A DNA stretch of 58,231 nt. Source: a virus. Its lineage: Duplodnaviria > Caudoviricetes. Below, piece after piece: positions 1 to 58,231 of this stretch (its first letter is position 1; each line of letters begins with the position of its first letter). The position numbers and the translations under genes were made by a program. The notes under the pieces were generated by a model. It made no database searches. It had not been told where the DNA came from and saw only the letters and a program-made list of their open reading frames with translations. The stretch spans positions 1 to 58,231 of the IMG/VR virus record IMGVR_UViG_3300047545_000612, one strand, 5' to 3'.

Positions 1-328
1 CTCCTGAGTTGTTGATCTCTTCTACTTCAGAATATAGGTCCCTATACGATTTAAACTGGTATATATCTTTGGTTTTTATTTTACCTTTTTCTAAAAGAGT
101 ATTATATTCTTCTACAGTATTTGCTAAGTTATCTAATTTTGGTTTTTCTGTAATCCATATTTTAGCTAGCCATCCTACAAATTTTCTTGTAGGGGTAGGA
201 TCTATTTTAATTAATTTCTCTAAATCATCTTGAGAAAGTTTTCCTGCTTGAACATATTGTTTAGCTTGTTTTACATTTTCTAAAATAAAATGTACATTTT
301 CTCGTAATAAAGGTTTAGTTATTCTCAT
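1..328 (-). CDS. hypothetical phage protein, 5' part (truncated by window edge)
   Basis: Not in ORF track. ATG at 328 overlaps the kinase stop; open to the window edge (MRITKPLLRENVHFILENVKQAKQY...KDIYQFKSY...). The + strand ORF 9..233 is its shadow. Confidence 0.7.
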   Translation of the reverse strand, partial: MRITKPLLRENVHFILENVKQAKQYVQAGKLSQDDLEKLIKIDPTPTRKFVGWLAKIWITEKPKLDNLANTVEEYNTLLEKGKIKTKDIYQFKSYRDLYSEVEEINNSG

Positions 329-756
329 TATACGTCTGTCATTTTTAAATTACCCTGACTGTCTAACATAAAGTTATCCGGTCGGATATCTAGCTCTTCA
401 GGATCTATTCCTATTTCACTTGCTTCTTGATTCAATTTAGCTATAAACTCATCCGATACTTTACCTGTAAATGGCTTCATATCCGGCATTGTAATTATTG
501 CTAGTTTTGGATTAACAACTTCTACATCTATAATCGGTACAAAGTACTGAGTGTTCTTTCCTTTGAGTATTTCTGCATGTTCAATCTCTACTTCATCTGA
601 GGTTACTTTCTTCACTTTATCTCCTACTAGGTAAACTGATCCGTAATCACCTGATCCTAGGAATTTACCTCCTTGATCGATTATATCATTTACTCTTTCC
701 TGGTATTCCTGTGAAGGAGAAATTACTTCTTTTAATAAAGATACTAATAGTCCCAT
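328..756 (-). CDS. minimal protein-kinase-like (PKL fold) protein
   Basis: Gly-rich loop LGSGDYGSVY, VKK lysine, catalytic loop DIRPDNFM; ends at the Mg-binding D (KMTDV). Confidence 0.75.
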   Translation of the reverse strand: MGLLVSLLKEVISPSQEYQERVNDIIDQGGKFLGSGDYGSVYLVGDKVKKVTSDEVEIEHAEILKGKNTQYFVPIIDVEVVNPKLAIITMPDMKPFTGKVSDEFIAKLNQEASEIGIDPEELDIRPDNFMLDSQGNLKMTDV

Positions 757-757
757 A

Positions 758-1261
758 CTACTTTTGCCCTCTCATCATACCTCTTACTGCCTTTTCTGAA
801 GGTGGTTGAGATGTATCTGATTTGAATACTCTTCCGTCTGTTTTGAAAGAATCAGGTGCTTGCATTTCATACTCTGCATCAACTAGGTCAGCTGCTTTGG
901 CTTGCCAGTTCTCTACTGAGTTTGAATATGTGGATCTGTTACCACTACCCTCTACTCCTGATATCTTGAAAATACTTTTTGGATCTAATTCTGAAAGGTG
1001 TTTTACTAGCTCTTCTTTTGATAAAGTATCTCCTGTATTTTCATAAACAGGTTTTTCTCCTCTTAATATTTTAGCTACGTTATCTGGGTTTGCTTTATCT
1101 AGTACTGCATTACCTCTTTCTACTTGAGATGGTTCTCCTTTAGCAATAGCAGTTAATATCTTCATAAAGTCTGCAGAAGTACCCCCCTGAGTCTTACCTG
1201 TATATTTTGAATATCCTTGAAGTGCTTCTCTAATTATCTCTCTTAATTCTGATCTTTTCAT
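758..1261 (-). CDS. hypothetical protein (possible virion/internal protein)
   Basis: 167 aa ORF in tight operon; N-terminal MKRSELREIIREAL leader. Confidence 0.7.
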   Translation of the reverse strand: MKRSELREIIREALQGYSKYTGKTQGGTSADFMKILTAIAKGEPSQVERGNAVLDKANPDNVAKILRGEKPVYENTGDTLSKEELVKHLSELDPKSIFKISGVEGSGNRSTYSNSVENWQAKAADLVDAEYEMQAPDSFKTDGRVFKSDTSQPPSEKAVRGMMRGQK

Positions 1262-1264
1262 ATA

Positions 1265-1534
1265 TTATTTTTTTACAGATCCTTCTGATAAAGCATCTTG
1301 TGTGTAAATAATTAAGTCTAATACCTCTTCCAAAGCAACTTCTACATCATGGAATGGACTTGAATCTCCGTCAAAGTCAAATTGCTGCTTGTAACTACCT
1401 ATTACTTCCAAGCAATCCTCTACTGCACTCTCTACTTTATTATAGACTACTCTACCTGGTGAGGGAGCTCCGGAATTTACTTTAATATTTGCTACTGCTT
1501 CTTTTACAAGCTTGGTTAGTTCTGATTGTTTCAT
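1265..1534 (-). CDS. hypothetical protein
   Basis: 89 aa; MKQSELTKLVKEAV leader. Confidence 0.7.
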   Translation of the reverse strand: MKQSELTKLVKEAVANIKVNSGAPSPGRVVYNKVESAVEDCLEVIGSYKQQFDFDGDSSPFHDVEVALEEVLDLIIYTQDALSEGSVKK

Positions 1535-1535
1535 T

Positions 1536-1793
1536 TTAATATTCTTGTATTTGTACGTTTAGTGTTCCTGTTCCTTTAATCAACCTATGATAGGTATCTT
1601 TAGGTATAAATAGCGTGTCTTTTAATGTAAATGGTAATTGATTCTCAAATTGAAACATCCAATCGGTTGAATCCATTATAGTTACCTCTCTATCATTTTC
1701 ATCTCTATGCCAAACCAGTTCATCCTCAGATATGTCTTGTGTGAATTTCCTGTAAAGACAAGTCTGTGTCTGTATTTCTTTATAAGGCCTCAT
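1536..1793 (-). CDS. cupin-like protein
   Basis: WHRD..DREV and FIPKDTYHRL are cupin metal-binding motifs. Confidence 0.6.
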   Translation of the reverse strand: MRPYKEIQTQTCLYRKFTQDISEDELVWHRDENDREVTIMDSTDWMFQFENQLPFTLKDTLFIPKDTYHRLIKGTGTLNVQIQEY

Positions 1794-1794
1794 A

Positions 1795-2358
1795 TTACCA
1801 GTATCCTGAGAAATTACGACTACCTCCTAATGACTTCCAATATCTTCCAATATTACATGCCCAGTATCCTGGTTTTGTTTTATCCTTTTTGGTTGCACAT
1901 TGATGTCTAGCTGCAAAAGAAGATCTAGCTCCTGGTTCATCTATTTTAACATTCAATCCTGTTGTACCTCCGAAAGATACCTTAACTACATTGCCTTTTT
2001 TATTCTTTGTATAAACGTAGAATTTCTTAGACCCTCCTCTTTTAGGTTTATTTAAAGGTACGTTTTTACCTCTGTACTCTCCTTCTTCAAGATCCTCCTC
2101 TACCATTGGTAAGTCTAAAGGTACTTTTTCTCCTTCATACTCTCCATATTCTCCTAAATCTGTTTGTTCTAATAATAAGATATCCTCCTCACATAGCTGT
2201 AAATTACCGTCTCTGTGAAGTACTCTTGCTTCAGTAAACAATTGTATAAAGCCCTCAGAGGAATACCTGTAGATATTCTCAGATAAAGGGAGGTTATGTC
2301 TTAGATGGTAATCTAGACCAGGTGTTGTTTCTACCAGCAGGTTAAGTAGTTTTATCAT
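1795..2358 (-). CDS. conserved phage hypothetical protein
   Basis: Acidic N-half and basic C-domain KKFYVY...VKVSFG...SFAARH.C...YWAC, a pattern I recognise from large phages. Confidence 0.65.
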   Translation of the reverse strand: MIKLLNLLVETTPGLDYHLRHNLPLSENIYRYSSEGFIQLFTEARVLHRDGNLQLCEEDILLLEQTDLGEYGEYEGEKVPLDLPMVEEDLEEGEYRGKNVPLNKPKRGGSKKFYVYTKNKKGNVVKVSFGGTTGLNVKIDEPGARSSFAARHQCATKKDKTKPGYWACNIGRYWKSLGGSRNFSGYW

Positions 2359-2792
2359 AAAAAATCCTTTTTAAAGAATCGACCTGATATATTATCGTTA
2401 AAGTAGGTTGATCCTGGTTCAATAACTCCCTTCATATATAGGTACTTATCTTCGTAGTAGGTAAGTTGCTTCTTAGAAGATACAAAGATAAGGATTTCTC
2501 TTGAGAATTCCGACTGTTTTTTATCTTTTATCATCTGTTTTATTTCCGGATGTGATCCGTAATAAGTTTTCCAGTCAGTCTCTTTTGTGACTGTCTTTTT
2601 CTTTGATGCTCTTTTATCAGTTAGAAGTGCTAGTTCTTTTTTTCCTAGTGCTTTTCTCTGAATTGAAATTAATTGCTTTCTTCCTAAGTACTTTCTACCT
2701 GTTGGTAGGTGTGTTACTTCGTAGATAAATCCGAAAGTGTTTTCCGGCATATCTGTTAATTCTTTTACTTCTTGTTCTTTATATAACCACAT
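2355..2792 (-). CDS. GIY-YIG (Seg-like) endonuclease
   Basis: GFIYEVTH...KYLGRK, YYGS and YFNDNI motifs; likely start MWLYK at 2792 rather than 2831. Confidence 0.75.
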   Translation of the reverse strand: MWLYKEQEVKELTDMPENTFGFIYEVTHLPTGRKYLGRKQLISIQRKALGKKELALLTDKRASKKKTVTKETDWKTYYGSHPEIKQMIKDKKQSEFSREILIFVSSKKQLTYYEDKYLYMKGVIEPGSTYFNDNISGRFFKKDFL

Positions 2793-2812
2793 ATTTTTTA
2801 TTAGTTTAAATG

Positions 2813-3409
2813 CTAAAAGAGAGCGTTCCAAGTATCTCCGTTGAAGTAGTAAAGTACACTTGCTGCTGTTGAGCCTGATGCTATAATCATGCCCTCTACT
2901 GGAGAGGTTGGTGTTGTATTTCTTGGAGTTATTGTAAGAATGTCTCCTATTGTAAAAACTCCTGCAGCTCCTTGCGGTCCTGCTGGACCTTGTGAACCCA
3001 CTCCTATAGCTCCTTGAGGTCCTTGAACTCCTTGAAGTTGCAAATCTGTTCTATACCTTACATTACCACTTCCGTCTGCTACTAGTATTTTAGTCTCAGT
3101 AGTACCTGCTGATAAGGATGCTAGTTTAAGGACTGACCCTGTTACTTGACCTATTACTTGTAAATTACCTGTGATACCTACGTTACTAGTTCGGGTAATT
3201 AGTCTTCCTAAACTGGCAGTCCAATACGAAGAGCCTTGAGGTATATCTATGTTTACTGGATTTGGACTAGGTGCGAAAGTACTTCCTGTGTAGTATAGTG
3301 ATAGTGTGTTTCCACTGATAGAGGCTGAATAGAAAAGAGATGAGAAATTCTCATCTGCTTCTATGTAGGTTAATTTGGATCCTTTATCGGTTCTTAGTAG
3401 TATTGCCAT
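2813..3409 (-). CDS. short collagen-like tail fibre, paralog 1
   Basis: Shared N-terminal anchor [29 protein letters not shown]; short G-X-Q stretch; distinct C-terminus. Confidence 0.7.
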   Translation of the reverse strand: MAILLRTDKGSKLTYIEADENFSSLFYSASISGNTLSLYYTGSTFAPSPNPVNIDIPQGSSYWTASLGRLITRTSNVGITGNLQVIGQVTGSVLKLASLSAGTTETKILVADGSGNVRYRTDLQLQGVQGPQGAIGVGSQGPAGPQGAAGVFTIGDILTITPRNTTPTSPVEGMIIASGSTAASVLYYFNGDTWNALF

Positions 3410-3452
3410 GTAGTATGTCTTTTATATAAATAGGTAATAAGATACTATGTAT

Positions 3453-5417
3453 CTACTGCCTACTTCTTAACTCATCTATCTGTTTTTGTTGCTCCTTAAT
3501 TGCTTGAATTAGAAGTGCAACTATCTTGTCGTACTTAACGGCTTTGTATCCATTCTCCCTAGTTACAACTAGTTCTGGTAGTATCTGCTCTATTTCCTGA
3601 GCTATGATCCCTACGTCATGACCTGTATAGGTTGCCTGGTTATCATTCCAATCAAATTCATATCCACCTATTTGCTGCACTTTAAATAGTGCGTTAGATA
3701 TTGGGGTAATATTGCTCTTTAATCTCCTATCTGAAGAAGCGTACGCCACTACATCTCCTGCTACATTTAGTGTATGTGTGCTTACGTTAAACTGAAAACC
3801 TGGATTGATTGCGTCAAAGTATGGGTAGGTCTGACCTTCATTACCTGGATCTCCTAGCAGTACGTAGTAGTTTCCTGATGATGTGGATTGTAGACTATAC
3901 GTAGGCCCTGTAGCACCTGTGGCTCCTTGTGGTCCTGTAGCTCCTTGTGTACCTGTTCCTGTAGTACCTTGTATTCCTTGAATACCCTGAGCCCCAGTAG
4001 TACCTTGTGCTCCAGTAGCTCCTTGAATACTAGTTCCTGTTGTACCTTGTGCTCCCGTTGTACCTTGTGATCCGGTAGCTCCTTGTGTACCTGTTCCTGT
4101 AGTACCTTGTATTCCTTGAATACCTTGAATTCCTTGAGCTCCATTAGTTCCATCAGTTCCGTTGGTTCCACTAATTCCTTGAATACCTTGAATACCTTGT
4201 ACGCTAATTCCTTGAATACCCTGTATACCTTGAGTTCCTTGTATTCCTTGGATTCCCTGAATACCTTGAACACTTATTCCTTGTATTCCCTGTAATCCTT
4301 GTACGCTAATTCCCTGTATACCTTGAATACCTTGGACGCTAAGTCCTTGGATACCTTGTAATCCCTGTATACCTTGAATACCAGCAGTACCACTTAGGTC
4401 ATTTACGAATGTATAGGTACTTCCATTCCATAGGTATATTTTAGAGTTATCTGCATCATTTACATTACCTGTATCTATTAGTGCAAATTGTCCTGATACT
4501 ATTCCTGTTGGAGATGTGTCTGCTTGTAGTGCAGCTACACTTACATATGTCTTAGCTATAGCGAATCCTAATCCTGATTCCCCTGTTGTACCTTGTATTC
4601 CTAAACTACCTTGGATTCCTTGAATACCTTGCACTCCTTGAATACCTTGAAGGCCTTGTTCACCTTGTAGTCCTACAGTCCCTTGGGTTCCTGTACTTCC
4701 TTGTGCTCCTCCTGTTCCCTGGATACCTTGAATACCTTGGGCACCAGTTGCTCCTTGAGATCCTACTGCACCTTGAGTTCCTTGAGTACCCTGGTTACCT
4801 TGTAGTCCTTGAGTTCCCTGACTACCAGTAGCTCCCTGAGATCCTGTATATCCTGTAGATCCTTGAGAACCGGTTGTACCTTGGGCACCAGTTGTACCTG
4901 TTGCTCCTTGAATACCTGCTAGTCCTGCTTCTCCTGTAAATCCTTGTATACCTTGCTCTCCTGCTGGTCCTTGAATACCCTGAAGGCCTGTTGCTCCTTG
5001 TACTCCTGTTCCAGTTGCACCTTGTGCTCCTGCAGGTCCTTGTAGTTGTAGATCTGTTCTATATCTTACGTTTCCAAAGCTATCTGCTACTAGTATTTTA
5101 GTCTCAGTAGTACCTACTGGAAGAGATGTTAGTTTTAAAGTGGATCCTGATATGGCTCCTATGATACGAGTGTTACCTGTTATCCTAACTGCACTATTTC
5201 TGTAAATACTACCGTCAATGTCCTGTGTCCAATTAGAAGATCCTTGTGGAATATCTATAGCTATTGGGTTGTTTGTAGGTGCATAAGCACTTCCTGTATA
5301 GTATAGGTATAGTGTGTTGCCATCTATGGATGCGGAATAGAAAAGAGATGAGAAATTCTCATCTGCTTCTATATATGATAACTTAGATCCCTTGTCGGTT
5401 CTTAATAGTATTGCCAT
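3453..5417 (-). CDS. collagen-like tail fibre with C-terminal peptidase S74 intramolecular chaperone, paralog 2
   Basis: Long (Gly-X-Gln/Thr)n repeats; [10 protein letters not shown]...GIIAQE...[12 protein letters not shown] is the S74 chaperone signature. Confidence 0.85.
3900..5045 (-). repeat. collagen-like 9-bp periodic coding repeats (GGT ATT CAA etc.)
   Basis: Repeated ccttgaata/ccttgtatt units encoding GIQ/GTQ/GAT triplets. Confidence 0.85.
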
Positions 5418-5484
5418 GTGTATTCTATTTTATATAAATAGTAAAGGACTTAATAGGTGTTAATACTCTACCTACAGTTCTTAA

Positions 5485-5868
5485 CTATAGCGGAGGTAGT
5501 GGAAATTCTACAGTAGCAATATCACTAGAGTCTGTTATGTCTCTTAGTTGTTGTCTATATACTGCCCATTCTGTTTTCTTAGAACTAGAAAGTGGTGAGT
5601 CTGCAAGTTGTGTCCAATCACTAGCAGCTAGTAGTGCGTTTCGATCGCCTCTTACTTGTTGTAGAGTATTTGCAAGTGCTTGTTCTTCACTAATAGTTGT
5701 AGGAGAATAGGTATGTACACCTCCTACTATTTTATAGTCTCCTGTAAGAGCTTGTGACCATTCTTGTGGAGTTAGTGCTATATTTGGGGTAGGAATATTG
5801 TTCCCGTGTAACTCTTGTAGGTAAAATCCTACATAAATACCATCTTCGTTATAATGTGCGTAATACAT
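5485..5868 (-). CDS. tail fibre assembly chaperone
   Basis: RNALLAASDWTQLADSPLS...WAVYRQQLRDI motif typical of phage tail assembly chaperones. Confidence 0.8.
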   Translation of the reverse strand: MYYAHYNEDGIYVGFYLQELHGNNIPTPNIALTPQEWSQALTGDYKIVGGVHTYSPTTISEEQALANTLQQVRGDRNALLAASDWTQLADSPLSSSKKTEWAVYRQQLRDITDSSDIATVEFPLPPL

Positions 5869-5898
5869 ATTGTTTATTTACTTAGTTAATTAAAATAG

Positions 5899-6717
5899 CT
5901 AGTTACCTATGGCTATCCACTGTATTGAGTGACTATTTCCGGTACCGGCTGAGTCAAAGTTATCCCAAGTTACTGTAAACCCTGTAGTAGATCGTGCTGA
6001 TACTCTCTCTATCCACCCATCTGCTGTGGCAGCACTTTTCAACTTAGTTATGGTCATCGAAAGTATCGCATTTGGAAAACTTATTGGGAATGTTGGAGAG
6101 TAGGTTGTACCATTTAGTGCGGTAAACGTTCCCCACTGTATAATAAGTCCATTAGAGAATTGTTGGTATCCTGGATTTCCTAGTACGTCTCCTACTAGTG
6201 CACCGGCACCTGATGTACCTTGTGCTCCTGTGGTTCCCTGTGCACCTGCTGTACCTGTTGCTCCTTGGGTTCCTGTAGTACCAGTAGTTCCCTGTGCTCC
6301 AGTTGTACCAGTAGTTCCCTGTGCTCCAGTTGCTCCTGCTGGGCCTTGTAAAGATAAGTCTGTTCTATACTTAGTGTTTCCTTGATTATCTACAACTACT
6401 ACTCTAGTCTCTGCTATACCTTCTGGTATATTTGTAATCTGAGCTGTAGAACCTGTTACTGGTCCTGTCACTTTTAGGCTACCTGTTACTTGTACATCAC
6501 TTTCTCTACTAATCACACTTAGGCTACCTGTCCATTTAGATCCTTCCGGTATAGTTATATTTACCGGGTTTATTGTAGGTGCAAATTGACTACCTGTATA
6601 GTATAGAGATAGAGTATTACCTGATATAGATGCTGAATAGAAGAGAGATGAGAAATTCTCATCTGCTTCTTGGTATGTTAACTCTACTGATTGGTCCGTT
6701 CTTAATGTTATTGCCAT
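5899..6717 (-). CDS. collagen-like tail fibre with gp53-like C-terminal domain, paralog 3
   Basis: Same N-terminal anchor; G-X-Y repeats; GYQQFSNGLIIQWG...FPISFPN...WIAIG tail-fibre tip motif. Confidence 0.8.
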   Translation of the reverse strand: MAITLRTDQSVELTYQEADENFSSLFYSASISGNTLSLYYTGSQFAPTINPVNITIPEGSKWTGSLSVISRESDVQVTGSLKVTGPVTGSTAQITNIPEGIAETRVVVVDNQGNTKYRTDLSLQGPAGATGAQGTTGTTGAQGTTGTTGTQGATGTAGAQGTTGAQGTSGAGALVGDVLGNPGYQQFSNGLIIQWGTFTALNGTTYSPTFPISFPNAILSMTITKLKSAATADGWIERVSARSTTGFTVTWDNFDSAGTGNSHSIQWIAIGN

Positions 6718-6727
6718 GTCTTATATT

Positions 6728-7696
6728 TTATATATCAATCTTTACTACAAACGTCATGTCTGTGTTTGCCGATTTAGGTACCGGCTGTCCCATTTTTCCT
6801 ACTGCTATTAGTTCGTGAGCATCGTTATACAGTCCTACTGTAGTTATATATGGTTGAAAACTGGAACCTGTTATGTTACTCTTAAGTACACCGTTATTCA
6901 CTTTTGCTGCACTATTATAAATATCTCCTAAGTTATCGTAGGTTGTTTTTATAGAAGCACTAACTGCACTTGGATTATATGTTAGGTTGAATTCAGATTC
7001 TCTCAATTTACAGTGATAATTGTGAGTAAATATTGGTACTGTAGATTTAAACCATAACGTAATTGTAGCCAGTCTCTGTATATATCCTCTGTATTTTTCT
7101 GATGTTATTATAATCATACCTTGGTTATATATAATATCTCCTATATGGAAGGTAGTATATTCCATTGTAAGTGGATCTAGTACGTTTTCAAATAAGTTAC
7201 CTTCTCCATCATCGTAGATATAGTCTCGATAAGACTCGGCTAAGTCATCTGTGTATCCTACTTCCCATTCATCGAATCCTTCGTAAGTATCTTGTATGTT
7301 AAAACCTGGATCTACTGGGTCTGTATACCCTAAACTCCAGTAGTCTGATTGAACATAAAGAGATGGACGTATATCTATTACAACCGATTTTGGTTTAATA
7401 GCTACGCCGTATACTTCTCTAGGTACTGAAATAATAGCTGAACCTGTAACTAGGTTTCTAGCTAAAGGAAAGTCTAATGTAGTTTGTTGTGAAGGGTCAA
7501 AAGAGTGTGAGGGTGAAATACCACTATCCTTAGGTGGATAGTAGTTTTGCTGCATACTATTTAGGTAACTTCCTGTTGCGAAGTTTACTGTAATACCGTG
7601 TACAGCAAGATCACTTCCCGATACTGCCCACTCTTTATGAGCAGTATAGGTAGTTATGTATGCATCTTGTTTGTTTAACTTTTTGTAAGCACCCAT
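6728..7696 (-). CDS. structural (baseplate/tail-collar-like) protein
   Basis: C-terminal YITTVGLYND..LIAVGK motif shared with the neighbour; resembles tail-collar/fibre attachment domains. Confidence 0.55.
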   Translation of the reverse strand: MGAYKKLNKQDAYITTYTAHKEWAVSGSDLAVHGITVNFATGSYLNSMQQNYYPPKDSGISPSHSFDPSQQTTLDFPLARNLVTGSAIISVPREVYGVAIKPKSVVIDIRPSLYVQSDYWSLGYTDPVDPGFNIQDTYEGFDEWEVGYTDDLAESYRDYIYDDGEGNLFENVLDPLTMEYTTFHIGDIIYNQGMIIITSEKYRGYIQRLATITLWFKSTVPIFTHNYHCKLRESEFNLTYNPSAVSASIKTTYDNLGDIYNSAAKVNNGVLKSNITGSSFQPYITTVGLYNDAHELIAVGKMGQPVPKSANTDMTFVVKIDI

Positions 7697-7699
7697 TCA

Positions 7700-8710
7700 T
7701 TAATAGTCAAGTTTGATTCTTACTAATGCCTCTTTTGTAAAGTCTTTTAATAATGGTCTTGATAATTTAGCAACTCCTAATAGGTCGTTATTATCGTTGT
7801 AAAGACCTACTGTTGTAATATAAGATTGAGGAGTGTTTACCATTACAGTATGTCTTAATTCCCCTGATCCTGTAATATTAGATGGGTTAGTTGAATAGTT
7901 ATATTCACTGTTTCTTACCCTAACAAATACGTAGTTTGAAGTAACTGTTTCTTCTGAACGAAGTGTGAAGTTACCTCCTGCATTTAATGCATTATATAGG
8001 TTTCTTATGTTTATCTTGTCTACTCCATTTGTTACTGCATTTTCGTCAAGAGTAATTCCTGCTCCGTATGTTGGATCTTTAATTGCGTTAGCATTTAGTA
8101 TAATTAATCCTACATCTGGTAAGAATTTACCGAAAGATCCTGATGCGTTTGTAAATGCTAGTGGAGGTGTAATTATGTTACTACTACTAGACCCACTTAC
8201 TATATCGTAAACTCTTCCTGAGTCTACGTAAGAAATTGTTGATAGTACTAAACTATTATCGGTTAGTTCAAGAACTCTACTACCCTCTAATGTCAACTTA
8301 AGACTACCTGGTAATAGTTTTTCCTTATATCTTGATCTATTTACTGAGATAATATATACAGAATCTGGTGTTTTATCTCCAAAAGTAAAGTCAAGATCCT
8401 CATCTCCGTTTACCAATGTTCTATACTGTCCGTATACAACTGATGAAGGTGTTTTAGATGGAATACCTGCTGTAAAAGGGGCAGAACCGCTTCCATATCT
8501 ATTACCAAATCCTATTGCAAATTGAACTTCTGCTCCAGTAGTTGCAGGATCTGCTTGGTATACGTTATAGTAATACCTACCTGATGTACTTCCTGCTTGT
8601 GAACCTGTATAGAAAGCAGATAAATCGCTTTGTTGCCCTGTCCAAGCTGGTGCTACAATTGACTCTGCACTAATGGTAATATCCTCTTGGTCAAATCGTT
8701 TAAATGACAT
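7700..8710 (-). CDS. structural (baseplate/tail-collar-like) protein
   Basis: Paralogous C-terminus YITTVGLYND..LLGVAK; in the structural operon. Confidence 0.55.
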   Translation of the reverse strand: MSFKRFDQEDITISAESIVAPAWTGQQSDLSAFYTGSQAGSTSGRYYYNVYQADPATTGAEVQFAIGFGNRYGSGSAPFTAGIPSKTPSSVVYGQYRTLVNGDEDLDFTFGDKTPDSVYIISVNRSRYKEKLLPGSLKLTLEGSRVLELTDNSLVLSTISYVDSGRVYDIVSGSSSSNIITPPLAFTNASGSFGKFLPDVGLIILNANAIKDPTYGAGITLDENAVTNGVDKINIRNLYNALNAGGNFTLRSEETVTSNYVFVRVRNSEYNYSTNPSNITGSGELRHTVMVNTPQSYITTVGLYNDNNDLLGVAKLSRPLLKDFTKEALVRIKLDY

Positions 8711-8713
8711 ATG

Positions 8714-9373
8714 TTATGAATTTACTTTTATGATTGTTACTGGGATTGTTACTCTAGCTCCAGAATCTCTACCTATAATAGTAAGAGTAGTTTGAAGTTG
8801 TGTCTGATCTCCAAATAAAGTATTAACAGTTGTTGCTGTAATATTAATTGAAGTTCCTATTACTGTTTTAGATACATTAGTACCTAGTGTAGTAGTTGAA
8901 TTTAATCTCTCTGCTTCAGCAGTATTAACTCCTACTCCATTGAATGTATTAACTGTTCTAGCATCTGCTAAAGTTGCTACATATCCTCCTGCTTCAAATG
9001 TTTGAGTAGTTCCTAAGTAGTTTAGTGTTTGAGGTGTAATAGCTAAAGATGCTCCTTGCTTCAATCTGATTGCTGAATATCCTAAATCTAAAATAGGTAA
9101 CTTAGCTGTACCTCTTGGTAAAGTAGTTAACTTGTATTTCATGATTTGAGTTTCATCAGGAAATGCTTCTAATAGAGGCATGTTTTCAATTGCTTCTCCG
9201 TAGTAAGCTGATCCAGATGAGTGTGCTGGATTGTATAAGGTGTAGTCAATCTCATCATCTGCTAATGCAAATTGTGTAATTTTAAAAGAACCATCCCCTT
9301 TTGCAAGAAGTTCTCTACCTTTTTTAGTTAAAATAGCATCAACAGTTACTACTGAATTACTTAAATATCCCAT
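8714..9373 (-). CDS. structural (baseplate/tail) protein
   Basis: AILTKKGRELLA...ITQFALADDE resembles tail-collar fibre N-terminal motif; late-promoter motif upstream. Confidence 0.55.
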   Translation of the reverse strand: MGYLSNSVVTVDAILTKKGRELLAKGDGSFKITQFALADDEIDYTLYNPAHSSGSAYYGEAIENMPLLEAFPDETQIMKYKLTTLPRGTAKLPILDLGYSAIRLKQGASLAITPQTLNYLGTTQTFEAGGYVATLADARTVNTFNGVGVNTAEAERLNSTTTLGTNVSKTVIGTSINITATTVNTLFGDQTQLQTTLTIIGRDSGARVTIPVTIIKVNS

Positions 9374-9423
9374 TTGAATATGTTTTTATTAATAAATATA
9401 CGTTATTTTATTTTAGTAGGCTA

Positions 9424-10617
9424 CTAAAGAGCTACACTTCCTGTAGCAGAGTAACCTGATTCATCCATTCTTAAAATATCTCCTGAGGTTTGCACCCATA
9501 CTTTACCTTCTTCTACGAACTCTATTCTATTATTTTTAACTTGGTATAGTCTACTAATATCGTCCATTACTCTTGTAGTGGTAGTTACAAGGCTTGTATC
9601 CTTTGCAGGGTTTGTTCCAAACATATACCTTTTTACTGTAGTATTAGCTGTACCTCCTACTCTCTCTATTTGTTCAACTTTTACTATTTCGTCAACGTTA
9701 TATAAATACATATAGTCTCCTACTTTTATAGGTGTTACTTCTGTAGCTCCACTTATTAACGTAAAGTCAAAAAGAGTTCTTGTAGATGTAAGTTGACCTG
9801 TTGCCTGGTATTTAGCATCAGGAGCATCTGGGTCAGAGGGAACTGTTACTACAGGTACTACTGTGTTTATTCCTTTTCCGGGTATAAAAAAGTACTCCTG
9901 CAAAACCCTAGTATCAATAGAAGTTCCGCTTATCGCAGTATCCTCTATACTTAGTGGATAGTAAGCTCCTGTAAATGAAATTCCTGTAAAGGTTGGATCG
10001 ATTCCTCCATACCCTTCAGCAGTTGTCTTTGTACCTTCATATCTACCGTTTATCCATCCTGTATTTGAATATAAACTATCCTGTACATTTGCATGAACTG
10101 CTTGATCTGATAAAATACTGATTAGGTTGGTAGGATTAGTTGATGTAGTTCCTCTATCAGAATGTACTATATAACTTGACTCTCTATCTGCTATTGTATT
10201 TCCTATTAATGGATTGTATGTATTGTAGTTATATGCTCCTGTTGCTGTAATAGGTTCTATAACTACTCCTGTGGTGTAATCTTCTGGATCGGATGCTGGT
10301 AATGCAGTTATTACCGGTCTCTGCTCAGGTGTCAATAGACTATAACAGTAGTACAGTCCTACAGGTCCTTTATCTACAACTCTTACCGGTATTGTTGAGG
10401 ATTCTACATTTATATTAATAATACCTCCATTTAACTCAGGTATTTTTAAACTAATAGAAGTTGCTTCCTGTAGTTGAGTTAGGTTCCCCTCTATTAAGAT
10501 TGCAACATCGTCTATAGTAGTTAGTCCTCCTACTGTATTGTAGTTAATTATTATAGTCCCCGGGTCGGCTGGGAATAGGTTGTCTAATAGTGAGTATCTG
10601 AATTCTGAATATGTCAT
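9424..10617 (-). CDS. putative structural protein
   Basis: 397 aa, T/G/S-rich beta-type composition within the structural block. Confidence 0.5.
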   Translation of the reverse strand: MTYSEFRYSLLDNLFPADPGTIIINYNTVGGLTTIDDVAILIEGNLTQLQEATSISLKIPELNGGIININVESSTIPVRVVDKGPVGLYYCYSLLTPEQRPVITALPASDPEDYTTGVVIEPITATGAYNYNTYNPLIGNTIADRESSYIVHSDRGTTSTNPTNLISILSDQAVHANVQDSLYSNTGWINGRYEGTKTTAEGYGGIDPTFTGISFTGAYYPLSIEDTAISGTSIDTRVLQEYFFIPGKGINTVVPVVTVPSDPDAPDAKYQATGQLTSTRTLFDFTLISGATEVTPIKVGDYMYLYNVDEIVKVEQIERVGGTANTTVKRYMFGTNPAKDTSLVTTTTRVMDDISRLYQVKNNRIEFVEEGKVWVQTSGDILRMDESGYSATGSVAL

Positions 10618-10644
10618 GTTGTTCTTATTATTGCTGCTATGATA

Positions 10645-13600
10645 CTATGTACAGGTAGGTAGGTAACTCTGTGGATCACTGTATACACTTGTAGTGTCTG
10701 TTGCTACTGTAGTTCCTGACTGGTTTTTTAAATTTAATTGAACGATTCCTTCTGTATCTTGACTTACATTAAAGATTACCTTAACATACCTGTTACCAAA
10801 CAATGTCTCTAATGTAATACTTCCTCCTGTAGGTGCAGATGATCCGTTCGTATCTACGGTATAGTTCTCTGGTGGATTAGATATACTAATAGGATATCTC
10901 TTAGTTACTGTACCACTTGATTCAGTGTAGCAAGATGCACTGTTTAAGTCAATAGACGGTGTTGCGGGTGGTGCTACGTAGTTAACTGTTACATCTACAT
11001 ACTGATTACATCCTTCTATTACATTATCTTTCAACGTAACTCTTACAACTGTATCTGTTGAAGATCCTTGTGTAAAAGTGTAAGCTGATGGGGTCGGGAT
11101 GCCTTCTGTACTGCCTGTCCATGATGCTGTATATGATGTATTTGTATTAGCTCCTACTGTAAACCATGTTGTAAGGTCTACTTGCGTATTATTATCTACT
11201 TGGGTAGTTCCTTGTATTGATACTAAGTCACAGTATGCTACTTGGTACTCTACTGCTGCTTCACATCCGTCTATTGCAGGTTTTGAACCTGTTACACTGT
11301 ATTTAACATAGTTTGTTGCTGGGAATGTATATGCGTAGAGGTCTCCTAATGGCATATTTGATGAGGAATTAAAAAGTACTCCTGCTCCTAATCCTATTCC
11401 AGGTTGCTTTAAGTCTGCTACTATATTGTAATCTATATAATTACTCCTAGTAATTACCACTGGTAGGGTTACCTGTAAATCAAATGGACATATTGTACTT
11501 GAAGGCGTTGATACAAGTACTACGTACCTATCTGTAGGGATAGGGGTTTGTATTTTAAACAAGTTATCTCTATTTAACTCTCCATCACTTACTACTACTA
11601 GACTTCCTGAGAATTCTCCGTTATATTTAGGTTCTTCATGTTGATGTGGATCTCTTGTTCCTAATCCAAAAGGAGTCTGTATAGTATCAGTCCAGACTGT
11701 ACTATATTCCTGTGATCCAGATCTAAATGAACCTCCATGAGATCCTGTTATAAATGCTGTATCGATTGATCCTGAAAATTCTGGTCTTGTTCCTTCTAAT
11801 TCAATTCCTTTTGCTTTATTTCTAGTAAGTAAATTAGGTTTAATTATAATACCTGTATCTGCATTTACTCTTGCTGGAATAAAGTCTTTAACTGTTTTAA
11901 AGATTACGTTGTCGAAGAATTTAATTAAACGTACATAATCCTGTAAGTTATATGTATCTAATTGAATAGCGATATCTGATAATAGCTTACCTAATCCGTC
12001 GTAGTTATCTAAGTACAGGTTACTAGGGTTTCCTAAATATTCGTCGATATTGAACTTAGGTCCTAATTGTTGAATAATATGATTATCTACATTTGTTACA
12101 GGAGAAAACCCTACTTCAATTTGATGTAAATCATCTGTAAATAGTTTTTCTCTTTTAACGATTGATACATCTGTTGATAAGGTATTTCCCGGTACTATGC
12201 TACCTGTATAATCTAAACGTACTTTATCTAGAGAAGTAGAAGTCGATTGGTAGTCACCGTAAAACGGTGTCTTTTCTGTATTTCTTCCTCCAAATACGTT
12301 AATAGTTAAAATATCGCTTGAAATACCAAAACAGTTGATTAATGCTCTCAATCCTCTCTCTGTTCCTTTTGATTTTAAAAGAAGAGGTAAATTATGGTAT
12401 ATTCTTTTTTGTATTTCTTTCTGGTAGTTATCAAATGAGCTATGTTCAATAGGGTCAATTGTACCTGCAATAGTAGCAGTTACATGGTTATTGATTTCCT
12501 CATCTCCTGCTTGGTAAGCTTGTCCTACAAACATAGAGAATAATTCTTCGGTAGACTTATTAGATGTATATAATTTAACTCCAAAATTCTTAAGAGCTTC
12601 TGCTACCAAGTCTTTAGATATACCTCTGTCCAGTCTATTATCCGCATCATACTTATCTGTTACTGCTTTTGAGTATAACCATAAGTTATCAAAATGTTGA
12701 CCTATCATGTAGATAAAGGTCAGGTAGTTTTGATTATTATCATCCTCTCTTAAATAAGCCGGTATTGTATTTACTAATGTATTATAATTACTATCATCAT
12801 ACGCAGCTGCTACCTGTAGTTGATTTCTATACCAACTTACTGCAATTGGATCATTGCTCGGCATATTATCATACGGCTTAACTGTATTGTATTTTGGCCA
12901 ACAAGAAGGGCCTGCTTCAAAATACAAATACCTTTCGTAATGATCGAAGTTATTTAAAATACCTTGAATTAGATTCTCATAATAAGAAGTACTTCCTGCT
13001 ACTCCTGTTAATCCAGTTGTTGCGGATGCGATACTAGCTATTTGTGTCCTATAGTGGTTGATTAAATCTACCTTATATTTAAAATTAAGTAACCTCTCTT
13101 GTGCAGATGAAAAATGAACGAAGTTTACATAGTCGGAGTAATCTACGCTAATATCAATACTCTTCTCACTAACTGTAGAGAATATCTGACTATTTGCATT
13201 AGTTACTGGAAGACTAAATAATTCGTTGTAACTGTAATACCCTGTTGGCACTACTGCTTCATCTTGTATTTCTATGTTAAAGTTTGCAGCTCTAAGAGTA
13301 GGTGCTTTTTCCTCTGCGATTGCTATACTGTAATCTACTGTGAAGGTAACCGAGTCTGACACTTCTTCAACAATACTTAAAGTATCTTTGATACCGTACT
13401 GAATAGGTAATGGTTCGTAGAGTTTAACTACTACAGGTTGTTCTAATCCATCCTCTAAGGTATCTACATTAACTGCAATAAGAAGATCGTTATTTTTAAA
13501 GTTTAAACGAAATCCAGCAAAATAAGATTGTCCTGTTATTTTTGCCTTTATTACATCTGTAAACGATAGAATTTGTTCAGGAGTTAGTGCTAAAGTATTT

Positions 13601-14007
13601 AATCTCAACTCTGTTCTATCTGCAGAAATATCCTCAATATAGAATTCAGTAGAGGTCTTATTATCTGTGTATAGGTCGTTTAAGAAATGGTATAGTAATT
13701 TTACTTCTCCTGTTTCGTATCCTAAATCTTTAACATCCTGTATAGGATCTAATGTAAGTATAGATGCCCCTTCATTTCCTGCAGATTGTGCATTGGAAAG
13801 GAGTTTATATCCTCTATAATCGTAAATACTCTCTATAAGTTCATCAGAGAGAGTTAATATATGTACTTCTGAGAGGTGTTTATTAGGGTCAAATATATTG
13901 TTAATCTGGAAAGAATCTACCAGTCCTAAGTCTTTTTCAGAGTATTTTTCAAACCCTTGTATGTTCTCTGGGGAGTCTTGATTAACTATGTATGTAATAT
14001 CTGCCAT
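10645..14007 (-). CDS. large baseplate wedge/tail protein
   Basis: 1120 aa; LLKSKGTERGLRALINCFG resembles P2 gpI/T4 gp7-type wedge motif; Cys/Thr-rich Ig-like C-terminus. Confidence 0.55.
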   Translation of the reverse strand: MADITYIVNQDSPENIQGFEKYSEKDLGLVDSFQINNIFDPNKHLSEVHILTLSDELIESIYDYRGYKLLSNAQSAGNEGASILTLDPIQDVKDLGYETGEVKLLYHFLNDLYTDNKTSTEFYIEDISADRTELRLNTLALTPEQILSFTDVIKAKITGQSYFAGFRLNFKNNDLLIAVNVDTLEDGLEQPVVVKLYEPLPIQYGIKDTLSIVEEVSDSVTFTVDYSIAIAEEKAPTLRAANFNIEIQDEAVVPTGYYSYNELFSLPVTNANSQIFSTVSEKSIDISVDYSDYVNFVHFSSAQERLLNFKYKVDLINHYRTQIASIASATTGLTGVAGSTSYYENLIQGILNNFDHYERYLYFEAGPSCWPKYNTVKPYDNMPSNDPIAVSWYRNQLQVAAAYDDSNYNTLVNTIPAYLREDDNNQNYLTFIYMIGQHFDNLWLYSKAVTDKYDADNRLDRGISKDLVAEALKNFGVKLYTSNKSTEELFSMFVGQAYQAGDEEINNHVTATIAGTIDPIEHSSFDNYQKEIQKRIYHNLPLLLKSKGTERGLRALINCFGISSDILTINVFGGRNTEKTPFYGDYQSTSTSLDKVRLDYTGSIVPGNTLSTDVSIVKREKLFTDDLHQIEVGFSPVTNVDNHIIQQLGPKFNIDEYLGNPSNLYLDNYDGLGKLLSDIAIQLDTYNLQDYVRLIKFFDNVIFKTVKDFIPARVNADTGIIIKPNLLTRNKAKGIELEGTRPEFSGSIDTAFITGSHGGSFRSGSQEYSTVWTDTIQTPFGLGTRDPHQHEEPKYNGEFSGSLVVVSDGELNRDNLFKIQTPIPTDRYVVLVSTPSSTICPFDLQVTLPVVITRSNYIDYNIVADLKQPGIGLGAGVLFNSSSNMPLGDLYAYTFPATNYVKYSVTGSKPAIDGCEAAVEYQVAYCDLVSIQGTTQVDNNTQVDLTTWFTVGANTNTSYTASWTGSTEGIPTPSAYTFTQGSSTDTVVRVTLKDNVIEGCNQYVDVTVNYVAPPATPSIDLNSASCYTESSGTVTKRYPISISNPPENYTVDTNGSSAPTGGSITLETLFGNRYVKVIFNVSQDTEGIVQLNLKNQSGTTVATDTTSVYSDPQSYLPTCT

Positions 14008-14346
14008 CTATGTTGTTTTTGTCTCTAAAGTAAGTATTTGTTGATTTGCTGATAGTAGTTGTTCTCTTAGTTGTGCTATTTCATCCAATAGGGGCTGTAT
14101 ATCCTCTGTGGTTGTATCGAAGTTAGCTAATTCGGAACTCCTTTTTACTAGGTATTCATGAGAATTTGTAGCTCCTGTTACATCTATGTCGTAGTACAAC
14201 TTATCATAGAGTCTAAACAACTCTTCCGGTGTATCTTGTTCTACAATAGTAGCCGGCTGTGTGAATGTCTTAAAAGAAGTGTCGACCACTTTGTTAAATG
14301 CAGTCGAACTAAGTACTGTCTTCTGTATTTGTATGTCGTTAGCCAT
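14008..14346 (-). CDS. hypothetical structural protein with C-terminal coiled coil
   Basis: 112 aa, translationally coupled in the structural operon. Confidence 0.6.
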   Translation of the reverse strand: MANDIQIQKTVLSSTAFNKVVDTSFKTFTQPATIVEQDTPEELFRLYDKLYYDIDVTGATNSHEYLVKRSSELANFDTTTEDIQPLLDEIAQLREQLLSANQQILTLETKTT

Positions 14347-15451
14347 TTCTTACTACTTTGAATATATTTTGATTATCAACTACTACTGTACTTCCTTCTA
14401 ATTCAGTCTTAATTAATATACGATAGTATCTCTCAGGTTGCAACCCATCCATATATACGTCAAAGTACGATCCTGTACCGTTACAGCTTATTTTTGTATG
14501 TTTATTGTCAAAATCAATTACCATCTCTTCTGTATTCTCATCTCTTAATCCCCAGTATGAACCTGATGGAAGAGCATAGTTTGTTAAGTATACTGAAGAT
14601 GTTGTAAACGACCTTGCTGGGTATTTAGGTTTTGCTGCAATTTTAAATCGTTGCTTACCTACGTCCGGGTATTTACCTTTATTGTTTGTTATATTAATTG
14701 TTGAAATACTATTTGACAATACCGCTAAAGATCCTGTGTTAAATACACTGTCATCCCATTTGAATTCTAAAAACGGAGGGTATATTGTATTCGTATCTGC
14801 TCCGTAATATTTTAGCCTGGTAGTATAATCTGCTCCAGATTCTATTTCATCTGAGAGTTTAATTATAAACCCATTATTATCAAGTACTTCTCCGTTTATT
14901 AAACGTATCGCTTTAGATACATCTAGATTAACATCGTGTGTTGAATTTAGAGTATGAGTTTGTACTGACTCTAAGCTACCACTTTGTAGTGAACTTGAAT
15001 ACCAGTTTCCACCTCCATCTAATGGAGATCTATAAGAAGCTGTAACATATTGTGGAAACGAATCAAGAAACCAAGCATTTGTTTCATTTGCTTGTCTATA
15101 TTGCCAAGATACTCCTGTTTTATTTACTGGAAGATCTCCGAATTTACCTACTCCGTTATCCCAAATTCCATATACAGGATACGCATAGATAGAGTACCCT
15201 ACAGGTACTTCATAAGCATCTGCTAAATATAGTCCAATACTTGCAGTATAAGGTGTTGTTCCTATTTTTGTAGAAATAACATCCTGTATCTCTGAGGTAT
15301 TATATTTTATCAAGATTCGATTGGTCTGTCCTACTCCTGATATATTTTTATATCCTCCTAGTTCTATAATCTCATCTTTACCTGCATTACCTAATACATC
15401 TTCTGTTGAGATGAAGGTATCGTTCTCAGGAAATATTCTATATACTGCCAT
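14339..15451 (-). CDS. structural protein (DNRLRE/disaggregatase-related-like domain)
   Basis: DTFI...N.G.DE...RILIKY...NNGFIIK...YPPFLE pattern. Confidence 0.45.
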   Translation of the reverse strand: MAVYRIFPENDTFISTEDVLGNAGKDEIIELGGYKNISGVGQTNRILIKYNTSEIQDVISTKIGTTPYTASIGLYLADAYEVPVGYSIYAYPVYGIWDNGVGKFGDLPVNKTGVSWQYRQANETNAWFLDSFPQYVTASYRSPLDGGGNWYSSSLQSGSLESVQTHTLNSTHDVNLDVSKAIRLINGEVLDNNGFIIKLSDEIESGADYTTRLKYYGADTNTIYPPFLEFKWDDSVFNTGSLAVLSNSISTINITNNKGKYPDVGKQRFKIAAKPKYPARSFTTSSVYLTNYALPSGSYWGLRDENTEEMVIDFDNKHTKISCNGTGSYFDVYMDGLQPERYYRILIKTELEGSTVVVDNQNIFKVVRNG

Positions 15452-15452
15452 A

Positions 15453-17267
15453 TTATAATGTTGTTATTCTTCCTTTAATATCTGTGTCTGGGTATTTTAC
15501 TTCGAAGATCATAGGATCATAAGAAGGATATACTACATTGGTTCTTGTTGCTCCTTTTATATCATAAGCATATTGAGAATAATCTCCTCCTACTTTATTT
15601 TCTATTTCAACTTTCTGTACTGTCTGTACTCCTGGTTCTTGATCTAGTAATGTATATATACTTGACAGGTTTATAGGTTGGTTAATATTCCACTTTGTTA
15701 TGGTAAAATACTCTTTTAACCTGTTTGTACAAGCTAATAATACATCCCTACCTGGGTAGTTTGGTTTAGCTATAATGTCAAAAGTAACTCCTATATTTAC
15801 TACAAATGCATCTTTTATATTAATGGCGTCTGTAAGTAACATATAGTAAGATAAGTATGTCTTTAGGTTATTTTTTAACGTCTTAGAAGGTATTATCAGG
15901 TTCTTATTACTGTCATATGCTAATGTATAGAGTGATAGGGAAAGTGGATTACTGTCTACTATGTTATCTGTTGCACTATTTGCGTTTGTAAGTTGGTCTT
16001 GAATGATATGTACTTTTGCAATTGATCCATATGAAGCTGGGAGTGATAAGGCTCTAACAGTGTAATCCTGTAAAGTAACTGCTCTTCCTTGTTCGTTAAA
16101 TGCTCTTAATGTATTCTCTCTTAGTTCATCAACTGTATCTCCATCTCTTCCTCCAGAAGCAGCTTCTGGGTTATTGAAGGTAAGGGAGTTTGTTGGATCT
16201 GTAAAGGTACTTCCATACCCTACTACAGTATTTAACGTATTTGCCGGGATATTTGCCGATACTCCTCCACCTACTAGGTATTTGATTTCAAGTGTAGTAT
16301 TTGAAGGTGCTAGTCCATATGCTTGTGTTGATAGGAAGTTAGAAGGATCATACGCATAATCAATTCTACTTAATCCTTGGTTTGAACCAAATCCTACATT
16401 AGTTGGGTCTGGTGTAATTATTTCATCTGTCTGCCCTGTAATACCTGCTCCAAATTGAATTTGAAGTTGTCCCGTAGAATTAAATCTAGTTACAAATCTT
16501 CTAGGTACTTTTTGTAAAGTAAGCCCGTAAGGCACTTGATTTTTATCTGCAGAAGTATTTACACTGTCTACAAATACGGTATCTTGTCCTAAATAAGGAA
16601 CTTCATGCCAAACTGTGCCTCCGTTGTTTTCTGTAATAGATAAGATGCCTACTATGTTACTATCTTCAATAGTTATAGTTTTAAACTTCTCTACAGAACC
16701 TATAGTTTGAGTAATTGTTTTAACTTCTCCCGAGATTGCTTTAGTAGTTTTAGTTAATAGGAAAGATAGAGGCTGTCCTGCTCCATCTAAACTATCCACG
16801 CTAATTGATGTTGGATCGTATGAACTAGAGAAAGTAAAGTCAATAGGTTTTTCTATAAAGAAGTTAACTTGTCCACCTGTTGTTGCTTTCAACCTAGTAT
16901 TTGCTGGTATTTGTAATGCTTGACTCCAATCTGGTTCTCCTATTACAGATCCTACTACTTGAGTTACTTCTACTGATGTTTCAGCTACTGTTGTAGTCTT
17001 AGGACGGTATCCCATCATATAAGCTAAATTATATAAATTGGCAGGATTTTTAGCATACTGAATGTATGTTTCTTGTAGTTGAGTGTCTTGATAAAATGAT
17101 AGAATATCTCCTACATATGCTGCCATCTCAATGAACATCATACCTGGTGAGGTAGGGCTAAAATCGTTATAAGAATCCGGGAAGTAGTTTTTAGCAAACT
17201 CTACCAACTGAGCTCTATAATCTGTAAAATCCCTATTTATGTACTTTATGTCTCTATCTTGAGTCAT
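15453..17267 (-). CDS. baseplate wedge subunit (T4 gp6/gpJ-like)
   Basis: RDF...AYVGDILSFYQD...LAYMMGY, IQFGAG, GGRDGDTVDELR and RAVTLQDY motifs. Confidence 0.85.
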   Translation of the reverse strand: MTQDRDIKYINRDFTDYRAQLVEFAKNYFPDSYNDFSPTSPGMMFIEMAAYVGDILSFYQDTQLQETYIQYAKNPANLYNLAYMMGYRPKTTTVAETSVEVTQVVGSVIGEPDWSQALQIPANTRLKATTGGQVNFFIEKPIDFTFSSSYDPTSISVDSLDGAGQPLSFLLTKTTKAISGEVKTITQTIGSVEKFKTITIEDSNIVGILSITENNGGTVWHEVPYLGQDTVFVDSVNTSADKNQVPYGLTLQKVPRRFVTRFNSTGQLQIQFGAGITGQTDEIITPDPTNVGFGSNQGLSRIDYAYDPSNFLSTQAYGLAPSNTTLEIKYLVGGGVSANIPANTLNTVVGYGSTFTDPTNSLTFNNPEAASGGRDGDTVDELRENTLRAFNEQGRAVTLQDYTVRALSLPASYGSIAKVHIIQDQLTNANSATDNIVDSNPLSLSLYTLAYDSNKNLIIPSKTLKNNLKTYLSYYMLLTDAINIKDAFVVNIGVTFDIIAKPNYPGRDVLLACTNRLKEYFTITKWNINQPINLSSIYTLLDQEPGVQTVQKVEIENKVGGDYSQYAYDIKGATRTNVVYPSYDPMIFEVKYPDTDIKGRITTL

Positions 17268-17677
17268 TATTGTTCAAAGTTAATTAATAATTCATCTTGT
17301 ATGTTTGTAAACTGCACACCGTATTTCATATACGCTCTTACTACTCCTGTAGTTTTGTCTGAGGTTATTTCTATCTTATTGATAACTACGTTAGGGAACC
17401 ATTCTGAGATTCCTTGTCTTATCTTATAGTCTAATTCCTCTATTTTATCGTCTACTAATTGTTCAAAAAGTAAACTACGTAAGTCTATACCAAAATCCGG
17501 GTTAAGGAATCTCTCTCCTCTTCCTGTTAGTATGTAATTAATCAGGTTTACTTTTATAGCTTCTTGAGTTGTATAAGTAGGTAGAAACACATCCTTAGCA
17601 GAAAAAGGTAAGGAAACTCCTACCGCTTTTCTAGGCTGTAAATCTAGTGGATGTATTTTCTTTACTTCAAAAGCCAT
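17267..17677 (-). CDS. baseplate wedge subunit gp25-like
   Basis: NLINYILTGRGERFLNPDFG..LRSLLFE...WFP is the gp25/W signature. Confidence 0.9.
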   Translation of the reverse strand: MAFEVKKIHPLDLQPRKAVGVSLPFSAKDVFLPTYTTQEAIKVNLINYILTGRGERFLNPDFGIDLRSLLFEQLVDDKIEELDYKIRQGISEWFPNVVINKIEITSDKTTGVVRAYMKYGVQFTNIQDELLINFEQ

Positions 17678-18072
17678 TATCCTCCGAATCTTTGTTTATC
17701 CTTTTCTACCGATGCTTGAAATACTTTTCCTGCATTTTTTACAAAACTCAATTGACTAATATCTATACCTGGTTCTGGACCTGATATCATTGATCCCATG
17801 TTTGGCATTCCTGATTGAGCCATTGATGAGTCCATACTAACCATTGACCTATAATCTCCCGAGGTCATACTAACTCGTGTTTCTTGAAGTAAATCCATAA
17901 TTGGATCTCCTGTTGAAACCGGTTTTGCAGTTACTGGTTTGTAATTTTCATACTTTGTAAATGTCGGTGCACTTCTAGGTTCTACCTTTTCAGATAACAT
18001 CACTGCTAACTCTTCTTTAAGAGCTTCTCTTACAGCTTCTTTTATTAATTTTTTAAAAACATCTGCCTTCAT
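17677..18072 (-). CDS. hypothetical protein
   Basis: 131 aa; KKLIKEAVREALKEEL leader. Confidence 0.65.
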   Translation of the reverse strand: MKADVFKKLIKEAVREALKEELAVMLSEKVEPRSAPTFTKYENYKPVTAKPVSTGDPIMDLLQETRVSMTSGDYRSMVSMDSSMAQSGMPNMGSMISGPEPGIDISQLSFVKNAGKVFQASVEKDKQRFGG

Positions 18073-18089
18073 ATAAATAAATAGTTACT

Positions 18090-19034
18090 TTATACTAATT
18101 GATCTATTCTAAATTTAATTTCATCTAACAAAATATCTACAGAGGAACTAAAGGATGGTTGCCCTTTTAACATGATGACTCCTCTTCTATCTTTTGCTAC
18201 TGCGTATCTTCTTGGTGCTATTTTAGGTGCATCCTTATCCTGTATAATTGCTAACTCATATCCCTTGTACAAATACCTTCCATCAGGAGTTCCTTCTGAA
18301 CCTGTATTCTCTCTAGGTTGAGCTGTATTTAATATTGCTGTTAAATCAGCTAATTCTTTTCCTGAGCTGCATTGCTGTATAACTGTGTCAATGGCTTTCA
18401 ACCTATCCTCTGTTGTTTGCAAAGGTGCGTTAATTGAGGAGACTACTGCCTTAATTGCAGCAGATTCTTCAATTAATTTGTCTAAGGTCTTGTTAAGCTT
18501 AATTAACGAGTTACTGTATTTTGTCAATAGACTTACCGGTACCCCTATACCTCCTCCTGGTGGAATAATAGCTGTGGGTAACGGTATTGATGTAATTACT
18601 TTTATTAAGGTTTGTACTGTTCGTACGGTTCCTTCTATACCTGTTGCTACTGAGTTGAATTTCTGAACTCTTTTACGTAGGTTTCCTGTATGTCCTAATA
18701 AGGTATTTCTAGTATTAATTATTTTTTCTAATTCTACTTGACTAGGACATTCTGTAGCAAACTTATTCAAGATATTCAGCACACTTCTCTGTACTTGTAC
18801 AACTAATGCAGCACGTACATTCCCTACTTGGGATGCTATAATTGCCGAAATTCCTCCACTAACTGATCCTGTTGCTTTATAAACAGCTTGCAGTTCTTTT
18901 AGCTTTTGTTGAAGGTCTTTTGCTTTTTTAGCAGCAGCTTCTGCTTTTACTTTAGCTTGCTCTACTTTCTTTTTCTGTACCTCAAACTTTGCTTGAGCCT
19001 CTCTTGCTTTTTCTAAAGATGTATCTATTGCCAT
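18090..19034 (-). CDS. coiled-coil protein (possible tail/membrane-interacting)
   Basis: Helical, with hydrophobic IPLPTAIIPPGGGIGVPV hairpin. Confidence 0.55.
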   Translation of the reverse strand: MAIDTSLEKAREAQAKFEVQKKKVEQAKVKAEAAAKKAKDLQQKLKELQAVYKATGSVSGGISAIIASQVGNVRAALVVQVQRSVLNILNKFATECPSQVELEKIINTRNTLLGHTGNLRKRVQKFNSVATGIEGTVRTVQTLIKVITSIPLPTAIIPPGGGIGVPVSLLTKYSNSLIKLNKTLDKLIEESAAIKAVVSSINAPLQTTEDRLKAIDTVIQQCSSGKELADLTAILNTAQPRENTGSEGTPDGRYLYKGYELAIIQDKDAPKIAPRRYAVAKDRRGVIMLKGQPSFSSSVDILLDEIKFRIDQLV

Positions 19035-20164
19035 TATTCTGTAAATACTTTTTTAGATTGAAATTGCTTCATTTGAGCTTTAAGTGCTTTAGCAACTGCT
19101 GTTAATTCTGGCCCTGTTGTTACTAACTGTGTTACAGGTCCTCCGCTTACTGCTGAAGCTGTCGACATTGCTTTACCTACATTCTCTAATGTATCCAGTA
19201 ATGTCTCTAACCAGTTTTGTAACTGGGTTCCCATTACTACAGGTTCGTCTCCTAGAGATGTTCTTGCTTTCTTACCTAGGTATATCTTCTTAGCATCTAC
19301 ACAAAAGTAATCTGTAGCATCTAGATTTAATGTCCTTGCATTTATTCCTACAGACTCTTTAGCTGAGAGGAAAATACTGTCTTCCTTAGCGTTAAAGTAA
19401 AGTCGTCCTCCGTTTACTAAAACCTGATTACCTATGTATTCGTTAGATTTCCTAGGAACTACATCGTAAGAATCTCTTTTATTATTTGCAGATTCTAAAG
19501 TTGACTTATGGTCTGATAATAGGTATATTGAGTTAAAATCCTTGTTTATATCCTCAGATATAGGATCATTTCCATTACTAGTTTCAATCTGTCCATTACT
19601 GATTAAAGTAACTGGCTTTCCTTCATTAGAAGAATCTACGCTTAACTTACTTATCCCTTTACTTCCTCCAAATCTAATAGATTGACCTAATCTCCCTTCA
19701 ATTAAAGTATCTCCAGGGTCGGCTTGAAGTGGATTTATATTCGACTGTTCCTTTCCTCCTCCTAGTAAATTCCCTTCCCAATTGACTTGTTTAGTGTCTG
19801 GGTTGGCATTATGATGAGGACTATTCCATACGTTAACTATCTTGTTCCAGTAGTAAACCTTACCTGCTAAACTACTTTGACCTGGTGCAGGGATTAGTTC
19901 AACAAGCTCTCCTTCCATAGGGATTACCCTAATTGAGGCGGTTCCTTGCTTTGCAAATTGTAAAGTATCAGGAGTATTTTCATCTGCACTATTCTTAGGT
20001 ATTCTGTAGAATACTCCATTTAACATCGAAGAATCCTTTACGTCAGGATCGGATGGATCTAATAAGACTTTTACAACTCTTCCGTATTGTACTTGAGGTT
20101 GTGACTTGCTCTGACCTTTAGCCGCTGTTCCTGTTCTTGCTGTAAAATGCGACTTAAATGCCAT
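19034..20164 (-). CDS. baseplate central spike/hub (gp5/gpV-like)
   Basis: N-terminal OB-like GRVVKV..P..GE.V, GDTLIEGRLGQSIRFG, C-terminal beta-helix and IYLG...EPVVMG. Confidence 0.65.
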   Translation of the reverse strand: MAFKSHFTARTGTAAKGQSKSQPQVQYGRVVKVLLDPSDPDVKDSSMLNGVFYRIPKNSADENTPDTLQFAKQGTASIRVIPMEGELVELIPAPGQSSLAGKVYYWNKIVNVWNSPHHNANPDTKQVNWEGNLLGGGKEQSNINPLQADPGDTLIEGRLGQSIRFGGSKGISKLSVDSSNEGKPVTLISNGQIETSNGNDPISEDINKDFNSIYLLSDHKSTLESANNKRDSYDVVPRKSNEYIGNQVLVNGGRLYFNAKEDSIFLSAKESVGINARTLNLDATDYFCVDAKKIYLGKKARTSLGDEPVVMGTQLQNWLETLLDTLENVGKAMSTASAVSGGPVTQLVTTGPELTAVAKALKAQMKQFQSKKVFTE

Positions 20165-20511
20165 TATTCGTCTTGCTTATCTTTATCCTTACCTATCTTT
20201 TCACTCTCTTCCATTAACCTTGCTAGTTCTTCTGGATCAAAAAAGTCATTGTCTGATCCTTTATTTCCTCCATCCATTCTCTGAACAATAGCTAACATTT
20301 TAATTAAATGTTCGTCGTTTTTTACTCCTACTTCTAAGTACTCCTTAATCATAGGAACTACTAACGTAGCATCTCCTATATTTTCTACAAGAGGTTTTAA
20401 CTCTCCTATAAGTGCATTAATCTGTTTTTCTTTAGTACGAGAATTATCATAGATCTCCTTCAGTACATCTGAAACAGTCTTTTTTCCAAAAATTGTAGTA
20501 TCTAATCCCAT
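20164..20511 (-). CDS. conserved hypothetical protein
   Basis: 115 aa helical ORF with late-promoter motif upstream. Confidence 0.65.
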   Translation of the reverse strand: MGLDTTIFGKKTVSDVLKEIYDNSRTKEKQINALIGELKPLVENIGDATLVVPMIKEYLEVGVKNDEHLIKMLAIVQRMDGGNKGSDNDFFDPEELARLMEESEKIGKDKDKQDE

Positions 20512-20544
20512 GCTCTATTTATTTTATAAATATCGAAAGATATA

Positions 20545-21243
20545 TTATTGAATTGAATATCCTGCATCTTGGTAGAGTTTGTATGTTTTATAGAACTCTT
20601 CTTTAAGTCTATTGATAACTCTGGTAAGGGTAGGTGTTTCGCAATCTGTCATCTCTCTGATGTAAATATACAGGGCTTTCTTTTTGAAGATCTCTAAATC
20701 ATGTCTAGTCTTAAAAAGAGTTAAGATAGCATCTGCTACATGTTGGTCTTGTTCTTTAGGAAAATACTCGTAAATATTCTCATAACTAGATTCAACAAAA
20801 GCATCCACTACTTTTGCTAGAGCAATTTGTCTTGAGTTTTGCTTATCTAATCCTGTTTCGTATGAGTCTTCAATCTCTTCAAAAGATCCTACTTGTTTTA
20901 GTTTCTTATAATTACGATTGTTGTAATTAATAAGCCACCTCTTTACAATAGTCTGGAAGTAAGAAAATGCTTTTGCTCCGTTAGTTGAGTCAAATCTATG
21001 TAACTTCTCTTCGACTAACATACTTACTACGTCTAATTTTAAATCCTCTATACTATCTACATCAAGGTAGTAGAATTTAAAAGTATGTATAATATTCTCT
21101 GCTAACTTATAAAGAGGGAAATATATCTCTTTTTTAAAGATTTGATCTCTAAACACAGGGTCAGAGGAAGCGTTGTAAAGTACAATTGCATCCTCTGTTC
21201 CTTGTGTAAAATAGTAGTTGTCCTTATTAGGTGGTTTTGCCAT
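20545..21243 (-). CDS. phage sigma factor (gp55-like, late transcription)
   Basis: Sigma region-2-like KLHRFDS..GAKAFSYFQTIVKRWLINY; likely start MAKPP at 21243. Confidence 0.7.
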   Translation of the reverse strand: MAKPPNKDNYYFTQGTEDAIVLYNASSDPVFRDQIFKKEIYFPLYKLAENIIHTFKFYYLDVDSIEDLKLDVVSMLVEEKLHRFDSTNGAKAFSYFQTIVKRWLINYNNRNYKKLKQVGSFEEIEDSYETGLDKQNSRQIALAKVVDAFVESSYENIYEYFPKEQDQHVADAILTLFKTRHDLEIFKKKALYIYIREMTDCETPTLTRVINRLKEEFYKTYKLYQDAGYSIQ

Positions 21244-21517
21244 AATCGTCTGGGAGACGGAAAGCATTTATTGAGTCTTGAATCTCTTTCATGAAGTTAA
21301 AGAATACCCCTACTTCATCGTCTGACCTAAATGTGCCTTTCTCGTCTAATTGTTCTATATAAACTTTAGATTCTTGTATAAGGTACGAAACTTTTCTTAG
21401 GTAATCAACTTGGTATTCTATGATATCCTCCTGCTTCACTACTTTTCTATGAAGATTCCATATTACGTATATTGCTACTGCAAGTATACCTACTAAAATA
21501 AATGCTGCTACTTCCAT
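21227..21517 (-). CDS. membrane-anchored hypothetical protein
   Basis: N-terminal TM helix plus coiled coil. Confidence 0.6.
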   Translation of the reverse strand: MEVAAFILVGILAVAIYVIWNLHRKVVKQEDIIEYQVDYLRKVSYLIQESKVYIEQLDEKGTFRSDDEVGVFFNFMKEIQDSINAFRLPDDYGKTT

Positions 21518-21518
21518 T

Positions 21519-22256
21519 TTAAATATTTTTTACTAAACTCATTAATCCTTCTGAAGCATTAACCTTCTTACCTGTAGAAGAAACTGCTTTGTCTACTTTA
21601 GGAGTAGAAATTCCTTCTTGTGATTTCCATCTATCATACTCTATTTTAGATGCTAAGAAGTCTGCTTGGTGTAAAACATACACTATATTAGTTCTTAATT
21701 TAGAATCTGGATTAAATGTAATGTAATATGGTTTATTTACATCATCGTATAATCCATCATGTAACTTAATTGCTAGATATTCATTCTCATCCATTTGAAT
21801 TCCATTCTGCTGAAGAATAAAAAGTGAACGGTCTTGAATTAACATGAAGGAAAGATCTCTATTAGGAGTGTATAGTTCCCCTAACTTATCTTGTCTCCAT
21901 TTATCAGTTTGAGGTAAATAGTTAGGACGTCCTTGAAATCCTATCTTACCTAAATCATGGTTAAGGGCAGCAAAAACTAACTGCTCATCGGTAAAGTCAA
22001 TAGAAGCGCCCATAGTTTCCCAAAGCTCTTTAGTCTTTAAAGCACAATGAACTACTCTATTTACATGCTCAATATAACCTCCAGGAAAAGCATTATGGAA
22101 AGAAGCTTTACCCGAAGCAGGTGCAAGCACCATTTCTTCTGCTAAGGAGGTATAGAGAGACTTTAACGCCTCTTTACGCTCTCCGGTAATAAAAGTATCT
22201 ACGATTCGTAAATGCTTCTCCCAATTTGCTTGAATTTGTTCTGCCGAAAGATTCAT
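21519..22256 (-). CDS. HD-domain phosphohydrolase (YhaM-like)
   Basis: APAS...HNAFPGG..EH, HDLGK, IKLHDG and LHQAD motifs. Confidence 0.85.
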   Translation of the reverse strand: MNLSAEQIQANWEKHLRIVDTFITGERKEALKSLYTSLAEEMVLAPASGKASFHNAFPGGYIEHVNRVVHCALKTKELWETMGASIDFTDEQLVFAALNHDLGKIGFQGRPNYLPQTDKWRQDKLGELYTPNRDLSFMLIQDRSLFILQQNGIQMDENEYLAIKLHDGLYDDVNKPYYITFNPDSKLRTNIVYVLHQADFLASKIEYDRWKSQEGISTPKVDKAVSSTGKKVNASEGLMSLVKNI

Positions 22257-22429
22257 TAGTCTTGAGATTCGGTATTTAATAGAGTTCTAAGATCTCCGAT
22301 TTTTTCCAATAGCTCACCCACTTTAGTAAAAGCTTCATCTAATTCATTTCTATGAATAAGATACCCCATTTTCTTAACCTCTGCCTCAAATCTCTCTAAC
22401 TTCTGTTCAAATAAGTCTTTATTTCTCAT
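22256..22429 (-). CDS. small hypothetical protein (57 aa)
   Basis: Below ORF-track cutoff: MRNKDLFEQKLERFEAEVKKMGY...; stop overlaps HD gene start. Confidence 0.65.
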   Translation of the reverse strand: MRNKDLFEQKLERFEAEVKKMGYLIHRNELDEAFTKVGELLEKIGDLRTLLNTESQD

Positions 22430-22573
22430 AGGTATTCTTTTTTATTATATTAAATTATTTATGTTAAGTATTTTTTATTATTTAGTATTTTTAAGTATCT
22501 TTTAGTTCTTATTAAGTACCTATTAATTATTAATAATATTTAAGTTATGAAAAATAATTTAAAGAAGCAACTA

Positions 22574-23218
22574 TTAAGGCTCAAAAACTATTTTTAATTC
22601 CTTATTAACTGTTTCTTTATTTTCGCCATAGACAACGTCTATGTAAATTGTAGCTGATTTACCTATAAAATCTTTAAAGAAAGCCATAGATTGCTGAGGT
22701 TCATAGGTGTATTTACTATAAGTTGCGAAGTATGATTTTAAGACAGAAGGATTAGCGTACATATCTGTATGGGGCTGAATTATGTATCCTACTAGATTTA
22801 TAATGGAGGTTTGATCGGCTAGTTGAGGAAAGGTATATGTCTTAGTCCCTACTGCAATAGGTGTATTCATTTGATTACTTGCCCAAAGCCCTTGATAAGA
22901 GTAAATAGGGTAGGTCCAAGTCACATTACCTGGCACATAAAACATATTTGAATCAAATGCTGTCACCACTAGAGGTACGTTATTCACAACATACTTAGAG
23001 TTTAATTGTGAAACCCCTCCTTTTACAGTAAAATAATTTAGGTTCGCATGTTTTATATGCCAAACATCTTGACCATCTCTATACGTTCCAGGATGTCCTT
23101 TTGTATCAATCCAGAATTCAGCACTACAATCTCCAGTTAAACATACTCCTTGCTCGATAGCAGGTGCAGTACAGCTTAAAACAAATAGAGATAATCCTAA
23201 TAAGAATATTTTTTTCAT
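22574..23218 (-). CDS. lipoprotein
   Basis: MKKIFLLGLSLFVLSC lipobox; own promoter at ~23230-23271. Confidence 0.7.
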   Translation of the reverse strand: MKKIFLLGLSLFVLSCTAPAIEQGVCLTGDCSAEFWIDTKGHPGTYRDGQDVWHIKHANLNYFTVKGGVSQLNSKYVVNNVPLVVTAFDSNMFYVPGNVTWTYPIYSYQGLWASNQMNTPIAVGTKTYTFPQLADQTSIINLVGYIIQPHTDMYANPSVLKSYFATYSKYTYEPQQSMAFFKDFIGKSATIYIDVVYGENKETVNKELKIVFEP

Positions 23219-23335
23219 AACCTTTTTTTTGATTGTACCTAAAGATAAGCACTAAAGTGTAGGGAGGCAACTAATTCTTAATTTATTTTAGGAAGAATCG
23301 CCGCGCAAGATTTTTTATATATACTGTACCGTAAC

Positions 23336-23962
23336 TTAGTAAACAATAGGATTTCCCACTTGAAACAGTGACCCTACCTCTCGTAACTTATCAAAAGCAG
23401 TTAAAGGATCGAGAGTAAAGAACTCTCTTGAATGTCCTTCAGAGGAATTCACCCTTACCTTCCCGTAAATCTTATGCATGGTATTCTCTACCATAAAAGC
23501 AGTACCATTCCTTACAGGAAGTGCAAACTTAGGAATCCATTCGTCAACCGTACCAGAGGTGTTTATCCCCTTGGCTCTTGAAAGAACTTCCTTTACGGTA
23601 GCACCAATCTTAATCAGGTCAGGATAACCGGGATTTACCATTATATAAACATACTCGATATCATCCGGTGTTTTATCCTTTACTTTTGTATTCTCAATAC
23701 CATGGAAGTACCTCCAGGTACAGGTCGTATCATCTTCCCAGCCTTCGAAAGACTCTATAAGGTAAGAGGCAGAGTAATGGGAGAGGATCTTATCTGGAGA
23801 TATATGACGGGCTTTGGTTCGTAGTTCATGGAAGTTATCCTTCCATTGTTGTCCATTCTCTTTATGAGGTTCAAGAGACTTGGGTGAACCATCCACGATG
23901 GTGATTAATCCTTTAGACTCTAATTCAACTGCGGTACGTAAACTTATTTTGTCTTGGTACAT
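23336..23962 (-). CDS. T5orf172 (GIY-YIG superfamily) domain protein
   Basis: YVYIMVNPGYPDLIKIGAT...E..MH...REFF. Confidence 0.8.
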   Translation of the reverse strand: MYQDKISLRTAVELESKGLITIVDGSPKSLEPHKENGQQWKDNFHELRTKARHISPDKILSHYSASYLIESFEGWEDDTTCTWRYFHGIENTKVKDKTPDDIEYVYIMVNPGYPDLIKIGATVKEVLSRAKGINTSGTVDEWIPKFALPVRNGTAFMVENTMHKIYGKVRVNSSEGHSREFFTLDPLTAFDKLREVGSLFQVGNPIVY

Positions 23963-24150
23963 AATTCTTTAATTAAAAATTCAACAAACATCTTTCCTAA
24001 TAAAACCCAAAGCCATGGCCAACCGAAAATGGTAAGTGTCATTTCTCGAGGATTTACACTAGATACTTCTTCAACCTCTTCAACAACGTATATAAGAGGA
24101 AGTGCAAGGATAAGTCCTATCCCTACATAATACAGTACAAAAACTAACAT
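23944..24150 (-). CDS. small membrane protein
   Basis: Two hydrophobic segments, GWP motif. Confidence 0.6.
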   Translation of the reverse strand: MLVFVLYYVGIGLILALPLIYVVEEVEEVSSVNPREMTLTIFGWPWLWVLLGKMFVEFLIKELCTKTK

Positions 24151-24152
24151 GA

Positions 24153-24350
24153 TTAGTCTTGATCTTCGTCTTTAATGAAAAGAAATGCATAGATCCAAAT
24201 ACCAATAACCACAGGCCAGAAAAGTACCGAGGCTATTAGTTCAAAAGTAGTAAGAGGTTCTATCCCTTGGGGATTTGATTTGATTGCAGTATCGAAATAG
24301 ATAGTGACAAGTACCCCCACTATTCCATAAAGTAAAATGTAATTTTCCAT
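24153..24350 (-). CDS. small membrane protein
   Basis: Two TM segments, FWP motif; paralog-like to neighbour. Confidence 0.6.
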   Translation of the reverse strand: MENYILLYGIVGVLVTIYFDTAIKSNPQGIEPLTTFELIASVLFWPVVIGIWIYAFLFIKDEDQD

Positions 24351-24391
24351 AACCTTTTTATTTTTAATATTATATACCTAAATATATAGAC

Positions 24392-24823
24392 TTATCTCTC
24401 TTCTACCAACTTATTTAGTGAAAAAAGGTCTAAATATTTTTTTAATAGAGAACACTCCTCGTAATACTCCACAGATAGAAAGAATTCTGTCATTTCTGAA
24501 AATGCATATTCTATGGCCTGAATTCCAAACTCATCTTCAATCATAGAAAGTGTATCTAACTGTATCTCACCTATTCTCTCAAGGTATTTCATCAATCCCT
24601 TAAAGTAGGTTAGCTTTATATTTTCCCTTTGGGAGTCATACTCCTCTCCGTATTTCTTTTTATATAACTGATCTATGATGTAATAATTTTCAACACCCTT
24701 CACCACCGTTCCCAATAATACGAATGAGTTATCTAACATATGCTCCACACCATGCTCTTTATATACCTCCTCATCTCCGGCTTGGAAGACATCAAAAAGG
24801 GTTTTAGTATCAAGTCTTTTCAT
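24392..24823 (-). CDS. hypothetical protein with UVR-like C-terminal motif
   Basis: EYYEECSLLKK; late motif upstream at 24839. Confidence 0.6.
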   Translation of the reverse strand: MKRLDTKTLFDVFQAGDEEVYKEHGVEHMLDNSFVLLGTVVKGVENYYIIDQLYKKKYGEEYDSQRENIKLTYFKGLMKYLERIGEIQLDTLSMIEDEFGIQAIEYAFSEMTEFFLSVEYYEECSLLKKYLDLFSLNKLVEER

Positions 24824-24894
24824 GTTATTTCTTTTTTATATAAATATATATTTCTTATATACTTAAAAATTGTCCGGAAAAATTCCCGGGGTTA

Positions 24895-24930
24895 GTTGCT
24901 TTTCTGGGTGAAAGGTTTTATATTAAATAT
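24895..24930 (+). promoter_or_regulatory. Bacteroidota-type promoter, antisense orientation
   Basis: GTTGC(24895)-N19-TATATTAA(24919): same geometry as the early promoter repeat. Confidence 0.5.
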
Positions 24931-24939
24931 AAGAAATAA

Positions 24940-25297
24940 AAGTTCATAGGACAATATAAGAGGTAGGTTAGGGGTATAGGTGGTAACTCGTGCTTGAAGA
25001 AAAGCAGCTGAAGAGGAAAATGACTGATACCTGGAAGAGATTGAGGAAACCTCCTTACTTGTAATATAGTGAGGGTAGTGGTCTAGGTGCTCATCTAACG
25101 AAATCATTCCACATAGAGAGGGGAGGACACCTGAGAGTGTAATTTAAAGGAAGTGGCCGGAGTCCGGTGCATTCTGAAAGGAATGGAGTATTTTAAAACA
25201 AACACTTTCTAACAACATCCAATTTCTAGACTGTTTAGTATATAAATATATACCCCCATACCTCAATTTTCATCAGAAATATGCAACTCTATGAGGC
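24940..25297 (+). ncRNA. candidate ~350-nt structured ncRNA
   Basis: No credible ORF; long-range stems GAGGTA/TACCTC and GGGGTATA/TATACCCC; internal stems with G-U pairs on the + strand. Confidence 0.45.
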
Positions 25298-25386
25298 TCG
25301 AGAACCCGACAGCGAACCCGAGTGAGGGAAATTAACTATCAAACTTCTCTCCTCTTGACCTCACCTTGACGTCACCTCTCTTAGGC

Positions 25387-25411
25387 AAAAAAAAAAAGAG
25401 GCCTAAGCCTC
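25387..25411 (-). terminator. intrinsic terminator ending the early block
   Basis: GAGGC-TTAG-GCCTC followed by a long T run on the minus strand. Confidence 0.8.
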
Positions 25412-25666
25412 CTCTTTAAATTCTACTAAGTCCTCAAACCTATACTTTATTTTAACCTTCTTATTCATTATAAAAGCAAATCCTTCGAAGCCTTTTGTAC
25501 CTACCTTGTTTACATTGCAATGATGTCCTTTAAAGACTACTCTCTCATCTAGAGAAGATCTAGACTCTTTCATTATACAATCGTTGTAGTAATAAGTCTC
25601 AGCTCCTTTATAAGTTATTCCTTTTACTCTAAATGATGTTCCGTTTAAAAATTGTTCTTTTGTCAT
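25403..25666 (-). CDS. early hypothetical protein
   Basis: 87 aa behind promoter repeat. Confidence 0.7.
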   Translation of the reverse strand: MTKEQFLNGTSFRVKGITYKGAETYYYNDCIMKESRSSLDERVVFKGHHCNVNKVGTKGFEGFAFIMNKKVKIKYRFEDLVEFKEEA

Positions 25667-25733
25667 GATGTATCTTGTTTTAATTATTGATACCTAAATA
25701 TAAGAACTCTTTCTGGGACTAGCAACTCTTTGG

Positions 25734-25940
25734 TTAATTATTTTCCTCTACAATCTCCTTAACATCTTCCATTGCCATCTTGTAGCCATAATTGATTGCC
25801 ATCTGCATCAAAAGGATATCCATTGACCCTTGATTGGCTTTAGCGAATGCTTCTAACTCATGTCTTGTATTAGGAGTTGAAACAATTCCTCTTGATAACT
25901 CATTGAACCTTCCTGCGATAAACTCTTGTAACTTTTTCAT
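25734..25940 (-). CDS. early hypothetical protein
   Basis: 68 aa behind promoter repeat. Confidence 0.7.
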   Translation of the reverse strand: MKKLQEFIAGRFNELSRGIVSTPNTRHELEAFAKANQGSMDILLMQMAINYGYKMAMEDVKEIVEENN

Positions 25941-26006
25941 AACACTTGTTGTTTTAATTATTTGATTGATTAATTTTGATACCTAAAGATAAGAACTAAT
26001 ATCGTA

Positions 26007-26228
26007 TTAGGCAACTATTTTTAAACTATTTTTATCTACTGAGATTAGTCCTCCTCCTTTTACTCTTAGTATAGCTTCATCGTTCTCCTCATAGAACTCT
26101 AGTAGAACTCCTAGTACTGTCTTTCCAAAGAACTTATCTGTCCCTTTATAAACCATACCTACCATAGGAGAGAATGTCTTAGACACATCCTTTCCTTTTA
26201 CTTTCCAGCTCTTGTATATGTCTGTCAT
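26007..26228 (-). CDS. early hypothetical protein
   Basis: 73 aa, SH3-like beta composition. Confidence 0.65.
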   Translation of the reverse strand: MTDIYKSWKVKGKDVSKTFSPMVGMVYKGTDKFFGKTVLGVLLEFYEENDEAILRVKGGGLISVDKNSLKIVA

Positions 26229-26229
26229 C

Positions 26230-26355
26230 TTAGTTTAAAGATAGATTCATTGCTGCCATTCTTATTACCAACTCCTGTGAGTCAAATGATTGAAAAGAAA
26301 TTACTCCTAAGTCTACTTCAAAGTATTCTACCGATGGTGTTACTATTTTTTCCAT
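26230..26355 (-). CDS. small early protein (41 aa)
   Basis: MEKIVTPSVEYFEVDLGVISFQSFDSQELVIRMAAMNLSLN, directly behind a promoter repeat. Confidence 0.6.
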   Translation of the reverse strand: MEKIVTPSVEYFEVDLGVISFQSFDSQELVIRMAAMNLSLN

Positions 26356-26438
26356 AACCTTTATATGTTTTAATTATTGATACCTAAAGATAAGAATAAA
26401 GATCCTATTTTCAAACTATTTCATCGAATCTTTCTAAT

Positions 26439-26627
26439 TTAATCTAATTTATCTGCTAGAAAGTCTTCGAATCTAGACATAAAAATTAAATCGTTATCAC
26501 TATAGAATTCTTTTAATAGAACTTCTTCTATAAATTCTTTAACGAATTGCTGAACTTCTTTTCTAGTAATTCCTCCGTCAGTAAAATACTCTACGAAATT
26601 CTCATCAACTTCAAATGTAATTTTCAT
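26439..26627 (-). CDS. early acidic hypothetical protein
   Basis: 62 aa behind promoter repeat. Confidence 0.7.
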   Translation of the reverse strand: MKITFEVDENFVEYFTDGGITRKEVQQFVKEFIEEVLLKEFYSDNDLIFMSRFEDFLADKLD

Positions 26628-26709
26628 AATATATATGTTTTAATTATTGATACCTAAAGATAAGAACTAACTATGTAACTAGCAACTATTATACAAACTA
26701 TTTTAACCC

Positions 26710-26732
26710 AAAAAGGCCCCTAAAAGGAGCCT
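26710..26732 (-). terminator. intrinsic terminator
   Basis: AGGCTCC-TTTTA-GGGGCCTTTTT on the minus strand. Confidence 0.7.
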
Positions 26733-26756
26733 CTTCTTCGATCAAATAATTAAAAA

Positions 26757-27536
26757 CTAAACCAACTCTAAAGTTGATTCAATATTGTCTATATGTGCTA
26801 AGACTTGATCTGTGATCTTAGCTACATCTACATTTTCTTCTCTTGAAACAGAACTTTCGTTATACGCATAAGTAAAGACTACTGTTGCTCTCTTTCCTGA
26901 TTTAGATACATCTTCTAATTTAATAGATTTAACTCTAGCTGAATAATTAAATTTTAACTGGATATTAGCAGCTTTTTGAAATCGAACACCTTCACCCATT
27001 AAGTCCTCTCTCATCTTCTCTCTCTTTAACTCTCTGATTTGAGATGCATATGTATCAATCTCTCTTCTTAACTCAGTCATTTGTGAGTATATCTCTGTCT
27101 TCTCATTCAAGAAAGACTTTGCTACTGCATTTATTTTTTCTAATATCTCATTTTGAGAGTATAGAATAATTTCAGCTGCCTCACCTAACATTCTCAATCT
27201 CATCAACTCCCAACTATCCATTCCTTTTGTTTGAGTAGTGTAGTAAGATAGATTTAATCCCTTATAAGCTATCTCTTTTTCATTCCAGCTTTCATCTAAG
27301 TAGATAGTAAATAATTCTTTATTGTAAGTATATTCTGGATGAGGCATAGAGAAGTAAACTCCTCCTCTTTTGATATCGACTACTACTTCCTCTCTGAAAT
27401 TCTTAAAGTAAGGAACTAATACCTCAACTAACTTTGCCTGCTCTCTTCTACCGATATCGCTTATTTTATCCTCTAAGCTATCTCTTTTTTCTAATACTAA
27501 TGCCTTTTTGTCTTCTAAAATTTGAACTCTTGTCAT
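26757..27536 (-). CDS. early coiled-coil hypothetical protein
   Basis: 259 aa behind promoter repeat. Confidence 0.75.
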   Translation of the reverse strand: MTRVQILEDKKALVLEKRDSLEDKISDIGRREQAKLVEVLVPYFKNFREEVVVDIKRGGVYFSMPHPEYTYNKELFTIYLDESWNEKEIAYKGLNLSYYTTQTKGMDSWELMRLRMLGEAAEIILYSQNEILEKINAVAKSFLNEKTEIYSQMTELRREIDTYASQIRELKREKMREDLMGEGVRFQKAANIQLKFNYSARVKSIKLEDVSKSGKRATVVFTYAYNESSVSREENVDVAKITDQVLAHIDNIESTLELV

Positions 27537-27624
27537 GATGTTATATGTTTTAATTATTGATACCTAAAGATATGAACTAACTAGACAACTAGCAACTATT
27601 TTAACAATTATTTTCAATTTAATT

Positions 27625-27685
27625 TGTGGAGAGGGAAGAATCGAACTTCCTGTGTTGGCTTCGCCCACTTCAACCAGACCTCTCC
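27625..27685 (-). ncRNA. mini tRNA-like RNA (acceptor + T arm, no D stem or anticodon loop; tmRNA-TLD-like)
   Basis: GGAGAGG TCTGGTTGAA GTG-GGC-GAA-GCC-AA-CAC A GGAAG TTCGATT CTTCC CTCTCC ACA. Confidence 0.6.
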
Positions 27686-27767
27686 TGGACCTGCAGATCC
27701 AATGGTTTGATGTCTTTCCATCAGTCAACATTGTGCAATTAAAGGGGCACGTTGCTCGTAACCTTTG

Positions 27768-27870
27768 ATGTTGTGACAGGACTCGAACCTGTATGGTAAG
27801 TTGTGGACTTCGTTATCCTTTAGGGCCTAACTTACTCACCACCTGCGTCTACCAATTCCGCCACACAACA
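27768..27870 (-). tRNA. tRNA-like RNA with expanded, non-canonical anticodon arm (no assignable anticodon)
   Basis: 7-bp acceptor TGTTGTG/CACAACA, Leu-type D arm TGGCGGAATTGGTAGACGC, T arm ACAGG-TTCGAGT-CCTGT; 52 nt between the D and T arms. Confidence 0.65.
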
Positions 27871-27877
27871 AACTATT

Positions 27878-28069
27878 CTAGCGAATATTTTCTCTTTGAT
27901 CTACATCCTTAATAGTTGTAACAACAACCCCTCTGGCAATAGTTCTCAAGTATTCTACAATCTCTGCTACTTCAAATCCTTCAGCATATAAATCTAAAGT
28001 CATTACAGTAACAGTCTTTTTGAAGTCTTCCAATAGATTTAGATTAACCAATCCGTCAATTCTTTCCAT
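27878..28069 (-). CDS. early hypothetical protein
   Basis: 63 aa behind promoter repeat; upstream of the tRNA-like cluster. Confidence 0.7.
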   Translation of the reverse strand: MERIDGLVNLNLLEDFKKTVTVMTLDLYAEGFEVAEIVEYLRTIARGVVVTTIKDVDQRENIR

Positions 28070-28116
28070 GATTATATTGTTTTAATTATTGATACCTAAA
28101 GATAAGAAATACCTCT

Positions 28117-28323
28117 CTATCTACCAACTATTAATTGAAAATTCTCACATAATTGATCTTCTGTAAATTCAATCTCCATTCCTGGATTAAAAGATGTTAC
28201 ACTTGCTTCAAACACCATTTCACCTATACCTGACCCTTCTGATAGTTTAAATCTTTCTCCTTTCATAATTGGAAAAGAACCACCATCTAATCTAAAACCT
28301 TTAATACATTCGATTGTTAACAT
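28117..28323 (-). CDS. early hypothetical protein
   Basis: 68 aa behind promoter repeat. Confidence 0.7.
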   Translation of the reverse strand: MLTIECIKGFRLDGGSFPIMKGERFKLSEGSGIGEMVFEASVTSFNPGMEIEFTEDQLCENFQLIVGR

Positions 28324-28391
28324 AGTCTTTATTGTTTTAATTATTGATACCTAAATGTATGAATTAATTTAATACGAAACAACTTTTTCTA

Positions 28392-28553
28392 CTAAAAAAG
28401 TAAAAAATAGTTTAATACAATAAACCAAGTAACTACTATAAAGATAAAGGTAGGTAAAGAGATAGGAGTATCTGGTCTTAAATCTTTTATAGAATAGATT
28501 TTATTTACACCCCAAATCAAAAAGAATTTAATGTTAGTGAAGAATTTTTTCAT
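28392..28553 (-). CDS. small early membrane protein (53 aa)
   Basis: MKKFFTNIKFFLIWG...PTFIFIVVTWFIVLNYFLLF behind promoter repeat. Confidence 0.55.
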   Translation of the reverse strand: MKKFFTNIKFFLIWGVNKIYSIKDLRPDTPISLPTFIFIVVTWFIVLNYFLLF

Positions 28554-28621
28554 GATGATATATTGTTTTAATTATTGATACCTAAAGATAAGAAAAAGGC
28601 CCCGAAGGGCCAACTCTTTTA

Positions 28622-28918
28622 TTAAATACTTTTCAATATTTCTTCCTTAGCAGTTATGCTTGTTGATTTTTCAATCGATCCAATATGCCATTCAATTGCT
28701 GAATCCAAATCCAATTTACGATATTCCTTCCAATCATAAATTGTAAATACATCCTCATTGTCAGTTTCCATATCCCATTCAAAGTTTGTTTTATCTTCCC
28801 CTGTGTTATCCTCCATGCTCGGTTGTCCGAAAGCTTGAATTAATTGATTAACAGTTGCTTTGAATGTTACATAATGAAATGAAGTGTTGTTTGTGCTACG
28901 TGCAGTTACTTTTGCCAT
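28622..28918 (-). CDS. early conserved phage hypothetical protein
   Basis: FGQP...DKTNFEW...FTIYDWK...WHIG, a motif I recognise from phage proteins. Confidence 0.7.
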   Translation of the reverse strand: MAKVTARSTNNTSFHYVTFKATVNQLIQAFGQPSMEDNTGEDKTNFEWDMETDNEDVFTIYDWKEYRKLDLDSAIEWHIGSIEKSTSITAKEEILKSI

Positions 28919-28995
28919 GATTTATATGTTTTAATTATTGATACCTAAAGATATAAAAAAAGGGCCGAATAAACAACCCTTTTAACAACTTTTTT

Positions 28996-29244
28996 TTAAA
29001 TATTACAAAAATAATACGATACTTTTACATCTGCTAATTCTAAAGTATTATATTCTGGACCTGCAGGAGATTTATATTCACGTGCAATTCCCATATACAA
29101 TTCATTTTTACCCCTAGCAATTACAACATCTCCGGCTTGAATATTAAATTCTTCGACTGTATCTCCGAAAAACATCATTTCAGATCCTGTTAATAACATA
29201 ACTAATACTGGCTTTTCTACTGCAATTAAATTTACAATTTTCAT
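28996..29244 (-). CDS. early hypothetical protein
   Basis: 82 aa behind promoter repeat. Confidence 0.7.
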   Translation of the reverse strand: MKIVNLIAVEKPVLVMLLTGSEMMFFGDTVEEFNIQAGDVVIARGKNELYMGIAREYKSPAGPEYNTLELADVKVSYYFCNI

Positions 29245-29311
29245 AATATATCTGTTTTTAATTATTGATACCTAAATATAGTAATTAAACAGATACGAAC
29301 CAACTTTTTAC

Positions 29312-29614
29312 CTAAGTAATTTGATAAATAATTCCTGCCCATTTAAACATGGTGATTGAATCATAAGTGACAGTCCTCCAGCATTTAGACTTATCTGCTG
29401 TCCTTCTGGCCAATTGTACATCGTATAGGATAAGATATCCTTTTGAGGCTGGATCATAATTCAGACCTACACCCTTTACTCCTTGTCTTGTTCCTTTGAC
29501 TGTTGTTAATTCTCTCTGAGTTCCATCCTTCTTTGTATACATGACAGAAAACATAGCACCATTTGGTATGGTGCTTATTGTTTTAAAGAATTCTGATCTT
29601 GACATTGATTCCAT
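29312..29614 (-). CDS. WYL-like SH3-fold protein
   Basis: FSVMYTKKDGTQR...YD......WRTV motif. Confidence 0.65.
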   Translation of the reverse strand: MESMSRSEFFKTISTIPNGAMFSVMYTKKDGTQRELTTVKGTRQGVKGVGLNYDPASKGYLILYDVQLARRTADKSKCWRTVTYDSITMFKWAGIIYQIT

Positions 29615-29627
29615 AATGCTTTATATT

Positions 29628-29861
29628 TTAGTTAACTGATAATCCTTCAAACTTAAGTAAGGAATTACAAATGTATCTATTAAGATGATACATACTATTA
29701 CACTTGTTAACATTAAATAGGATGGTCTTTTTATCTATTTCATTAATCTTCTTCTCTGATAAGAATGAATTAATTGTTTCTTTTGCAGTACTAACATTAT
29801 TTAGTACAAAAACCTCTTTAGCAATTTGCTCAAATACTGATTTGATAGGAAATTTAGACAT
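29628..29861 (-). CDS. early hypothetical protein
   Basis: 77 aa; NSLLKFEGL C-terminus. Confidence 0.7.
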   Translation of the reverse strand: MSKFPIKSVFEQIAKEVFVLNNVSTAKETINSFLSEKKINEIDKKTILFNVNKCNSMYHLNRYICNSLLKFEGLSVN

Positions 29862-29941
29862 AATATACTGTTTTTAATTATTGATACCTAAATATAAGAA
29901 GAAAGAGCCGAACAAGCAACCCTTTCTCCATTTATTTTTAA

Positions 29942-30055
29942 TTAATCTTCATTTTCTTCCTCTTCCTCTTCAAACTCACAATGATCTAAACACTCTGCAC
30001 ATAACTCATCCCATATATGGTGTCTTGATGCACCACAACAACTACTATATTCCAT
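29942..30055 (-). CDS. tiny Zn-ribbon peptide with acidic tail (37 aa)
   Basis: MEYSSCCGASRHHIWDELCAECLDHCEFEEEEEENED. Confidence 0.65.
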   Translation of the reverse strand: MEYSSCCGASRHHIWDELCAECLDHCEFEEEEEENED

Positions 30056-30060
30056 AACCT

Positions 30061-30450
30061 TTATTGTTTTAAATTATTTTCATTTAATACGAACACCTTA
30101 TCCTGCCAGGTCTTAGCCTTAACTGCTCTATACTGAGCAGCATCCATTAAGTTAGTATTGTAGAATAAAGAATTAACTACAGCTACTTCTAACGTCTCAG
30201 CCAATTCCTTATCTATAACCATTACTTTATTACCCTTACGAGCAAATACTGTCATCCAAGCCGGACTACCTTCTTTCTTATACTGTATAGTCTGAAGAGC
30301 TCCTTTCTTCCATTGACTTAAGGAAGGTAAGTCTGACCCTATTTCGTAGGCTACTACAAAGCCTGCTGGTACCCTAACTACAGCCTGGAATAGGCCTTTC
30401 TCTCCATTGATGTAATCTACTACTGTTAATCCCTTGATGTTGTTAATCAT
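30061..30450 (-). CDS. early hypothetical protein
   Basis: 129 aa behind promoter repeat. Confidence 0.7.
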   Translation of the reverse strand: MINNIKGLTVVDYINGEKGLFQAVVRVPAGFVVAYEIGSDLPSLSQWKKGALQTIQYKKEGSPAWMTVFARKGNKVMVIDKELAETLEVAVVNSLFYNTNLMDAAQYRAVKAKTWQDKVFVLNENNLKQ

Positions 30451-30561
30451 AATATTGTATGTTTTAATTATTGATACCTAAAGATAGTAATAAAGTACAT
30501 AGGAGGCAACTCTTATACGTTATTTATATTCATTTTAAATTAAAAAATATTTAACAAAATA

Positions 30562-30597
30562 GTTGCTAGAGAGGACAAGTGTTCGTATCTTTAGGTA
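30562..30597 (+). promoter_or_regulatory. consensus early promoter in antisense orientation
   Basis: GTTGC(30562)-N19-TATCTTTAGGTA(30586), with no ORF downstream. Confidence 0.75.
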
Positions 30598-30733
30598 CGT
30601 TAAAGGAAATAAGGGGCCTGGCTTTGAGAGAGAGTCGGAAGAGTAGACGGGCCGGTACGCCTATTTCTGTAGTAGGTAATACATAGTACTAGATATAAAA
30701 AAAGAGGAAGGACCCTGTTGAGGTCCTTTTTTA
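30598..30733 (+). ncRNA. candidate ~135-nt small RNA, antisense to the 3' end of the ArfA-like ORF
   Basis: Promoter, long GC-rich hairpin (GAAATAAGG...CCTATTTC; CTGGCT/GGCCGG) and terminator AAGGACC..GGTCCTTTTTT. Confidence 0.6.
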
Positions 30734-30831
30734 TTGTGCTTCTCTTTCCTGTTGTAAGTCTTCTTGCTCTTATGAACAAGGTGCCTAGAGGCTGCCCATC
30801 TCTCCTGGAGAGTCACTTGAATTGTCTTCAT
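30661..30831 (-). CDS. ArfA/BrfA-like small basic peptide (putative ribosome-rescue factor), 56 aa
   Basis: MKTIQVTLQERWAASRHLVHKSKKTYNRKEKHNKKGPQQGPSSFFISSTMYYLLQK; K..K.Y.RK.KH motif followed by an in-frame hairpin. Confidence 0.55.
   Translation of the reverse strand: MKTIQVTLQERWAASRHLVHKSKKTYNRKEKHNKKGPQQGPSSFFISSTMYYLLQK
30697..30732. terminator. bidirectional hairpin terminator inside the ArfA-like ORF
   Basis: AAAAAAAGAGG-AAGGACCC-TGTTG-AGGTCCTT-TTTT. Confidence 0.7.
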
Positions 30832-30852
30832 GATTGCTGAGGTTTATTTTAA

Positions 30853-31065
30853 TTAAATAGTCTCATCTAGGAAGAAAGGATCTCCTGAGGTACCAAATAG
30901 GATAAATCCCTCACTATCCTCTTTATAAGGAGTCTCCTCAGAAGACATAAAGAATAAAGTATCAGTAGATTCATCCCTTCCTACATAATGAGCTTTATTC
31001 ATTCTACTACCATCTAAAGTATATTCAACCCCTACTACTAAATCATTTCTTTCAATTGCTTTCAT
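30853..31065 (-). CDS. early hypothetical protein
   Basis: 70 aa behind promoter at ~31077; probably co-transcribed with the ArfA-like ORF. Confidence 0.7.
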   Translation of the reverse strand: MKAIERNDLVVGVEYTLDGSRMNKAHYVGRDESTDTLFFMSSEETPYKEDSEGFILFGTSGDPFFLDETI

Positions 31066-31131
31066 ATCTGTATCTGTTTTTAATTATGTATACCTAAAGA
31101 TAAGAAGAACTATCCTTATAGGCAACTTTTA

Positions 31132-31665
31132 TTAGGGTTTTTTAACGGGTCTCTAACGGGTTACTAGAACGGGTATCATGACCGGGTTACCAATTGGGTA
31201 TCTAAACGGGTATCTTGCTTACACTTTGCTTCTGTCGCCTATAGCAACGGGTTACAAATGGGTATCAAAACAGGGTATCTCCTTACACTCTATAAGTACA
31301 TGAACAGGTCTCTACAACTTACACTCTGTAAGTAAAACCCCTCTATATAGGAAAAAGTTGAAGGAGGTAGGCCCTTGCCTCATTTCTTCTTTAATTATTT
31401 TACCTAGACTTTTCTCTCTTTTTACACATCGTATATCCTTTACAGTACCTTTTAATACCTAATACTATATGTTTTATACTCTTTCAATCTTTTTACTACT
31501 CTTCAAGTTTAACCAAAGTCTATCCTTTTCCTTATGTTTCTCAGCAGTTCTCCCTATGTCTCTCCATGTATCTCTCCAGTTCTATATGTACGTATGAACC
31601 GGTAACAAGTGGGTTTAGAGACGGGTATCCTAACGGGTTATAGGTCGGGTCTATGAACGGGTCAC
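31132..31665. repeat. two clusters of ~12-bp-phased AACGGGT direct repeats (iteron/pac-like)
   Basis: GGGT cores at 31135, 31147, 31158, 31171, 31184, 31196, 31208, 31249, 31260, 31273 and 31600(var), 31611, 31623, 31635, 31647, 31659; CTTACACT x3. Confidence 0.8.
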
Positions 31666-31682
31666 TCTATGCTATATTCTCT

Positions 31683-32069
31683 CTATAACATATAAATTCT
31701 CCTATCTATATCTCTAAAGATTATATCCATTATGAACTTATTCTCTATATAGGTTTGCTGAGTTATACTATATGTTACTCTTCTATCATTACCTATCACC
31801 CAACTCTTTTCCTCTCTATGTATTTCGAATAATTTTCTATCGGCACAATAGTAGATCTTCCATTGAGGGTCTTTATGAATCAAATAATATGACTTATCAT
31901 CTATCCATTTCCTTATGTTAAATCTAAAGGCCTTCCAATCCCATCCTTCATTTGTTATTCTATCTTGCTTATCCTCTCTTAAGATCTCTTCATACCGGAT
32001 CACATCTCCTTCCTTATTGAAGATGTCCATCTTCTCTCTTAGGTAGTCTACCTGTGTATCCTTTATCAT
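31683..32069 (-). CDS. hypothetical protein
   Basis: 128 aa ORF. Confidence 0.6.
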   Translation of the reverse strand: MIKDTQVDYLREKMDIFNKEGDVIRYEEILREDKQDRITNEGWDWKAFRFNIRKWIDDKSYYLIHKDPQWKIYYCADRKLFEIHREEKSWVIGNDRRVTYSITQQTYIENKFIMDIIFRDIDRRIYML

Positions 32070-32291
32070 TTACTTTACCTCTATAGCTGTTTTAGAATCT
32101 ATTGCATGAGGAAATCCTTCTCCATCACATATTATAATCAATTCCTGGAGATGGTTTATATCTGTAGCCTTACCCTCTACTGTCATTCCTGCTCCTCTCC
32201 GACTATTGTAAGTTACTTTCTTACCTCTATAAATTGCACTATGTAACCTAACCTCTTCTATTTGCATCTCTTTGATTCTTTCTTTGTTCAA
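32070..32291 (-). CDS. hypothetical protein
   Basis: 73 aa ORF. Confidence 0.6.
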   Translation of the reverse strand: MNKERIKEMQIEEVRLHSAIYRGKKVTYNSRRGAGMTVEGKATDINHLQELIIICDGEGFPHAIDSKTAIEVK

Positions 32292-32430
32292 ATGCCAATT
32301 GTTCCTTTAACATTCTATTCTCTATGGTAAGGAATTCATTATCTTTTCTAAGTACATCAATCTCCTCTACCAATGTTTTCATATTACTTAAAAGACTGTC
32401 GGTATATTCTGTTAGATTAAACTGTGACAT
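32248..32430 (-). CDS. coiled-coil hypothetical protein
   Basis: 60 aa ORF. Confidence 0.55.
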   Translation of the reverse strand: MSQFNLTEYTDSLLSNMKTLVEEIDVLRKDNEFLTIENRMLKEQLAFEQRKNQRDANRRG

Positions 32431-32570
32431 CTTCGTCTATATTTACAACCAAGTACGGTTTATTATTTTCATCTTGTTTGATTGTACCTGAGGCTATTAA
32501 GTCCTTGGTTCCTTCTGGATCTTTCTGAGACATTAAAAGGATTGTCTGTTCCATGTAAATTACTTTCATA

Positions 32571-32825
32571 CTACTCTATTACTTCAAATACATGCCACAC
32601 AAGTTCTCCATCTTGGTAAGTACTTAGATGCTTTTCATTATCAAAAATATTCCATCCTGTACCTGCTATTCTAAACTTACGTTCCTCTTCTTCCTTTGCC
32701 GGATCTACCAAGGCCCATACAGTTAAGAGACCTTCCTGATGTGCTATATGAAGTATTTCTGCACCTTTAGGCATTAAAGTAAAAGGTGTTAATGTATATT
32801 TGTGTATTGTTTTCATATTACTCAA
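32571..32825 (-). CDS. conserved phage hypothetical protein
   Basis: TIHKY...GAEIL...WALVD...GTG...LVWHVF pattern. Confidence 0.7.
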   Translation of the reverse strand: MSNMKTIHKYTLTPFTLMPKGAEILHIAHQEGLLTVWALVDPAKEEEERKFRIAGTGWNIFDNEKHLSTYQDGELVWHVFEVIE

Positions 32826-33278
32826 TGATTTTATCTGTTAATTTTCTTCCTATGTCTAACCATTCATCAAGTATTATTACTACTATTCCTACAATAGAGA
32901 ATACTAATATTAAACTAAATACCATCCAAATGATAAGCAGTATTGCTTGTATTAATGTTTTCATAATTATCTTAGTAATAAAGTTCGTAATGTCTCTACT
33001 TGGTCCTTTAGTAACTTTACATAGGTTTCTAATGATTTTTGATAGTCTTTATGTTTGTCAATAATCCTCTCATTAGACTCATTTATAGACTTCAATAAAG
33101 CTACTTGCTCTTTGTAGTTTTCAATGATTTGATCCTTTGTATTCATAACTCTTATTTGTTTTATTTGATAAAGATAAGTACTTAACTAACATCTACCAAC
33201 TAATTCCTCCTTTATTTCCCTTATTTTTTATGGGAGGTTAGGAGAATTTGCGCGGCGTGACTTCATAGGAAAAGCGCC

Positions 33279-33530
33279 CTACTTTCCCCCAAAATGCTCA
33301 TTCAAGTGCTTAATCCAATTTTGATTCAACACACCTAACTTATTACCTAGCTCAAGTAATATGTCTGATGAATAGTATCCTGAGATATTATCTGCAGGCC
33401 AGAAGTTGTAGAAGCCATCCTCTGACATCATAAAGCAACCTAAGTGTTTTCCAGTATGTAGTGCTCTAACATCCATTGTACCATTCTCCTCTCCTTCTAC
33501 TCTAAGTATATCCATCTTACTCATCTTCAC
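33279..33530 (-). CDS. hypothetical protein
   Basis: DGFYNFWP...GYYS...L..LN..W pattern. Confidence 0.6.
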   Translation of the reverse strand: MKMSKMDILRVEGEENGTMDVRALHTGKHLGCFMMSEDGFYNFWPADNISGYYSSDILLELGNKLGVLNQNWIKHLNEHFGGK

Positions 33531-33673
33531 CTGCTCTTAAAAATATTAAAAATGGAACTACTATTGCCCAAAATTCCCAATGGAAAATATTCACATTAGC
33601 AAATATGCTTAACGATGCTCCTAAATAAAATGGAGCTAAAACTTTAAATACTTTATTCATACTCTATTTACTT

Positions 33674-33901
33674 TTAGTATATTTTTTTTCCACATCGAAG
33701 CGGAGTACCGTCAGAGTTAAGTACTTGAATTGAACGACTACTCAATGCACTTCCTTTCACTTTGTATACAAATCCATTTTCACATTCGATTGTGTAATCT
33801 AAATGCATTCCTTCTTCATAAGGATCAATTGTACCTTCGTGATAAATTGCTAACCCTAATAATGTAAATACAACTGTACAAATTAAAAATAATGTTCTCA
33901 T
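33674..33901 (-). CDS. membrane-anchored/secreted small protein
   Basis: N-terminal TM helix, two C-terminal Cys. Confidence 0.6.
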   Translation of the reverse strand: MRTLFLICTVVFTLLGLAIYHEGTIDPYEEGMHLDYTIECENGFVYKVKGSALSSRSIQVLNSDGTPLRCGKKIY

Positions 33902-33902
33902 A

Positions 33903-34808
33903 TTATGCTTGCTCTTTATAAACGTTAATTAATTCTCCAATTTTGTTTAAAATTGCTCTTTGTGAATTTACTTGTTTCTGCTTAACATCTAAATCTAAAA
34001 CTGAGCTTTCCATAGCTCTTAGTTGTGTTAAAAGATATCCAACAGTTGATGTGTCTACGATCTTTTGAGATTGTTTAGCTAAATGAAAGCTTATAGCATC
34101 TTCTAATTTTTTACGAGATGCATCCATTCTAGCAATACAGCCTTCATAAGTGTCAATAATGATTAAGTTAGAAGTTTTTTCAAACTCTTCCATGCCTGCT
34201 ACAAATTTATCATCGATTTTAACAAATCTTAAGCCTGAATGAGATGGTATATCAATTCTGTTTTTATCAATTCCAAATGCAGTACAGACTTTAAAGAATA
34301 ATTCAGTGTTACTTGGTACATACTTGCATTTTGTTTCAAATACATTATCTGCATTGGTTGAATATAGAGGAATGATACAAGAATATGCACTCACTGGATA
34401 GTTAATAAGCTCAATCTCTAAATTGTGAACTTCTTCAACTGATTCATACACCGGTTTATGTGTTCTTGCAAATCTTATAGCAAAGACTTCGTCTTCTAAA
34501 GTATTATAAACATATTCTTCAATATCTTCATCAATACTTCTGGTTGAATCAATCTTAGCTTGGAGCAATTTGTAGTTTTCAACTGAAATGGTAATTCCAA
34601 ATTCAGTGTTATCGTAACCGATTAATTTACGGCCAGATGTCTTATATGTAATAGTTTCTGGCTTCTCAGAAGTTACTACAAGATCTCTTCTATAACCAAG
34701 AATTGGATCAACTGCTGGTTTTCCGTTTACTTCTAATGTAGTATGTGTATTTTTAAATGTATAAAAGCCAGTCTGAGAATCATAACCTACTTTGATTGAA
34801 TTTTCCAT
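33903..34808 (-). CDS. hypothetical protein
   Basis: 301 aa behind promoter at ~34823-34866. Confidence 0.7.
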   Translation of the reverse strand: MENSIKVGYDSQTGFYTFKNTHTTLEVNGKPAVDPILGYRRDLVVTSEKPETITYKTSGRKLIGYDNTEFGITISVENYKLLQAKIDSTRSIDEDIEEYVYNTLEDEVFAIRFARTHKPVYESVEEVHNLEIELINYPVSAYSCIIPLYSTNADNVFETKCKYVPSNTELFFKVCTAFGIDKNRIDIPSHSGLRFVKIDDKFVAGMEEFEKTSNLIIIDTYEGCIARMDASRKKLEDAISFHLAKQSQKIVDTSTVGYLLTQLRAMESSVLDLDVKQKQVNSQRAILNKIGELINVYKEQA

Positions 34809-34882
34809 GTTGTTATATTTTTTTAATTATACCTAAATGTAAGAAGAAAATCCTCCTCAGGCAAACTTTTTACTAATTATTT

Positions 34883-35497
34883 TTAATAATGATTAAGAAT
34901 ATCTAATGAATCTGGATAGTACAGTAGTGTTGGATTCTTCTTTTGAATGTCAATCTCTGGGAAGTATTTACTAAACGTTAATACATCGAACTTAGAAGTT
35001 ATTAAATGATAACCATTCTTTGTTGGTATCGCAGCTTCTATTTTATCTCCTTCCGGCTTACATCTTCTGATAGCATCTTTTACTCCCATAGAGTAAAGTA
35101 GATCTAAACTATCAACATCTACAATCCATCTCTTCTCTTGAGTCTTAATTTGTCCTACAACAGAATCAAACAATCCTTTCTGATTGTTGTTACCATTTTG
35201 AATACGTTGTGCTAATGCAGCCATCATACTCAGAGATACATCAAAGTGATTCTGCTTTTGTACATGAATATAAGCTCTTGCTTTAAACATCTCACACATT
35301 TGAATGATTTCATCATAGCGACGTTCCAAGTGATCAATGCTTTCAATACAATAAGTCTTGATTGTTCTTACTGATTGATGATTATCTCTCTCTCCTTCTG
35401 GTTGATCTTTCTTACGCTTGAAAACATATAGCATGTAGAGGTCACCTTTCTTTTCGAAATTAAGCAATGGCTTAATCAATTCTAAGTTGTTTATCAT
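34883..35497 (-). CDS. AEP (primase-polymerase) superfamily-like protein
   Basis: WIVDVD (DxD) and PTKNGYHL (sGxH) motifs. Confidence 0.55.
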   Translation of the reverse strand: MINNLELIKPLLNFEKKGDLYMLYVFKRKKDQPEGERDNHQSVRTIKTYCIESIDHLERRYDEIIQMCEMFKARAYIHVQKQNHFDVSLSMMAALAQRIQNGNNNQKGLFDSVVGQIKTQEKRWIVDVDSLDLLYSMGVKDAIRRCKPEGDKIEAAIPTKNGYHLITSKFDVLTFSKYFPEIDIQKKNPTLLYYPDSLDILNHY

Positions 35498-35500
35498 AAC

Positions 35501-36343
35501 TTACTTCTTTAATTGCTCAACAATACAGTCAATACCCTTTTCGGTTAATTTATATCCATCAGGAAATTCTCCATGACCATTACTTGTCATTCTTAAATCA
35601 ACTGGATTAACTAGTGTTAGCTTTGATAGGACTTGTCTGATAGTATCCTCGTTATACATTCCTTCAGTTTGTAATTGCAGAGCCTCTATAAGCTCTATCG
35701 CTTTAGCACTGCTTTCATGTACAAAGTCAAGCCTACTTTTTAAATCCTGTACTTCTTGCTTGTCTTGTTTAGCTTGCCATTTAGCACCTGCTATGTAAGA
35801 CACTTTACTGTTCCTCATAGATATTTCATCTCTATTAAAAAACTCCTCAGAATACTTTTCAGCAACTTCTTCAAGTGTTTCTTGTTTAGGTTCTTCTTTT
35901 GGAATGATTATTTCATAAGCAGTATAAACTCTACCTATTCCAAATATTTGTTTAACTTCAACAATATCAATAGGTTTACCACTATCATTTGCTTTTGACA
36001 CAAACCATTCAAGGAACTCATCATCAATAGCTTGTATGTCATCTTTGATTAAGTCTTGGTCTGTTGTTAGGATAACCTTTGAAGCATCTTCTAAATCTTT
36101 AGATAATAAATAAGAAACTTGAACTAATCTACCATCTTTAGAGATTATATAATCATTCTCATTTATATCTTCTGCACCAGAAGTGATGTAGATATTTTGA
36201 GGTTTAAAATACTCTTCATCAAACATTAAGTAGTATGTTTTGACAAGCTGTCCAATTTTTACATCAGATAATTCTTTAATACATTTTCCAAGTATATATC
36301 CATTACTCGGTTTATCTGCTGGTAATACGTGTATGTTTTTCAT
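35501..36343 (-). CDS. hypothetical protein
   Basis: 280 aa with KQETLEEVAEKY...AGAKWQ module I recognise from Bacteroidota phages. Confidence 0.65.
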   Translation of the reverse strand: MKNIHVLPADKPSNGYILGKCIKELSDVKIGQLVKTYYLMFDEEYFKPQNIYITSGAEDINENDYIISKDGRLVQVSYLLSKDLEDASKVILTTDQDLIKDDIQAIDDEFLEWFVSKANDSGKPIDIVEVKQIFGIGRVYTAYEIIIPKEEPKQETLEEVAEKYSEEFFNRDEISMRNSKVSYIAGAKWQAKQDKQEVQDLKSRLDFVHESSAKAIELIEALQLQTEGMYNEDTIRQVLSKLTLVNPVDLRMTSNGHGEFPDGYKLTEKGIDCIVEQLKK

Positions 36344-36552
36344 TATACTGATTTTTTAGTTATTTTAATTCTACCACTTTCGTATGTTGTTTTAATGTAA
36401 TAGTAACGTTGAACAATTCTATCTTTACTATCAACCACTTCACCTTCCTTAATTATTTCAGAAGACCTTACAGAATAATTTCCTTCTAAGTACATTAACA
36501 TAAAATAACCCGCTAACCCAAACACAATTATTCCTAATATTACTGATTCCAT
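36343..36552 (-). CDS. membrane-anchored hypothetical protein
   Basis: N-terminal TM helix. Confidence 0.6.
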   Translation of the reverse strand: MESVILGIIVFGLAGYFMLMYLEGNYSVRSSEIIKEGEVVDSKDRIVQRYYYIKTTYESGRIKITKKSV

Positions 36553-36597
36553 AATTACTAATCTATTTAATCGGTGCTGTACTCTACGTACGAAACT

Positions 36598-36924
36598 TTA
36601 TTTTTTTAAATTATACCCAAACTCTACTGCTAACATAGCAACATTGTACTTGTCTGTACCCTCATATTGCTTACAATACTCAGCGACTTTCTTACCCATA
36701 ATTTCTTCAGGTGTTTCTTGTTGAGGTAAGTCTTTCTTCATCAACTCACTCCACGAAATTGTTCCGTGTATTTTTTTGATTGTCTCCATAGGAAGAGGAA
36801 ATTCAAAATCATAATCCAATTTTCCATAACCCATTATGATTGTATCTTCATCGATGAAAGTTGATATAGATGGTTTCTCACCATTGTCGTATCTTTCTTG
36901 TGCAATTTTTTCTGCTTCGTCCAT
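36598..36924 (-). CDS. hypothetical protein
   Basis: 108 aa ORF. Confidence 0.65.
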   Translation of the reverse strand: MDEAEKIAQERYDNGEKPSISTFIDEDTIIMGYGKLDYDFEFPLPMETIKKIHGTISWSELMKKDLPQQETPEEIMGKKVAEYCKQYEGTDKYNVAMLAVEFGYNLKK

Positions 36925-36929
36925 AACCT

Positions 36930-37127
36930 TTATTTAATTAATTCTATTTCCTCTTGAGATGACCAATTACCCCAATTCTTTCCATCTTCAACTTCAACTC
37001 TATAACCACGTTGATCTCCTGCAAATGCTACTTCTACAATAATACCTTCATCACCAATTTGGTTATTGGATTGATTTGTGTTGTTGATGATTCTAACTTT
37101 ATCCCCTACTTTAAATTTTTCTTTCAT
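36930..37127 (-). CDS. KOW/SH3-like small protein
   Basis: FKVGDKVRI...G.EG.I motif. Confidence 0.65.
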   Translation of the reverse strand: MKEKFKVGDKVRIINNTNQSNNQIGDEGIIVEVAFAGDQRGYRVEVEDGKNWGNWSSQEEIELIK

Positions 37128-37195
37128 AACCTTTATTGTTTTTAATTATACCTAAATATAAGGAAAAGCCTCCGAAGAGGCAACTTTTTTCCTAT

Positions 37196-37930
37196 TTATT
37201 TTTCAAATGTTGGCTTTAACCAAAGTCCTTTACTGAATACAACCTCTATGAATCTAGGTTCTATCTTGTCTATCTCACTGAATAGTCGTAGGGTCTTTAC
37301 AGTATCTGCTTGCATCATCTTGATAACCTCTTCTCTGATTCTTTCTCCACTTACTACTTCTTCTAACTTATTAATTAGAGTTGGTAGGAAAATAGCTGCC
37401 CATACTTTTGGTGCTATTATAAAATCCTTAGTGATAGAGAACCTAAGTGCTCTTAACATCCTTAGTGGATCATCTAGGAATGTCTTAGCAGGATCTAAAG
37501 GTGTAAGTAGCATCTTATTCTCTAAAGCCCACATACCATCAAACAAGTCAATTAAATTACCATCTTCATCTTCGGCCATAGCATTGACTGTAAAGTCTCT
37601 TCGAACTAAATCATCTTCCAATGTACCTAACTCTAGAATTGGACGTCTTGTTCCCTCTACGTATCCTACTTCCTTTCTTGCCATTACAAAGTCAGCATCC
37701 AATTTAGCGAACTTATGGTCGGCTGGGAACTTGGCTCTGATTGTGAACATCTCAGGTACTGAAAGGAATATGGTAAATCCTTGATCGATCATCCATTGCT
37801 CCATCTCTTGGAATCCTTGTTCAACTGTTTTGTTTAGATCATCTAATACAAATGTGAAGTCGATATCCTTTGTGTTTACTCCTAGGAGTTTATCTCTAAC
37901 ACATCCTCCTACTTTAAATATTTTTGGCAT
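37196..37930 (-). CDS. cca: tRNA nucleotidyltransferase (CCA-adding, class II)
   Basis: VGGCVRD.LLG...DIDF, ARKE loop, DL.RRDFTVNAMA, DDPLRMLRALRF and SGERIREE motifs. Confidence 0.85.
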   Translation of the reverse strand: MPKIFKVGGCVRDKLLGVNTKDIDFTFVLDDLNKTVEQGFQEMEQWMIDQGFTIFLSVPEMFTIRAKFPADHKFAKLDADFVMARKEVGYVEGTRRPILELGTLEDDLVRRDFTVNAMAEDEDGNLIDLFDGMWALENKMLLTPLDPAKTFLDDPLRMLRALRFSITKDFIIAPKVWAAIFLPTLINKLEEVVSGERIREEVIKMMQADTVKTLRLFSEIDKIEPRFIEVVFSKGLWLKPTFEK

Positions 37931-38089
37931 AACCTTTATTTGTTTATTTATTTATTTTCTCCAAAACCATCTACCACCTAAATGTCTTCTATCTTCAGGA
38001 TAGTACTCAACATCGTTAAATGCTACCCACCAAACTTCAAGTCTCCAAATGTAGAATACTCTTTCTGCTACTGTATACATAACTCTTAC

Positions 38090-38278
38090 TTATAAATCAG
38101 CATATAGCTGTATTAGGTTTAAATCGCCTCCTGTTCTGTATTTTCCATACTTATCATCAAATCCTCCTCCATCTACAAAATCCTCGTCTTGTTCGTCTTT
38201 GTAGAATTCATCTACTAAGTCAATTGGAAGTACATACCAATGACATGAATCATCTTGAATTGCTTTTACTTTTTGCAT
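38090..38278 (-). CDS. hypothetical protein
   Basis: QDDSCHWYVLP motif. Confidence 0.65.
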   Translation of the reverse strand: MQKVKAIQDDSCHWYVLPIDLVDEFYKDEQDEDFVDGGGFDDKYGKYRTGGDLNLIQLYADL

Positions 38279-38371
38279 AACCTATTTACTTTTTAAATAC
38301 TCTTACTACTAACTTTGCTACTGATTCTATAATTAACCAAATTAAATCAAATACATTTAATAACATAACTC

Positions 38372-38644
38372 CTACTTTTTATACCAAAGAACCTCTGATG
38401 TTATTTTACTTCTTTTACTCTTAAACGTACCATAATCTTGTTGTATCCAATCTAATAATTTCTTATATAGCTTGTTATACGCTGGTTGTTTTTCGAGACA
38501 TGAAATATCATATCTAAAACTGCTATACTTATCTTCTATTAACGTAACTGGGCCCTCAAAGAAACGGTCTGTTATGTATACTCCGTTTGGATAATGAGTA
38601 ATAGAATATCTTTTTCTAATCTTTTTTAATAACTTTACTTTCAT
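38372..38644 (-). CDS. hypothetical protein
   Basis: MKVKLLKKIRKRY N-terminus. Confidence 0.65.
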   Translation of the reverse strand: MKVKLLKKIRKRYSITHYPNGVYITDRFFEGPVTLIEDKYSSFRYDISCLEKQPAYNKLYKKLLDWIQQDYGTFKSKRSKITSEVLWYKK

Positions 38645-38649
38645 AACTT

Positions 38650-39033
38650 TTAATTTAATGTTTGTCTCAATTTAATTAACACCTTCTTTAGGTGCCTTGT
38701 ATTGTCGTAGTTATTTACAAAACTACCTACAACCTCACTTGCTGTGAATAGTGTCTTAGTGAGATATCCTTCCATGAACCTAGATCTACATGCCTCTAAT
38801 ATCTCAGGACAAGTACTCTCACTTGTAATCAATCCGCAGATGTAGTATCCATCTCTTTTATCTAAAATGATATATGGATGTTGAAATATAGGATGCATGT
38901 GAATGTCTCCTACCTTACTAAACTTAGGCTTTCTATTTGCTGAAGCTCCTGGTAAGCATCCTACCCAGCTTAGTAATTGTTGTTGAGAGTAGTTACCTGA
39001 TTTGATCTTCTCCAGTAATGTGTGCTTATCCAT
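38650..39033 (-). CDS. hypothetical protein
   Basis: 127 aa behind promoter. Confidence 0.65.
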   Translation of the reverse strand: MDKHTLLEKIKSGNYSQQQLLSWVGCLPGASANRKPKFSKVGDIHMHPIFQHPYIILDKRDGYYICGLITSESTCPEILEACRSRFMEGYLTKTLFTASEVVGSFVNNYDNTRHLKKVLIKLRQTLN

Positions 39034-39116
39034 AACCTTTATTTTAATTTCTATACCTAAAGGTACGAAAAAAGGCCTGCCGAAGCAAGCCTTTTCTTAA
39101 TTATTTTTAGAATATT

Positions 39117-39968
39117 TTATCGTCTGTTCAACATGATACCTGTACCAGCACCAAAGACGTTATTATTTCCGTAAGGCGATACTCCTCTTTCAGCCCATTT
39201 TCTTTCTGTCTCAGCTCTATATAACTCTAACATCTTAGGTTGAGATAAGATTGCTTTTGTTTTAGCATCATACAAAGCAGCTTCGTAGTTACCTTTTGCT
39301 AATGCAATTTTCTTCAATGCTGTTTGCTCTGCTTGCAATGTCTGAGATTTGATTGTAGCTGTCTCTTGAATTACTCTGATCTTAGTTTCAATTGCTTTCT
39401 TATATGAAGTTGGAATTGACATCTTTAAGATTGCAATGTTGTTTAAGATGAATCCTTCCTTAGCCAATGACTTAGCTAATGTACTTGTTACATCTCTTTC
39501 ATATACGTTTCTGTGTTGTAATAAACTATCAGAAGCAAATCCTACTGCATTGTCTAACAATTCTTTTCTAACAATATTTCGAACTCTTGTATTAATCAAC
39601 TCATCCATATCTACTCTATACTTTGTAAATAAAGTTGGTGCTGCTGATCTTTCTAATTGTAAGTTAATTGCTACGTCTAATCCAAATGTAGCTCCATCTG
39701 CTGATGTTACATCAATATGCTCATCTGTTGGAGAGTCTTCATCTACTGATGCAGTCCATACTTTATGCTGTACCGATGTTGGATACATATACACGTCTTG
39801 TGTTGGTGGGAAGTAGAAGATGAACCCTGATGCCATCTCAATATTTGGAATACCTTTATCATTTCCAATTTGATCTACTACTAATGCCACTTCACTTGAA
39901 TCAGCTGTTGTACATGATGTAACAGACATTGCTAATACCACTCCTAATAACCATAATGTTCTTTTCAT
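39117..39968 (-). CDS. SPFH/band 7 lipoprotein
   Basis: Lipobox TSC; VTSADG...DVAIN..., coiled-coil stalk. Confidence 0.8.
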   Translation of the reverse strand: MKRTLWLLGVVLAMSVTSCTTADSSEVALVVDQIGNDKGIPNIEMASGFIFYFPPTQDVYMYPTSVQHKVWTASVDEDSPTDEHIDVTSADGATFGLDVAINLQLERSAAPTLFTKYRVDMDELINTRVRNIVRKELLDNAVGFASDSLLQHRNVYERDVTSTLAKSLAKEGFILNNIAILKMSIPTSYKKAIETKIRVIQETATIKSQTLQAEQTALKKIALAKGNYEAALYDAKTKAILSQPKMLELYRAETERKWAERGVSPYGNNNVFGAGTGIMLNRR

Positions 39969-39994
39969 AACTTGTTTTTGTTTTTAAATTGTTT

Positions 39995-40249
39995 TTATTT
40001 TTCTATTGCTTGTTCTTTTAACATTTTTTCTAATTCTTTAGATGTGTACTTCTTAATAGTATCTAATGAACCGCCAGGTTCAACAAAAGGTCCTTTACCT
40101 TCTTTATCCCCTACACTCCATACAGTCCTTTGCTTTGCTAAAATACCGTTTGTATCATAAGTTAAAAATTCATTTCGGTAATACTGAATTTTATCAACTA
40201 CTACTGTGTGATGTATTTTGACTTCCCTAGCTGTTTCTTTAATTTGCAT
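39995..40249 (-). CDS. hypothetical protein
   Basis: 84 aa ORF. Confidence 0.6.
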   Translation of the reverse strand: MQIKETAREVKIHHTVVVDKIQYYRNEFLTYDTNGILAKQRTVWSVGDKEGKGPFVEPGGSLDTIKKYTSKELEKMLKEQAIEK

Positions 40250-40263
40250 AGCCTATTTACTTA

Positions 40264-40521
40264 TTAATACTTTTCTAATACTACAACTCCCTTAGACGTA
40301 CTCTCGTCATCCATCATTGCTACTGACTTAACAATGAAACCTTGTTTTACTTTTTCTCGAGTAAACTCCTCTATGTCATTTTCAAGACCATACATTGTTC
40401 TAAATGACTTTACAATAGTAACTTTTGGTGTTGCTGGCTTAACAGTCATGATGTTAACTGTTGCTGCTGATGTTAGTGCGATCATTGATACTCCTAACAT
40501 GAAATAAAATACTTGCTTCAT
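40264..40521 (-). CDS. secreted hypothetical protein
   Basis: Signal peptide-like N-terminus. Confidence 0.6.
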   Translation of the reverse strand: MKQVFYFMLGVSMIALTSAATVNIMTVKPATPKVTIVKSFRTMYGLENDIEEFTREKVKQGFIVKSVAMMDDESTSKGVVVLEKY

Positions 40522-40583
40522 AACTTATTTGTTTTTTAATTATACCTAAATATAAGAACTATATTCTTTCTAGACAACTTTTT

Positions 40584-40766
40584 TTAAATTCTATTTTTTA
40601 AATCAAGATTAACATTTGTTGACTGTTTGTAAACCTTAAACACTCCATCAACTGAATAATCTTCAGATTCATGCCTCCAAAGTACATTTTCACCTGTTTC
40701 TTCGTCTCTAATTAGTTCACAATTGTCCATTAACCAATGTACAAAATCTTCTATATCTTTTCCCAT
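40584..40766 (-). CDS. hypothetical protein
   Basis: 60 aa behind promoter. Confidence 0.6.
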   Translation of the reverse strand: MGKDIEDFVHWLMDNCELIRDEETGENVLWRHESEDYSVDGVFKVYKQSTNVNLDLKNRI

Positions 40767-40809
40767 AATACTATTTGTTTTTTAATTATACCTAAATATA
40801 TGAACTTAT

Positions 40810-41184
40810 TTATTCTAATCCTAATTTTTTACGTTTATTTGTATCGTACTGACTACCTTTGAATAACTCAGCAAATTTTGCATCAATTACTTTTCTTGAC
40901 TTATACCATCTTGGCACTGCGCCAACTCCATCTATTGTGTAAGGATAGTATATAAACCATTTAATATTTCTAGTAATTGTTGGTGCTTCGCTAAATTTAC
41001 TTTGAATAATTAAATTTCCATCCCAATTATTGTGTATACGGTCATAAAGATTTCCTTTCTTTTCAAACAACTCTAAGATATCTTTATCTTTAGCTGGTGA
41101 TCCGTCCTCTATGCGGATAAAGGCAATACTCGCTAATTGTGCTACTAGAAATAATATCAATACTACTGTTAAAATTATACCCAT
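40810..41184 (-). CDS. membrane-anchored hypothetical protein
   Basis: N-terminal TM helix. Confidence 0.6.
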   Translation of the reverse strand: MGIILTVVLILFLVAQLASIAFIRIEDGSPAKDKDILELFEKKGNLYDRIHNNWDGNLIIQSKFSEAPTITRNIKWFIYYPYTIDGVGAVPRWYKSRKVIDAKFAELFKGSQYDTNKRKKLGLE

Positions 41185-41675
41185 TATTCGTAATTTTCGT
41201 TAAATACTTTGTTTAAATTATCTCGTTTATTCTTTAACTCTTTTTTACGAGCATCTATTTCTAACCTCTCAGCATTTTCAATAAACCATTGTGCTTCGTA
41301 GTACTCTTTCAAACTTACATCAATATCTGTATACTTTACATCATTCAAGTAAATCTTACCAGTAGATGTATATTTGTATTGAAGAAGATTAACAGGGTAT
41401 GGTATAAGGTGCATTAAAAGTAACAGTCCTACATTAGCATCATCATATCCTAATTCCCATTTACGAATGCACCATCCATTCCATTCATCATCTAATAATT
41501 CATAGATTGGATCAACTTTTGTTAAGAAACGTTTTCTCTTAGGTAGTTTTATATTTAATGCTATTTTATCTCTAATCTCTAAAGAGTAGAGACTTATATG
41601 CAATAGAAATGCAAATATAATGTAAAGTGCTAAAAATACTAATCCGTCTAGAATAAAATTAAATACTTGTTCCAT
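41184..41675 (-). CDS. membrane hypothetical protein
   Basis: TM segments. Confidence 0.6.
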   Translation of the reverse strand: MEQVFNFILDGLVFLALYIIFAFLLHISLYSLEIRDKIALNIKLPKRKRFLTKVDPIYELLDDEWNGWCIRKWELGYDDANVGLLLLMHLIPYPVNLLQYKYTSTGKIYLNDVKYTDIDVSLKEYYEAQWFIENAERLEIDARKKELKNKRDNLNKVFNENYE

Positions 41676-41950
41676 TACTCTTGATCTTTATTTTCTAAAT
41701 AATCTATATACTCTTTAGCGATTAAAATTAACTTAACTAAAGCATATATCATAGACCCTAAAACAGTTAACAATAATACTACTCCTAAATTAAATTCAAC
41801 TAAGTTAGACGCACTCATCATTCCTAGTGGCAAAGTAATTAGTTGAAGCATACCAAATAACCAGAGTCCGAAGCCTATAGCTTTCCATCCTAACTTTTTC
41901 ATCTTATTTACTACTTGAATTATTTTTAAACAAAATTCCAAACAATACAT
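41675..41950 (-). CDS. membrane protein
   Basis: Two TM helices; real start probably MKKLGW (~41902). Confidence 0.55.
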   Translation of the reverse strand: MYCLEFCLKIIQVVNKMKKLGWKAIGFGLWLFGMLQLITLPLGMMSASNLVEFNLGVVLLLTVLGSMIYALVKLILIAKEYIDYLENKDQE

Positions 41951-42104
41951 TTAAACCTAATGCTTGCCAAAACCCAATTGGATGTGTTCCGTCTACTGCT
42001 GGTACTAAATCATTGTTCCACAAATACTGTACAGGCCAAGCCATTAATACTGCTACTAGTAGTAGTACTCCTATTGCTGTTACAAAAATTCCTAATTTTT
42101 CCAT
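41904..42104 (-). CDS. small membrane protein
   Basis: LWN...IGFWQALGL motif common in phage membrane proteins. Confidence 0.7.
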   Translation of the reverse strand: MEKLGIFVTAIGVLLLVAVLMAWPVQYLWNNDLVPAVDGTHPIGFWQALGLNVLFGILFKNNSSSK

Positions 42105-42106
42105 TT

Positions 42107-42346
42107 TTATACTACTTTTACTAATTTAATATATTGAACGTCTCTTTTACCTAATAACTTACCTATTGTTAAACCTAACCAATTATTTTTAACTAATACA
42201 ACAGCATATCTTGTTTTAATAGTTTCTCCTTGCTCTTCGGTTAAGAATTCTTCCCTAACTAAGGCATCAACTATAGCTTCTTTAGCGTTGTTATAATTTT
42301 GTAAATCATCTGTTAATCCTAAATCCTCTGCTGAATAACTTGCCAT
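42107..42346 (-). CDS. hypothetical protein
   Basis: 79 aa ORF. Confidence 0.65.
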   Translation of the reverse strand: MASYSAEDLGLTDDLQNYNNAKEAIVDALVREEFLTEEQGETIKTRYAVVLVKNNWLGLTIGKLLGKRDVQYIKLVKVV

Positions 42347-42350
42347 ACTA

Positions 42351-42593
42351 TTATTTGTAAAATGTTTTTAAATAGATTGCTTGTTGTCTAATACCAAATT
42401 CTCTTGTAAGAACATTGGATGGCATTTTATCAGCCATGAAATGATTTAAACCTATAATCATTTTGGCAGCATCAAACTTTCTTTCTCGACCTTGAATCAT
42501 TCCTTCAGTATCTGCTAATTTGTTAATTATAAAAGCTAAATGCTGTGGAGTTTCACATTTATTAACCTCTTGCCATGTTTCTAATTCAGTCAT
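42351..42593 (-). CDS. hypothetical protein
   Basis: LTREFGIRQQAIYL motif. Confidence 0.65.
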   Translation of the reverse strand: MTELETWQEVNKCETPQHLAFIINKLADTEGMIQGRERKFDAAKMIIGLNHFMADKMPSNVLTREFGIRQQAIYLKTFYK

Positions 42594-42596
42594 AAC

Positions 42597-43034
42597 TTAT
42601 TTTTTTGAAATTAATTGAGCAATTGCTTTTGCTTTCTCTAACTTACTCATATCTGATTGTTCAATGATAGTTAAAGTCTGGTATGCTTTGAATTCATTCT
42701 CAATAAACTCATCTGATTTGATCTCATCTAAGAACTCAAGTTTCATTCTAGTCTCTTGGATAAATGCTTTAGTTGCTTGGATCTTATCCTCTGCCTTTTC
42801 GATTTGTTCTAAGAACTTCTCTCTGTTTGTCTTAGCAACTCCTTTATCCAAACTACCTGAGTCAATGTGCACTCTTCCGTGGCTTGGTGTTTTAACTATG
42901 TAGGTCTTGTCGTAACCTTTTCCTTCAACGATCACCTCAGTACCTGGAACTAGTCCGTAGTTCTTTCTATCGTACATACTTACTTTGTTGTTGACGATTG
43001 CAATGTCTCCGTCTTGAAATTTTCTTACTGCCAT
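42597..43034 (-). CDS. hypothetical protein (SH3-like + coiled coil)
   Basis: 145 aa behind promoter. Confidence 0.65.
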   Translation of the reverse strand: MAVRKFQDGDIAIVNNKVSMYDRKNYGLVPGTEVIVEGKGYDKTYIVKTPSHGRVHIDSGSLDKGVAKTNREKFLEQIEKAEDKIQATKAFIQETRMKLEFLDEIKSDEFIENEFKAYQTLTIIEQSDMSKLEKAKAIAQLISKK

Positions 43035-43271
43035 AACTTATTTGTTTTTTAATTATACCTAAATATAGGAATTATATTCCTTCTAGGCAACTATTTTATT
43101 AATTATTTTAATAATCTAGTCTTTCATCTATTTGCTCTATACAATCCTCTATACTACTTCCAAACCCCATAGGTGTATCACAATCATCAGTACAGTAGAA
43201 CTTTAGCTTGGTATAGGGATGAGCCACGTAGTAGTTCTCGTTCTCTTCTATTATATAATTCTTATACTGCA

Positions 43272-43469
43272 TTATAGTTCTCCTTCTTTTGTTCCTGTAA
43301 GAGAATCTATCTCTACATACTTAGCATTTACTTGTTCGGCTAATACTTCTCTTAATTTAAGGATATTACCTGAACCTACTTCTGCTACTGCTCTTGCTGG
43401 ATCTTTAAATAACTTAGGGTGTGTCTTTCCGTTTTTCAATATTACTTGAAAATAATTCTTGCTTTTCAT
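43272..43469 (-). CDS. hypothetical protein
   Basis: 65 aa ORF. Confidence 0.6.
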   Translation of the reverse strand: MKSKNYFQVILKNGKTHPKLFKDPARAVAEVGSGNILKLREVLAEQVNAKYVEIDSLTGTKEGEL

Positions 43470-43470
43470 T

Positions 43471-43707
43471 TTAACTTATGTATATAATTTGACCATGCTC
43501 ATTCTCTATCTTCTGTACTTCGAACTTTTTATCTAGTCGTTCTAATATTTCAGCTGCACTGAACTGAAAGTACATATTGAATGCTTGAATGAATGTTTGA
43601 GGAGGTATAGGGCTACCCTGTACATTCTCTACATAGTAACCGTAGAACCAATTAAGGTCCCACTGGTTACTTTTTCTCATCTGGATGTATTGATTTCTAT
43701 CTGCCAT
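43471..43707 (-). CDS. hypothetical protein
   Basis: 78 aa ORF. Confidence 0.6.
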   Translation of the reverse strand: MADRNQYIQMRKSNQWDLNWFYGYYVENVQGSPIPPQTFIQAFNMYFQFSAAEILERLDKKFEVQKIENEHGQIIYIS

Positions 43708-43708
43708 C

Positions 43709-44530
43709 CTAGTTAACTAATTCTGTAGCTAACTTAAATAGCTCTTGATTTACTCTCAAGTCTTTCTCGAAGGATTTAATCTTTCTAACCTTTCTTACTT
43801 TAGCACCTTTCAATGCTGCAGAATAACCTCCTTGAGTTACTTTTTCCTGCAGTATATTAAATACAGTCCATAAATCATCTCCTTCATCTTCTTTTCTAGT
43901 AGGAGCTAGAATGTCTACGATAGACTGATCATCAAACTCTGTGTCTAACTTCTCAGATCTAATCTGCATTGCTTTGATTGCTAAATCTCTCATCTCTTTC
44001 GGAGTTAAGATCTTAGCTTGCATTTTGTTTAATACTTGTATTTTATTTGGAAGATCCTCTACCATTTGATTCATAACTACTCTTAACTCTTCAAAAGAAT
44101 ATCCTGTGTGTCTGATTTTAAAAGAAGAGAAGTTCTCATCTGCTACAACCAATCCATTTGAACATACTAATCTAAAGATACCTACTCTGAATTGGAATGA
44201 ATTAAATCCATCGTGAGAGTTTGTTAGAATGATTCTTGGATAAGCATCATCTCCATTCTTACCTTTGATCTTAAGATCTGGATTCTGAAAAGAGATCATA
44301 TGTTTTGAGAAGATAGTCTCTTTTGCTCTTGGTCTTCTTTGAGCTGCTTGTACTGGAAGCCATCCTAGCTTCTCTAGATCATCAATAACAGTCTCTGTAT
44401 TTACTAATGAATACTTAGAGCTGATTTTGTCACTTGTAGGTGTAGTTTTAAACGCTACTGGACATACTGCTTGAATTTGTTCTTTTGTAAGGTAAGAATC
44501 TGCTAAACCTGTTTGAAATCTCATTAACAT
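43709..44530 (-). CDS. DUF932 family protein
   Basis: IILTNSHDG..SF.FRVGIFRLVCSNGL...IRH...DLWTVFN..QE. Confidence 0.85.
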   Translation of the reverse strand: MLMRFQTGLADSYLTKEQIQAVCPVAFKTTPTSDKISSKYSLVNTETVIDDLEKLGWLPVQAAQRRPRAKETIFSKHMISFQNPDLKIKGKNGDDAYPRIILTNSHDGFNSFQFRVGIFRLVCSNGLVVADENFSSFKIRHTGYSFEELRVVMNQMVEDLPNKIQVLNKMQAKILTPKEMRDLAIKAMQIRSEKLDTEFDDQSIVDILAPTRKEDEGDDLWTVFNILQEKVTQGGYSAALKGAKVRKVRKIKSFEKDLRVNQELFKLATELVN

Positions 44531-44610
44531 AACTTATTGTTTTAATTATTAATATACCTAAAGATATGAACAATATACTTAGTAGGCAACTAATTCACAA
44601 TTTTTTTTAA

Positions 44611-44868
44611 TTATTTTACCAGACCTAATGCTTTAGCTCTGTAATAACTTACCTCTTTACCTGTCTTAGGATTTAAGAACATTTGTTTTGTTTTCGGAAG
44701 ATTACTCTTATATTTTTCCTGTTTATTGAATTCATCTAAGTATTCTTTAGGATATTCTAACTCCGACTTTTCTATGCCAGATACAATACTAGGCCCTCTA
44801 TAGGTGTATGTGATCTTAATTCCAGTTGACTCACATACATAACTTGTAACCAATTTATCTTTTACCAT
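44611..44868 (-). CDS. hypothetical protein
   Basis: 85 aa ORF. Confidence 0.6.
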   Translation of the reverse strand: MVKDKLVTSYVCESTGIKITYTYRGPSIVSGIEKSELEYPKEYLDEFNKQEKYKSNLPKTKQMFLNPKTGKEVSYYRAKALGLVK

Positions 44869-45158
44869 GCCTTTACATCTTTAATTAATAAGTAAGTATC
44901 CAATGCATCATCTCCCATCTCCCATTCTTCATAATGCTTAAGGCAAGTCTCTAATGCTGTTACCCATTGGTTCTTTGGAAGAGATATCTCAAATACTGAA
45001 TCACTATCCTCCCAAGTAACTTCAAATAGATCAGCAGTCCTTTTTTGAAACTGCATAGACTCTCTAATAGCATCTACGATTATTCCTGTTAGTTCAGGAC
45101 TCTTTCCTGAGAAGTATTTTCTAAACTCTTCTGGAGAGTCGAAGTGTATTTTTTTCAT
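44862..45158 (-). CDS. hypothetical protein
   Basis: 98 aa ORF. Confidence 0.65.
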   Translation of the reverse strand: MKKIHFDSPEEFRKYFSGKSPELTGIIVDAIRESMQFQKRTADLFEVTWEDSDSVFEISLPKNQWVTALETCLKHYEEWEMGDDALDTYLLIKDVKAW

Positions 45159-45484
45159 ATACGATTACTATTTGTTACTGACTTTTGTACTACTGGCATA
45201 TTAGCATTAGTCGTAATAGTCTCTGTATCCATTCTAATTACCTCTGTATTAGTCTGTAAGATATAAACTGGTCCGTTATACTCATAGGTACGGAATTTTA
45301 CATCGGAGAAACTCTCTCCTAAGCCTGGCTGTTTAACTGGCTCAGTTATTCTTCTCTTTCCGTCAAATGATCTGAATTCATTTGAAGTAACTCTGTACCA
45401 GTTACCTTTAATACATACTTCTAATACTCCTGATGTATTAAAATCATGTAACTTCTTTACTGTTGCTCCTGTCTTTTCTGCCAT
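45155..45484 (-). CDS. hypothetical protein
   Basis: WYRVT..EFRSFDG.RRI...YNGPVY motif. Confidence 0.65.
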   Translation of the reverse strand: MAEKTGATVKKLHDFNTSGVLEVCIKGNWYRVTSNEFRSFDGKRRITEPVKQPGLGESFSDVKFRTYEYNGPVYILQTNTEVIRMDTETITTNANMPVVQKSVTNSNRI

Positions 45485-45550
45485 AACTCTTATTTCTTTA
45501 TTTACCTAAAGATAAGAAGAAGCCTCCGAGGAGGCAACTTCTTTCAATAT

Positions 45551-45913
45551 TTAATTAGCTTTTTTACTAGGAGAATACGCTGCCCAGTGCTCAACTACTC
45601 CCTTGATATACTTACTCCCTATGCTTCTTGACGCAAAGAATCCTACCTTACGTTCTGGTCCCCAGGCGTTAAAGAAGTCGAACTTCTGTGTTCCGTCTTC
45701 AAAAGTAAACATTACGCCGATAATTGTTTGAGGATTAACTACCTTAATTACCTCTGTGTTATACAGTATAGGTGTTGCAGCATAGTCTTCTACGGTTTTA
45801 GTTTCAACTTTCACGATGTTCTTTTTCTTACTTCTCTTAGCTATCCGCTTATCTAAAATATTTTGATAGTTTTTCTCTATATTCTGATCAAATTGTACTT
45901 CAAATGTATTCAT
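45551..45913 (-). CDS. hypothetical protein
   Basis: 120 aa behind promoter. Confidence 0.65.
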   Translation of the reverse strand: MNTFEVQFDQNIEKNYQNILDKRIAKRSKKKNIVKVETKTVEDYAATPILYNTEVIKVVNPQTIIGVMFTFEDGTQKFDFFNAWGPERKVGFFASRSIGSKYIKGVVEHWAAYSPSKKAN

Positions 45914-46087
45914 AATATCTTACAGGTATTTAATTAATAATACCTAAAGATAAGTACAAAGATTCTATCTAGCAACTATTTTCTAAATAATTTAAAAAGA
46001 TCTGTACTGATAGGCTTTTCTTTTAGCTTCTCATTCTTCTCATGTTGTTTGACAAGTTGATTGGCTACTATCTGTTGACGTGTAGGC

Positions 46088-46750
46088 TTACTCTTCTTCT
46101 TTGCCATTGCCTGTATAGTTCTCTGAGATGTAATTTCTTCCATCTGTAGGATCGGCTTCCTCTTTCCAAAGGCCGATTGATATTAAATGCTCTTTCATTG
46201 AATCATCTATCTCCCAATCTGGCTCTTTTGCTGATCTTTCTACATAATCCTCCATAGCAATCACTTGCTTGTCTGTAATAGGAGATACTGAATATAGGAA
46301 TGAACAGTTATAACAAAGTAACTCTATATTATCCAATTCATAGTTAGTCTTGTTCCTATCCTTAAATTGAAGTACTAGGGGCACCTTTTGATCAGATACT
46401 CTCTCTTCATGGAAGCCACATCGATTACATTCCTCTTTAAGGTATCCTTCAAAGATTAATCTCTGTTTGATTTTGGCTGGTTCAAAGGAAGTAATAGCCA
46501 ATCGTCCTTCTATAAGATCTTTAAGAGGTGCTTTCTTTCCTTTGTTACTAATGTACTTAGGAATACCTATACCGGCCATATTCTTATGAGCCTCCCATAG
46601 GGTTACTCCTTCCTCATTAACATAAGTCCTGGCGTACTTCTTATAGTGAACAAAGCTACAACGGAGAAACCGAGCTGCTGCTCGATTACTCTTAGTGTTG
46701 TCCATTGCTCTTAAGCAATCATCTTTTGATAGGAATTTAGCTTTAGGCAT
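46088..46750 (-). CDS. HNH-like Zn-finger nuclease/DNA-binding protein
   Basis: HTH-like N-term; CNRCG...PLVL.FKD.N..N...NIELLCYNC. Catalytic His residues appear replaced. Confidence 0.7.
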   Translation of the reverse strand: MPKAKFLSKDDCLRAMDNTKSNRAAARFLRCSFVHYKKYARTYVNEEGVTLWEAHKNMAGIGIPKYISNKGKKAPLKDLIEGRLAITSFEPAKIKQRLIFEGYLKEECNRCGFHEERVSDQKVPLVLQFKDRNKTNYELDNIELLCYNCSFLYSVSPITDKQVIAMEDYVERSAKEPDWEIDDSMKEHLISIGLWKEEADPTDGRNYISENYTGNGKEEE

Positions 46751-47161
46751 CTATTCGTCGTCTTCGTCTTCTAATTCGTCTTCTGGAAGTTCTTCTTCAT
46801 CGTCCTCTAGCTCAATGATCTCTTCTTCAAGCTCATCATCTAGGATCTTATCTGTAGCAGCTTCGATTGCTTTACTATCGTCAAGGATTTCATCCTCATC
46901 GTAGTTTAAGATCTCCAGTGGATTGTTTTTAACTCCTCTTGATACATTCTCTAGTTCTTGAAGTCTTCTAGCTGTATCTTGATCCAATACATCCATCTCT
47001 GTGGCTGTATAGTCTCCTTCCCCTACTACTCTAATACGTCCTACCTTTGGTTTAACATCTGAGCATGATATGCAGAAGTTGTAGCCATAGCTATCTAATC
47101 GTAATTTTGGCATATCATTGCCACATCTTGTACAAGGAATCATTTCTAAATTCTGAGTCAT
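46751..47161 (-). CDS. TraR/DksA-type C4 zinc-finger protein with acidic tail
   Basis: CTRCG..MP..RL...Y.FCISC followed by a D/E-rich C-terminus. Confidence 0.6.
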   Translation of the reverse strand: MTQNLEMIPCTRCGNDMPKLRLDSYGYNFCISCSDVKPKVGRIRVVGEGDYTATEMDVLDQDTARRLQELENVSRGVKNNPLEILNYDEDEILDDSKAIEAATDKILDDELEEEIIELEDDEEELPEDELEDEDDE

Positions 47162-47174
47162 ATAACCGTTTTTA

Positions 47175-47579
47175 TTATTTTTGTTTTACTATTTCTATTA
47201 GCTTCTTAAGACATTCAAGTTCTGCTTCTTCGTAGGTAGTATAGAAAGTGCTTCTAAATATACCCTTATGATGTTTACCGCATTTTACTACATTAAAAAA
47301 GTATTGTATCTTTTTTGAGTGTGTTATGTTATCATGAGGTATTCCTATATTTATAACAGTATGTAATGGATACTTCTCTCTAAACCATCTAAATGCTTGT
47401 GAGAATGTCGGTGCTATACAAGCTGAAGAACTGTTAGGATATTGACCTTCTCCTGAGAGATCGAATGTTAATACCCATTTATTGTTCTGTATTGTACTAT
47501 ATTCTGCAAATGTTCTTTTATTGAATTCTAATTCTTTTAGGGCTAATGCTTGTTCGTAAGGTATAAATTCTTTATCCAT
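47175..47579 (-). CDS. hypothetical protein
   Basis: YEQALALKEL.F...APTFSQAFRWFREKY...TYEEAELECLKKLI motif. Confidence 0.7.
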   Translation of the reverse strand: MDKEFIPYEQALALKELEFNKRTFAEYSTIQNNKWVLTFDLSGEGQYPNSSSACIAPTFSQAFRWFREKYPLHTVINIGIPHDNITHSKKIQYFFNVVKCGKHHKGIFRSTFYTTYEEAELECLKKLIEIVKQK

Positions 47580-47635
47580 AACTGCTTCTATTAGTTTATA
47601 TGGCTAAAGATACGTACAAAGATTCGTTCTAGCAA

Positions 47636-48046
47636 CTATTTAGTTAATATTTTTACACTAGTAATTACATTCCATACTTGCTCTGGAGTCTCAAAGTCAA
47701 CTGTAATAGTATCTTTTCCATCTGACAAATCAATCTTACCGTCCCAATCAATAAGAGTTGGAACTTGGTAAAGATAGTATTGTATCAATGCAAATTGTTC
47801 TTTACTAAAATGAGCTCTGAATAGATTCTCTATTACTTGTAGGAATTTCTCCTCGTAGATTGACATATCAACTCCAATCTCTTCTTCCATGAAGTCTCTT
47901 CTGTCTTCTATCTCTCTCAGTAGAATTATACTTTCAATAAAGAGCTTCTTCTCAATTACATCTCGAGCCATATCTCTTTCTTTAATAGTTACACTACCCT
48001 TTAAGTAACTGTTTATTCCCTTCCTTAATTCCTTCTTTAAATTCAT
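47636..48046 (-). CDS. hypothetical protein
   Basis: 136 aa ORF. Confidence 0.65.
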   Translation of the reverse strand: MNLKKELRKGINSYLKGSVTIKERDMARDVIEKKLFIESIILLREIEDRRDFMEEEIGVDMSIYEEKFLQVIENLFRAHFSKEQFALIQYYLYQVPTLIDWDGKIDLSDGKDTITVDFETPEQVWNVITSVKILTK

Positions 48047-48200
48047 AGCCTTTTACTTCAAAAATTGTTAGGAAATCGTTTACTGGTAGTTGTTTTGTAA
48101 GTGAAAAGAATCTAATAGCTTCCTCTCTACTTACAGCATCCACAACCCCTATTGGTTCCTGTGAAGGGTTGTTCTTTGAATAAAAACAAAACTGTGCCAT
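47994..48200 (-). CDS. hypothetical protein
   Basis: 68 aa ORF. Confidence 0.6.
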   Translation of the reverse strand: MAQFCFYSKNNPSQEPIGVVDAVSREEAIRFFSLTKQLPVNDFLTIFEVKGYEFKEGIKEGNKQLLKG

Positions 48201-48220
48201 ACTTTATATTGTGTTAGTGA

Positions 48221-48562
48221 TTACTCTCCTGCTGCTTGGTTCAAAGCATTGATGATGATCTTGTTAAGGTATTCTATATAGATAAAGAATCCAATTACTG
48301 TCTTATCCTTTAACTCTCTATCTCTCTCAACAGATAATCCTAGTCCTGTTAGTTCTTGATTCAACTTAGCTCCTAAGTCCATAGCGATCTCGTCTTGTTG
48401 TTGCTTAGACATTCCTGTGAAGGTAGTTGGAAGGAATTGAACCTTAACCCCTTTCTTGTTTGGATCCTCATTGACATCAATCTTAAGAACGAACTTGTGT
48501 CCTTTAAAATTAACCTTAGTCACCTCTGAAAGGATCTCTCTTATGTGTTCTGCTAATATCAT
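48221..48562 (-). CDS. hypothetical (late) protein
   Basis: Late motif at 48574; MILAEHIREILSE leader. Confidence 0.65.
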   Translation of the reverse strand: MILAEHIREILSEVTKVNFKGHKFVLKIDVNEDPNKKGVKVQFLPTTFTGMSKQQQDEIAMDLGAKLNQELTGLGLSVERDRELKDKTVIGFFIYIEYLNKIIINALNQAAGE

Positions 48563-48583
48563 ATTGTTTTTAATATAAATAGT

Positions 48584-49351
48584 TTAAATGTACTTTAAGT
48601 TAGTCTTTGGATCATGTTTGATGTAGTCTCCCCACTTATACTTTGCATACGCATGACCATGCTGTTCTGAGGTTCTCCTCTCTTGCTCCTTCTCTGGAGT
48701 CATTGTTGTTAGTGATACAAAGTGGTAGAAATGTAAGTTCCAGTTACGGATCATCTTCAATCCAGATAGTTGACACTTGACAAAAAAGTCCCAGTCAGCT
48801 ACCATTCCAAGATCGTAATTTTCATCCCAACCTCCAACTCTTAAATAATCTATCCTAGACATAAAGATAGGGAGTGTTGAGCCGCTCTCCTCTTTCTTAT
48901 CTCCTGATGCAATGTGGTAATCATATCTCCAGAAGTCCTCTAGGTCAAACGTCTTAGGATCTCTTCCTAAGTCTTTAATGTGGAACTGAGAGAACATACT
49001 AGAGAATGGTTCAATTTGATTTGGAGTAATTACAGCTCCCTCTTCCCATTCCTCTTCTAATATAGTATCCCAATGTTGGGGAAATACATTATCGTCGTTT
49101 ACGATTAAGATCTTATTGTTAGATGCATTATAGACTCCTAGGTTAGTTCCTCTACATAGTCCTACATTCTGTTTTAGATCTAATACCTTAATAGAGTCCT
49201 TCCACTTCTCTAAGACTTCCTTATTCAAATCATAAAATCCATCTACGACTACTATGATCTCATTACTATTTACCTGACCTGTTATAGCTGATCTTAAACA
49301 AAGATCCAGAGCATCCGGTGATTTATATGTTGGTATAATTACTGATATCAT
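48584..49351 (-). CDS. glycosyltransferase family 2
   Basis: ISVIIPTY...VVVDG...N.G...NDD...VGGWDE...DWDF. Confidence 0.85.
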   Translation of the reverse strand: MISVIIPTYKSPDALDLCLRSAITGQVNSNEIIVVVDGFYDLNKEVLEKWKDSIKVLDLKQNVGLCRGTNLGVYNASNNKILIVNDDNVFPQHWDTILEEEWEEGAVITPNQIEPFSSMFSQFHIKDLGRDPKTFDLEDFWRYDYHIASGDKKEESGSTLPIFMSRIDYLRVGGWDENYDLGMVADWDFFVKCQLSGLKMIRNWNLHFYHFVSLTTMTPEKEQERRTSEQHGHAYAKYKWGDYIKHDPKTNLKYI

Positions 49352-50067
49352 ATAACTAATAGGTTTGTCTGTGTTGCTAAATATCCAAATACTCGTTCCA
49401 TTGCATGTGCTGCTGAGTTATCTCTAACGTAGTTCTCTTCAAACATACTGTAAATACTATCTATTACTTCATCTGTAAATATGGAGTTCATGTAGATATC
49501 ATTTACCATAAACATAGTTCCTGCAATAAAAGATCCTTTTGTAAGTATATTTAGTTCCTTACATATATTACTAATATGTTCTTGAAGCTCTTCTGTATTC
49601 CTTCCAGGGTCTTCCTCGCTTGATATAGTATATAAGCCTGTACCTACCATTACCGGTTCTGTATATTCTAATAGATATTCAGAAATGCTTTTGTGGGATT
49701 TTAGTATTGGAGCGTATAAAGACCTTCTCCAATGCTCTCCTATACCTGCTGTATGTAAGGATTTCTTACTATGTATTTTTGTAATTGTTCCATACTTTCC
49801 TCTTATCTTTTTATAAGTTAAAAGAAAAGGACCTATATCCATTCCCCTATTGGGAACTATTTCTACGTTACTGGTAACTGTTAATATGTCTTTAAGGTGT
49901 TCATCTTCCGGATCTACTACTGTTACGTATAGGTCGACAGTATCGGAAAGTATCGGTAGAAGTACTTCCTTAAACTCTTCCCAAAGATCTTGATAATATA
50001 AATGCAGTACTATTGCTGATTTCATTTTATAGTTTTCCTTGTTTAACTTCTTGATAAATCTGTTCAA
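49348..50067 (-). CDS. rhamnan synthesis F (RgpF)-like glycosyltransferase
   Basis: LHLYYQDLW, NRGMDIGPF, KIHSKKS, FIAGTMF and HAMERVFG; start likely MKSAIV. Confidence 0.8.
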   Translation of the reverse strand: MNRFIKKLNKENYKMKSAIVLHLYYQDLWEEFKEVLLPILSDTVDLYVTVVDPEDEHLKDILTVTSNVEIVPNRGMDIGPFLLTYKKIRGKYGTITKIHSKKSLHTAGIGEHWRRSLYAPILKSHKSISEYLLEYTEPVMVGTGLYTISSEEDPGRNTEELQEHISNICKELNILTKGSFIAGTMFMVNDIYMNSIFTDEVIDSIYSMFEENYVRDNSAAHAMERVFGYLATQTNLLVI

Positions 50068-50530
50068 TAGTCATACGTCTACCTAGTATATTCATCTCAT
50101 TTCTTACTCCAGACTGTATCAAAGACAGCCAGTATTTAAACTCTGATAGTCCTAGAACATATCTAGTTGTATCCTGTATCGGTGGAACTGTTCCTTCTTT
50201 TATACAGGTTTTAAAATAATTTAGTATAGTTGTTGGAGTAGTTGCCCACTCTAATACTTCCACTCTTACTATAGTGTAACTGTTAAAAGTATTTCGTATA
50301 TACTCTTCTATAAATTGCTTATGTTGTGTATACCTGTCTTTTTTGTAATATATTCCTAAATTAGAGAAGTATACAATATGTTGTGTACTATTAACTGACT
50401 TTAGTAATGTAATCTCTCGAGCATATTCATCTTCGTCTGTACATAAGCTGTTACTTACTCCAGATGCAAAATATACTAGATCTTCTCTATCGTCTAATAC
50501 CTTAGCAATACTTCCATTACCTATTATCAT
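50027..50530 (-). CDS. truncated NAD-dependent epimerase/SDR-like protein
   Basis: IIGNGSIA, FASGVSNS, VYFS...Y..HK...E motifs. Confidence 0.7.
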   Translation of the reverse strand: MIIGNGSIAKVLDDREDLVYFASGVSNSLCTDEDEYAREITLLKSVNSTQHIVYFSNLGIYYKKDRYTQHKQFIEEYIRNTFNSYTIVRVEVLEWATTPTTILNYFKTCIKEGTVPPIQDTTRYVLGLSEFKYWLSLIQSGVRNEMNILGRRMTIEQIYQEVKQGKL

Positions 50531-50540
50531 ATCTTACTTT

Positions 50541-51131
50541 TTAATTATGAACAAATAATACACCTGGTGTTTTTACAGCATTTGTACTCTTTGCAAGCTT
50601 CTCGGCATATATCCCGTCAGCTATTCCTTCGTAGTTTGTCCAAGGAGTATCTTTTACTAAATCCATTCTTACTATAAAAGATCCTATATCAATTCTAGAT
50701 ATTGCCGGTGTTACGTTGAGTGTATCGTAGTTGTAATGACTATGTACTGTATCGAAATATACCATACCGCTTTGCGATATACGGGCAGTATTTAAAGCTC
50801 TTTCTAGAAATACAGGCACATAGTAATTATCGTCGTTTGTAAACACTACCCAATCGGCATGTGGTTCAATTAACGCAGTTGGATGTCTGTGGTAATGTCC
50901 CCAAGCCTGCTTTCTTTCTAAATTATCTAGTAATTTAATTTTAGAGCTTAGTTTTTCTATTTGTTCTTTTAAAGTAGGGTCATCTAATGGACCGTCGTGG
51001 TGTATTATTACTTCAAAATTTTGATAGGTTTGCGCTAGTATTGAATAAAGCAAACAGAATATCCCGGGTATTTTTTTAGGGTCGTTTAAATAAGATGCTA
51101 CTACAAACCTTACTTTTCCATCTGTACTCAT
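50541..51131 (-). CDS. glycosyltransferase family 2
   Basis: AQTYQNFEVIIHHDG...WGH..R...FTNDDNYY. Confidence 0.8.
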   Translation of the reverse strand: MSTDGKVRFVVASYLNDPKKIPGIFCLLYSILAQTYQNFEVIIHHDGPLDDPTLKEQIEKLSSKIKLLDNLERKQAWGHYHRHPTALIEPHADWVVFTNDDNYYVPVFLERALNTARISQSGMVYFDTVHSHYNYDTLNVTPAISRIDIGSFIVRMDLVKDTPWTNYEGIADGIYAEKLAKSTNAVKTPGVLFVHN

Positions 51132-51787
51132 ACTCCGTGATTATTTCTTTCATTATTTTGCAATTGATCGTATAGGTCATTTTGCTTAACCTGTTTATCA
51201 ATTGTCTTAGGATGGTATAGGTTGTAGTATTCTTTTGCCTCTAATCTGGCATATGATTTAAACCCATCTAACCTTTCGTGTACTTTATTAACCCACTTTA
51301 TCTCAGGACAGTTTCTGTAGATTCTCCATTGGTAGTCTGGGAAGTTAACCCATCCTTGATCGTTTACATTCCATCCCCATTTTTGAATATGTTCAGGTGT
51401 TAATCCCTCTACTGTATTAATCCTAGGAACTAATATTACATCAGCCTCTGGAGTTTCTGTAAGCATGTACGGTAGGTGCTCTAGTAATATACTGTTAGGC
51501 ATCTCATCAGCATCTATCTGGAAGATATAATCTCCTTTACAGCTAGATGTTAGTAAATTCTTCCAGTCAGCAAAGTGTCCTCTAAAAGTAGCCTCCGCTA
51601 ATGTAATGTAGTTGGAACTACTTAACCTATGCAGGTACCCTAATAGTTCAGATGTAGGTTCATTTTTAGACAAATCTACCAAGACAACTACTTCATCCTC
51701 TATTCTCTTATTCTGTAGAAGAAATGGAATGAGCTTCTGTATTTCAAGAAACTCATTACAAACTGTTATTGCATAACTTATTTTCAT
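51128..51787 (-). CDS. glycosyltransferase family 2
   Basis: ISYAITVCNE...IFQIDADE...PDYQWRIY...VHE. Confidence 0.85.
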   Translation of the reverse strand: MKISYAITVCNEFLEIQKLIPFLLQNKRIEDEVVVLVDLSKNEPTSELLGYLHRLSSSNYITLAEATFRGHFADWKNLLTSSCKGDYIFQIDADEMPNSILLEHLPYMLTETPEADVILVPRINTVEGLTPEHIQKWGWNVNDQGWVNFPDYQWRIYRNCPEIKWVNKVHERLDGFKSYARLEAKEYYNLYHPKTIDKQVKQNDLYDQLQNNERNNHGV

Positions 51788-51804
51788 ACTTAAATATAAG
51801 AACT

Positions 51805-52254
51805 TTATTTCTGTTCTACAACATCAAAGAAGCCAATTGAGTCAAGTGCTTCCATAAAATCCTCCTTAGCAAAGTGTTGGATGTTCTTCATATCCATCTT
51901 GTGAGTTTGATCTTTAGGGAAGTTCTTCTTCTCTTCTTCAGTAATCTTAATTGCTTTTACTGCAGCCCATTGCCAATTTTCTTTTGCTGTACCATCTACA
52001 AACACCATTCCTTTCCCAGGAAGAGTCATTGTTGAAGGAAACCATACTCTATTGTCCTTATCGACAAACATGATATCCTTGTACAGTTCTGGAGAGTTTG
52101 CAAGAGTATCTAATACTACTTTACTATTTACTTCCATTAAAGTTGATGTAGTGAATCCACATCCAAAACAGAAGTGAGTTGTTACTTCTTCGTTTACTTG
52201 TTGCTCGTAACAAGCATTACCTCCACAGTGTGGACATACTATCATTGCTTCCAT
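51805..52254 (-). CDS. Zn-ribbon hypothetical protein
   Basis: CPHCG...CFGCGF. Confidence 0.65.
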   Translation of the reverse strand: MEAMIVCPHCGGNACYEQQVNEEVTTHFCFGCGFTTSTLMEVNSKVVLDTLANSPELYKDIMFVDKDNRVWFPSTMTLPGKGMVFVDGTAKENWQWAAVKAIKITEEEKKNFPKDQTHKMDMKNIQHFAKEDFMEALDSIGFFDVVEQK

Positions 52255-52404
52255 TATTCTATCTTTTTTAACTATTTCTTATTGATATTAAATTACCATT
52301 CTTATCTTTTTCAAAATGATAATCTTTTTTATCTTTTTGCATTTTGTAAAGAAGCACTTCCATCTCCTTTAACTTCCTTCCTAGGATAGCTTCAACCTTT
52401 TCCA

Positions 52405-53694
52405 TTATTCTATCTTTTTTAATTTTGGCAGTTCTACTTTTTTAAGCTGTGGCAGTTTTAATTCAACCATCTTAGGGAACTCAGGTACATACTGTGTTAG
52501 AAGGTTATCCAACGTCTCTCTCATCTTTTCATAAGAGAACTCAGTCCTACTTTTATACCCTTGTCTTTTAGCTAATTCCTTATGTGTAGCATAATTCTTA
52601 TATACATCCTCTAAAGCCTTTCCTACTTGAGCAGGATCTGGTGTGAACCATTGGCTCTCTTTTAATATCATCTTTTCTATAACTGCTGATGGATGTACGT
52701 TTGTTAGATTTCCTCCTATGAATTTTACAAACTCTGGTGATAGGTAATCAACTTGTCCTGACCAGTACGATGCTATGATTGGCTTATTAACTAAACTAAA
52801 TTCTAATAACGGTCTTCCGAATCCTTCTCCTTTTGTTAGAGAGATCATTGCCTTTACTTTACCGTGATTGTATAATTCATTTACCTCAGCATCAGTCATA
52901 TCTCCATGTAAGACATATATGTTAGGTAAGTTACCTTTAACTGTCTTTCTTATTGCATCAATCTTATCCAATACAGCATCTCTATCCATAATAGATGTTC
53001 CTGCTCCTGCTTGTACTTTAAGTATAAGTCCTGGCTGTTTATTAGCTGGTTTGTTCTTGAATGTCTCTAGGAATGATTTGATTGTAAATCCAATATTCTT
53101 TCTATCCTCTCCTAAGTCTCCTGGTAGCCAATGTCCTACTACTAAGAAGCAAAATGACTCATCAATTGTACTTAGGTCTAAGTTAGTTGGTAGTGGAGCA
53201 TACTTCTCAATATCAGCTCCTTCGAATAAAACCTCTACCTTAGTAGTTAGTTCAATTGAGCTTGTAATTTGCTTAGTTTTATCATCCTGCACATCAAACT
53301 TACTTGTTTCAAAAGTCTTTTTAGCGTGTTGGGAAGATACTACTACCAAGTCCATTTTATTACATCCCTGTATCCAGGTTGGATCACAAAGTGTAGTCTC
53401 CATTCCTGCTGTTACTCCAATGTTATACTTACCTATCTTTTGGAATTCATTAGGTACAGTAATTTGAATCCAAACATCTGGCTGTTGTGTTAGATTAGGT
53501 ACGATTCTTGGAAGTAGATTAGTGTCGTTGTGATCGGCTAAATATCCAAACCTAGTACTACCCCATCTTTGAGATAGGATCTGTACTTCATATTTACCTG
53601 TATCTATAATTGATTGAACAAAGTCTCTTGATCTTGCTCCATATCCTGAGTAAGTGTCAATAGGACAGCTTACGACTAATAGCGGTTTACTCAT
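52405..53694 (-). CDS. glycosyltransferase family 4 (GT-B)
   Basis: SGYG..SR, RKNI, TKGEGFGRPLLE...SGQVDY. Confidence 0.85.
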   Translation of the reverse strand: MSKPLLVVSCPIDTYSGYGARSRDFVQSIIDTGKYEVQILSQRWGSTRFGYLADHNDTNLLPRIVPNLTQQPDVWIQITVPNEFQKIGKYNIGVTAGMETTLCDPTWIQGCNKMDLVVVSSQHAKKTFETSKFDVQDDKTKQITSSIELTTKVEVLFEGADIEKYAPLPTNLDLSTIDESFCFLVVGHWLPGDLGEDRKNIGFTIKSFLETFKNKPANKQPGLILKVQAGAGTSIMDRDAVLDKIDAIRKTVKGNLPNIYVLHGDMTDAEVNELYNHGKVKAMISLTKGEGFGRPLLEFSLVNKPIIASYWSGQVDYLSPEFVKFIGGNLTNVHPSAVIEKMILKESQWFTPDPAQVGKALEDVYKNYATHKELAKRQGYKSRTEFSYEKMRETLDNLLTQYVPEFPKMVELKLPQLKKVELPKLKKIE

Positions 53695-53696
53695 AA

Positions 53697-55139
53697 CTAG
53701 TATAATAATTTATGTGTGATGTGTTTTTTAGGCCTATCTGTTACTTTTATTAAATCATATCTCGATCTAGGAGTGAACTTCTCAAAAGTCTCATCAATAG
53801 CATCTACTACATTCTCACACATCATTCGTGCTGACATTCCTGATTCATCTGATGTTACCCACTCTCTTGCTAACATACCTCTTCTGTCTCTCTCCTCTTT
53901 CCCTAATGTGTATACAGACTCTAAAGCCTCTGCAACGTCTTCTGGACTGCATCTATCATCAAATATGTAAGGAGTTGGAACTGAACCTACCATTGAGATG
54001 TTGGAAGGGAATACCGGTACTGCCCACTTACCGCACTTTTTAAAGGTACCTCTGTGGTTTGAAGGAAAATCAGAAGTGAAGTCAATCCACTTTCCATCAT
54101 TGTATTCAAACCTCATTTGATCTTGCATACCTCCAGTTACGTTAGCGATAATCATTCTACCTGCCATCATAGCTTCTGTTAGAGATAATCCCCATCCTTC
54201 GTTAGAGGATATCAACATATTAACGTCTGAGATATTATAAAGTAAATTCATGTGAGCTGCATCTAATCTCTCTTGAGAAAAGAATACATTTACGTAACTG
54301 TCATCACAGAGAGCTTCCCTTACTGCTGCCAAGTCTGTACCATTTTCATCTACTGCTGCAGTATGCATTACTAAGGCACATTTTTTAGCTTTCTCTTTTC
54401 CTATTCGATCACAGAATAATCTATAAGCTAAAATAACATCCCCTGGTGATTTCCTTCTGATGTTTCTTGAGTTCCAGAATGCAACGAATTCAATATCCTT
54501 TCCTTGGAATAAATTCTTTTTAAACTCAGCCAATTGAGCTACTTCTTCTGGCTTATTAATAGGATAGAAATACTTCTCATTAATTCCATGAGGAACATAT
54601 TTAAGTACTTTATCCTTGGCTGCTTCTCCTAATACAATCTCATTAATATTCTTTGTCTGTTTTGAGATAGACATTAACAAGTCACATGATTCGTAATACG
54701 CTTTATTGTATAAAGGAGTTGGATAATCATCCCAGATGTTTAAATACATCAAAGGTATTTCATTTCTAATCTCTCTTTCGATTTCAAATAACCAAGTCCA
54801 ATATCTAGGATCTGTAAAGATCATAATAGCATCTGGTTGGAATTGTTTAATCAATCCTCTAATTTGCATAGCATCTCCATACCCTGAGTTAGGTATTACT
54901 ATTACGCTAGCATCATCTATTTCATTCAACCTACTAACCTCTTGAGAGATATCAAGAGCTTGTCCCTGCTCTGGGTGCTTAATGGCTGCTCCTAGGTTGA
55001 CCCAGTTAAAGTGGTGGGATGTTCCTATAACAATTTCCCTTGCCATAGTTGCGATACCAGAATGCATTCTAATATCATCGCATAACAGTAAGACCTTCTT
55101 ACGGTCTTCCTTTTTTACATAACGGAATTTGTCTTTCAT
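53697..55139 (-). CDS. glycosyltransferase family 4 (GT-B)
   Basis: VPHGI, NSRNIRRK, SNEGWGLSLTEAM...TGG. Confidence 0.85.
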   Translation of the reverse strand: MKDKFRYVKKEDRKKVLLLCDDIRMHSGIATMAREIVIGTSHHFNWVNLGAAIKHPEQGQALDISQEVSRLNEIDDASVIVIPNSGYGDAMQIRGLIKQFQPDAIMIFTDPRYWTWLFEIEREIRNEIPLMYLNIWDDYPTPLYNKAYYESCDLLMSISKQTKNINEIVLGEAAKDKVLKYVPHGINEKYFYPINKPEEVAQLAEFKKNLFQGKDIEFVAFWNSRNIRRKSPGDVILAYRLFCDRIGKEKAKKCALVMHTAAVDENGTDLAAVREALCDDSYVNVFFSQERLDAAHMNLLYNISDVNMLISSNEGWGLSLTEAMMAGRMIIANVTGGMQDQMRFEYNDGKWIDFTSDFPSNHRGTFKKCGKWAVPVFPSNISMVGSVPTPYIFDDRCSPEDVAEALESVYTLGKEERDRRGMLAREWVTSDESGMSARMMCENVVDAIDETFEKFTPRSRYDLIKVTDRPKKHITHKLLY

Positions 55140-55143
55140 GTAA

Positions 55144-55326
55144 CTATTTTAATTTAATATTTGTCTGTGCGTGTAACTTTTGTTTAAAGTCTTCTTCTGT
55201 AAGATAAAGAAAAATAGCTCTGTCTACAAGCTTTTGTAGAGAGAATTTATGTCTTATACATTGCTCTTTAAATTGCTGTAGCAATTCTTCTTCTACCTTA
55301 ACCGATGTTAATTTTTTACTGTCCAT
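55144..55326 (-). CDS. ribbon-helix-helix DNA-binding protein
   Basis: LTSVKV..L...FK..C.....SLQKLV.RAI. Confidence 0.65.
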   Translation of the reverse strand: MDSKKLTSVKVEEELLQQFKEQCIRHKFSLQKLVDRAIFLYLTEEDFKQKLHAQTNIKLK

Positions 55327-55360
55327 AGTTTATATAATTATATTTATATATAAATATACC

Positions 55361-56302
55361 CTATCCTAAAAAACCTATCTTACAATGCTCTGTTCCTTTA
55401 TAATTACAGAACATACAATTAGATTTAGAAGGACGTTGCTCATAGTCTTTTCTAATATACTGACCTTGCTCATCAAAAGCATCTTCAATAAATTTAGATA
55501 ATGCACTAGTGGCTTGTCCTCTTTTTATCTTTCCGGATGGTGGTACGAACTCTTGAATTCTTCTTCCCATGGCCGGATACATTGGATCGTCTGGTACTTT
55601 CCTTTTAACAATAAAATACTTTACATCTACCTTATCAACATCTAAGTTAAATTGCTTGGCTAGGAATTCTTTATAAAGAAGTAACTGAGCTAGTTTTTTA
55701 TCATCCTTCTTTGCATAGTCACTCCATCCTGAGGTTGATGTCTTGATATCTAAAATGATATACCTATCGTCCTGTTCATCGTAAAGTACAATATCAATAT
55801 ACCCTTTAAAGAATATATTCTCTACTAGCTTATGTACTAGCGGAATTTCTACTCCTACCAGCCTCATATACTTGGTACCGAAGTACGCAGAGCGTTTCTT
55901 CTTAATGTACTTTAGTATTTCAACTCCATCATTATGAAACTCAGATAGTTGCTCAGAACTAGAAAAGTGCTCTCCGTATTTTTCTTTCTCTTTAGCATAA
56001 ATTGTAAAGAGTCTGTCTTCAAGCATCTGCCCTAAATCCATTTCGGTCGCCTTTTTTACACTACCGTCATACAATTCAGTTAACCATTCTTGTACAACCT
56101 CATGAAGGGCTGTACCAAAAACAGTATGAATGGATGGTTTGTATATCTGAAGTCCTTCTACATAGTTCAATGCCCATTGGTGAGGGCAGGTGTTGTATGC
56201 TAAAGTCTGACTATAGGATATGGATTTCTGAGTGTCGTAATCAAGTACTATCGGTGTAGCTTCTTTAATAAGCTGTACCTGTTTAATCTGTTTCTTGGCC
56301 AT
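55361..56302 (-). CDS. PD-(D/E)XK Cas4/AddB-like exonuclease
   Basis: SYSQ...CP, FGTALH, VE...GYID...ILDIKT, QLLLY and C..C......C Fe-S cysteines. Confidence 0.85.
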   Translation of the reverse strand: MAKKQIKQVQLIKEATPIVLDYDTQKSISYSQTLAYNTCPHQWALNYVEGLQIYKPSIHTVFGTALHEVVQEWLTELYDGSVKKATEMDLGQMLEDRLFTIYAKEKEKYGEHFSSSEQLSEFHNDGVEILKYIKKKRSAYFGTKYMRLVGVEIPLVHKLVENIFFKGYIDIVLYDEQDDRYIILDIKTSTSGWSDYAKKDDKKLAQLLLYKEFLAKQFNLDVDKVDVKYFIVKRKVPDDPMYPAMGRRIQEFVPPSGKIKRGQATSALSKFIEDAFDEQGQYIRKDYEQRPSKSNCMFCNYKGTEHCKIGFLG

Positions 56303-56549
56303 CTTTCAGCTTTTGTATTTCTCTTTTCAGATACCATAAAGCCTTTTCTAATTCCTGGACTGTAGCGTCTTTCTTTCCTGCTCTAGCAATATACTTAATA
56401 GTATTTCCTAAACAGAAGCCTAAGTTCCAAGCTTCAATAACCTTAATTGCTTCGTATGGATTGTTCTTTCCTCCGTAATGTGCAGGATGGTTGACCGCCT
56501 CTTTAGTTGTAGGTTCGTCAATAGTAATTTGGATCTCCTTTGTATTCAT
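56283..56549 (-). CDS. DUF3310 domain protein
   Basis: VNHPAHY...EAI.VI...GFCLGN.IKY..RAGKK...L.KA.WY. Confidence 0.9.
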   Translation of the reverse strand: MNTKEIQITIDEPTTKEAVNHPAHYGGKNNPYEAIKVIEAWNLGFCLGNTIKYIARAGKKDATVQELEKALWYLKREIQKLKDGQETD

Positions 56550-56616
56550 AATAACATTTGCTTATAACTATAATATAATAAAAAAGGCTTGAATAAACAA
56601 GCCTTTTAATATGTGC

Positions 56617-57012
56617 TTAAAGGATAATCGTTGACTGTCCTTTTGTGTATTGAGCTTTTTTTACTCTTACAACTTCTCCTGTTTCAAGTAATAGACGGAA
56701 GCCGCTAGGTGTCTTTTGTAGAATCTTTACTACTCCTACTTCTCCACCTGTTTTTGGAGTTGATTCAACTACCGGTGCTGGTTGCTCTTCCTCGATTACC
56801 TCAATTACAGGTTCAGGTAGTTCTTCTGTAACTACTTCAACTTGCTCAATCTCTTCCGGTACTACAGTTATAGGTTGTTCCTCTACCGGTAGTTCTTCTA
56901 CGATTGCTTCTCCTGTTTCGATAGCCTCTTCTGTTTCAACTACTGGTGCTTGTTCTACTACAACTTGCTCTACTGGTAATTTCTCCTCTACGATTGCTTT
57001 TTGTTTAGCCAT
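56617..57012 (-). CDS. acidic low-complexity protein
   Basis: E/V/P-rich N-terminus, small basic C-domain. Confidence 0.6.
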   Translation of the reverse strand: MAKQKAIVEEKLPVEQVVVEQAPVVETEEAIETGEAIVEELPVEEQPITVVPEEIEQVEVVTEELPEPVIEVIEEEQPAPVVESTPKTGGEVGVVKILQKTPSGFRLLLETGEVVRVKKAQYTKGQSTIIL

Positions 57013-57018
57013 TTTATT

Positions 57019-57420
57019 CTATTTTATTAATAAGTATGATGTGGTTACTAATCCTACAACCGTTCCTGCTTTGTATAGAAAGGTCTTTCTTCTTTGTCCT
57101 TTTAGTTCTTTGTTTAACTTCTCAGTTAACTCTGCCGATAGGTTTAATTGCTTCTTCTGAGTATCTACAATGAATAAGGTGTTCTTTACTTTGTCCTCTA
57201 ACAATTTGATGATACCATCTTTCTGTCCTTCTCTCTCTTCTAACTTAAGTACCTTGTCTTGAGTTGCTTTTAATTCTAAAACAGCTCCATCGTACTTAAC
57301 TAAGTCCTTAATTACCAATCTAGCAATTGGACTACTAATTCGTACCTTTGTTGTATCTGTCTGCGAAAAACTGCTCAAGCTCGTTAGCAGTATAGCTGTC
57401 AACACGATTAACTTTCTCAT
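57019..57420 (-). CDS. putative spanin component
   Basis: Signal peptide, coiled coil, C-terminal hydrophobic segment; overlaps upstream gene in the lysis cassette. Confidence 0.5.
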   Translation of the reverse strand: MRKLIVLTAILLTSLSSFSQTDTTKVRISSPIARLVIKDLVKYDGAVLELKATQDKVLKLEEREGQKDGIIKLLEDKVKNTLFIVDTQKKQLNLSAELTEKLNKELKGQRRKTFLYKAGTVVGLVTTSYLLIK

Positions 57421-57685
57421 CTGTTTGTTTTTTGATTATTGTAATATTGTTATCTATGTGGTTGATCTCTTCTGTAATGTGTACTACTTTTTCTCTTACA
57501 GAGTCTATCTTAGTATCAATTACATTGTTTACAGCCTGAGCTGAGTCAACCTGTACCTGTAGGGCTTGGATCTTATCCTTGTACCCCTGTACGTCTGTCT
57601 TAACGCTGTTGGTCGTAAAGATGTTCCAAGCAGCTAGAATAACCACTATCCCTAGTAGTATATTCTGTGAATTGTTTCTTATCAT
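57335..57685 (-). CDS. putative inner-membrane spanin (Rz-like)
   Basis: N-terminal TM plus periplasmic coiled coil, downstream of holin. Confidence 0.5.
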   Translation of the reverse strand: MIRNNSQNILLGIVVILAAWNIFTTNSVKTDVQGYKDKIQALQVQVDSAQAVNNVIDTKIDSVREKVVHITEEINHIDNNITIIKKQTDEKVNRVDSYTANELEQFFADRYNKGTN

Positions 57686-57747
57686 ATCTTTCTAATATAA
57701 GAAAAGGTTGGACATAATCCAACCCATCTTTAGTGCTTAATTTAATT

Positions 57748-58167
57748 CTAAACTTCTCTCTCTCCTTTATGCTTATCTAATTTGTCTAGTATCTGAATTA
57801 ATAACTCATTCTTGACTATTCCTACCATCGAAGCATTTTTAAAGATACTAATTAATTGAAATACTAAGAATGGAGCCATAATAGTTTCACTTAGCCAAGA
57901 TGTACCTGTAAATCCTTTTTCAATTGTTAGTATAGCCGATAACATTACTACCCAAAATCCAAATGTCTTAAGTACTTTAATTGCCTTGTGAGTAATGAAT
58001 CCTTCTCTTTTCATTCCAGCCCAGATACCGAAGTACCCATCTGTGAAGACTACAAAGCCTACTGATAGGTATTGTTCGATATTATCTGCTGTTAGGTCCA
58101 TAAAATATGAACCTATAAATGCACATGCTGTTGTCAATGTTAATAGTATTGCTGAGAGTGTTTTCAT
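57748..58167 (-). CDS. holin
   Basis: Multiple TMs; D...GI....K...F...KA; QLISIFKNA pattern of phage holin family 4-like proteins. Confidence 0.7.
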   Translation of the reverse strand: MKTLSAILLTLTTACAFIGSYFMDLTADNIEQYLSVGFVVFTDGYFGIWAGMKREGFITHKAIKVLKTFGFWVVMLSAILTIEKGFTGTSWLSETIMAPFLVFQLISIFKNASMVGIVKNELLIQILDKLDKHKGEREV

Positions 58168-58180
58168 CTTATAGATTAAA

Positions 58181-58231
58181 CTATTTTACGTATTCGTAAT
58201 ACTTTTTCGTTTTATTAGTTCTATCTTCTAA
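58181..58231 (-). CDS. 3' end of probable GH19 endolysin (partial)
   Basis: LEDRTNKTKKYYEYVK* resembles GH19 C-terminus (GL.DR...Y); adjacent to holin. Confidence 0.4.
   Translation of the reverse strand, partial: LEDRTNKTKKYYEYVK

Follow-up and report, generated by a model that had tools for sequence, protein, structure and literature searches.

Within the 58,231-nucleotide stretch of DNA analysed here (the window), a phage of the Flavobacterium type carries on its minus strand a real gene, widely conserved, whose product is a tiny basic peptide. Judged by sequence comparison, the C-terminal half of the peptide core appears to bear a motif of the ArfA/DUF7230 type, K-[SN]-K-K-x-Y-x-R-K-x-K-H-K, and the frame runs on through a hairpin that follows this motif, an arrangement that looks like the brfA layout. 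We give about an even chance to the proposal that the product is an early-phase phage rescue peptide, with an ArfA-type tail, an N-terminus of its own and, in the clade of the window, a non-stop layout. The original prediction is borne out in part. The parts of the peptide gene are the following.

30661 to 30831, minus strand: peptide ORF of 56 aa, with ATG at 30831 and stop TAG at 30661-30663 (open-reading-frame list)
30721 to 30831, minus strand: conserved core, codons 1-37 (family alignments, AlphaFold2 model, ArfA-type motif match)
30697 to 30728, minus strand: in-frame hairpin and T-run, encoding KGPQQGPSSFF (sequence, terminator search, folding)
30664 to 30696, minus strand: variable tail, codons 46-56 (ISSTMYYLLQK), differing in length and sequence among homologs

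The original prediction had picked out this 56-residue ORF for its basic core, and the sequence proved to be as quoted. In the AlphaFold2 model, which consists of one short helix and coil (mean pLDDT 90 over residues 1 to 10), residues 1 to 7 are extended, the helix spans residues 8 to 15, and the basic tail HKSKKTYNRKEKHNKK follows; the basic half of the core reads KSKK-x-Y-x-RK-x-KH-K. In all 40 candidate homologs at E ≤ 1 the N-terminal half was invariant and the tails varied. Viral contigs yielded 98 relatives, of which 80 were kept, and 12 more came from Bacteroidota, in genome contigs or MAGs. Among 1.84 billion scanned proteins, the family, with its core of about 37 residues, amounts to at least 266 clusters of sequences at E ≤ 1e-3, of which 96 reach E ≤ 1e-10. 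Over codons 1 to 32 of the peptide, pN/pS was 0.24, which indicates purifying selection. The ORF is short, and it might be supposed that it is untranslated, the conserved DNA being a terminator and a small RNA gene only. The probability of this is negligible: conservation is strongest in codons 1 to 37, outside the RNA gene, and the pN/pS value and the 266 protein clusters, most of them without the RNA, already appear to contradict it.

A longer form of the protein is conserved as well. In it the module, with KS in place of KH, is joined to a hydrophobic C-terminal domain (eight clusters of 156 aa and one of 157 aa). The motif therefore need not be followed directly by a free tail.

According to the parts of the structural work on ArfA drawn on here, its motif segment lies in the mRNA channel that is left vacant when a ribosome stalls at the 3' end of a truncated message, and RF2 is contacted by residues 15 to 31. 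The likeness of the basic core to this C-terminal motif, which had been proposed from the sequence, held in several comparisons. When the family profile was run against 177,635 PDB sequences, five matches were obtained at E ≤ 10, of which four, including the best (E = 0.44, ArfA residues ~27-53), were ArfA. Alignment of the family with enterobacterial ArfA by hhalign gave P = 2.5e-4 over 22 columns with 50% identity, beginning at family residue 16 and ArfA residue 26; in the window peptide, the motif match covers residues 15 to 37. The observed score was reached by none of 200 column shuffles of each alignment (0/400), nor by any of 200 shuffles within the basic segment of ArfA. These controls suggest that the basic half of the core matches the mRNA-channel tail of ArfA beyond composition.

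A second Pfam family, DUF7230 (PF23876), was matched by 36 of 41 family members at E ≤ 1, always over the motif. The two Pfam families meet in the annotated ArfA of Pseudoalteromonas phage J2-1, whose tail is ...DKTKYRRKKKHKNREEG and which scores 41.3 bits against Pfam ArfA (cut-off 25.5) and 28.6 bits against DUF7230 (cut-off 27). Against this protein, hhalign aligned our family ungapped, with P = 3.1e-5 and a probability of 73%. E. coli ArfA, taken as positive control, scored 89.5 bits with Pfam ArfA, and E = 0.11 with DUF7230. In a Cryomorpha MAG, a protein that shares the tail also touches both ArfA and DUF7230. Among the nearest named ESM Atlas clusters was one with ArfA on 23% of its members (score 0.84), which is a lead only.

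The similarity to ArfA is limited to some 22 lysine-rich residues. The N-terminal halves were left unaligned by hhalign, and the alignment held no counterpart of the RF2-contacting ArfA residues. For the window peptide, Pfam ArfA (PF03889, gathering score 25.5 bits) gave no match at E ≤ 10, and none of the 41 family members matched it at E ≤ 1; against DUF7230, the window peptide scored 16.6 bits and the best member, L089, 23.1, both under the cut-off of 27. BrfA was absent among the five profile matches at E ≤ 10 in the 177,635 sequences of a PDB copy that presumably includes it, given its published cryo-EM structure. Of the ArfA/BrfA-like peptide first announced, the C-terminal half thus stands as ArfA-like, whereas the N-terminal half is unlike, and the ArfA, BrfA and DUF7230 thresholds were not reached. 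A co-fold of peptide residues 1 to 44 with the post-frameshift part of Flavobacterium aciduliphilum RF2 scored 0.00, which is evidence neither way. DUF7230 does not appear to be a host family, with none of 201 sampled Bacteroidota genomes above its cut-off, and no mention of it was found in the literature.

An ArfA tail motif attached to a different N-terminal half, dissimilar from the RF2-binding part, would also suit a plug of the mRNA channel that recruits no release factor and blocks the access of tmRNA-SmpB or ArfB, or initiation on host ribosomes. We consider this quite unlikely: the ribosome that makes such a plug from a non-stop message would itself be trapped, and the occurrence of bona fide ArfA in phages of proteobacteria suggests that phages benefit from rescue as such.

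The in-frame hairpin and T-run announced directly after the basic core are present, and are terminator-like on both strands. On the minus strand the hairpin, AAGGACCT/CAACA/GGGTCCTT at 30728 to 30708, has eight pairs and a CAACA loop; 3' of the stem come CCTC and T7, together at 30707 to 30697 (T7 at 30703 to 30697). Termination there would yield a product of about 44 residues and no stop codon. The predicted fold is worth -11.5 kcal/mol on the minus strand and -14.4 on the plus strand, and the minus-strand T7 is 4 nt away from the stem: the hairpin is a weaker terminator in the peptide direction and a better one in the plus direction. Its placement is unusual in this genome, since neighbouring minus-strand cassettes begin their hairpin 10 nt past the stop codon (ORF end 28996, hairpin from 28983; ORF end 29942, hairpin from 29929), whereas the stop of the peptide gene is 45 nt beyond the stem. 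Between 28000 and 34000, 10 terminator-like sites were counted, compared to 2.5 +/- 1.7 in shuffles.

Across the family, the frame reads through a hairpin starting right after the motif in 38 of 91 loci, the window included, and the stop then lies 7 to 206 nt past the hairpin. The stems vary yet pair (GGACC/GGTCC, GGGCC/GGCCC, GAGGATCC/GGATCC, GAGTC/GACTC, GGTCC/GGACC), and the tails, which in relatives are translated 18-nt repeat units, vary too; these homologs keep the hairpin and not the tail, as had been anticipated. RNAalifold gave no consensus on the terminator alignment because stem registers differ between loci, so that the conservation of the stem is argued from per-locus folds. Among the 38 read-through loci are 17 whose stop comes only 7 to 12 nt past the stem and could still fall inside the terminated transcript, and the T-run of the peptide strand is poor at several loci (L011, L015, L016, L018, L027, L034). 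An ordinary stop is found after 32 to 46 codons in 50 of the 91 loci, where the terminator, if found, comes after or around the stop; this goes against the expectation that no homolog would stop before the hairpin. The non-stop layout is therefore derived and specific to one clade, rather than defining the family, and non-stop synthesis is unnecessary for the function of the family.

Facing the peptide gene, a small RNA appears from its alignments to be a conserved and structured gene, with its own promoter and previously undescribed. Its features, and those upstream of the peptide gene, are listed below.

30562 to 30597, plus strand: full-consensus promoter, with AGTTGC at 30562-30567 and TATCTTTAGGTA at 30586-30597
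30600 to 30735, plus strand: predicted small RNA of ~135 nt, from promoter to terminator, its ends placed from the sequence
30609 to 30662, plus strand: conserved core of the small RNA (alignments; 79.2 bits with model R1)
30618 to 30638, plus strand: hairpin P2 of the core, CUGGCUU / GAGUCGG
30704 to 30733, plus strand: small RNA terminator, the same hairpin as above, 11 pairs including G-U, U-run directly after the stem
30853 to 31065, minus strand: 70-aa ORF upstream of the peptide gene (open-reading-frame list)
31091 to 31127, minus strand: nearest upstream promoter on the peptide strand, with AGTTGC at 31127 to 31122 and -7 box TCTTTAGGTA at 31100 to 31091

With at most one mismatch, the -7 box TCTTTAGGTA occurs 35 times in the window, compared to 10.2 +/- 3.0 expected, and 24 sites matching T[CA]TTTAGGTA define the consensus of this phage, aAAAtAGTTGc-N21-TTCtTATcTTTAGGTAT. 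The promoter opposite the peptide, another element of the original prediction, is real by this yardstick, having both the -7 box and AGTTGC at the consensus spacing; the remaining two plus-strand sites (1597 and 7558) are without AGTTG at the consensus position. Among the 27 core-bearing viral loci examined, 25 keep an inverted -7 box, located 211 to 437 nt past the start of the ORF. From this promoter, a transcript of the anticipated size, running over the stop codon and the hairpin from about 30600 to the terminator, is predicted. It would overlap the last 25 codons (~75 nt) and the stop of the peptide ORF, and the DNA of the variable tail is the reverse complement of its 3' part. Plus-strand ORFs in the region are of 27 and 35 aa only, neither of which begins downstream of the predicted transcription start.

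On the minus strand, the promoter at 31091 to 31127 probably drives the 70-aa ORF, which has no Pfam or PHROG match, and the peptide gene together. One contig of 211 nt from metatranscriptome run X4, with 7 differences, extends over 30742-30952 and includes parts of both ORFs, a weak hint of co-transcription. Public RNA was found in eight runs that contain 5 to 13% of the sampled words. The contigs examined, from four of these runs, cover 30188-30430, the promoter repeat at 30447-30510, and 30742-31065; they leave 30528-30741 (small RNA, hairpin and tail) uncovered, and such contigs cannot show ends, strand or absence.

The core of the small RNA consists, in order, of an invariant GGGGCCUG, a hairpin of variable sequence that remains paired, an invariant GGAAGAGUAGAC, and then GGGCCGGUAC. 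For the hairpin, P2, RNAalifold proposed seven pairs, four of them with compensatory double changes. Model R1 gave 33 matches in 30 of 93 sources, all opposite to the peptide strand, and it also matches the cultured phage immuto; in the sources searched, immuto included, the RNA was found only beside the peptide gene. Host genomes gave no match at E < 0.7 among 61 sampled Flavobacteriaceae, and one at E = 0.7. In Rfam 15, the window RNA had only a weak FopS match (RF04319, 24.6 bits versus 56, E = 0.78), at the terminator end, and the RNA of six related loci matched no family at E ≤ 1. Within the window, further copies or targets of the invariant segments did not exceed chance, and the 12-nt GGAAGAGUAGAC has no exact complement in one Flavobacterium genome.

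This RNA had been presented as a dedicated antisense RNA, a description that does not fit: its invariant structured core (30609-30662) is outside the ORF, and 11 of the 38 loci with an in-frame hairpin are without it. Nor was evidence found for the idea that the plus-strand RNA generates the non-stop end. The same data bear on the suggestion of a module akin to type I toxin-antitoxin systems, in which a toxic peptide would be paired with a convergent antisense RNA degrading its mRNA. The convergent layout would agree with this, as would the overlap of ~75 nt with the last 25 codons, the shared bidirectional terminator and the conservation of the association in 30 sources. We nevertheless hold such a module to be very improbable, given that the peptide core, which is hydrophilic and strongly basic, has no membrane segment, that the conserved RNA core lies outside the overlap, and that most family members have no such RNA. 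Moreover, the RNA core pairs with the 5' part of the peptide mRNA no better than with shuffled mRNA: in 21 of 21 loci, duplex energies were within ~1-2 SD of the shuffled values, and the sites were inconsistent.

A different role was considered for the small RNA, that of a tmRNA mimic. A stretch of 23 nt is common to the core of the window RNA and the 5' part of a Flavobacterium tmRNA; its score of 24 was equalled in none of 320 background windows and in one of 500 shuffles. Mimicry was rejected because the shared stretch, which is the variable P2, is not conserved: nothing comparable was seen at loci L006 and L011, and R1 had no tmRNA match at E ≤ 10.

The peptide adjoins the small RNA in 30 sources, and the loops of P2 are GNRA-like purine loops, a kind bound by arginine-rich peptides in other phages. 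Together with normal stops in most family members, a shared motif that is just short and basic, and the joining of the module to a membrane domain, this would agree with a generic nucleic-acid-binding mini-protein (RNA chaperone, small RNA partner or DNA binder) whose likeness to ArfA is convergent. The frame would then cross the hairpin because the gene abuts a shared terminator, the junk tail being tolerated or translated after read-through. We see this as possible but rather unlikely. The motif match exceeds composition-matched controls, and ArfA was the top match in an unbiased PDB profile search. The small RNA is missing from 61 of 91 classified loci and cannot, therefore, be the general partner of the peptide; the 11 RNA-less loci where the hairpin is still in frame indicate that the hairpin is not merely borrowed from the RNA.

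As a rescue factor, the peptide would act early in infection by binding ribosomes with a vacant mRNA channel, its non-ArfA N-terminal strand-helix engaging a release factor; ribosomes would thereby be freed for phage translation. In the clade of the window, the layout suggests that a transcript terminated at the hairpin would lack a stop codon, like the non-stop messages of brfA and arfA, and that the peptide would escape tmRNA tagging only if trans-translation is saturated or absent. In the tmRNA of F. aciduliphilum, the sequence of the tag appears to be GENNYALAA. The bidirectional hairpin would also terminate the convergent, separately promoted, structured small RNA. A more elaborate scheme, which we judge somewhat improbable, is a two-gene Flavobacterium-phage circuit that reads the trans-translation capacity of the host. 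The ArfA-like peptide, with a new release-factor-engaging N-terminus, would come from a terminator-truncated, stop-less message and accumulate only with tmRNA saturated, for instance by phage- or defence-induced mRNA cleavage, and the small RNA would tune it, whether by way of the overlap or by an effect on the rescue machinery.

ArfA (alternative ribosome-rescue factor A, E. coli b4550, PF03889) is, in the portions of the literature used here, produced from a non-stop mRNA. The peptide is likewise small, its basic C-terminus aligns with K-x-K-K-(GKG)-S/T-Y-x-R-K-x-K-H, and the window gene has a non-stop layout; full-length ArfA also ends, in the alignment, in a poorly conserved hydrophobic tail past its truncation point. 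Unlike ArfA, the family has an unrelated N-terminal half, lacks the GKG insert, stays below the Pfam threshold, measures ~37 residues compared to ~55 for mature ArfA, mostly ends at a normal stop, and resides in Bacteroidota phages rather than on proteobacterial chromosomes. Among the sources consulted, ArfA genes in phages of proteobacteria are known as annotations only. They include those of Pseudoalteromonas phage J2-1, Citromicrobium phage RXM, Pseudomonas phage pf16, Salmonella phage Arash and the pelagiphage HTVC027P (gp30). These proteins are also phage-encoded and small, and that of J2-1 has an ordinary stop a few residues past ...KYRRKKKHK, like the normal-stop members of our family; they differ by passing Pfam ArfA (29.6 to 72.6 bits), by retaining the ArfA N-terminal region, and by their proteobacterial hosts.

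For BrfA of Bacillus subtilis, the published sections drawn on report an intrinsic terminator inside the coding region, shown experimentally, a product cut short a few residues inside the T-run, and control by trans-translation. The window gene shares a terminator within the coding region, known here from its sequence; BrfA, in contrast, is a Firmicutes chromosomal gene, and no BrfA chain was among the PDB profile matches. ArfT of Francisella is described, in the excerpts available, as a protein of 40 aa in an ordinary frame, with a lysine-rich motif near the C-terminus, recruiting RF1 or RF2; its motif, KKGGSTNKK, is set apart by description from the K-K-x-Y-x-R-K-x-K-H of the family. DUF7230 is the only Pfam family matched repeatedly; it overlaps ArfA via the J2-1 protein, and our family remains below its cut-off.

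Rescue factors that recruit a release factor (ArfA, BrfA and ArfT) are described, in the accounts consulted, for proteobacteria, Bacillus subtilis and Francisella only, and one paper argues, in the part drawn on here, that ArfT-like proteins are more widespread. If the rescue proposal is right, a separate and large ArfA-tailed family in phages of Bacteroidota would bring the strategy to viruses as well as to a new phylum, and would represent a second, independent origin of a rescue factor from a non-stop message. It would also offer a natural series of minimal factors of ~37 aa, with a normal stop or an in-frame terminator, for studies of empty-channel sensing. Should the circuit exist, it would give Bacteroidota their first ArfA-type factor and phage biology its first experimentally tractable rescue factor, and would add a new class of phage small RNA. 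The small RNA is, in either case, a conserved phage RNA without an Rfam match, and a cultured system is at hand in phage immuto (vB_FspM_immuto), which grows on Flavobacterium sp. LMO8; there the peptide gene is gp147, and the RNA lies on the strand opposite the annotated gp146.

Two observations concern genomic context. The copy in the F. aciduliphilum genome has SIR2, SLOG and DUF4116 proteins as neighbours, a context that is uninformative. An association with tRNA genes was considered and rejected, as only 4 of 60 loci have a tRNA inside the locus; at a single locus, in a jumbo phage, the gene lies within a tRNA cluster.

The elements on which the original prediction was built, that is, a 56-aa minus-strand ORF, a hairpin with a T-run within its frame and a full-consensus promoter on the plus strand, are all present in the window, a 58-kb fragment of a virus record:

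30661..30831, minus strand: peptide ORF, 56 aa, with the sequence quoted in the original prediction
30728..30708, minus strand: in-frame hairpin (8-pair stem, loop CAACA, then CCTC and T7), codons 35-45 of the peptide ORF
30562-30597, plus strand: promoter-like site, both elements at consensus spacing
30600..30735, plus strand: predicted small RNA of ~135 nt, conserved core 30609-30662

Judged by sequence comparison, the peptide ORF is a real, widespread and conserved coding gene. A word-indexed search yielded 40 homologs of 40-82 aa (mode 49 aa), among which residues 1-15 are nearly invariant and K23/K24/Y26/R28/K29/K31/H32 invariant or nearly so, while the part following the hairpin varies in length and sequence. 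Scans with back-translated patterns added 98 relatives on viral contigs, 80 of which were kept, and 12 from genomes or MAGs of Bacteroidota; a Firmicutes MAG protein was also picked up, with the tail motif only. When 1.84 billion representative proteins were scanned with the profile, 266 clusters passed E<=1e-3 and 96 passed E<=1e-10; in most clusters, a few residues separate the module's end from the C-terminus. The pN/pS ratio was 0.24 (codons 1-32, 51 sequences). With the family alignment, AlphaFold2 predicted an extended N-terminus with confidence (mean pLDDT 90 over residues 1-10), a helix at residues 8-15 and coil across the basic region. The only named relatives of the window, Flavobacterium phages vB_FspM_immuto, were also the only cultured carriers found; their copy, gp147, is annotated as a 'hypothetical protein' of 49 aa. 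On a 290-kb viral contig (L060:1-5138), 12 tRNA genes within 5 kb surround the peptide gene, with L061 and L063 similar.

The peptide had been likened to ArfA and BrfA, bacterial rescue factors for ribosomes stalled on non-stop mRNA. The likeness to ArfA was recovered for the basic tail, but the N-terminal half is unlike, and Pfam ArfA matched neither the window peptide (E<=10) nor any of 41 family members (E<=1). NCBIfam had no match for the peptide, phrog_20887 matched it at E 0.0014, and the one recurrent Pfam match was DUF7230 (PF23876), which 36 of the 41 members matched at E<=1; each of these matches fell on the basic motif and stayed below the cut-off. A profile search of all PDB sequences returned five matches at E<=10, four of them ArfA, including the best (E 0.44), with family residues 17-39 aligned to ArfA residues ~27-53. 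We also compared the family by hhalign with an alignment of E. coli arfA (K-12 record) and collected relatives, all enterobacterial, which makes this profile a narrow one. The match covered 22 columns at 50% identity (P 2.5e-4). No shuffle reached its score of 23.4 in any of three sets of 200, made from the columns of the ArfA alignment, from those of the family alignment, and within ArfA residues 26-50 only, so that the lysine cluster is kept together.

Bona fide ArfA genes were found by tblastn with ArfA in cultured phages of proteobacteria. Three further proteins bear on the relationship:

L112:283-435: 51-aa protein of Pseudoalteromonas phage J2-1, scoring 41.3 bits with Pfam ArfA and 28.6 bits with DUF7230, above the gathering score each time
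L093:2902-3066 and L094:2911-3075: 55-aa MAG proteins, one of Cryomorpha and one of Firmicutes

Since the J2-1 protein exceeds both gathering scores, the two Pfam families overlap, with DUF7230 probably related to ArfA; E. coli ArfA itself matches DUF7230 at E 0.11. The J2-1 protein terminates in ...RVERDKTKYRRKKKHKNREEG followed by an ordinary stop, and its hhalign alignment to the family profile is ungapped (P 3.1e-5, probability 73%). The two MAG proteins have unrelated N-terminal halves and share the tail KSKK-x-Y-x-RKEKHK; that of Cryomorpha matches Pfam ArfA at E 0.073 and DUF7230 at E 0.015. In the ESM Atlas, the nearest named clusters include DUF7230-bearing (20% of members) and ArfA-bearing (23% of members) ones, with scores below 0.9 that make them leads only. 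Three independent lines, namely the PDB search, the profile-profile comparison and the bridging J2-1 protein, thus point to ArfA. Residues 15-31 of ArfA are described in published passages as the RF2 contact, and hhalign gave no alignment of the family's N-terminal half to them. Our reading is that the peptide would be an ArfA-type ribosome-channel tail on a different front end. Such a shared tail may reflect common descent or convergence, 22 residues being too few to decide between them.

The peptide's stop codon lies 45 nt past the stem. This layout is unusual for the window's genome, because neighbouring hairpins follow stops (in two neighbouring minus-strand cassettes, the hairpin begins 10 nt past the stop codon), whereas the peptide stop lies beyond the stem. 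The same arrangement is found in brfA, for which published passages report experimental demonstration of internal termination and tmRNA-dependent down-regulation. The 91 loci that we classified, which were the window plus 80 viral and 10 genome loci, fell into four groups:

38/91 loci (34 distinct sequences): hairpin and T-rich tract beginning 3-16 nt downstream of the motif; stop 7-206 nt past the stem
3/91 loci: clade members failing the T-run criterion
8/91 loci: stop ahead of or within the hairpin (within its loop in L087)
42/91 loci: stop at nt 96-138, no hairpin found

Several stem positions differ among the 38 read-through loci, with complementarity kept. The hairpin is part of the peptide gene in its own right, since 11 of these loci lack a small RNA core in the vicinity. 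Several features weigh against a simple non-stop reading: 17 of the 38 loci have their stop just 7-12 nt past the stem, the peptide-strand T-run is poor at several loci, and in the window T7 is 4 nt away from the stem. Outside the read-through clade, moreover, the rest of the family has homologs with a stop before the hairpin, a finding that the original prediction had named as refuting it. Non-stop synthesis is no requirement of the family; it is plausibly a derived regulatory layer in one clade. A MAG copy (L087:3097-3124) has its stop codon in the loop of a terminator-like hairpin, a layout midway between normal stop and read-through.

Promoters of a common type are abundant in the window:

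23236-31127 and 37149-45950, minus strand: 21 consensus promoter cassettes, AGTTGC-N21-TTCtTA-T[CA]TTTAGGTA
28598-28611, 28958-28983 and 29898-29929, minus strand: examples of terminator hairpins inside a promoter spacer

The box TCTTTAGGTA occurs 35 times at <=1 mismatch, against 10.2 +/- 3.0 expected. The 24 sites matching T[CA]TTTAGGTA, 21 on the minus and 3 on the plus strand, yielded the consensus aAAAtAGTTGc-N21-TTCtTATcTTTAGGTAT, which may resemble the Bacteroidetes -33/-7 promoter type. At 30.5-31.1 kb, a cluster of small minus-strand genes has the same promoter-like cassette ahead of each. On the plus strand, the site facing the peptide gene has both elements, and the other two lack AGTTG at the consensus position. 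Most of the 21 minus-strand cassettes are followed by a leader, TCAATAATTAAA; in several, the preceding gene's terminator hairpin sits in the spacer between the -33 and -7 elements, and these arrangements are compact terminator-promoter cassettes.

The plus-strand RNA had been proposed as a dedicated antisense RNA. Its promoter and its overlap with the ORF were upheld, but the RNA appears as a separate conserved gene sharing a terminator. Of 27 viral loci examined that have the RNA core, 25 show an inverted promoter box downstream of the peptide gene, on the opposite strand. Directly after this box comes the strongly conserved core: an invariant GGGGCCUG, a variable-arm hairpin, an invariant GGAAGAGUAGAC and one of two 3' variants. 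RNAalifold recovered the hairpin, with compensatory changes at 4/7 pairs. A covariance model of the 54-nt core gave 33 matches in 30 of 93 sources, all opposite the peptide strand and 150-430 nt past the ORF start; phage immuto scored 77 bits. The RNA matched no Rfam family and had no homolog among 61 sampled Flavobacteriaceae genomes. We therefore call it a gene in its own right, with a predicted bidirectional terminator common to the peptide gene: read on the plus strand, the in-frame hairpin has 11 pairs (including G-U) and a U-run immediately after the stem. Because it would cover the final 25 codons of the ORF, the RNA might act as an antisense on read-through transcripts; the analysis gave no sign that it generates the non-stop end. 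Variants of the RNA locus were as follows:

L012, L028, L005: two tandem cores downstream of one peptide gene
L099:1426-1524: immuto gp146, annotated 32-aa 'hypothetical protein', overlapping the core L099:1427-1480 on the opposite strand
L003, L006, L009, L011, L013-L018, L020-L022, L027, L034; L099:1330-1420: mini-hairpin arrays

Immuto gp146 is probably a spurious gene call. The arrays, found in relatives and absent from the window, consist of a variable number of tandem ~18-nt AU-rich units, ACTTAAAG-NNNN-GCTTTA, between core and terminator; peptide tails such as ...FLSKAFL are mere translations of them, and a number of the units are similar to the -7 promoter box (GCTTTAGGTA). The RefSeq annotation of E. 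coli K-12 has an 'arfA-derived small regulatory RNA' (yrdG, L082:4432-4485) at the arfA 3' end on the same strand, an established example in which a rescue-factor gene has a small RNA linked to its truncated end.

The comparisons of sequence establish that the coding gene is conserved and its product has an ArfA-type tail motif, that one clade shares a conserved in-frame hairpin, and that the convergent RNA gene, with its paired hairpin, is likewise conserved. In the mechanism we propose, the tail would bind the vacant mRNA channel of stalled ribosomes and the strand-helix N-terminus would engage a release factor. Peptide transcripts would end at the hairpin, yielding a stop-less message whose product would be tagged by tmRNA unless trans-translation were saturated. 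Speculatively, the phage would benefit by recycling ribosomes stalled on cleaved host mRNAs; passages in phage genome papers propose a similar role for annotated phage ArfA. Phage-encoded ArfA is already annotated, and the non-stop regulatory logic already described for arfA and brfA, in the published passages; what is new is a separate ~37-aa family in Bacteroidota phages, its brfA-like variant and the associated small RNA. Searches of titles and abstracts, together with the passages cited, turned up no paper on DUF7230 and no description of a rescue factor from phages of Flavobacterium.

We consider the reading of the peptide as a rescue factor evenly balanced between right and wrong. Counter-evidence to the mechanism comes from a conserved form of 156-157 aa, in which the module forms the N-terminal part of a fusion and the rest is a conserved domain containing hydrophobic stretches:

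P0225, P0315, P0317, P0318, P0321, P0322, P0324, P0325, P0328: fusion proteins of 156-157 aa

In most of these, KH is replaced by KS-W or KD-F.
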